The notes: generated by a model not told the origin, from the letters alone. A DNA stretch of 32,000 nucleotides from Flavobacteriaceae bacterium (GCA_965224465.1 OZ245049.1:2160001-2192000); one strand, 5' to 3'. Shown: positions 1 to 32,000, counted from the first letter of the stretch. Program-made: numbers and translations.

Positions 1-225
1 ATCTTCATCTAATTCAATATTTAAATAATTATACTTGTCTTTTGAAAAATAAATACTTTTAATGTTTATTTTTTTTTGAGGAGTATCTTCAGTTACTTCA
101 TAAATAGAAGCGTCAAAGCTTTCAATACTTGTCGCTGTTGGAAATCCAAAAATAGTTATCTTATTATTTAAATTAGCATTATTACAAGTTGTAATTGTTT
201 TTTTACAAGAAATTAAGGCAATAGC
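1..225 (-). pseudogene. Immunity-family lipoprotein gene of orphan cassette 1, main body; disrupted by IS21 and running off the window start
   Basis: The minus-strand frame is open from 219 down to 1 (ALISCKKTITTCNNANLNNKITIFGFPTATSIESFDASIYEVTEDTPQKKINIKSIYFSKDKYNYLNIELDED). It joins in frame to 2812..2777 (MKNYVIYISLAI) once the IS and one copy of the target duplication are removed. The joined product has a signal peptide with lipobox LISC. Confidence 0.7.
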
Positions 226-302
226 TGTTTATATTAACCCAAAAGTATACCACTATTTCAGTCGAAAAGTATACCAGTAAATTTAAATAAAAAAACTGGT
301 TT

Positions 303-346
303 CACAAGACATTAAAAAAAGGGTACCCTTTTTTTAATGTCTTGTG
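303..346 (-). terminator. Perfect 22-bp-arm palindrome centred on GGTACC, downstream of istB and inside the IS
   Basis: cacaagacattaaaaaaagggt / accctttttttaatgtcttgtg is a perfect inverted repeat. On the minus strand it is followed by AACCAGTTTTTTTATTT. Confidence 0.4.
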
Positions 347-376
347 AAGTTGAGTTTTGGATGTTTTTTTTCATTT

Positions 377-1146
377 TTAGTTTGTTTTTAGGGCATTCAT
401 TTCTTTGGTCTCTTTTAGGCGATAAGAGGCTCCATTCATATTTATTAAATGAGCCTTATGTGTGAGACGATCTACTAAAGCGGCAGTTAATATAGGGTCA
501 CCAAATATTTCTTCCCAATGATCAAAGCCTAAGTTAGTGGTTATAATCGTTGATTTTCGACCTGTTCTTAATGAAAGGTGATTAAAGAGTAGTTCTGCGC
601 CACTTCTGTCAAAAGAAACGTAGCCAAATTCGTCACATATCACCAAATCGTACTTTTCAAAACGGAGCTCTACTTGCCTTAATGTTCTGTTTGAGTGTGA
701 CTCCCTCAGTAAGGTTAACAAACGGTGTACTGTTATAAAAAGCACCTTATATCCTTGCATACAAGCTTTTAATCCAAGTCCTGTTGCTATGTGTGTTTTT
801 CCTGTTCCTGGATTCCCTGCTAGTATTATGTTTTGACCTGATTTTATAAAATCGGGCGTTCTAATATTGGAAGTTTGTCTTTTGCATCTATGGGTAGTTG
901 TTCTAAATTCAACTCATTTAAATACATTTTTGAAGGAAAACCAGCCTGTCGTATCTGGCTTTTTTTCCTGTTTTCTAACCTTCTTTCATATTCTCTTTCC
1001 ATTAATTGCAGTAAAAATTCTTCATAAGAAGCTCCTGTTTCAGTAGACTCAATGGCGAGTTGTTCAAAGTCTCTTCCAAATATTGGTAAACGAAGATTTT
1101 TACTGTATTGTGCTATTTGTATATGTGTGTTGCTTGTCGTTATCAT
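377..1146 (-). pseudogene. istB: IstB-like AAA+ ATPase helper of IS21, split into two ORFs (844-1146 and 377-760) by a frameshift near 853-856
   Basis: The frame of ORF 377-760 extends upstream as DFIKSGQNIILAGNPGTGKTHIATGLGLKACMQGYK (Walker A). The upstream ORF ends ...KLPILERPIL*. Adding one nucleotide after CGC CC restores LERPDFIKSGQN. This is either a real inactivating deletion or a sequencing error. Confidence 0.85.
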
Positions 1147-2687
1147 GATGATAGGTTTTGATTCATTAAACTGGTTAGTTCATATAAATGACTTTTTGCA
1201 AAATTGTAGGTTTGGTTTTTTGTAAACGCGATCACTTTTTCATCTTCGGTCTTATTCCCTAGTAATGCTTTTATTTTTTCCAAAGTAAGAGCTCCTGAGC
1301 TGCCTTTAGACAGGCGCTCTACAGTGGTTTCTAAATGCTCATTATCTATTTGATATTTCTTGCAAAAGATAAGTAACTCAATAAATTCTTTTGGTTTTTC
1401 TGTGAAAAATTGCACAAATATTTCTTTTAAATAGTCACTATTTAATAAAGCAACACTGTCACGGAGTGCTCCTGGTTTTCGCTTAAAAGTATCTAGATAA
1501 TGCTCAATATTAACAAGCCATTTATGCACTTCATAACTACGAAGATGATTAGCTACATGTTTGTTTACATGGTATATTTCTAATTTTAAACTGTATATTT
1601 TTACAGAAACAAATTCTCCTACTAAGCTGTCGGGTACTGAATATCGATTTTGTAAAAAACCAATCGTAGCGTATTTATCTACTCGATATTCCTTTGTATA
1701 ACAGCACTTAAGTGGATACGGTTGTTTGTGTAAAAAAGGCTTCTCTAAAGAGAAAAGCTCCATCGCTGTTTTTTTTGTAAGCTGTTGTTTCGTGTTATTT
1801 AAGGTGTTTAATGTTTCTAATAAATGAGACTGTGCAGACTCTATGGAGTCAAATTTAGTATCAAAACTAAAAGCTTTTCGCCTTATGTATTCGACACTTC
1901 TCTCCACATGTCCTTTTTCATTTCCTTTACGAACGTTGCAAAAACGATGTCTAAAATTATAATGCCCCTTTAAATCTAACAATGCTTGTGTAGGTTCTTT
2001 TTCCGTTCTTCCGATAAATTTAGCTACAGCTACACGCATATTATCATAAATCATTTCTTGATAAACACCCTCTACATGACTGTGAAAGTCAATATGAGAC
2101 TCCATAAATGCTAAGGTGTCTTGGCGATGATAAAGTACCGCATAGCGATAATTACTGTAAGCTGCTGTAAATACTGCCAATTGAAGCCTTACCAACTCGT
2201 TCCCTATATGGAGTTTAAGTTCTCCCCAGTCAAATTCACAACTACCTCCTGGAGTGTACGACTGACGAATAAAAGCTTCTTTAGAACTTAGTCCCTTTGT
2301 TTTTTTTCTAATATAGTTGCAAACAGTGGTGTATCCAATAGAAAAACCCTGCTGTTTAAGACGCTGATAAATATCTATCTTTTTTAATAACTGTTTCCGT
2401 AGGCCTAGTGATTTGTTTTCTTTGTTTTTTTCTAAAAGCAAATCAATAGCAACCTGTATTTCAGGTGTTAAACAAATTTTAGGACGCATTCCTACATGGT
2501 ACATTGGAGCAGACAACTTAGTAGTGTCTACCTGTGTGTTTTCCTTGTTTTCGGAAGCAACGTATTGATCAATGTATTTTTTGACCGTAGTTCTGCTAAT
2601 TCTTAAATCTTTGGAAATAAATCGCTGACTTTTACCTTCACGATAATATTGAAGTATTATTTCTTGTTTTGTATACATGCTAATCAT
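1143..2687 (-). CDS. istA: IS21-family transposase IstA (514 aa)
   Basis: There is an N-terminal HTH (KSQRFISKDLRISRTTVKKYI) and a DDE integrase-like core. The gene sits immediately upstream of istB and overlaps it, within an element bounded by inverted repeats. Confidence 0.9.
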   Translation of the reverse strand: MISMYTKQEIILQYYREGKSQRFISKDLRISRTTVKKYIDQYVASENKENTQVDTTKLSAPMYHVGMRPKICLTPEIQVAIDLLLEKNKENKSLGLRKQLLKKIDIYQRLKQQGFSIGYTTVCNYIRKKTKGLSSKEAFIRQSYTPGGSCEFDWGELKLHIGNELVRLQLAVFTAAYSNYRYAVLYHRQDTLAFMESHIDFHSHVEGVYQEMIYDNMRVAVAKFIGRTEKEPTQALLDLKGHYNFRHRFCNVRKGNEKGHVERSVEYIRRKAFSFDTKFDSIESAQSHLLETLNTLNNTKQQLTKKTAMELFSLEKPFLHKQPYPLKCCYTKEYRVDKYATIGFLQNRYSVPDSLVGEFVSVKIYSLKLEIYHVNKHVANHLRSYEVHKWLVNIEHYLDTFKRKPGALRDSVALLNSDYLKEIFVQFFTEKPKEFIELLIFCKKYQIDNEHLETTVERLSKGSSGALTLEKIKALLGNKTEDEKVIAFTKNQTYNFAKSHLYELTSLMNQNLSS

Positions 2688-2776
2688 ATTTAATCAATAT
2701 AAGAAACTTATATTGATATGGTTAAGTGGTATACTTTTCGGTTAATAGGTGGTATGGTTTTCGGTTAACATATACA

Positions 2777-2812
2777 AATAGCTAAAGAGATGTAAATGAC
2801 GTAGTTTTTCAT
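2777..2812 (-). pseudogene. 5-prime end (12 codons) of the IS21-disrupted immunity lipoprotein gene of cassette 1
   Basis: The ATG at 2812-2810 overlaps the TGA stop (2811-2809) of the upstream toxin-tail ORF as ATGA. It reads MKNYVIYISLAI and continues in frame at 219. Confidence 0.65.
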
Positions 2813-3147
2813 TTTTTAAATTTTAAATATCCATAGTAATTTGCAATGTATTGTTTTTTGCTGATTTTAATCTTTTCTGCTTCATCTAGATTATCATTTT
2901 TAAACTGCCCCCAAGTAACCACGTTAAATTCAATATCTGTAATTTCATCATAATCAGATTCAGATTCTTTATCGTTTAAAAGTTCTAATCCCCCTTCATA
3001 GACAACCCAATGATACTCGCCAAAATCACTTAATGAATAATTGGCTTCAGGTTTTTTATTTACCAAAGGCCAATTTATGGCAGAAGCATCTTGTCCTTTC
3101 TTACCTGTATAACCAAAATTACTTTCTTTACTACGAGTGGTAGCCAT
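2809..3147 (-). CDS. Orphan toxin tail 1 (112 aa): a 5-prime-truncated, internally deleted paralogue of the 405-aa toxin, lacking the catalytic-Cys region
   Basis: Positions 3066-3153 appear nucleotide-identical to 6555-6642 of the full-length gene (MATTRSKESNFGYTGKKGQDASAINWP). About 60 codons present in the other copies are missing. A divergent tail follows: ...DFGEYHWVVYEGGLELLND...NYYGYLKFKK. Confidence 0.7.
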   Translation of the reverse strand: MATTRSKESNFGYTGKKGQDASAINWPLVNKKPEANYSLSDFGEYHWVVYEGGLELLNDKESESDYDEITDIEFNVVTWGQFKNDNLDEAEKIKISKKQYIANYYGYLKFKK

Positions 3148-3153
3148 AGTAAT

Positions 3154-3305
3154 TTCAACTTTTTGAACAGTCGTATATCCCCATGAGAATTAGAATTGAT
3201 TTACACTTACAACTAGAAACGACCTAAAAATCTCGTACGTACAGCGGTGTGAGAGGCGCCTGCCAACTAATCTAGCTGGAGTCGTCTGCTCGACTACAAA
3301 ACGTT
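3154..3305 (-). repeat. 152-bp GC-enriched element, copy a (near-identical to 5495-5646); probable relic of toxin N-terminal coding sequence
   Basis: It differs from copy b at 3 positions by eye and fills exactly the gap between the immunity-2 stop and orphan tail 1. In the orphan's frame it reads RFVVEQTTPARLVGRRLSHRCTYEIFRSFLVVSVNQF*FSWGYTTVQKVEIT-MATT. Compare RKIVEQQIEERL...GGTSLCGMACLFYIF...HNGYTVE in the full-length gene. Confidence 0.6.
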
Positions 3306-3310
3306 TCGTT

Positions 3311-3796
3311 CTACTGATTTTCATTTTTCACAAAAGAAGCAACACCACCATTTTGAAGATTATTATTCACTTTCAATTCATAAAAATCACATCCCCAGTT
3401 TTTTGATAACATTGCAAAATGTGGCCTGACAATGTATTTAAAGCCTGACAAAAAGTATTTTTCATTATTCTTAAAATTCAAAACAACAGTGTCATTTAAA
3501 CTAATTTTTTGGATAATACTTGAAGCTCGCTGGTTTCTTGAGCTATCTATCATTTTTTCAGGAACTACAATAGTAAATGTTTTTTTTTGAGTCCCTCTTA
3601 TTTCTACATCAATTCTAGATATTTCTTCATATTTGTAGTTAAAAAAATAAAGTTCAATTCCTTCTATCGACTTTTTGTTTTCACATTCATTTTTTGCCTG
3701 TTCAAGCTTGTACTCTTCATCTTTTTTTGTTTGACAACTAATAAATATGAACAAAAAACAGAAAAGGGAAATTTTATTTAAATTTAATATATCCAT
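3311..3796 (-). CDS. Immunity-family lipoprotein of orphan cassette 2 (161 aa)
   Basis: It has a signal peptide plus lipobox (LFIFISC). Its start overlaps the last 23 nt of orphan tail 2. It is distantly similar to the other three downstream lipoproteins (shared ...Y.L...F... and LKVNNN-type motifs). Confidence 0.7.
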   Translation of the reverse strand: MDILNLNKISLFCFLFIFISCQTKKDEEYKLEQAKNECENKKSIEGIELYFFNYKYEEISRIDVEIRGTQKKTFTIVVPEKMIDSSRNQRASSIIQKISLNDTVVLNFKNNEKYFLSGFKYIVRPHFAMLSKNWGCDFYELKVNNNLQNGGVASFVKNENQ

Positions 3797-4349
3797 AATA
3801 ATTGTTTCTATATGCTTTTTTACTTATTCCTTTGCTAGTTCTAGAATTAATAATAAGCTCTCCCCAAGTAAAACATTTGAATTTTATAATTTTCACTTCA
3901 TCATAATCAGATTCAGTTTTCTTTTCTGAATTTAAAAGATCAAGTCCTCCCTCATAAGTTACCCAATGATACTCACCAAAGTCTGTTATGTCATAATCAG
4001 ATTTATTACTCATCATATCCGCATCAATCATCATACATATTTCATATCCGTTTTGATAATCTTTATCAATATCTTTTTCTAAAATTCTAATTTTTTCATC
4101 AGACCCAAAAAAATCTCTTATGTATGACTTATTAACCTTATAATAATCCATTTCTACGGTACTATATCCTAAGAGTTTCTTTCCTAAACTAGTCATTAAC
4201 CAAGGCCAATTTATGGCAGAAGCATCTTGTCCTTTCTTACCTGTATAACCAAAATTACTTTCTTTACTACGAGTGGTAGCCATAGTAATCCAGTCAACTT
4301 CAGGTATCCAAGGATGTTCTTTGGAAGTTTCCGGATCTGTATTATACAT
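3774..4349 (-). CDS. Orphan toxin tail 2 (191 aa): 5-prime-truncated paralogue of the 405-aa toxin
   Basis: Positions 3952-4373 match 6305-6726 of the full-length gene, a 422-bp block that looks identical and extends 24 nt upstream of the listed ATG. The first 133 aa are identical, after which the tail diverges (GLDLLNSEKKTESDYDEVKIIKFKCFTWGELIINSRTSKG...NYYGYIKFK). An in-frame stop lies 2 codons upstream of the homology breakpoint. Confidence 0.75.
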   Translation of the reverse strand: MYNTDPETSKEHPWIPEVDWITMATTRSKESNFGYTGKKGQDASAINWPWLMTSLGKKLLGYSTVEMDYYKVNKSYIRDFFGSDEKIRILEKDIDKDYQNGYEICMMIDADMMSNKSDYDITDFGEYHWVTYEGGLDLLNSEKKTESDYDEVKIIKFKCFTWGELIINSRTSKGISKKAYRNNYYGYIKFK

Positions 4350-4491
4350 TTCTTCTTTCGCATCTTTATCAGGTCGTTAGCGATGGAGGTTATTCGTACA
4401 ACAGCGGAAAAAACTTTGGCTTAAGTACTAAAACCCGTATTTTCTATAACTTCCTGTTCTAAACCGTTTTCTTTTTTTATAGAGAGTATTC

Positions 4492-4992
4492 TTATTTTAA
4501 GGGAATACCAAAATTTTTACTAAGCTTTAATGTTCCTCCAATCTCATTAATATAACTACTATTTACTTTTATACTATCTACTTCACAAAGTATTTTCGTT
4601 TTAAACATCATCTTCCTAGAAAATTGTTTAAAAGTATAATCACTAATCATATATTTTGTCTCTTGATTAGTGACTAATATATAATTATGCTCTGTATTTA
4701 GCTCTATTATATCAAAACCTATTTCAACGGGAGCATATTTATCTGTTTTATATTTATTTGAAATATACCTAGGTTTAATACTGTCTATTCTTCTTTTAAA
4801 GCTATTACTTTTAAAAACTAAGAGATAGGCACTTTCTATTATTGGATCGTCTTCTTGAAAATCATAGATATCAATAAACGGTTTTAGCTCCAAATAATTG
4901 CAGTTTTTATCTTTATCATCTGTACATGAAACAAGAAAAAAAGATAAGGAAAACACTAAAAGTATTTTTTTATTTAAATTTAAGGTATCCAT
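4492..4992 (-). CDS. Immunity-family lipoprotein of orphan cassette 3 (166 aa)
   Basis: It has a signal peptide plus lipobox (FFLVSC). Its start (MDTLNLNK) overlaps the last 23 nt of orphan tail 3. Confidence 0.7.
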   Translation of the reverse strand: MDTLNLNKKILLVFSLSFFLVSCTDDKDKNCNYLELKPFIDIYDFQEDDPIIESAYLLVFKSNSFKRRIDSIKPRYISNKYKTDKYAPVEIGFDIIELNTEHNYILVTNQETKYMISDYTFKQFSRKMMFKTKILCEVDSIKVNSSYINEIGGTLKLSKNFGIPLK

Positions 4993-5488
4993 AATAGTTC
5001 GCTATAAATTGGTCTTTGGTAATTTTTATTTTATTATCATTTTTATCACATCTTAATTTACCCCAAGTGGCTACATTAAAATTAATATTAGTCACCTTAT
5101 CATAATCTGTTTCAAGTTTACCATCTTTGTTTAAAATTTCTACCCCCCCTTCATAGACAACCCAATGATACTCGCCAAAATCATCTAAGGAATAATTAGC
5201 GTCAGGTTTTTTATCTACCATACTTCCATCAATCATCATACATATTTCATATCCGTTTTGATAATCTTTATCAATATCTTTTTCTAAAATTCTAATTTTT
5301 TCATCAGACCCAAAAAAATCTCTTATGTATGACTTATTAACCTTATAATAATCCATTTCTACGGTACTATATCCTAAGAGTTTCTTTCCTAAACTAGTCA
5401 TTAACCAAGGCCAATTTATGGCAGAAGCATCTTGTCCTTTCTTACCTGTATAACCGAAATTACTTTCTTTACTACGAGTGGTAGCCAT
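4970..5488 (-). CDS. Orphan toxin tail 3 (172 aa): 5-prime-truncated paralogue of the 405-aa toxin
   Basis: Positions 5227-5494 match 6375-6642 of the full-length gene (268 bp, one mismatch noticed). After ...GYEICMMID it switches to a variant segment (GSMVDKKPDANYSLDDFGEYHWVVYEGG) shared with orphan 1, followed by a unique tail. Confidence 0.75.
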   Translation of the reverse strand: MATTRSKESNFGYTGKKGQDASAINWPWLMTSLGKKLLGYSTVEMDYYKVNKSYIRDFFGSDEKIRILEKDIDKDYQNGYEICMMIDGSMVDKKPDANYSLDDFGEYHWVVYEGGVEILNKDGKLETDYDKVTNINFNVATWGKLRCDKNDNKIKITKDQFIANYYGYLKFK

Positions 5489-5494
5489 AGTAAT

Positions 5495-5646
5495 TTCAAC
5501 TTTTGGAACAGTCGTATATCCCCATGAGAATTAGAAATGATTTACACTTACAACTAGAAACGACCTAAAGATCTCGTACGTACAGCGGTGTGAGAGGCGC
5601 CTGCCAACTAATCTAGCTGGAGTCGTCTGCTCGACTACAAAACGTT
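5495..5646 (-). repeat. 152-bp GC-enriched element, copy b (see 3154-3305)
   Basis: It is near-identical to copy a and sits between the stop of the cognate immunity gene (5649) and orphan tail 3. Confidence 0.6.
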
Positions 5647-5648
5647 AT

Positions 5649-6116
5649 TTATTTTTCTTTACCTAAAGTTTTATCAAATTGTAAGTGATTATTTTTTTGA
5701 TTTATAACATTATTATTCACCTTATATTTTTTTAATAAACAATATTTTTGAATTGTGATAGCTGTTCCTCGATTAACATTATCAATTTCAAAATCTGATA
5801 TTTCAAAGACTAAAGAATCATTTAAAATTAGTTTGTAATTATTTTTTGTTTTTAAAATACCTGAAGTTCGTAGACGTAATTCGTCTCCATTATTAACTGA
5901 ATATGGGTTTATTATGTCTTTTAAAAAATATGAATTTAATTCAGTTTTTTTTTCGTTTTTAGAATATTCATAAATCACAGCTTTTTTAATTGTTGGATCG
6001 TTTTTATCCCATCCATAAATAAATATATCAGAGTTTAGTATTAAGAAATTTCCACATTGTTGATCAAAGTTACAAGCAAGTAAGGTTAAAAAAAATAAAA
6101 AATTAACTTTTTTCAT
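5649..6116 (-). CDS. Lipoprotein, putative cognate immunity of the full-length toxin (155 aa)
   Basis: It has a signal peptide plus lipobox (TLLAC). It starts 1 nt after the toxin stop and belongs to the same loose family as the three orphan-linked lipoproteins. Confidence 0.7.
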   Translation of the reverse strand: MKKVNFLFFLTLLACNFDQQCGNFLILNSDIFIYGWDKNDPTIKKAVIYEYSKNEKKTELNSYFLKDIINPYSVNNGDELRLRTSGILKTKNNYKLILNDSLVFEISDFEIDNVNRGTAITIQKYCLLKKYKVNNNVINQKNNHLQFDKTLGKEK

Positions 6117-6117
6117 G

Positions 6118-7335
6118 TTATCTTAGTTTTATATATCCGTAATAATTATTTATAAAAGAAGCTTTTGATAATCGTAACTTTTTTTTATCTGAACATTTGT
6201 CTCTTTTAAAGTCTCCCCAAGTAACAACGTCAAATTTTACATCTGTTACTATATCATAATCAGATTCAGTTTCGCCTTTAGAATTTAATATTTCTAGATT
6301 CCCTTCATAAGTTACCCAATGATACTCACCAAAGTCTGTTATGTCATAATCAGATTTATTACTCATCATATCCGCATCAATCATCATACATATTTCATAT
6401 CCGTTTTGATAATCTTTATCAATATCTTTTTCTAAAATTCTAATTTTTTCATCAGACCCAAAAAAATCTCTTATGTATGACTTATTAACCTTATAATAAT
6501 CCATTTCTACGGTACTATATCCTAAGAGTTTCTTTCCTAAACTAGTCATTAACCAAGGCCAATTTATGGCAGAAGCATCTTGTCCTTTCTTACCTGTATA
6601 ACCAAAATTACTTTCTTTACTACGAGTGGTAGCCATAGTAATCCAGTCAACTTCAGGTATCCAAGGATGTTCTTTGGAAGTTTCCGGATCTGTATTATAC
6701 ATTTCTTCTTTCGCATCTTTATCAGGCTCTACCGTATACCCATTGTGAATTGCCTTCCCTGTTCTATGAAGTGTTTCTGCAAGTTTTTTATAACCTTGTT
6801 TGTCCTTTTTAACAAAAATATAAAACAAACAAGCCATCCCGCAAAGTGAAGTTCCTCCTTGATTTATTTTCCACGGCTTATTTAATCTTTCTTCTATTTG
6901 TTGTTCTACAATTTTTCTATCAAAATATCTAAATCTGTAATGGTGAAACACATCTAATTCAGCTTCTTTTGACTTATCTTCTATATAGGCATAGAAAGTG
7001 ATTTCTCGTCCACAAAAATCTAAATCATCAGTTTTAAAAGTGATTTTTTCTCCTGTTTGTTTGATATTACCAATAACAACTTCATTGTCTTTTGAATAGC
7101 CATAGTTCCATTTTATATTACTGGTGTTTTTTGGAGGCTTGTTGTTTTTAAATTTCGTAACTTTTAACGTATATTCTTTACCATGAATCATACCTTTAGA
7201 CTTGTTAGTTCCTCCGTTGGTAGAACCTTCATCTAAATCGAATATTTCAATTTTTTCAACAAAACATTTTTTTACCTTAGGCAGTTTAATCGTAGTTTTA
7301 GTATTTGGATACCCTTTTATTATTACTGTTGCCAT
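6118..7335 (-). CDS. Full-length polymorphic toxin/effector (405 aa): N-terminal beta-rich domain of unknown function plus papain-fold, C39-like cysteine hydrolase domain
   Basis: The motif NQGGTSLCGMACL matches the Q-x5-C-G-x-A-C-L signature I recall for peptidase C39-type papain-fold enzymes. A candidate catalytic His lies in GEYHWVTYEG. The gene starts 2 nt after the TssD-like gene stop and is followed by a lipoprotein gene. Confidence 0.7.
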   Translation of the reverse strand: MATVIIKGYPNTKTTIKLPKVKKCFVEKIEIFDLDEGSTNGGTNKSKGMIHGKEYTLKVTKFKNNKPPKNTSNIKWNYGYSKDNEVVIGNIKQTGEKITFKTDDLDFCGREITFYAYIEDKSKEAELDVFHHYRFRYFDRKIVEQQIEERLNKPWKINQGGTSLCGMACLFYIFVKKDKQGYKKLAETLHRTGKAIHNGYTVEPDKDAKEEMYNTDPETSKEHPWIPEVDWITMATTRSKESNFGYTGKKGQDASAINWPWLMTSLGKKLLGYSTVEMDYYKVNKSYIRDFFGSDEKIRILEKDIDKDYQNGYEICMMIDADMMSNKSDYDITDFGEYHWVTYEGNLEILNSKGETESDYDIVTDVKFDVVTWGDFKRDKCSDKKKLRLSKASFINNYYGYIKLR

Positions 7336-7337
7336 AA

Positions 7338-8027
7338 TTAATTTTCTTGTAAAATTGCTTTTAAGGGGATGGATTCAATATCGTTAGTGATTTGAACTTC
7401 TAACGTATCGTTTTCTAGTTTTATTCCATGATGTTCATAATCTAATTTCTGATCATCTAAGTTAAACTTAAACGTTTTTCCCACAGCGTTGCTACTTTCT
7501 ATTACGAGCATAATTTCTTCATCAACATCAATATCATTTTTTTCAAGTTCATTCCCATCTAAATCTTCTATATGATATTTATTGATCTCTGGTTCATCAT
7601 TTAAAACTGTTGGTTCAACAGTATCTTCTTTAAAAGTTTCTCTCCAAGAGGCAGAATACACACCAAACGAGTTAGAATCTTCTACACCAGCACAGGTAAT
7701 TTCTAAAGTTTCCGTCATTGGATCTGAGCCTGTAGAAGAAAAATTGGTTTTCCAATTTACAAGATGACAGTCATAGAAAAATATTTTTCTTGTTTTCCCT
7801 CCCACAATAACGGAATTAATATGTAATACTAGCTGTTTTGTTTGCCTGGAGGAAAAAGACCATTCCGTAAGATTTATGTCTTTTCTAGTTTCTATAATTA
7901 GTTTAAAACCTAGAAATATAGGTGTCTGTGAGGGTCTGCCGTTAGGGTTTGCTCCTTGATTAAATCTGATCGTAAACAATAGTACGTTTACTTCTTTTCC
8001 ATCTATTATTAATGTTGCTTTTACCAT
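7338..8027 (-). CDS. tssD: TssD/Hcp-like T6SS tube protein with an acidic C-terminal extension of about 100 aa (229 aa)
   Basis: The N-terminal ~125 aa (KATLIIDGKEVNVLLFTIRFNQGANPNGRPSQTPIFLGFKLIIETRKDINLTEWSF...GSDPMTETLEITCAGV) follow the pattern I recall for Bacteroidota TssD (L..DG.E.NVL....F.Q.....GRPS..P.GG......E......L.EW ... PM...L.I). This call is from memory, not from a search. Confidence 0.6.
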   Translation of the reverse strand: MVKATLIIDGKEVNVLLFTIRFNQGANPNGRPSQTPIFLGFKLIIETRKDINLTEWSFSSRQTKQLVLHINSVIVGGKTRKIFFYDCHLVNWKTNFSSTGSDPMTETLEITCAGVEDSNSFGVYSASWRETFKEDTVEPTVLNDEPEINKYHIEDLDGNELEKNDIDVDEEIMLVIESSNAVGKTFKFNLDDQKLDYEHHGIKLENDTLEVQITNDIESIPLKAILQEN

Positions 8028-8361
8028 CGTTATTTTTTTCGTTTTAGGAAGGTGTTTTTAATGTTGCCAATAACCACTGTCCAACATTGCAAAGCTACCA
8101 TCATTGAGTATCCATTTATCCTACAATGCAGCATTACGTTTATTATCCAGACACATATACCTGTAAGCAACTATCAAAGTTACATAAAATAGATATATGC
8201 AATAATTGTTCTTTGATTGTATTTCCCTGTTTTTTTTGATACTTAAAAACCGTTACCTCAATATAGGCAATGCTTCAAAAAAGATAAAATTTAGAACTAG
8301 ACACTTATTTTTAGCTGTTTTTAACAGATAAAATTACAAATCGTTTACTCACAACGCTGAA

Positions 8362-8657
8362 TTATCTGCACCTACTTATTAAAAAGGAAGGAAACAATTT
8401 GTACAGCTCATCATAATCTAAGTCTATACATTTATCTAGTGGATATTCGCATGCCCGAATTAACTTCATGTAATGGTTTACCGTATTTAGAGAAACACCT
8501 ACCCCACTCCCGATAGAACAGTTGCTTTCTCCATTTCTATGTAATGTAATATTTTGTTTTAAATCCATCGAACCAAGTATATGAGCCCTGTTGCTCTTTA
8601 GACAACAATTTAGTTAAACTTGATCTGTTAAAGTGGTACTAATTGAAACGTGGCAGT
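8362..8657 (-). pseudogene. Remnant of a second IS21-family element: IstA N-terminal HTH fragment plus terminal repeat region
   Basis: The 68-aa ORF MDLKQNITLHRNGESNCSIGSGVGVSLNTVNHYMKLIRACEY... resembles IstA N-termini and then runs out of frame. Downstream, AAGTGGTAC/ACGTGGCAG motifs resemble IS21 reiterated end motifs. The outer boundary is approximate. Confidence 0.55.
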
Positions 8658-8766
8658 CACAATAAAACCCAACTAAAAACAGGAATACACACTGTTTTTT
8701 AGAAAATAAAGGCTCAACTTGTAAATAGCGTATTTATTTCGTAACTTACTGAAAAACAGAATCATT

Positions 8767-9102
8767 ATGGATAATTCAGCTATTTTAAAATATTTTGACT
8801 GTCTAGATGTAACTAAGCAGGATATTTTGCTTAAAGAATTTCAGTCTCTTTGTAAATCAGGAAGTTATGTAGATATTATTAAAATGAGAGGGAATGCTTT
8901 AGATGACAGAAGGGGTGAATGCCCTTACTGCAATGGCTATCACTATATAAAAGCAGGTGTTGATAAAAACAGCAGGCGTTATAAATGTAAAGATTGTAAA
9001 CGTACTTTTACTGAATTTACCGGCAGTTGGCTAGCTGGGATACACAAAAAGCAACGCATACCAGCCTTTTTAAAAACACTTGAATTGAATTTAAGTTTGG
9101 TT
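8767..9102 (+). pseudogene. IS1595-family transposase, N-terminal part (zinc ribbon), cut by the IS4 insertion
   Basis: It carries CPYCNGYHY...YKCKDCKRTF. The reading frame ...TLELNLSLV continues as KTGKDLSIDPGTAFRWRH at 10683 once the IS4 element and one TSD copy are removed. Confidence 0.8.
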
Positions 9103-10676
9103 ACTCAAGTTTCGCACCCATCATTTACAGGTGTTTAAGTAAAAATAAATAGCATGAAAACCAAGGTAATCCCCTGGTTTTATTGTACTTTTAAGTACGA
9201 ACAAGAAAGTACAAAACATGCTAGAACACGAAGATATCACAAAAACACAGGAGATAAAAGGAAAATTTAATAAGATTTGGCTTAGTTCAGAATACCTACA
9301 AGCACATCTAAATATTTTAGGATTCAATAAAATTAAAAACAAGTTTAGTTGGTGTAAGAAATCGGGGATTTCATTCGGTAATTTAATCTCTACACTTTTA
9401 ATTTTACCTATTATCGGATTTGATTCTATTCATGGACTTACAAGTAGTAAAGACAAGGGATTAGGTCAGTCGGGTAAAGATTCATACTATCGAATCCTAG
9501 CAAATCAAAAGATAAATTGGAGGGTTTTTCTAGCTCAGTTTGTGAAGCAATATCTATTAAAAGAAGAGTTCTTTACTCCATCTCAAGACGCTACAAAGTG
9601 CTTGATCTTTGACGATACTGATCTTTCTAAAACAGGAAAGACAATTGAAGGTGTTTCAAAAATATACAACCATGTGTCAAAAACGTATTACCTAGGCTTT
9701 AAGCTACTTGTAGCTGGTTATTGGAATGGAAGTGTATTTATCCCTGTTGACTTTAGTTTGCATCGTGAAAGTAAAACATCAAAATTAAAATACGGTCTAA
9801 CGGCGAAGCAACGTAGGCTTCAAAAGAAAACTCCAAGATGTAGTAAAACAATTGCAGCAAAGAGGTATCAGGAACTCAATAAAAAGAAAACAGACCTGCT
9901 AGTTCAAATGTTCTCAAGGCTTGTAAAACGTAAAATCCCCATAGATTACATCTTAATAGATACCTGGTTTACAAGTGTTAAATTACTTAGAAAGCTACGG
10001 AACATTAGTAGTTCAACTCATATTATTGGGATGTATAAATACAACAGTAAGATTGAAGTTCGATCAAAGATAAAAACGTTGTCACAACTCAAAAAACAGA
10101 AAATAAAACCAAAACGATGCCGTAAATTCAATTATTACTACCATCATTACATAACTGAAATTGATGGTCTTAAGGTTGCTGTATTTATTTCAAAAGGTGG
10201 AAAGAATGGCAAATGGCACACGTTAATATCAACGGATACAACACTGAAATTTGTAAAGGCTATTGAAATATACAGTATCAGATGGTCCATAGAAGTGTTT
10301 TTTAAAGAAGCTAAGCAGTTGTTTGGTCTTGGAAAATGTCAGTCTACTAATTTCGATATTCAAATCGCACAAATAAGCATTATAATGGTTCAATATTTAC
10401 TCACCAGTATTCGATATAGAATGGAAGCCTACGAAACTATAGGAGGCTTGTTTAAAGATTTAAAACAAGATTATATAGAGAATAAGCTAAACATCAGGAT
10501 ATTAGCAGTTATCAGCTTGGTGATTGACATTTTGGAAAAGATGATTGAATCTATTGATGTTGAAATGGTTACACGTAAAATAATAGCGAATATTGAAGAT
10601 TTTGGATTCCTAGTGAATACCCACAAGCTTAACTATCAAGAGGTTGCGTAAATCTATCTAAGTGCGAAACTTGAGT
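9103..10676 (+). mobile_element. IS4-family insertion sequence, 1574 bp, with perfect 15-bp terminal inverted repeats and a 6-bp (possibly 7-bp) target duplication TTGGTT
   Basis: The left repeat is actcaagtttcgcac (9103-9117) and the right repeat is gtgcgaaacttgagt (10662-10676). TTGGTT occurs at 9097-9102 and 10677-10682. Confidence 0.85.
9218..10651 (+). CDS. IS4-family DDE transposase (477 aa)
   Basis: The C-terminal motif YSIRWSIEVFFKEAK fits the Y-x2-R-x3-E-x6-K signature. The gene lies within an element bounded by inverted repeats. Confidence 0.85.
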   Translation: MLEHEDITKTQEIKGKFNKIWLSSEYLQAHLNILGFNKIKNKFSWCKKSGISFGNLISTLLILPIIGFDSIHGLTSSKDKGLGQSGKDSYYRILANQKINWRVFLAQFVKQYLLKEEFFTPSQDATKCLIFDDTDLSKTGKTIEGVSKIYNHVSKTYYLGFKLLVAGYWNGSVFIPVDFSLHRESKTSKLKYGLTAKQRRLQKKTPRCSKTIAAKRYQELNKKKTDLLVQMFSRLVKRKIPIDYILIDTWFTSVKLLRKLRNISSSTHIIGMYKYNSKIEVRSKIKTLSQLKKQKIKPKRCRKFNYYYHHYITEIDGLKVAVFISKGGKNGKWHTLISTDTTLKFVKAIEIYSIRWSIEVFFKEAKQLFGLGKCQSTNFDIQIAQISIIMVQYLLTSIRYRMEAYETIGGLFKDLKQDYIENKLNIRILAVISLVIDILEKMIESIDVEMVTRKIIANIEDFGFLVNTHKLNYQEVA

Positions 10677-11378
10677 TTGGTTAAAACAGGAAAGGATCTT
10701 TCCATAGATCCAGGGACGGCATTTAGATGGCGTCATCGTTTTTTATCTGCTATGTTCCAAGAAACCACAGGTCATTTCAAAGGAATCACCGAGAGTGATG
10801 AGACCTTTTATTTACACAGTCAAAAAGGTAAAAAGTGTGTACATAGACCTCCCAGAAGTAGATCCGAAAAGAAAGGGGCAGGTATAACAAAAGAATACGC
10901 AACGGTATTAACAACCCAAGATAGAGCAGAACTATGCGTTTCTAAATTTACAAATATGGGCAGAATTACCAAGAGTAATATAAAAAACACTATCGGAAGC
11001 ATGGTAGATAATAGAACCGTATTTTGTTCTGATGGACACCGTAGTTTTACTGGGTTTAGTAAGGATTTACATTTAGAGCATCATGTTTTAAACAGTAGTA
11101 AAAACCAACGAGTCAAAGGGACTTATCATATTCAGCACATCAATAGTTTGCATAGTAGGTTAAAGACATTTTGTAACGTAAAATTAAAAGGAGTATCCAC
11201 AAAATATCTTCAAAAATATTTAAATTGGCAAACAATTAAAGATTCATATCGTAAAGAATCAAATTGGGTAGTTACTGTCCTTAAGTACTCAATGAAACGT
11301 TCAAATGCAATTAAAATATATAACAATATCCAAACTGATTATGACAAAATTTTTATAACAACGCTAAATGCTAGTTGA
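10677..11378 (+). pseudogene. IS1595-family transposase, C-terminal (DDE) part
   Basis: It continues the 8767-9102 frame. The listed GTG start at 10662 lies inside the IS4 right inverted repeat and is an artefact. Confidence 0.8.
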
Positions 11379-11486
11379 GCCAAAATAAAATGAAATAATT
11401 ATTTTTTTACAAACACCACGAAAACGATTGAACAGTACGTTTCTGACAATAAACGGTAAGTTTTCTTTAATAAACGGTATAATTAA

Positions 11487-11518
11487 CTTGTGTTAACCAA
11501 TAATTCATTGTAACTTTG
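11487..11518 (+). promoter_or_regulatory. Candidate Bacteroidota sigma-A promoter for the CAP gene (TTG-N20-TAACTTTG), repeated in units 2 and 3
   Basis: TAACTTTG at 11511-11518 matches the -7 consensus TAnnTTTG, with cTTG 20 nt upstream. The same motif occurs at 12755-12762 and 13998-14005. It is embedded in overlapping inverted repeats (attgtaac/gttacaat and gtcaaaa/ttttgac). Confidence 0.35.
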
Positions 11519-11646
11519 CAATGTCAAAAAGAAACATGTTACAATTTTGACGCAAAAAAAAAGCTACTTAAATAACACATTGAATCTGATCAATCCAACT
11601 GTTATTAAGACTATCAAAAACTAAAATTCTTCTAAAATTTTACACT

Positions 11647-12189
11647 ATGAAAGCAACAGTAAAAAATTTCTTGATCATTTCTTTAATCACTATTAGTTCT
11701 ATTTCTTTCACTTCTTGCTCTAAAGACGGAGCTACCGAAGACATCTACTTAAACGAAGACCAAACAAGCGCAGTTAACAACGCTACAGGAAACACCACTA
11801 CATATACTTACACTTCTATAGAAAACGAGACCATTAACATAGTAAACACATACAGAGCATCTATTGGACTAAACAGCCTTACAAAAATAAGTTCAATCTC
11901 TGAGCAAGCAGCAACTCACACAAACTACATTATTAAGAAAGGAAAAATAAGCCACGACAATTTTAATCAACGTTCAAATTTCTTAAAAAATAACATACGT
12001 GCAAAATCTGTAGGTGAAAATGTAGCTTCTGGATTCTCTACTGCTAAATCTGTTTTAAACGGATGGTTAAACAGCCCTACACACAGAGCAATTATAGAAG
12101 ACCCGAAATACACACACACTGGAATAGCTATCAAAACTGATGAAAATGGTAAAAAGTATTTTGTTCAGATGTTTGTTGTAAAAAAATAA
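11647..12189 (+). CDS. CAP/SCP (PR-1-like, YkwD-type) domain lipoprotein, copy 1 (180 aa)
   Basis: It has a signal peptide plus lipobox (SFTSC). The CAP-type pattern is N.YR...GL..L......A..H..Y......SH..F..R......VGENVA.G......V..W..SP.HR..I. It differs from copies 2 and 3 at 2 residues. Confidence 0.85.
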   Translation: MKATVKNFLIISLITISSISFTSCSKDGATEDIYLNEDQTSAVNNATGNTTTYTYTSIENETINIVNTYRASIGLNSLTKISSISEQAATHTNYIIKKGKISHDNFNQRSNFLKNNIRAKSVGENVASGFSTAKSVLNGWLNSPTHRAIIEDPKYTHTGIAIKTDENGKKYFVQMFVVKK

Positions 12190-12225
12190 AACCCCGTAAT
12201 AATTCAATCAGATTACTGATGCCGT

Positions 12226-12261
12226 CAGCCTTTCATATCAAATGAAAGGCTGTTTGTTTTT
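12226..12261 (+). terminator. Rho-independent terminator after CAP copy 1
   Basis: The hairpin is cagcctttcat-atcaa-atgaaaggctg, followed by tttgttttt. Confidence 0.7.
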
Positions 12262-12336
12262 AATACGTTTGCCTATTCATCACGCCTCATCTAAACAACG
12301 CCTTCACCTCTTTATAATAGAACAGCTTCCTTTTAT

Positions 12337-12390
12337 ACCAAATACATTTCTGTAATAAACTATAACTATCTGTTATTTTGGATTGTAATT
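12337..12390 (-). repeat. Short derivative of the MITE-like element, retaining both ends and lacking the interior
   Basis: accaaatacatttc...tttggattgtaatt matches the two ends of the full element at 14827-14980. The interior is replaced by ~25 nt. Confidence 0.45.
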
Positions 12391-12890
12391 AGCATTAGTA
12401 CATTCATTCAACGCCCCCAACCCAAGGAACCGAGGAATAAATCACTCCATGAAGGAATAAAACAGTTCGTTTCTTTAACAGCTTTTTAAAAAACCAAATT
12501 CCCTTTACCAAAACCCAAACCATTTTACGCTATAAAACTGCTTTATCTTAAGAAGTTAAACTCAAAAAAGAACTCTTAAACACAATAAAACACAACTAAA
12601 AACAGGAATACACACTGTTTTTTAGAAAATAAAATGAAATAATTAATTTTTTACAAACGCCACGAAAACGATTGAACAGTACGTTTCTAACAATAAACGG
12701 TAAGTTTTCTTTAATAAACGGTATAATTAACTTGTGTTAACCAATAATTCATTGTAACTTTGCAGTGTCAAAAAGAAACATGTTACAATTTTGACGCAAA
12801 AAAAAAGCTACTTAAATAACACCTTGAATCTGATCAATCCAACTGTTATTAAGACTATCAAAAACTAAAATTCTTCTAAAATTTTACACT

Positions 12891-13433
12891 ATGAAAGCAA
12901 CAGTAAAAAATTTCTTGATCATTTCTTTAATCACTATTAGTTCTATTTCTTTCACTTCTTGCTCTAAAGACGGAGCTACCGAAGACATCTACTTAAACGA
13001 AGACCAAACAAGCGCAGTTAACAACGCTACAGGAAACACCACTACATATACTTACACTTCTATAGAAAGTGAAACCATTAATATAGTAAACACATACAGA
13101 GTATCTATCGGACTAAACAGCCTTACAAAAATAAGTTCAATCTCTGAACAAGCAGCAACTCACACAAACTACATTATTAAGAAAGGAAAAATAAGCCACG
13201 ACAACTTTAATCAACGTTCAAATTTCTTAAAAAATAACATACGTGCAAAATCTGTAGGTGAAAATGTAGCTTCTGGATTCTCTACTGCTAAATCTGTTTT
13301 AAACGGATGGTTAAACAGCCCTACACACAGAGCAATTATAGAAGACCCGAAATACACACACACTGGAATAGCTATCAAAACTGATGAAAATGGTAAAAAG
13401 TATTTTGTTCAGATGTTTGTTGTAAAAAAATAA
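12891..13433 (+). CDS. CAP/SCP domain lipoprotein, copy 2 (180 aa)
   Basis: The protein is identical to copy 3. Confidence 0.85.
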   Translation: MKATVKNFLIISLITISSISFTSCSKDGATEDIYLNEDQTSAVNNATGNTTTYTYTSIESETINIVNTYRVSIGLNSLTKISSISEQAATHTNYIIKKGKISHDNFNQRSNFLKNNIRAKSVGENVASGFSTAKSVLNGWLNSPTHRAIIEDPKYTHTGIAIKTDENGKKYFVQMFVVKK

Positions 13434-13469
13434 AACCCCGTAATAATTCAATCAGATTACTGATGCCGT

Positions 13470-13505
13470 CAGCCTTTCATATCAAATGAAAGGCTGTTTG
13501 TTTTT
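13470..13505 (+). terminator. Rho-independent terminator after CAP copy 2
   Basis: It has the same hairpin and T-run as 12226-12261. Confidence 0.7.
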
Positions 13506-13580
13506 AATACGTTTGCCTATTCATCACGCCTCATCTAAACAACGCCTTCACCTCTTTATAATAGAACAGCTTCCTTTTAT

Positions 13581-13634
13581 ACCAAATACATTTCTGTAAT
13601 AAACTATAACTATCTGTTATTTTGGATTGTAATT
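13581..13634 (-). repeat. Short derivative of the MITE-like element (unit 2 copy)
   Basis: It is identical in structure to 12337-12390. Confidence 0.45.
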
Positions 13635-14135
13635 AGCATTAGTACATTCATTCAACGCCCCCAACCCAAGGAACCGAGGAATAAATCACTCCATGAAGGA
13701 ATAAAACAGTTCGTTTCTTTAACAGCTTTTTAAAAAACCAAATTCCCTTTACCAAAACCCAAACCATTTTACGCTATAAAACTGCTTTATCTTAAGAAGT
13801 TAAACTCAAAAAAGAACTCTTAAACACAATAAAACTCAACTAAAAACAGGAATACACACTGTTTTTTACAAAATAAGATGAAATAATTAATTTTTTTTAA
13901 CGCTACGAAAACGATTGAATAGTGCATTTCTGACAACAAACGGTAAGTTTTCTTTAATAAACGGCATAATTAACTTGTGTTAACCAATAATTCAGTGTAA
14001 CTTTGCAGTGTCAAAAAGAAACACTTTACAATTTTGACGCAAAATAAAAAAGCTACTTAAATAACACATTGAATCTGATCAATCCAACTGTTATTAAGAC
14101 TATCAAAAACTAAAATTCTTCTAAAATTTTACACT

Positions 14136-14678
14136 ATGAAAGCAACAGTAAAAAATTTCTTGATCATTTCTTTAATCACTATTAGTTCTATTTCTTTCAC
14201 TTCTTGCTCTAAAGACGGAGCTACCGAAGACATCTACTTAAACGAAGACCAAACAAGCGCAGTTAACAACGCTACAGGAAACACCACTACATATACTTAC
14301 ACTTCTATAGAAAGTGAAACCATTAATATAGTAAACACATACAGAGTATCTATCGGACTAAACAGCCTTACAAAAATAAGTTCAATCTCTGAACAAGCAG
14401 CAACTCACACAAACTACATTATTAAGAAAGGAAAAATAAGCCACGACAACTTTAATCAACGTTCAAATTTCTTAAAAAATAACATACGTGCAAAATCTGT
14501 AGGTGAAAATGTAGCTTCTGGATTCTCTACTGCTAAATCTGTTTTAAACGGATGGTTAAACAGCCCTACACACAGAGCAATTATAGAAGACCCGAAATAC
14601 ACACACACTGGAATAGCTATCAAAACTGATGAAAATGGCAAAAAGTATTTTGTTCAGATGTTTGTTGTAAAAAAATAA
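14136..14678 (+). CDS. CAP/SCP domain lipoprotein, copy 3 (180 aa)
   Basis: The protein is identical to copy 2. One synonymous difference was noticed (ggt vs ggc near the 3-prime end). Confidence 0.85.
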   Translation: MKATVKNFLIISLITISSISFTSCSKDGATEDIYLNEDQTSAVNNATGNTTTYTYTSIESETINIVNTYRVSIGLNSLTKISSISEQAATHTNYIIKKGKISHDNFNQRSNFLKNNIRAKSVGENVASGFSTAKSVLNGWLNSPTHRAIIEDPKYTHTGIAIKTDENGKKYFVQMFVVKK

Positions 14679-14714
14679 AACCCCGTAATAATTCAATCAG
14701 ATTACTGATGCTGT

Positions 14715-14750
14715 CAGCCTTTCATATCATATGAAAGGCTGTTTGTTTTT
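14715..14750 (+). terminator. Rho-independent terminator after CAP copy 3
   Basis: The hairpin is cagcctttcat-atcat-atgaaaggctg, followed by tttgttttt. Confidence 0.7.
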
Positions 14751-14826
14751 AATACGATTGCCTATTTATCACGCCCCGTCTAAACAACGCCTTCACCTCT
14801 TTATAATAGAACAGCTTCCTTTTACA

Positions 14827-14980
14827 CCAAATACATTTCCAAGTGACCGTTTAGAAATGTAATTATTTTTTATTTTAGCTAGGCAAAAAACCTAAGGGTA
14901 GCCTTATCGTTCTGTTTTCCAACAACGATAGACCTTAAAACAAACTATTTCACATCGGTCTTTCTGGATTGTAATTGGTA
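14827..14980 (-). repeat. MITE-like element, copy A (full length, reverse orientation)
   Basis: It aligns along its length with copies at 23887-24040, 25096-25245, 28625-28775 and 28864-29012. The terminal inverted repeats are approximately TCCAA(A)RTGACSG. Confidence 0.65.
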
Positions 14981-15267
14981 TAATATAACCTACAAAAAAA
15001 GAATTTATTTAGCATTAACAATAGCTAATTGAAGATCAAATGGCATGATTAACGACACAAACAGATGTAAAATAGTAATAAAACACATTTATTAAGTAAA
15101 AAAAAGCTATATTTGACAAGCAGCAAAACTTGATGAAGCCCCAATTGACATCCCTTAAATAGACATTTCGGATACTCACAATTCAATATAGTTAGATAAA
15201 CAAAATAACAACAGACTCCCCTTCCAACTCAATCTGTTGATTCTAATAAATATAAACAACGAATAAA

Positions 15268-15780
15268 ATGAAAACTTTATCCCCAAAATTCCTGTTTTTA
15301 GTACTACTTACACTTGTACTATTCTCCTGTTCAAAACAAGACGACAGCACTTATTTTGAAAAAGAAGAACCGAGCCCTGAATTACCCAACACCAAGTCCT
15401 ACAGCTCCATGGAAACACAAATCATACAGTTGATAAATACACACAGGATCTCTTTAAATCTTCACGCACTATCTCCTCTAGATATCATCACGAACGAATC
15501 CTCTAAACACACAGATTATATGATAGAAAATGGAGAGATAAGTCATTATAATTTCAAGAAACGCGCAGACAAGCTCATTAAAAATGCAAAAGCTACGTTT
15601 GTAGGAGAAAATGTAGCTTACGGATACAGCACTGCAAAAGGAGTCGTATCTGGATGGCTCAATAGCGAAGCCCATAGATTTACAATAGAAAACCCAAAAT
15701 ACACAAACATAGGAATCTCAATAAAAAAAAATAAGAAAGATAGGAACTTCTTTACAAACATTTTTATCCAAAAAAAATAA
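15268..15780 (+). CDS. CAP/SCP domain lipoprotein, diverged fourth paralogue (170 aa)
   Basis: It has lipobox LFSC and the same CAP pattern (INTHR..L.L..L......S..H..YM...G.ISH..F..R.......VGENVAYG.....GVVSGWLNS..HR..IENPKYT). Confidence 0.85.
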   Translation: MKTLSPKFLFLVLLTLVLFSCSKQDDSTYFEKEEPSPELPNTKSYSSMETQIIQLINTHRISLNLHALSPLDIITNESSKHTDYMIENGEISHYNFKKRADKLIKNAKATFVGENVAYGYSTAKGVVSGWLNSEAHRFTIENPKYTNIGISIKKNKKDRNFFTNIFIQKK

Positions 15781-15842
15781 CGTGTAACACTCATAAATAT
15801 GTAGCACTAAAACTGAGCAACACTTGTTTCTAATAGATTTAT

Positions 15843-15975
15843 ACCAAATACATTTCCAGGTGACGGTTTAGAAATAAAATTATTTTTTTGTTTTAGCTAG
15901 AGAAGAAACAACATTACCAGTTCTATTATTTAACAAAAAAGACTTGATTTTACATCAGTCATTAGGAATTGTTTT
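15843..15975 (-). repeat. MITE-like element, copy B (degenerate, reverse orientation)
   Basis: accaaatacatttccaggtgacggtttagaaat... matches the end of copy A. The interior has diverged. Confidence 0.5.
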
Positions 15976-16286
15976 ATGTATACAATAATTCCAACAGCCG
16001 TAGCAACAGCCCTACACAAGGTTAATATCAATGCTACGGTTGTTTTTTAAAGCCCTAGAAAAACAAGAACACACGTTTCTCCTCAAATTTTAAAATGCGA
16101 ACTCCTAAAAAAAACGCATTTCTACACCCTGCATAAAATTACATATTCGATCACACAACTGAACATTCCCTTCTTTTACAGCTGAAAAACAACAAAAAAG
16201 AGCAAGGCGCACTCACAAAACTCACTGGATCTAAAAGAACGATAACAATTTGAATTAAAAATAACCAAACACTCCTTATCAGTTCC

Positions 16287-16318
16287 ATTGCTTATCCTAA
16301 TATTTTATATTATGTTTG
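16287..16318 (+). promoter_or_regulatory. Candidate Bacteroidota sigma-A promoter for lpdA (TTG-N20-TATGTTTG)
   Basis: TATGTTTG at 16311-16318 matches TAnnTTTG and lies 20 nt upstream of the ATG at 16339. An aTTG lies 20 nt further upstream. Confidence 0.4.
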
Positions 16319-16338
16319 TACTATAAATTAAACTTACT

Positions 16339-17742
16339 ATGACTAAATACGATGTAGCCGTAATTGGCTCTGGACCTGGCGGATATGTTGCCGCTATTAG
16401 ATGTGCACAACTCGGTTTAAAAACTGCTATCATTGAAAAATATGACACTTTAGGAGGTACATGTTTAAACGTAGGATGTATTCCATCTAAGGCTTTACTA
16501 GATTCTTCCCATCACTATCATGATGCTGTATCTAATTTTGACAAACACGGCATCAATATAGATTCGATTCATATTGATTTCAGCAAAATGATTGCCCGCA
16601 AAAACGAGGTAGTAAAACAAACCAGCAGTGGGATTAATTTTTTAATGGACAAAAACAATATTGATTTATTTACGGGTACAGGATCGTTTAAGGATGCAAC
16701 TCATATCACAATCAACAAGAAAGATGGAACAGTTGAAGAAATAGAAGCTAGCAAAACTATAATTGCCACAGGTTCTAAACCATCTTCACTGCCTTTTATC
16801 AATATAGACAAAGAAAAAGTAATCACATCTACAGAAGCGCTCAGTCTAAAAGAAATTCCAAAACACCTTATTGTAATAGGAGGCGGAGTTATAGGACTTG
16901 AATTAGGATCTGTATACAAACGATTAGGAGCACAAGTCTCTGTTATTGAATACATGCCCACTATAATCCCTGGAATGGATTTAATGCTTGCAAAAGAACT
17001 CCAAAAATCACTTAAAAAACAAGGGGTTAAATTTTTCACAGGCCATAAAGTAACTGCTGTAGAAAACAACAATGGAGCAATAACTGTATCTGCTGACGAC
17101 AAAAAAGGCAGGCCCGTTACATTTAATGGAGATTACTGTTTGGTTTCTGTAGGAAGACATGCTTATACCACAGGATTGGGATTAGAAAACGTTGGAATTA
17201 AAACAAACAAGCGTGGACAGGTAGAAACCAATGCACATTTACAAACTTCACAATCTAATATATTTGCCATAGGAGATGTAGTTATAGGAGCTATGCTAGC
17301 ACACAAAGCAGAGGAAGAAGGAACTATGGTTGCAGAATTTATAGCAGGACAAAAACCACACATTAATTACAACTTGATTCCTGGAGTGATTTACACTTGG
17401 CCAGAAGTAGCAACCGTTGGAAAAACGGAAGAACAATTAAAATCAGAAGGGATTAACTATAAATCTGGAAGCTTTCAAATGCGTGCCTTAGGTCGTGCTA
17501 GAGCAAGTATGGACACAGAAGGTCAAGTAAAAGTATTGGCAGACGCAAGCACTGATGAAATCTTAGGAGTACATATTATTGGAGCGAGAGCGGCAGACAT
17601 GATAGCTGAAGCTGTTGTAGCAATGGAATACAGAGCATCTGCAGAGGATATTTCTCGCATATCTCACGCCCATCCTACCTTTACAGAAGCCATTAAAGAA
17701 GCCTGTTTAGCAGCAACCGATAATAGATCCATTCACAGTTAA
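16339..17742 (+). CDS. lpdA: Dihydrolipoyl dehydrogenase (E3 component)
   Basis: It has the FAD motif GSGPGGY, the redox-active disulfide motif GGTCLNVGCIPSK and a C-terminal HAHPT dimerisation motif, and is 467 aa long. Confidence 0.95.
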   Translation: MTKYDVAVIGSGPGGYVAAIRCAQLGLKTAIIEKYDTLGGTCLNVGCIPSKALLDSSHHYHDAVSNFDKHGINIDSIHIDFSKMIARKNEVVKQTSSGINFLMDKNNIDLFTGTGSFKDATHITINKKDGTVEEIEASKTIIATGSKPSSLPFINIDKEKVITSTEALSLKEIPKHLIVIGGGVIGLELGSVYKRLGAQVSVIEYMPTIIPGMDLMLAKELQKSLKKQGVKFFTGHKVTAVENNNGAITVSADDKKGRPVTFNGDYCLVSVGRHAYTTGLGLENVGIKTNKRGQVETNAHLQTSQSNIFAIGDVVIGAMLAHKAEEEGTMVAEFIAGQKPHINYNLIPGVIYTWPEVATVGKTEEQLKSEGINYKSGSFQMRALGRARASMDTEGQVKVLADASTDEILGVHIIGARAADMIAEAVVAMEYRASAEDISRISHAHPTFTEAIKEACLAATDNRSIHS

Positions 17743-17751
17743 AATTAATTT

Positions 17752-18288
17752 ATGGAATATAATTTAGGAATTGGATCTCGCATTTCACACCCTAGCTTTG
17801 GACAAGGTGTAGTTATCAATGTAAAAACATCTGGACTTGCAATTACTTTTATAGAACACGGTCTCAAAGTAATAGCTTCCAATAGTGAATTCGAGGTTAT
17901 TGAAGAGGTTTTACCAGACGAAGACACCGTAAGTTTTTACGATATAGAAACTACACTTACACAAATCTTAAAAAAATGGGGTGCTATTTCAGAGATTGTC
18001 CCTCTTAGTGATAAGTGGACTGGAGGAACTATGGTCTTACACCCAGGTGACACGAGTTTGCAAGCTAAAGAAATTCCCATTAGTACATTTTTCCATAAAA
18101 TTATTATGCTACGCGATCGAATCCGTGTAATGGAGCAAAAAATAAACGCTAGTAAATCTTTATCCGATGAAGAAAAAATTGATTTAGAACAGTATATCCA
18201 TAGGATGTACGGAAGTTTAACTACGTTTAATGTTTTGTTTAAAAACCCATCACACAAATTTGTAGGAAGCGGAAAAAGTAGCAATTAG
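17752..18288 (+). CDS. Conserved hypothetical protein (178 aa)
   Basis: It is a long ORF co-oriented with lpdA, 9 nt downstream of it, and followed by a terminator. No family was recognised. Confidence 0.6.
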   Translation: MEYNLGIGSRISHPSFGQGVVINVKTSGLAITFIEHGLKVIASNSEFEVIEEVLPDEDTVSFYDIETTLTQILKKWGAISEIVPLSDKWTGGTMVLHPGDTSLQAKEIPISTFFHKIIMLRDRIRVMEQKINASKSLSDEEKIDLEQYIHRMYGSLTTFNVLFKNPSHKFVGSGKSSN

Positions 18289-18321
18289 GCACTTTTATAC
18301 ACGCTTGATTAATATTTACTA

Positions 18322-18359
18322 AAGAAGTCCTGTCAAATTGATAGGACTTCTTTATTTTT
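18322..18359 (+). terminator. Rho-independent terminator after the hypothetical gene
   Basis: The hairpin is gaagtcct-gtcaaattgat-aggacttc, followed by tttattttt. Confidence 0.65.
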
Positions 18360-18366
18360 GTACCCC

Positions 18367-19665
18367 ATGGAGAGAGTGACAAAAACAATACCGCTAGAAA
18401 ATCTACAAGAGTTCAAAGAACAAATTTTGTCTTGGGCACAACAGTTCGAGCAAGTATTATGGTTAGACAGTAACAATTACAACATGCAGCACTCGCAATA
18501 TGATGCGATACTCGCCGTAGATGCATCCTCTGAATTAACCACTTCCTATAAAGGCGCTTTTAATGCCTTAGAAAACTACCATACATCAGCGAATGATTAT
18601 ATTTTCGGCTACCTCAGCTATGATTTAAAAAATGATACTGAAGATTTAAAATCAACCAATTTTGACGGGCTAGAATTCCCAGCGCTTTATTTTTTCAGAC
18701 CTAAGCGACTCTTCTTCTTCCGAAAGAACAATATCACACTCGCATACCTATCTTCAAGTGCACAACAAATAGACACTGACATTACAGACATCCTATCCAC
18801 TAACACTACAAAACACCAAAGGAAGAAACTCCCGCCAGTAAAAATAAAATCAAGGATAGATAAAGATGCCTATCATCAAAAATTAACCAACGTACTGGAA
18901 CACATTCACAGAGGAGATATTTATGAAGCAAATTTCTGCCAGGAGTTTTATGCGGAAGACACAGAAATCGACCCTTTAAAAATATACAACAATCTCAACA
19001 GCATTTCAAAAACCCCCTTTGCTAGCTATTTCAAGTCGAAACAGCACTATATACTATCCGCATCTCCAGAAAGATACCTGCAAAAAACGGGAAACACGCT
19101 GATTTCACAACCCATAAAAGGAACAGCAAAACGCTCTTTAAATCCAGAAGAAGACGCCTTATTGAAATTAAACCTAGCAAAAGATCCTAAGGAAATAGCA
19201 GAAAACATCATGATTGTAGATTTGGTACGAAACGACCTTTCAAAAATCGCTCAAAGAGGCAGTGTAAAAGTAAAGGAACTCTGCAAAGTTTACAGTTTTA
19301 AACAAGTACATCAATTAATCTCCACAATTAGCTGTACAACGCGCACAGAGACATCACCTATAGCTATTCTTAAACACACATTCCCAATGGGCAGTATGAC
19401 AGGTGCACCAAAAATATCAGCAATGCAAATTATGGAGCAATTAGAAGAGACAAAAAGAGGGGTCTATTCTGGCGCTATAGGCTACATAAGCCCCTCAGGA
19501 GATTTTGATTTTAACGTAGTGATTAGAAGCATCCTCTACAACGCAAAAAAAAAATATATTTCGTTCTCCGTAGGAGGAGCCATTACCTCAAAATCTATTC
19601 CTGAAAAGGAATATGAAGAATGCTTACTCAAAGCCAATGCAATGAAAAAAGTTTTAGTTAAATAA
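18367..19665 (+). CDS. pabB: Aminodeoxychorismate synthase component I / anthranilate synthase component I family protein
   Basis: It has chorismate-binding enzyme motifs (SPERYL, PIKGT..R, DPKE.AEN.MIVDL.RND, TFPMGSMTGAPK, RG.Y.GAIGY). The ATG at 18367 is preferred over the listed TTG at 18358, which lies inside the terminator T-run. Confidence 0.8.
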   Translation: MERVTKTIPLENLQEFKEQILSWAQQFEQVLWLDSNNYNMQHSQYDAILAVDASSELTTSYKGAFNALENYHTSANDYIFGYLSYDLKNDTEDLKSTNFDGLEFPALYFFRPKRLFFFRKNNITLAYLSSSAQQIDTDITDILSTNTTKHQRKKLPPVKIKSRIDKDAYHQKLTNVLEHIHRGDIYEANFCQEFYAEDTEIDPLKIYNNLNSISKTPFASYFKSKQHYILSASPERYLQKTGNTLISQPIKGTAKRSLNPEEDALLKLNLAKDPKEIAENIMIVDLVRNDLSKIAQRGSVKVKELCKVYSFKQVHQLISTISCTTRTETSPIAILKHTFPMGSMTGAPKISAMQIMEQLEETKRGVYSGAIGYISPSGDFDFNVVIRSILYNAKKKYISFSVGGAITSKSIPEKEYEECLLKANAMKKVLVK

Positions 19666-19682
19666 AAGTAAAAGACTCTATT

Positions 19683-21017
19683 ATGTTAAAAAAACTACGC
19701 ACACATATCCAAGAAAACCTTCCTTTTTTATCCAATAAAAAGCTATTACTTGCTGTTTCAGGAGGTATTGACAGTATGATATTAGTAGACACATTCTATA
19801 AACTAAACCTAGATATAGGAATTGCGCATTGTAATTTTAAATTACGCAACAAGTCTAGTGATAAGGATGAAAAATTTGTAATAGACACTGCAAATAAGCT
19901 TAAAATCCCAATGTTCAACATCTCTTTTGAAACCAAAAGCTACGCAAACGAACATCAATTATCTATCCAAATGGCAGCCAGAGAACTTCGTTATCACTGG
20001 TTTTACAAAATTTTATCAGAAAATAAGTACGATTATTTATTGACGGCCCATCATAAAGATGATGTTATAGAAACCTTCTTAATTAATTTCAGTAGAGGAA
20101 CTGGATTAGATGGACTTACAGGAATCCCCGAAGTAAATAATGAAATAATTCGCCCTTTACTTCCTTTTTCTAGAAATGATATTAATGTATATGCTGCTAA
20201 AAACAACCTTACATGGAGAGAAGACAAAAGCAATGCAGACACCAAGTACTTGCGAAATAAAATTAGGCACAACGTAATCCCCGTTTTTAAAGAACTCAAT
20301 CCAGGTTTCTTGGAATCGTTTACACAAACACTTTCTCATTTAAACGAAAGCAAAACGTTTATAGACCAACAAATAAACCGCATTAAGGACGCCGTTGTGC
20401 GTACCGAAAACCACCTCCTTTTTATAGACATTGAAAAACTACAAAACCAAGGAGGAGAAGCCTTTATTCTACGAGAAATCTTGAAGAAATATCAATTCAC
20501 ACAATGGGATGATATCTATAATTTACTCACTGCTCAAAGCGGAAAATTCTTAACAAGTGCTACGCATCGCATACTAAAAGACAGAGGAGAACTTATTCTT
20601 TCAGAAATTCCATCTACAGAAACAAGTACTTTTTTAATACACAAAGACAGTAAAAAAATCAAGCATCCGATTTATTTAAAATTCAAAAAAATAGATGATG
20701 ACAAACTTAAAAAACTCAAAAAAAACCCGAAGTCAGCCTCGCATAAAATCCATATAGACCTCGATAGCATTTCCTACCCACTTACTTTAAAAAAATGGCA
20801 ACAAGGTGACTTTTTCTTCCCCTTTGGTATGCAAGGAAAGAAAAAACTATCTAAGTTCTTCAAAGACGAAAAAATGTCGATTTTAGACAAAGAAAACACA
20901 TGGGTATTGTGTACAGAAAGCAACATTATTTGGATTGTAGGAAGACGAATGGATGAACGTTATAAAATAAAAAAAACAACAAAAAACGGATTAAAGATAC
21001 ATTTTAAAACAATTTAA
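19683..21017 (+). CDS. tilS: tRNA(Ile)-lysidine synthetase
   Basis: It has the N-terminal PP-loop SGGIDS and the LLTAHHKDD motif. Its length of 444 aa is typical of TilS. Confidence 0.9.
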   Translation: MLKKLRTHIQENLPFLSNKKLLLAVSGGIDSMILVDTFYKLNLDIGIAHCNFKLRNKSSDKDEKFVIDTANKLKIPMFNISFETKSYANEHQLSIQMAARELRYHWFYKILSENKYDYLLTAHHKDDVIETFLINFSRGTGLDGLTGIPEVNNEIIRPLLPFSRNDINVYAAKNNLTWREDKSNADTKYLRNKIRHNVIPVFKELNPGFLESFTQTLSHLNESKTFIDQQINRIKDAVVRTENHLLFIDIEKLQNQGGEAFILREILKKYQFTQWDDIYNLLTAQSGKFLTSATHRILKDRGELILSEIPSTETSTFLIHKDSKKIKHPIYLKFKKIDDDKLKKLKKNPKSASHKIHIDLDSISYPLTLKKWQQGDFFFPFGMQGKKKLSKFFKDEKMSILDKENTWVLCTESNIIWIVGRRMDERYKIKKTTKNGLKIHFKTI

Positions 21018-21194
21018 AACAGAAAATAAACCTACACATTTACGAATATCAATTACATTAAATGAATTTAAGAGTAGTATTTATTATGTTTAATGCCCTA
21101 AAACATGTTTTTTAATACACATTAATTAATAATTAAAAACAAACACGTTTATTAATACAGCTTTTGTAACTTCACTTTTTAAATCAAAATTTGC

Positions 21195-23786
21195 ATGAGC
21201 ACAAGACCAAAATTAACACGTTTCAACGAAAACGTTTTAGCGAAATACCAAATTTACAATAGTATTTTCATGACATTGCCCTTCGATGCGATCACGAAAA
21301 CAGGTGTACTGTTACCCTTATTTCATGATATTTGTGAAGACGGATTCAAGCAAGGAAAAAACCCAACAACAATTGTTCATGAGTTTTTTAATACCTATCA
21401 AGAAAAACTAAACGAAGACGAAAAAACCAATTTACTTTTTCGTTTCATCCAATATATAGAACGGCAAGTCGTTCTTTTTGACGCCATTGAAGACGCAGCA
21501 TTTCCAATTGTAAACAACATGGACGGTGTCGGAACGCTCAGGTACACTAAAGAAACAGCTCAGAAAGAAAACAAAATGGATGCCTTAAAAAAACATCTAG
21601 AAAATTTTAAAGTCCGTATTGTCCTAACTGCTCACCCAACTCAGTTTTACCCAGGAACAGTCCTTGGAATTATCAATGATTTACAAGAAGCGATCGAAAA
21701 TAGTGATTTATTAACCATTAATAAATTATTAGCGCAACTAGGGAAAACACCTTTCTTTAAAAAAGAAAAACCAACTCCTTACGATGAGGCAGTGAGTTTA
21801 ATTTGGTATTTAGAAAATGTCTTTTACGAGTCTATTGGAACTATTTTTAATTACATCCAATCCAATATCTTTAAAGGAGAAGAAATAAACAACGAAATTA
21901 TAAATTTAGGTTTTTGGCCCGGAGGAGACCGCGATGGAAATCCATTTGTAACCACTCAAATAACGCTAGATGTAGCGAATAGATTAAAACAATCTATCCT
22001 TAAGAATTACTACAAGGACATTAGATCTTTAAAACGCAGACTAACATTTAACGGTGTAGAAGATCGCATTTCTAAAATCGAAAACTTCCTATATAAAAGC
22101 AGTCTAAATCCTAACAATACAGAACAACTAAGCAGTCGAGAATTGCGTAAGGAATTGATTGAAGTTAAAAACATATTGATAGATAAACACCAGTCTTTAT
22201 TTGTGCCCGAGTTAAACGAGATGATTAATAAAGTACAGCTATTTGGATATCATTTTGCCACTTTAGACATCAGACAAGACAGTCGAGTACACCATGAATT
22301 GTTTACAAAAATGGTAGATTCTCTTAACAAACAAGGGTCTGAAATATTCCCTAAAGAGTATAACAATTTTACTGAAGAGAGACAAATAAAACACCTCGCA
22401 AATATCAAAGGCACATTAAATCCTGAGGATTTTAACGATGAAATGCTGACCAAAACACTGGCTTCTATCTATGCCATGAAAGAAATCCAGAAGAACAACG
22501 GAGAAAAAGGAGCCAATAGATACATCATCAGCAATAACCAGACAGCTCTGAATGTAATGCAAACTTTTGCCATGTTAAACCTATGCGGATTTAACGATGA
22601 AAGAACCGTAGACATTATTCCATTGTTTGAAACCATTAACGATTTAAAACATGCCGCTGATGTAATGCAGGTACTTTACCAGGTAAAAGAATACAGAGAA
22701 CACGTGAAGGCACGGGGAGACAAGCAAACCATTATGCTTGGCTTTTCTGACGGAACAAAAGATGGAGGTTATCTGATGGCAAACTGGAGTATTTTTACGG
22801 CTAAAGAAACCTTAACAGCCATTTCTAGACACTACGGAATAGATGTCGTGTTTTTTGACGGTAGAGGAGGCCCACCAGCACGTGGAGGAGGAAAAACACA
22901 TCAATTTTATGCTTCTCTAGGACCTACTATTGAGGACAAAGAAATTCAAATGACAGTGCAAGGACAAACCATAAGTTCTAATTTTGGCACCTTGGATTCT
23001 TCTCAGTATAATATTGAACAATTACTAAGTGCAGGAATTGCCAATCAACTGTTCAGTGGCGCAGCTAATATCATGACTAAAAAAGACAAAACCATGATGA
23101 ATGCCTTAGCCAACACAAGCTACGAAGCCTATGTAGATTTTAAAAATCACCCTATGTTCTTACCGTATTTAGAACGTATGAGTACCTTAAAATACTATGC
23201 AAAAACCAATATTGGAAGTAGACCCTCCAAGCGCGCTTCAAAAACTGGAGGTTTAGTTTTCTCTGACTTACGCGCCATTCCATTTGTAGGCTCATGGAGT
23301 CAATTAAAGCAAAATGTACCTGGCTTTTTTGGTGTAGGAACTGCCTTAAAGAAATTTGAAGACAGTGGAGAATTTGACGCTGTTATTCAATTTTACCAGC
23401 AATCAGAGTTCTTTAAAGCATTGATTGGAAATTGCATGATGTCTTTGACTAAATCTTTTTTCGAATTAACAGAATACATGTCTAGAGATGAGGAATTCGG
23501 TGCATTTTGGACTGTTTTACATACAGAATACCTAACTACAAAACGATTGATCCTCAAACTAACTGGCTATACAGAATTGATGCAAAACAACAAACCTGGA
23601 AAGGCAAGTATAAACGTAAGAGAATCTATTGTATTGCCTTTATTGACCATCCAACAATTTGCGTTAAAAAAGATACAGGAATTACAAAAAGAAAGCCCTG
23701 TAGATAAAGAGCAATTAGAAGTGTACGAAAAAATAGTGACAAGATCCTTGTTTGGAAATATTAATGCAAGTAGAAATTCTGCTTAA
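21195..23786 (+). CDS. ppc: Phosphoenolpyruvate carboxylase
   Basis: It has the motifs VLTAHPTQ, GYSDG-like FSDGTKDGG and FDGRGGPPARGGG, and is 863 aa long. Confidence 0.95.
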   Translation: MSTRPKLTRFNENVLAKYQIYNSIFMTLPFDAITKTGVLLPLFHDICEDGFKQGKNPTTIVHEFFNTYQEKLNEDEKTNLLFRFIQYIERQVVLFDAIEDAAFPIVNNMDGVGTLRYTKETAQKENKMDALKKHLENFKVRIVLTAHPTQFYPGTVLGIINDLQEAIENSDLLTINKLLAQLGKTPFFKKEKPTPYDEAVSLIWYLENVFYESIGTIFNYIQSNIFKGEEINNEIINLGFWPGGDRDGNPFVTTQITLDVANRLKQSILKNYYKDIRSLKRRLTFNGVEDRISKIENFLYKSSLNPNNTEQLSSRELRKELIEVKNILIDKHQSLFVPELNEMINKVQLFGYHFATLDIRQDSRVHHELFTKMVDSLNKQGSEIFPKEYNNFTEERQIKHLANIKGTLNPEDFNDEMLTKTLASIYAMKEIQKNNGEKGANRYIISNNQTALNVMQTFAMLNLCGFNDERTVDIIPLFETINDLKHAADVMQVLYQVKEYREHVKARGDKQTIMLGFSDGTKDGGYLMANWSIFTAKETLTAISRHYGIDVVFFDGRGGPPARGGGKTHQFYASLGPTIEDKEIQMTVQGQTISSNFGTLDSSQYNIEQLLSAGIANQLFSGAANIMTKKDKTMMNALANTSYEAYVDFKNHPMFLPYLERMSTLKYYAKTNIGSRPSKRASKTGGLVFSDLRAIPFVGSWSQLKQNVPGFFGVGTALKKFEDSGEFDAVIQFYQQSEFFKALIGNCMMSLTKSFFELTEYMSRDEEFGAFWTVLHTEYLTTKRLILKLTGYTELMQNNKPGKASINVRESIVLPLLTIQQFALKKIQELQKESPVDKEQLEVYEKIVTRSLFGNINASRNSA

Positions 23787-23811
23787 ATTACAGTGTAAAT
23801 TATACCCCCTA

Positions 23812-23846
23812 AAAAGTCCAAGACCTAAAATCTTGGACTTTTTTAT
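23812..23846 (+). terminator. Rho-independent terminator after ppc
   Basis: The hairpin is aagtccaaga-cctaaaa-tcttggactt, followed by ttttatttg. Confidence 0.7.
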
Positions 23847-23886
23847 TTGATTTTTATCAACTTATAAACTATAAGAATCAACACCA

Positions 23887-24040
23887 ATTACACTCCCAAA
23901 TAACCAATATAAATAGGTTGTTTTACGTTTTATCGTTGTTAAAAAACAGAACGATAACTAAGATTATCCTTCCATTTTCCACCTAAAAAAACAAAAAAAT
24001 AATTCCATTTCTAAACCGTCACTTGGAAATTTAATTGGTA
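23887..24040 (+). repeat. MITE-like element, copy C
   Basis: It reads attacactcccaaataaccaatataaataggttgttttacg...ccgtcacttggaaatttaattggta and aligns with copy D along its length. Confidence 0.65.
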
Positions 24041-24097
24041 ATACAATCTATGCTCAAAAACAGCAATAAAAATTGAAATTCTGCTTCGTATTATGTC

Positions 24098-24127
24098 CAA
24101 AAAAAAGCCTGTGATGTCACAGGCTTT
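24098..24127 (-). terminator. Rho-independent terminator after PorP/SprF copy 1 (bidirectional hairpin)
   Basis: The hairpin agcctgtga-tg-tcacaggct is flanked by an A-run on the plus strand, which is a T-run on the minus strand. Confidence 0.7.
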
Positions 24128-24156
24128 ATTAATGTTATTCTTAAAAAAACACTTCG

Positions 24157-25038
24157 TTACAAAAACCGAAACCTCAGCAAAGCTTCAAAAGTTCCAGTCC
24201 CTGTAAATTCGTTTGTTACTGCTGTTGACTTTTCATAGGCAACACCAAATTGCAGCTGATCGACCACTTTTAACAATGCAAATACAGACACAGACTCATC
24301 AATCCGATAATTGAGCCCTACATTGACCTTTTGATTGATATCAAAAGCAGTAGAAACATCAAAAGTAGCTTCGGATCCATCAACATAACGCATCATTAAA
24401 GAAGGCATAAAAATTATATTTTCCGACAACTTAATACTGTACCCACCCCCTACATATACATGTAACTTATCTGTAGCCGCAACAGGAACATTGCCTTCCT
24501 TTTCATAACGATCTCCACTTAAAAAATTAGGTGTAGAAAGTGTCAAATAAAACTTCTTGTTTTTTAAATACAGTCCTGCCCCCATGGTTGGATTAAAAAA
24601 GTGTTGATTCTCCGCAAACAAAGGATCGTTTTTTACATTGGCTCTGGACAGATCTATATCTATAAACGACCCTCCCCCTTTTAAACCAAAATACAACAAG
24701 TAGTCATCATTTAGTTTTATATGGTATGAAAGATCCAATGTTACATCTGTTTCCTTTAACACAAACACTTCGTCGTTTACAACAGAAAAACCAATGCCTA
24801 ATTTATTTTTCAAAGGCTGACTGTAGGATACAAACTGCGTTTTTGGTGCTCCTTCTACACCTACCCATTGCATGCGGAACCCCATGGTCAGGTCGCTAGA
24901 ATTTGAACTTCCAGAATAGGCTGGATTCACCATATTTAAATTGTACCTATACAAGGTATAATAAGGATCTTGTTGGGCTTGAATACTACTCGTAAGGAGC
25001 AGTATTAACACAATACTTAGTAGATTTATATGTTTCAT
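24157..25038 (-). CDS. PorP/SprF-family type IX secretion system membrane protein, copy 1 (293 aa)
   Basis: After the signal peptide comes QQDPYYTLYRYNLNMVNPAYSG, the hallmark N-terminus of PorP/SprF beta-barrels. It lies directly downstream of a gene encoding a type-B CTD protein, which is the usual pairing. Confidence 0.85.
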   Translation of the reverse strand: MKHINLLSIVLILLLTSSIQAQQDPYYTLYRYNLNMVNPAYSGSSNSSDLTMGFRMQWVGVEGAPKTQFVSYSQPLKNKLGIGFSVVNDEVFVLKETDVTLDLSYHIKLNDDYLLYFGLKGGGSFIDIDLSRANVKNDPLFAENQHFFNPTMGAGLYLKNKKFYLTLSTPNFLSGDRYEKEGNVPVAATDKLHVYVGGGYSIKLSENIIFMPSLMMRYVDGSEATFDVSTAFDINQKVNVGLNYRIDESVSVFALLKVVDQLQFGVAYEKSTAVTNEFTGTGTFEALLRFRFL

Positions 25039-25095
25039 ATTATTTATTCCTTTTTAATTGGATAATGCTTTTATTTAAACAAGTGTCTAAGACCC

Positions 25096-25245
25096 ATTAC
25101 AATCCAAAATGACCGATATACATAGGTTGTTTTACGTTCTAGCGTTGTTAAAAAACAGAACGATAGCTATGGCTATCCTTAAATTTTTTACCTAGATAAA
25201 ACAAAAAACAATTCCTTTTCTAAACCGTCACTTAAAAATGTAGTT
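25096..25245 (+). repeat. MITE-like element, copy D; absent from the paralogous spacer at about 31660-31680
   Basis: It reads attacaatccaaaatgaccgatatacatagg...ccgtcacttaaaaatgtagttgat. The duplicated copy 2 spacer lacks it. Confidence 0.65.
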
Positions 25246-25599
25246 GATATAATTCAACACTCCTTTCTCGATGCCATCCAACGGTATCCCTTCTTAAGAA
25301 CACCATTGAATCACTATCATACTTGTTATTTATTTTTCACAAACCCTATTATTTTCACAGGTGTTCGTGGAGTCTTCGCCGTTTCTTCTCCAGAAAACAA
25401 ACCTTTTATGATGTGTTTTTTAAGGCAGAAAAACTTTCTCAAAAACTATGTTTAAAACGGTGCGTCGCTCCTATAGCAAACTGCACGAAATCATAGACGC
25501 TGGCTTTTTTTAAAAAAAATCACCTCAACATTCTTTAGTTAAAATACTGAAACTAATTTTTATTCTTAAATACAGTCCAACAACTCCGTACAAAACACC

Positions 25600-28416
25600 T
25601 TAATAATTAATATACAACCAACCCGTTTTTGGTTCCAATCCGTTTTTATTAAAATTGATGATAAAATAATAAACTCCCGACATCATTTTCTTATGAGATC
25701 CTGTGTTGGAATATCCATCCCATGTATTTTTATAGCCGTTTTTTTCGTACACTTTTGCCCCACTACGGCTAAACACTTGTATTTTACAATTCGGATAGCT
25801 TTCTATACCATCTATGGTCCAAGTATCATTGATTCCATCATCATTTGGAGAGAAACCATGACTTAAAACTGACGAACCAATAACTACTGTTTGTGTTTGA
25901 CTGCTTGTATTTCCATGTCCATCATCAAAAACCCATGTTGTGGTGAAGGTCCCTTCCCCATTATAATGCACAGGATCTGTAGTAGTAGCTGTTATAATCC
26001 CCACACAATTATCGGTCGCATTTGGAGGCGTTAAGGTTACATCAAACTGACCTACAATATCTTCTAATTCTCCCGTGACTTCTGGCGCTGTTACATCTTT
26101 TATTATTACCAACTGTTTTTGCTTTGTAACGTTTCCATTCCCATCATCAAAAGACCATATAATTTCTGTGGTCGTTCCATTTCCTGAAATTGGTAAAGAA
26201 ACATTGTGTTCCCCTGTAATTGCACCTGTACAATTATCAATAGCAATTGGTGTATCCAATACTGTAACTTCACATTCAGCATAGATAGTTTCAAAATCTG
26301 CAATGGCTACAACGGGCCCTTGAGTATCTTTTATCCTAATAATTTGAGACTGATTGGTTGTATTTCCATCAATATCAACATAAGACCAAACAACTACTGT
26401 TGTTCCTTTTTTTATGATTGGGAATTGTGCATCATTACTAATTTTCACCACACCACCACAATTATCCGTTGCCGTTGGCACTTGTAAGCTTGTAACCTCA
26501 CATTGAGCTGTTACATCTTCAAGTTTCTCTACAGCAGGAACAGGTCCAGTTACATCCTTTATAATTATCAATTGAATTTGCGTTGTTGTATTTCCATTCC
26601 CATCATCATACGACCATAGCACTTCTGTGATTCCTTTTTTTGTGATTGGAAACTGTATATTGTGCGTAACTTTCACAACACCTTTACAATTATCGGTTGC
26701 TGTTGGTGGAATTAAACTTGTCACCTCACATTGGGCTGTCACATCTCCAAGTTTCTCTACATCTGCAACAGGCCCTGTTACATCCGCTATAGTTACCAGC
26801 TGAGTTTGCGTTATTGTATTTCCATTTCCATCATCATACGACCATAGCACTTCTGTGGCTCCTTTTTTAGTTATTGGAAATTGCGTAGCAGTAGATGCTA
26901 CTATTTCTGTACCACATGAAACAAATACAGGGGCATCCAACAAAACTTCACATTCTGAGCTTAGCTCTTGTAATTTAGGAAGTAAAAAACTAAAACCTCT
27001 TAATTCATACAAAATAGAAACGTCTGCAAAATACAAACTGTGGTGCGTTGCATCCCCAGAAGACTCCGCAAACATCAAATCTTGTTGACTGCTACTACTC
27101 AACCCCTGAACAACATATTCACCTACACCTGTAGACAAATTATACTTAGCAACACCACCACTATGACGCACATACGCAAATTTTCCTGGTGGATCAATTG
27201 CAAAATTCGCCTTTTGATTCGTAAGTAAAGAAGACTTGGGAACAAGCTGCACAAGGCTATTATTTACAATATCAATTTCATATATCCCAAACAACGAAGA
27301 CATAAAATACATCTTATCGGTCTCTTCACAATATTCTAAACCGTCATTGGTACCTCCAGGAAGCCCCGTTACAACAATTTTAGAGACAGCTGTTATCGGA
27401 TTGTATTCCCAAACACTATTGGTTGACTTATTTCCGTCCGTTGTGTAGATCAACCCTTTGCGAACCGCCATCCCTGCTTCAAAACCAGAAACATTAGTCC
27501 CTGCTAGGGTATGAGCTGTTTTAAACGATATCGATGAAGATTTTAAATCTGTAGCTTCATGAATAAAACCATTTGCTTGAAAAAAAACTGACTTCCCAAC
27601 AAACACAATATCCGTGCTCATATAAGGGAGAAAATACAACGCCCTATCAAACCATTTATTTGTAGAAGAAGCGATGTCCACAACAACTCCATTATTATCA
27701 ATTCTCAATAATTTGTCGCCATTAGACGAGTCACCTGCTCCATAAATTTCTTTATTTACTGTATCATAAGCTAATTCTTGAATAGAAAAAGGAGTAGAAG
27801 CAAATTCACTCACGCAATAGTCAGAAATAATTCCTTGTAAAGAATGTTTATAATTTTTACTTAAAAAAACCACATCTAAATGATGCTTTAAATTCGAAGC
27901 ACCTTTTTTTTCTAAAGCCCAATCTCCATTAAGACCCGTTTTATCATCTGACATGAAAATCTTAAAGCCAGATAACTCGCAAAGTTTTGAATACAATTCC
28001 TCACCACGTACACCCTTTCCGGTTTCACATGAAAAAATATTAAAACTTGCATTTTCTTCCAATAGTGTATTTAGTCTATAAAAACTTCCAGCTTGCATCG
28101 GTTTTGACAGGGTCTCTACAGTGAGATTTTCAGAACCTATAAAAAAAGCTCCTGATGTTCCATGAGAAAAAACATTTACAGATGCAATCAAATAATCCTT
28201 TTTAAGTATAGACAGTTGATCTAACAAATTTGAAAAGCGATCCTTTTCAGTTAACAAAACAATTGACTTATCTCCTTTGATGGAAGCTATAAGAATTTCT
28301 ACGTCTTTAACATCATTGTTAAAAACATACACATTTGTTATGGGTTTATGTAACTCTTGAGATATTCCAGAAAAAAAGAACATAAAAGAGATAACGAGTA
28401 AGGTAATTCTATTCAT
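25600..28416 (-). CDS. T9SS cargo adhesin (938 aa): signal peptide, DUF4347-like N-domain, central beta-rich region, five HYR-like repeats, type-B (gliding-motility-associated) C-terminal sorting domain
   Basis: The C-terminus FSPNDDGINDTWTIDGIESYPNCKIQVFSRSGAKVYEKNGYKNTWDG...GVYYFIINF...GWLYINY has the TIGR04131-type pattern. There are five ~82-aa repeats with C.V..L..P.A.DNC.G......N..FPI.KKG.T.V.WSYDDGNGNT. The N-terminal VYVFNNDV...VNVFSHGTSGAFFIG is DUF4347-like. Confidence 0.85.
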   Translation of the reverse strand: MNRITLLVISFMFFFSGISQELHKPITNVYVFNNDVKDVEILIASIKGDKSIVLLTEKDRFSNLLDQLSILKKDYLIASVNVFSHGTSGAFFIGSENLTVETLSKPMQAGSFYRLNTLLEENASFNIFSCETGKGVRGEELYSKLCELSGFKIFMSDDKTGLNGDWALEKKGASNLKHHLDVVFLSKNYKHSLQGIISDYCVSEFASTPFSIQELAYDTVNKEIYGAGDSSNGDKLLRIDNNGVVVDIASSTNKWFDRALYFLPYMSTDIVFVGKSVFFQANGFIHEATDLKSSSISFKTAHTLAGTNVSGFEAGMAVRKGLIYTTDGNKSTNSVWEYNPITAVSKIVVTGLPGGTNDGLEYCEETDKMYFMSSLFGIYEIDIVNNSLVQLVPKSSLLTNQKANFAIDPPGKFAYVRHSGGVAKYNLSTGVGEYVVQGLSSSSQQDLMFAESSGDATHHSLYFADVSILYELRGFSFLLPKLQELSSECEVLLDAPVFVSCGTEIVASTATQFPITKKGATEVLWSYDDGNGNTITQTQLVTIADVTGPVADVEKLGDVTAQCEVTSLIPPTATDNCKGVVKVTHNIQFPITKKGITEVLWSYDDGNGNTTTQIQLIIIKDVTGPVPAVEKLEDVTAQCEVTSLQVPTATDNCGGVVKISNDAQFPIIKKGTTVVVWSYVDIDGNTTNQSQIIRIKDTQGPVVAIADFETIYAECEVTVLDTPIAIDNCTGAITGEHNVSLPISGNGTTTEIIWSFDDGNGNVTKQKQLVIIKDVTAPEVTGELEDIVGQFDVTLTPPNATDNCVGIITATTTDPVHYNGEGTFTTTWVFDDGHGNTSSQTQTVVIGSSVLSHGFSPNDDGINDTWTIDGIESYPNCKIQVFSRSGAKVYEKNGYKNTWDGYSNTGSHKKMMSGVYYFIINFNKNGLEPKTGWLYINY
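25875..26960 (-). repeat. Five tandem HYR-like coding repeats inside the adhesin gene
   Basis: The periodicity is ~246 nt. Repeats 1-3 are very similar to each other at the protein level (QFPITKKG.TEVLWSYDDGNGNT.TQ.QL..I.DVTGPV..VEKL.DVTAQCEVTSL). Confidence 0.75.
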
Positions 28417-28445
28417 TTATTTATTTATTTATTTATTTTATTTTA
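28417..28445 (-). repeat. Simple sequence repeat abutting the adhesin start codon: (TAAAA)2(TAAA)5 on the coding strand, with the last A being the A of the ATG
   Basis: The plus strand reads cat-ttatttatttatttatttattttatttta from 28414. Confidence 0.8.
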
Positions 28446-28546
28446 AATTAATATACGAAAACAAGGAACTGAGCAGCCCTATCAAAACAGGCATGACACC
28501 AAAAGTGTACCCCAGTAATTGTTTTATATTTTACACAAAACGAAGC

Positions 28547-28615
28547 TCCAAATGACCGATATAAATCATGCCTTTAGCATTAAAAAACAGAAGAACAGCC
28601 ATGGCTATTGGTCTT
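28547..28615 (+). repeat. MITE-like element, copy E1 (5-prime part only)
   Basis: It reads ctccaaatgaccgatataaatcatgcctttagcattaaaaaacagaagaacagccatggctat. Confidence 0.5.
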
Positions 28616-28624
28616 ATACCATAC

Positions 28625-28775
28625 CATCCAAAATGACCGATATAAATAGTTTATTTTACGCTCTAGCATTGTTAAAAAACAGATCTATAGCTAAGGCTAT
28701 CCATCCATTTTTCACCTAGATAAAACAAAAATAATTCCATTTCTAAACCGTCACTTGAAAATGTGTTTGGTATTA
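28625..28775 (+). repeat. MITE-like element, copy E2
   Basis: It reads catccaaaatgaccgatataaatag...ccgtcacttgaaaatgtgtttggta. Confidence 0.65.
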
Positions 28776-28863
28776 TTTCTCATCTAAATAAAAAACCTAT
28801 ACTCAACTACGTTGAATATTGATTTACAAAAAGTTATTTGAAATTTTACGGGTATTATACCCG

Positions 28864-29012
28864 TTACAATCCTAAACGACCGATATAAATAGTATATTTT
28901 ACGTTCTAACATCGTTAAAAAACAGAACAATAGCTGTGGCTATCCATCCATTTTTTACCTAGATAAAACAAAAAATAATTCCATTTCTAAACCGTCACTT
29001 GGACATGTGTTT
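28864..29012 (+). repeat. MITE-like element, copy F
   Basis: It reads ttacaatcctaaacgaccgatataaatag...ccgtcacttggacatgtgtttcg. Confidence 0.65.
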
Positions 29013-29463
29013 CGAAATATTTATAGGTTGAACAATAAGATTGTTGATTCATTTTCCGAAACAGGTCAGAAAACACAAAGAAAAAAAGGGGAATAATCAT
29101 AAACAGATGTTAAGTTATTAGTTTTCAATATAAAATATTCACAACATGCCCTCAGAAAGTAGTTACTTTTACGAATTCATTACAAACAAACACTCCACTG
29201 ATAATCAGAAGCGTATATCTATAAAAGAATAAAGTTATACAAGATCCGGGGGGAGATCGTACAATATAGGACGTCGAAAGTAACATAAGTTATGTTAAAA
29301 ACCAAATTTTACCTATACAATTATCAACCAACAACTTAGACAGATATGTTTTTTAATAGCGACAAATAGCTATAAACGCCCTGGTTTTACCCATTACAAA
29401 TAACAAAGAAATTTATATCGATTTAAGGACAACATATTGAGGTGTTTAAAAATTAACAACGTC

Positions 29464-29482
29464 AAAAAAAAAAAAAAAAAAA
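29464..29482 (+). repeat. A19 homopolymer in an ORF-free spacer
   Basis: Counted directly as gtc + 19 A + cgg. Confidence 0.9.
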
Positions 29483-29610
29483 CGGAAACACCCGCTCTCC
29501 AACAAGCCCTTCAACATATTGATATTAAGAAAACTAGATCTAACTCTAGAAAATTATTTTTTATTTCAAGCCCCGCATTAAGGGAAGTAATTCTTCTCTA
29601 AGTAATTAAC

Positions 29611-29682
29611 GAAACAGCCTCGTCCCAAGGGCACGAGGCATACTCCCGAAAGACTGTTTCTTATTTCGAGGCTAATCCTCGG
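29611..29682 (-). other. GC-enriched nested hairpins just downstream of PorP/SprF copy 2 (possible 3-prime UTR structure or small RNA)
   Basis: The outer stem is gaaacag/ctgtttc (29611-17 / 29654-60) and the inner stem is cctcgt/acgagg (29618-23 / 29633-38). A second hairpin is cgagg-ctaat-cctcg (29667-81). No clean T-run follows on either strand. Confidence 0.3.
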
Positions 29683-29727
29683 AAAATTAAACCCTCAATA
29701 AAAAATTAAAAACAACAATACACTCCA

Positions 29728-30609
29728 CTACAAAAACCGAAACCTCAGCAAAGCTTCAAAAGTCCCACTCCCTGTAAATTCGTTTGTTACTGCTGTTGAC
29801 TTTTCATAGGCAACACCAAATTGCATCTGATCGATCACTTTTAACAATGCAAATACAGATAAAGACTCATCAATCCGGTAATTAAGTCCTACATTGACCC
29901 TTTGATTGATATCAAAAGCAGTAGAAACATCAAAGGTAGCTTCGTATCCATCAACATAACGCATCATTAAAGAAGGCATAAAAATTATTTTTTCCGACAA
30001 CTTAATGCTGTATCCACCCCCTACATATACATGCAACTTATCTGTAGCTGCAACAGGAACATTGCCTTCCTTTTCATAACGATCTCCACTTAAAAAATTA
30101 GGTGTAGAAAGGGTCAAATAAAACTTCTTGTTTTTTAAATACAGTCCTGCCCCCATGGTTGGATTAAAAAAGTGTTGATTCTCCGCAAACAAAGGATCAT
30201 TTTTTACATTGGCTCTGGACAGATCTATATCTATAAACGATCCTCCCCCTTTTAAACCAAAATACAACAAGTAGTCATCATTTAGTTTTATATGGTATGA
30301 AAGATCCAATGTTACATCTGTTTCCTTTAACACAAACACTTCGTCGTTTACAACAGAAAAACCAATGCCTAATTTATTTTTCAAAGGCTGACTGTAAGAT
30401 ACAAACTGCGTTTTTGGCGCTCCTTCTACACCTACCCATTGCATGCGAAACCCCATGGTGAGGTCGCTAGAATTTGAACTTCCAGAATAGGCTGGATTCA
30501 CCATATTTAAATTGTACCTATACAAGGTATAATAAGGATCTTGCTGGGCTTGAATACTACTCGTAAGGAGCAGTATTAACACAATACTTAGTAGATTTAT
30601 ATGTTTCAT
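29728..30609 (-). CDS. PorP/SprF-family type IX secretion system membrane protein, copy 2 (293 aa)
   Basis: It differs from copy 1 at a handful of residues (for example N/K, S/Y, K/R, V/L, V/I, L/M, T/S). Confidence 0.85.
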   Translation of the reverse strand: MKHINLLSIVLILLLTSSIQAQQDPYYTLYRYNLNMVNPAYSGSSNSSDLTMGFRMQWVGVEGAPKTQFVSYSQPLKNKLGIGFSVVNDEVFVLKETDVTLDLSYHIKLNDDYLLYFGLKGGGSFIDIDLSRANVKNDPLFAENQHFFNPTMGAGLYLKNKKFYLTLSTPNFLSGDRYEKEGNVPVAATDKLHVYVGGGYSIKLSEKIIFMPSLMMRYVDGYEATFDVSTAFDINQRVNVGLNYRIDESLSVFALLKVIDQMQFGVAYEKSTAVTNEFTGSGTFEALLRFRFL

Positions 30610-30626
30610 ATTATATATTCTTTTTT

Positions 30627-31634
30627 ATGCTTGTCCGCTAGTTTCCCTAATATTTTTGTTGTATTTTCATAAAACATAAATAATCGATATGAGATTAATT
30701 GAATTTAGTGAGCACTACCCAGATGAAGCCAGTTGTAAAGCAGCATTTAAGTCCTATCGCGAAAAAGAAGGGGTTAAGTGTAAAAAGTGTGGAGGAACTA
30801 CTCATTATTGGAAAAAGAAACGAGAACAGTGGGAATGTAAAAACTGTACTCACAGAACAACGTTGAAAAGCGGTACTGTTATGCAAAGCAGTAAATTACC
30901 TTTTAAGTATTGGTTTATAGCTATGCATTTAATAACAAGCACAAAAAAATCATTTTCGGCTAAAGAGATTCAACGTCAGATAGGTCATAAAAGATATGAG
31001 CCTATTTGGGCAATGGTTCATAAGTTAAGATGCGTTATGGGGTTAAGAGACGATGAATATCAGCTTAGTGATGAGGTTGAATTGGATGATGGGTTTTTTG
31101 AAACCGTTTCAATAACAAGAGATAAAACAGCACCTTTAAAAAGGGGGCGAGGAAGTCAAAGACAATCAATAGTATTAGTAAGTATAGAGTCTAAACTAGA
31201 ATCAGAACACTATAACAGCAAGAAACACAGGGTGAATAAGAGAGTGAAATTCCTAAAGATGAAAGTAATCAGTTCTTTAAAGAAAGAAGAGGTAGCTCAA
31301 ACTGTAAATCAAATGGTTGAAGGAGGTAGCAAAATAATTTCCGATGGATCAAATAGCTTTAATGACTTGACTAAGGATTTTGAACTAGTCTCTAATGTTG
31401 TGCCAAAGAAAAATATCAATTCTATTTTACCTTGGGTTCACAAAGCAATTAGTAACGCCAAAAGGCTATTACTGGATGTCCATCATAGAATAGATGATGA
31501 TTTTCTTCAAAATTACTTGAACGAGTACTGCTACAAATTCAATAGGAGAACATTTAATAACTTATTCGACAGGCTTATGATTGCAGCGGTATCATATAGA
31601 TGGAATTATCTTGGGGAAGTTAACGGATAAGCAT
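30627..31634 (+). mobile_element. IS1595-family element (about 1.0 kb) inserted 18-20 nt upstream of PorP/SprF copy 2
   Basis: The terminal inverted repeats are (at)gcttgtccgctagtttccc and gggaagttaacggataagc(at). The flanking direct repeat is atattctttttta (30615-30627 and 31633-45), so the target duplication is 10-13 bp depending on where the ends are drawn. Confidence 0.8.
30689..31630 (+). CDS. IS1595-family (ISXO2-like) transposase (313 aa)
   Basis: It has an N-terminal zinc ribbon (CKKCGG...CKNC) followed by an ISXO2-like DDE region (...DGSNSF...LLDVHHRIDDDFLQNYLNEYCYKFNRR). Confidence 0.85.
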   Translation: MRLIEFSEHYPDEASCKAAFKSYREKEGVKCKKCGGTTHYWKKKREQWECKNCTHRTTLKSGTVMQSSKLPFKYWFIAMHLITSTKKSFSAKEIQRQIGHKRYEPIWAMVHKLRCVMGLRDDEYQLSDEVELDDGFFETVSITRDKTAPLKRGRGSQRQSIVLVSIESKLESEHYNSKKHRVNKRVKFLKMKVISSLKKEEVAQTVNQMVEGGSKIISDGSNSFNDLTKDFELVSNVVPKKNINSILPWVHKAISNAKRLLLDVHHRIDDDFLQNYLNEYCYKFNRRTFNNLFDRLMIAAVSYRWNYLGEVNG

Positions 31635-32000
31635 ATTCTTTTTTAATTGGATAATGCTTTTATTTATTTGTTTCAATACTCCTTTCTCGATAGCATCCAA
31701 TAATAATTCTTCTTGAGAACACCCTTAAATCACTACCATATTCATTATTTATTTTTTTATACGCCCTCCTATTATTTTTACAGGTGTCCGTAAGGTCTTC
31801 ACCGATTCTTCTCTAGAAAACAAACCAAAAAAGAAACCTTTTGTAATGTGTTTTTTAAGGCGAAAAAACTTCCTTAAAGACCACGTTTAAAACTGTACGT
31901 CGCTCCTATAGCTAACTGCACGGAATCATAGACGCTGTTTTTTTTTAAAAAAAAGTCACCTCAACATTGTTTAGTTTAAATACTGAAACTAATTTTTATT

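What the first reader, a model, noticed from the sequence alone, without database searches (positions are those of the whole stretch)
3066..6726. Long direct repeats that look nucleotide-identical end at different points inside the toxin domain, giving a mosaic recombination substrate
Seen in sequence:
- Full-length 6305-6726 matches orphan 2 at 3952-4373 (422 bp).
- Full-length 6375-6642 matches orphan 3 at 5227-5494 (268 bp, one mismatch noticed).
- Full-length 6555-6642 matches orphan 1 at 3066-3153 (88 bp).
Beyond each block, similarity drops abruptly to a diverged but alignable sequence.

The segment before the His motif exists in two versions. Full-length and orphan 2 have ADMMSNKSDYDITDFGEYHWVTYEG. 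Orphans 1 and 3 have (GSM)V.KKP(D/E)ANYSL.DFGEYHWVVYEGG. All four tails after YEG(G) differ. This points to repeated gene conversion with different tract ends.

Inference: recombination between the expressed gene and an orphan would delete the intervening DNA. It would fuse the Cys-containing N-terminal half to a new His-proximal tail and bring in the matching immunity gene. The swap point lies within one predicted catalytic fold rather than at a domain linker, which is unusual for polymorphic toxins.
Basis: partly seen in the sequence, partly recalled or inferred. Interest (0 to 1): 0.65.

Follow-up and report, generated by a model that had tools for sequence, protein, structure and literature searches.

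The report
Orphan toxin-tail and immunity cassette array
A marine flavobacterium carries one complete secreted-toxin gene followed by three leftover toxin ends, each with its own antidote gene and each sharing a perfectly identical stretch with the complete gene; this is the familiar spare-cassette arrangement of bacterial warfare toxins, except that the swappable part lies inside the enzyme itself.

Summary
The full-length gene (6118-7335, minus strand) shares 422/422, 267/268 and 88/88 identical bases with orphans 2, 3 and 1, and similarity then drops to 61-71%.

The locus is a type VI secretion effector array: Hcp, then a 405-aa toxin, then a lipoprotein immunity gene, then three 5'-truncated toxin fragments, each with its own immunity gene.

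The toxin has an Ig-like N-domain and a papain/calpain-like domain. Gln159, Cys165 and His339 are invariant in 50 homologues. All block ends (codons 261, 320, 344) lie inside that domain.

Across genera the core stays 85-91% identical. The last ~60 residues fall into discrete types that co-vary with immunity type. The same boundaries recur in Aquimarina and Flavobacterium covae.

Recombinants with orphans 2 and 3 would be in frame and resemble natural toxins. Orphan 1 lacks 60 codons, and an IS21 element splits its immunity gene.

Orphans 1 and 3 both start at a group II intron relic.

Verdict: a new variant of the known orphan-cassette / C-terminal-displacement kind. No recombinants were observed, and gene conversion is not distinguished from displacement.

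The parts
7338..8027 (-). TssD/Hcp tube-protein gene (229 aa) with a ~100-aa C-terminal extension. Its stop codon lies 2 nt before the toxin start codon.
   Evidence: Pfam PF17642 TssD, E 1.7e-24. Junction sequence read. Many homologues of the toxin are fused to TssD or to DUF4280.
6118..7335 (-). Full-length toxin (405 aa): Ig-like beta-sandwich (about residues 26-132) followed by a papain/calpain-like domain (about 133-405). Gln159, Cys165, Asp230 and His339 are invariant.
   Evidence: ORF. Alignment of 50 homologues. AlphaFold2 model with pLDDT 87.7. Foldseek top hits are calpain protease cores, E 4e-5. No Pfam, NCBIfam or PDB sequence hit.
5649..6116 (-). Immunity gene I_FL (155 aa, lipoprotein signal ending LLAC).
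   Evidence: ORF. 62-67% identical to the gene that follows FL-type toxins in Flavivirga and Tenacibaculum.
5495..5648 (+). Spacer 'E152'. It holds the conserved cassette-end motif AACGTTTTGTA (5636-5646, read on the gene strand) and a relic of the last ~107 nt of a group II intron (domains V-VI), antisense to the toxin genes.
   Evidence: Covariance model R1 hit at 5539-5649 (+), 35 bits, E 1e-9. Intact copies elsewhere adjoin an RVT_1+GIIM ORF and Rfam group-II D1-D4 hits.
4970..5494 (-). Orphan 3: toxin codons about 232-405. 267/268 identical to FL over 5227-5494, then pre-His version 2 and its own tail.
4492..4992 (-). Immunity gene I_O3 (166 aa, lipoprotein signal ending LVSC). 28% identical to I_FL.
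4374..4491 (.). 118-nt spacer with no detectable homology to the toxin gene. It marks the abrupt 5' end of orphan 2.
   Evidence: Global alignment to the FL sequence upstream of 6726 is no better than shuffles (499 of 500 shuffles reach the observed score).
3774..4373 (-). Orphan 2: toxin codons 204-405. 422/422 identical to FL over 3952-4373, including the His motif, then its own tail.
   Evidence: The tail is 88-89% identical to the tails of full-length P0007/P0008.
3311..3796 (-). Immunity gene I_O2 (161 aa, lipoprotein signal ending FISC).
   Evidence: 75% identical to the gene that follows the O2-type toxin P0008 in L009.
3154..3308 (+). Second copy of the E152 spacer / group II intron relic. 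Together with the first 94 nt of O1 it forms a 246-nt, 98% identical direct repeat of 5401-5646.
   Evidence: Repeat family D5. R1 hit at 3156-3308 (+), 44 bits, E 8e-13.
2809..3153 (-). Orphan 1: codons 232-261 (88/88 identical to FL), a 60-codon in-frame deletion (FL codons about 262-321), pre-His version 2 and its own tail.
   Evidence: The deletion junction CCTT|TGGTA was read.
1..2812 (-). Immunity gene I_O1 (lipoprotein signal ending LISC). It starts at 2812, is interrupted after codon 12, and resumes at 219 running off the window start.
   Evidence: Reconstruction. 62% identical to the gene that follows the O1/O3-type toxin P0010 in L010.
226..2776 (-). IS21-family element (istA 1143-2687; istB split into 844-1146 and 377-760), flanked by the 6-bp target duplication GCTATT.
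   Evidence: Pfam hits for Mu-transpos_C_2/rve and IstB_IS21. Ends and duplication read.

Best explanation
This is a type VI secretion (Bacteroidota-type) effector locus. It belongs to an uncharacterised papain/calpain-like toxin family that probably acts in the periplasm.

The family is polymorphic inside its catalytic domain. The delivery/Ig part and the Cys-bearing lobe are nearly constant. A C-terminal module (from about codon 321, and most strongly codons 345-396 after the catalytic His) exists as discrete, old allele classes, each tied to its own lipoprotein immunity gene.

The array was built by recombination among such alleles. New 'tail + immunity' units were joined to the expressed gene through the conserved core. 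Older 3' fragments and their immunity genes were kept downstream. At least one junction was made by illegitimate joining to a group II intron relic and was then duplicated. The near-perfect identity of the shared segments reflects conspecific donors, later homogenisation by gene conversion, or both.

The retained immunity genes most likely protect against neighbours that still fire those toxin variants. The 422-nt and 268-nt repeats additionally allow RecA-type deletion or cassette replacement that would express the O2 or O3 tail with its own immunity gene. Orphan 1 is a dead relic.

Shown: the sequence architecture, the breakpoints, the fold prediction, the tail/immunity co-variation and the recurrence in other genera.

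Inferred: the immunity function, the periplasmic target, the recombination history and any switching.
For: - Exact identity blocks with statistically sharp ends.
- Segment mosaic: codons 232-261 are identical in all four copies; 262-320 are identical in FL, O2 and O3; 321-344 split into two versions; the tails are 61-71% identical in every pair.
- Hcp gene directly upstream. Homologues are fused to TssD or DUF4280, or sit after TssD-TssD-VgrG in F. columnare.
- Confident model, calpain-core fold hits, and Gln159-x5-Cys165 plus His339 invariant.
- Homologues with 85-91% identical cores carry tails of distinct types. FL-type tails (81-82%) go with immunity 62-67% identical to I_FL. O2-type tails (88-89%) go with immunity 75% identical to I_O2. 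O1/O3-like tails (72-73%) go with immunity 62% identical to I_O1. Different immunity types are at most 28% identical.
- The same boundary occurs elsewhere. Two Aquimarina contigs share their first 77 nt, stay nearly identical to about nt 195, and diverge right after MMIDGDMV. A F. covae orphan starts at MMID, and that genome has a three-unit array.
- In-frame recombinants.
- A second flanking repeat (246 nt, 98%) lies downstream of both the FL and the O2 cassette, so both are bracketed by homology on both sides.
- Intron-relic junction shared by O1 and O3.
- Published precedents for displacement and orphan recombination: PMC5361080, PMC3967940.
Against: - No recombinant or chimeric junction, and no sister strain, could be examined. 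The next-best protein in 5.8 billion is only 82% identical.
- Toxicity, immunity and periplasmic action are untested.
- The structural match to calpain is modest (TM 0.3-0.4, rmsd 7-8 A), and no third catalytic residue was identified.
- No other T6SS structural gene lies in the 32-kb window.
- Perfect identity of three separate blocks is not easily explained by old displacement events alone, so ongoing homogenisation must be assumed.
- A deletion-type switch would discard I_FL (and I_O3) and should be counter-selected among siblings.
Confidence: 0.7

Rival explanations
1. Programmed switching reservoir. The orphans are silent cassettes kept intact by selection. They are used at appreciable frequency (RecA-mediated deletion after duplication, or double-crossover conversion using the 422-nt and 246-nt flanks) to change the expressed toxin tail and immunity, in the manner of pilin-type variation. 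This overlaps with the best explanation but makes switching the main function.
For: - Orphan 2 and 3 reading frames and their immunity genes are intact.
- The identity blocks are perfect.
- The recombinants are in frame and resemble natural toxins.
- The FL and O2 cassettes are bracketed by homology on both sides.
- Experimental precedent for orphan Rhs activation exists (PMC3967940).
Against: - Orphan 1 is deleted internally and its immunity gene is split by an IS. F. covae has a frameshifted orphan. So decay is tolerated.
- Most relatives (L001-L003) have no orphan within 10 kb.
- Deletion loses the current immunity gene.
- No junction data are available.
Confidence: 0.25
2. Local tandem duplication followed by in-place divergence. 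The cassettes are copies of one ancestral unit. Their tails and immunity genes diverged under diversifying selection, while the 5' parts were conserved or homogenised.
For: - Roughly regular spacing (1148-1205 nt).
- All immunity proteins are lipoproteins of similar size, and I_FL and I_O3 are distantly related (28% identity).
Against: - Each tail type and its immunity type has closer relatives in other genera (73-89% for tails, 62-75% for immunity) than inside the array (51-57% for tails, at most 28% for immunity). The alleles therefore predate the array.
- Transitions from 100% to about 65% identity occur within a few bases.
Confidence: 0.04
3. Assembly artefact. The identical blocks result from collapsed or chimeric assembly of a strain mixture or of repeats.
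For: Repeats of this kind do break short-read assemblies, as seen in the Aquimarina MAG, whose two contigs start inside the repeat and share a 77-nt overlap.
Against: - Each copy has unique flanks on both sides, and the array is continuous.
- The protein database records this gene on a 5.24-Mb contig.
- Comparable arrays exist in complete Flavobacterium genomes.
Confidence: 0.03

Closest known systems
Orphan rhs-CT/rhsI and cdiA-CT/cdiI modules (C-terminal displacement; Poole et al. 2011, PMC3150448; Koskiniemi et al. 2014, PMC3967940)
   Same: - A full-length toxin gene with its cognate immunity gene, followed by 5'-truncated toxin fragments that each carry their own immunity gene.
- The orphans share a stretch of near-identical sequence with the full-length gene (522 bp at 95% identity in Salmonella), which allows recombination to express the orphan tip.
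- A simple deletion has the same cost: the current immunity gene is lost.
   Different: - In those systems the homology lies in the Rhs core or the CdiA stalk, upstream of a motif-delimited toxin domain, and the tips are unrelated toxins. Here all copies are one toxin family, and the homology extends into, and ends within, the catalytic domain. Only the post-His part changes.
- Delivery is by Hcp of a Bacteroidota-type T6SS.
- Block identity is 99.6-100%.
Vibrio cholerae T6SS orphan immunity arrays formed by sequential effector displacement (Kirchberger et al. 2017, PMC5361080)
   Same: - T6SS effector-immunity modules are exchanged by homologous recombination.
- Older immunity genes, and sometimes effector 3' ends, are kept downstream.
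- Homology-facilitated illegitimate recombination is proposed for the insertions.
- Retained immunity is proposed to protect against kin.
   Different: - Vibrio arrays are mostly immunity genes without long effector fragments.
- Perfect staggered repeats with the active effector are not their hallmark.
- The phylum, the T6SS subtype and the effector family all differ.
Nuclease colicins / pyocins with allelic immunity specificities within one toxin fold
   Same: One conserved catalytic fold with a hypervariable, immunity-specifying region and co-evolving immunity proteins.
   Different: - They are plasmid- or pyocin-encoded single pairs, not chromosomal arrays of truncated copies.
- There are no identity blocks that would act as recombination handles.
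Clan CA papain-like cysteine peptidases (calpain protease core); T6SS Tae-type papain-like amidases (the latter from own knowledge)
   Same: - Gln six residues before a Cys at a helix start, and a His on a beta-strand of the second lobe.
- Foldseek top hits are calpain cores.
- The immunity proteins are lipoproteins, which suggests a periplasmic target as for Tae/Tai pairs.
   Different: - No sequence-profile membership (no Pfam, NCBIfam or PDB hit).
- The domain is much larger than Tae effectors.
- The third catalytic residue and the substrate are unknown.

Membership tests
Polymorphic-toxin orphan cassette array (Rhs/CdiA-type C-terminal displacement) | A full-length toxin gene linked to a delivery component and followed by a small cognate immunity gene | tested here: met
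   Hcp (PF17642), then the 405-aa toxin, then a 155-aa lipoprotein gene. The gene pair is conserved in four other genomes. Immunity activity itself was not tested.
Polymorphic-toxin orphan cassette array (Rhs/CdiA-type C-terminal displacement) | Downstream 5'-truncated toxin fragments, each followed by its own immunity gene | tested here: met
   O3, O2 and O1 start at codons about 232, 204 and 232. Each is followed by a distinct lipoprotein gene.
Polymorphic-toxin orphan cassette array (Rhs/CdiA-type C-terminal displacement) | Orphans share high-identity sequence with the full-length gene upstream of the variable part | tested here: met
   422/422, 267/268 and 88/88 identical bases.
Polymorphic-toxin orphan cassette array (Rhs/CdiA-type C-terminal displacement) | The variable region is a whole toxin domain delimited by a conserved boundary motif or linker (VENN, PxxxxDPxGL) | tested here: not met
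   The boundaries fall at codons 261, 320 and 344, inside one predicted papain-like domain. All tails are homologous to each other.
Polymorphic-toxin orphan cassette array (Rhs/CdiA-type C-terminal displacement) | Toxin variants are neutralised only by their cognate immunity protein | not testable with these tools
   The only evidence is indirect: tail type and immunity type co-vary across genomes.
Bacteroidota-type (T6SSiii) Hcp-linked effector | Genetic linkage or fusion to TssD/Hcp, VgrG or PAAR-like domains | tested here: met
   Adjacent TssD gene in the window. Homologues are fused to PF17642 or PF14107. The F. columnare homologue follows TssD-TssD-VgrG.
Bacteroidota-type (T6SSiii) Hcp-linked effector | A complete T6SS apparatus in the same genome, and secretion that depends on it | not testable with these tools
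   No other T6SS structural gene lies in the 32-kb window. The rest of the genome is not available.
Clan CA papain-like cysteine peptidase | Catalytic Cys at the N-terminus of a helix, with an oxyanion-hole Gln about 6 residues upstream | tested here: met
   Cys165 starts helix 165-177 in the model. Gln159 and Cys165 are invariant in 50 sequences. The Gln19/Cys25 spacing in papain is from own knowledge.
Clan CA papain-like cysteine peptidase | Catalytic His on a beta-strand of the second lobe, plus an Asn/Asp third residue | tested here: inconclusive
   His339 is invariant and lies on strand 338-343. No invariant Asn/Asp follows it. Candidates are Asp320, Glu344 and Asp361, but model coordinates could not be inspected.
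Clan CA papain-like cysteine peptidase | Significant fold or profile similarity to known members | tested here: inconclusive
   The 13 Foldseek matches with E <= 0.001 are all calpain cores (best E 4e-5, about 300 aligned columns), but TM is only 0.3-0.4. No Pfam, NCBIfam or PDB sequence hit.
Group II intron (for the spacer before orphans 1 and 3) | Domain V/VI sequence and structure at the 3' end, directly after an RT/maturase ORF, with D1-D4 upstream | tested here: met
   This holds for the intact copies: an RVT_1+GIIM ORF ends inside the element, and there are Rfam group-II-D1D4 hits. The window copies match the covariance model built from 50 copies at E 8e-13 and 1e-9. They are relics of about 110-150 nt without an ORF and give no Rfam hit.
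Integron-like / recombinase-associated immunity gene array | A tyrosine recombinase next to the array, and attC-like repeats between cassettes | tested here: not met
   No integrase-like ORF was seen in the window. The ORFs next to the array are Hcp and transposases. The repeated spacer is a group II intron relic, not an attC.

The most novel reading that the evidence does not exclude
The family carries a dedicated, exchangeable immunity-specificity module inside its catalytic domain: the strands after the catalytic His, possibly including a catalytic residue. The module is bracketed by nucleotide-conserved handles (MMID, DFGEYHWVxYEG, and NYYGY-stop-TAACGTTTTGTAAC). The cell uses the silent cassettes for frequent, selectable switching of toxin tail plus immunity. 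This would amount to antigenic-variation-like cassette exchange acting within an enzyme fold rather than between domains.
Probability: 0.18. Interest if true: 0.65.

Novelty: new variant of a known kind. Interest (0 to 1): 0.42.

Why it matters
The locus offers a compact natural experiment on how a toxin can change its immunity specificity without changing its chemistry. Four tails of about 60 residues sit on an otherwise identical enzyme, each with a candidate cognate immunity protein, and natural full-length counterparts exist in other genera. Specificity determinants could therefore be mapped directly by tail swaps.

It also extends the orphan-cassette / displacement model to Hcp-linked effectors of marine Flavobacteriaceae, including relatives of fish pathogens (Tenacibaculum, Flavobacterium columnare/covae). 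It shows that recombination boundaries can lie inside a catalytic domain.

It does not reveal a new principle. The architecture and its likely logic are those already described for Rhs, CdiA, MafB and Vibrio T6SS effectors.

Tried and rejected
- Integron/attC-like or rAID-like cassette site for the 152-nt spacer: rejected. The spacer is the 3' end of a group II intron family, and relics of it also lie after unrelated genes in L001 and L005.
- Diverged toxin homology upstream of the O2 block, which would have marked a conversion tract bounded on both sides. The tblastn extension to residue 179 is spurious, because a nucleotide alignment is no better than shuffles.
- Sequence-profile identification of the toxin and immunity proteins. 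Pfam, NCBIfam and PDB sequence searches gave nothing significant.
- Rfam on the spacer: no hit. A purpose-built covariance model was needed.
- Locating the window's own genome or sister strains. The exact protein is not on record for context look-up, the genome scan returned only other genera, and the best non-self protein is 82% identical. Array order in sister strains could therefore not be compared.
- Orphan arrays in the closest relatives. None was found within 10 kb in L001-L003. T. ovolyticum (L004) has only a degenerate fragment plus one extra lipoprotein gene.
- The third catalytic residue and the position of the tail relative to the active site could not be read, because model coordinates are not exposed.

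Full report
**1. Observation**

All genes of the feature are on the minus strand. The three claimed matches hold base for base.
- 6305-6726 = 3952-4373: 422/422 identical.
- 6375-6642 vs 5227-5494: 267/268 identical, with the mismatch at 6604.
- 6555-6642 = 3066-3153: 88/88 identical.

A MAFFT alignment of the four units and per-segment counts show a mosaic.
- Codons 232-261 are identical in all four copies, apart from the one O3 mismatch.
- Codons 262-320 are identical in FL, O2 and O3 and are absent from O1.
- Codons 321-344 exist in two versions. FL and O2 are 70/70 identical, O1 and O3 are 91% identical, and the two groups are about 70% identical.
- The tails (codons 345-405) are 61-71% identical in every pair.
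- The immunity genes are 35-49% identical at nucleotide level.

Maximum chi-square tests put the breaks at 6304, 6374 and 6366. None of 2000 permutations reached the observed value.

**2. Anatomy of the locus**

Reading in gene direction, the array is as follows.

| Window coordinates | Element | Evidence |
|---|---|---|
| 7338-8027 | Hcp/TssD, PF17642 | |
| 6118-7335 | 405-aa toxin (FL) | |
| 5649-6116 | Immunity I_FL | |
| 5495-5648 | 152-nt spacer | |
| 4970-5494 | Orphan 3 | |
| 4492-4992 | Immunity I_O3 | |
| 4374-4491 | 118-nt spacer | |
| 3774-4373 | Orphan 2 | |
| 3311-3796 | Immunity I_O2 | |
| 3154-3305 | The same 152-nt spacer | |
| 2809-3153 | Orphan 1 | |
| from 2812 | Immunity I_O1 | |

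- I_O1 is split after 12 codons by a 2551-bp IS21-family element at 226-2776, which has the target duplication GCTATT. The gene resumes at 219.
- All four immunity proteins begin with lipoprotein-type signal peptides ending LLAC, LVSC, FISC and LISC (read). This points to a periplasmic site of action, which is an inference.
The FL cassette (tail plus I_FL) and the O2 cassette (tail plus I_O2) are therefore each bracketed by the 422-nt repeat on one side and the 246-nt repeat on the other.

**3. The toxin**

- No Pfam, NCBIfam or PDB sequence match was found.
- Seventy-six homologues were found, mostly in Flavobacteriaceae (Flavivirga, Tenacibaculum, Aquimarina, Flavobacterium) and some in Chitinophagaceae. 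Many are fused to TssD or to the PAAR-like DUF4280.
- In an alignment of 50 homologues, Gly37, His132, Arg134, Arg150, Gln159, Cys165, Asp230, Pro260, His339 and Trp340 are among the invariant positions.
- AlphaFold2 gives a confident model (pLDDT 87.7, pTM 0.85). It shows a beta-sandwich at about residues 26-132, followed by a helix-rich lobe that starts with Cys165 on helix 165-177. A beta-rich part follows, with His339 on strand 338-343 and further strands at 348-350, 365-371, 386-390 and 398-404.
- The best Foldseek matches in the PDB are all calpain protease cores (E 4e-5, about 300 aligned columns), although TM is only 0.3-0.4.
- The Gln-x5-Cys spacing matches papain and calpain (own knowledge).

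I conclude that residues about 133-405 form one papain-like catalytic domain. All three block ends (codons 261, 320, 344) lie inside it, between the Cys and the C-terminus. The third catalytic residue was not identified.

**4. What the variable part is**

I compared the conserved core (residues 133-320) and the tail (residues 339-405) of the homologues with the four window copies.

| Homologue(s) | Core identity to FL | Tail type and identity | Immunity gene next to it |
|---|---|---|---|
| P0002, P0003, P0005 | 89-91% | FL-type, 81-82% | 62-67% identical to I_FL (L001-L004) |
| P0007, P0008 | 91% | O2-type, 88-89% (only 48-49% to the FL tail) | 75% identical to I_O2 (L009) |
| P0009 | 91% | a fifth type | not compared to a window type |
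| P0010 | 85% | O1/O3-like, 72-73% | 62% identical to the available part of I_O1 (L010) |

Different immunity types are at most 28% identical or not detectably related. Tail type and immunity type therefore travel together across genera on a nearly constant enzyme core. The tail is the best candidate for the immunity-specificity determinant (inference).

**5. The same boundaries elsewhere**

- In an Aquimarina MAG, two contigs begin inside the gene at codon 260. They share their first 77 nt, which fits an assembly-graph branch at a repeat. They stay nearly identical for about 195 nt and diverge right after MMIDGDMV, into different tails and immunity genes.
- In Flavobacterium covae the full-length gene is followed by three units: an immunity gene; an orphan that begins at MMID with its own immunity gene; and a frameshifted orphan (91% identical over 815 nt) with a third immunity gene.
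- T. ovolyticum has a degenerate fragment (YEFEDFGEYYWVIYAG) plus an extra lipoprotein gene.
- The closest relatives L001-L003 have no orphan within 10 kb.

The phenomenon is thus a recurrent property of the family. The window stands out by the perfection of its repeats.

**6. The spacer**

The 152-nt spacer before O1 and O3 contains a motif that I first suspected to be a cassette recombination site. A scan with a 20-base core returned more than 120 metagenome contigs, often near contig ends.
- In long contigs the element lies directly after, and overlaps the end of, a 420-450-aa ORF on the opposite strand. That ORF is a group II intron reverse transcriptase/maturase (RVT_1 at E 4e-41 and GIIM at E 7e-15).
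- Rfam finds group II D1-D4 segments upstream of the ORF.
- The element shows compensatory changes in its hairpins.
- A covariance model built from 50 copies hits the window at 3156-3308 (+; 44 bits, E 8e-13) and 5539-5649 (+; 35 bits, E 1e-9). It also hits T. ovolyticum directly after the immunity gene, and L001, L005, L006 and L011.

The spacer is therefore a relic of domains V-VI of an intron, antisense to the toxin genes. O1 and O3 share one and the same junction (intron relic | toxin codon about 232, at the microhomology AAGTTGA). That junction arose once by illegitimate joining and was later duplicated.

Relics of this intron also follow unrelated genes, so the intron is a marker of history rather than part of a cassette machinery. 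A short motif, TAACGTTTTGTAAC, follows immunity genes of different types in several genera. The intron relic interrupts it.

**7. Consequences of recombination**

Crossovers within the repeats would delete 2353, 1148 or 3489 bp and give uninterrupted ORFs.

| Crossover | Deleted | Product | Comment |
|---|---|---|---|
| FLxO2 | 2353 bp | 402 aa | 242/269 identical to natural P0008 over the toxin domain, better than FL itself (218/272) |
| FLxO3 | 1148 bp | 405 aa | intact |
| FLxO1 | 3489 bp | 345 aa | lacks 60 residues that all 50 homologues possess; its immunity gene is disrupted |

O1 is therefore a dead relic. A deletion-type switch also removes I_FL, and for O2 it removes I_O3 as well. 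In Salmonella Rhs the same problem is avoided by prior duplication of the locus (PMC3967940).

**8. How it arose**

The orphans are 5'-truncated and have no diverged homology upstream. The blocks therefore do not carry the classical signature of conversion tracts embedded in diverged homologous sequence.

Their 3' ends coincide with allele-class boundaries seen in other genera. The tail and immunity alleles are older than the array, because they are closer to alleles in other genera than to each other. This excludes simple duplication followed by divergence.

The most economical reading has three parts.
- Tail-immunity units were added successively by recombination in the conserved core, with older 3' ends kept downstream. 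This is the displacement model of Rhs and Vibrio T6SS arrays (PMC5361080).
- Illegitimate joints contributed, as the intron junction shows.
- Either the donors were conspecific or the shared parts were later homogenised.

I cannot separate the last two options.

**9. Comparison and verdict**

The system works like orphan Rhs/CdiA/MafB cassettes and Vibrio immunity arrays. It meets their architectural criteria except one: the variable unit is not a separate toxin domain behind a boundary motif but a sub-module of a single catalytic fold.

That difference, together with an uncharacterised papain-like T6SS effector family in Flavobacteriaceae, makes it a new variant of a known kind.

Interest is moderate. 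It is a clean, testable case for mapping immunity specificity and for measuring toxin switching, but it is not a new principle.

Noticed in passing
window 3156-3308 (+) and 5539-5649 (+); intact copies e.g. L129 10788-12850, L120, L066, L001 809-2174: The spacer before orphans 1 and 3 is a relic of domains V-VI of a group II intron family that is very widespread in Bacteroidota metagenomes. A 20-base core hit more than 120 contigs, many of them at contig ends. Relics typically lie antisense, immediately after the stop codon of a neighbouring gene, and the flanks often read ...ATAACG... The family's class and homing target were not worked out.
   Followed up: partly
window 5636-5646 and 3295-3305 (minus strand); L001, L003, L004, L006, L009, L011 just after the immunity stop codon: A short motif, (A)TAACGTTTT(G/A)TAAC, follows immunity genes of different types in several genera. 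In the window and in T. ovolyticum the intron relic interrupts it. It could be a conserved cassette end, a terminator element or the intron's target.
   Followed up: partly
window 226-2776: An IS21-family element (intact istA; istB split into two ORFs) is inserted in the immunity gene of orphan 1, with the 6-bp target duplication GCTATT.
   Followed up: yes
window 7338-8027 vs 6118-7335: Here Hcp (with an extra ~100-aa C-terminal extension) and the toxin are separate ORFs 2 nt apart. In Flavivirga, Tenacibaculum and Aquimarina the same toxin is fused directly to a TssD domain, or to DUF4280. Whether the split is ancestral or a recent break was not examined.
   Followed up: no
window 11375-14700 and 15268-15780: Three tandem, nearly identical copies of a 180-aa CAP/SCP-family lipoprotein gene (period 1243-1244 nt; 11647-12189, 12891-13433, 14136-14678), plus a fourth, diverged paralogue.
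   Followed up: partly
window 8767-11378: Nested insertion sequences just upstream of the Hcp gene. An IS1595-type transposase gene (8767-9138 and 10662-11378) is interrupted by a DDE (IS4-like) transposase gene (9218-10651).
   Followed up: partly
window 24157-25038 and 29728-30609: Two almost identical PorP/SprF (type IX secretion) genes lie 5.6 kb apart. One sits next to a 938-aa CHU_C-tagged adhesin-like gene (25600-28416), and an IS1595 transposase gene lies at 30689-31630. This suggests a recent segmental duplication.
   Followed up: no
L132 9368-10747 (Flavobacterium columnare CP018912): The homologous toxin, located after TssD-TssD-VgrG, is split by a stop codon near the catalytic Cys region into 199-aa and 248-aa ORFs. 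The effector in this fish pathogen strain is apparently inactivated, while its immunity gene is kept.
   Followed up: partly
L010 1-11903: A stand-alone homologue with an O1/O3-like tail sits next to conjugation genes (TraG/T4SS-DNA_transf, TraO) and a reverse transcriptase. The toxin-immunity pair can therefore ride on a conjugative element.
   Followed up: no
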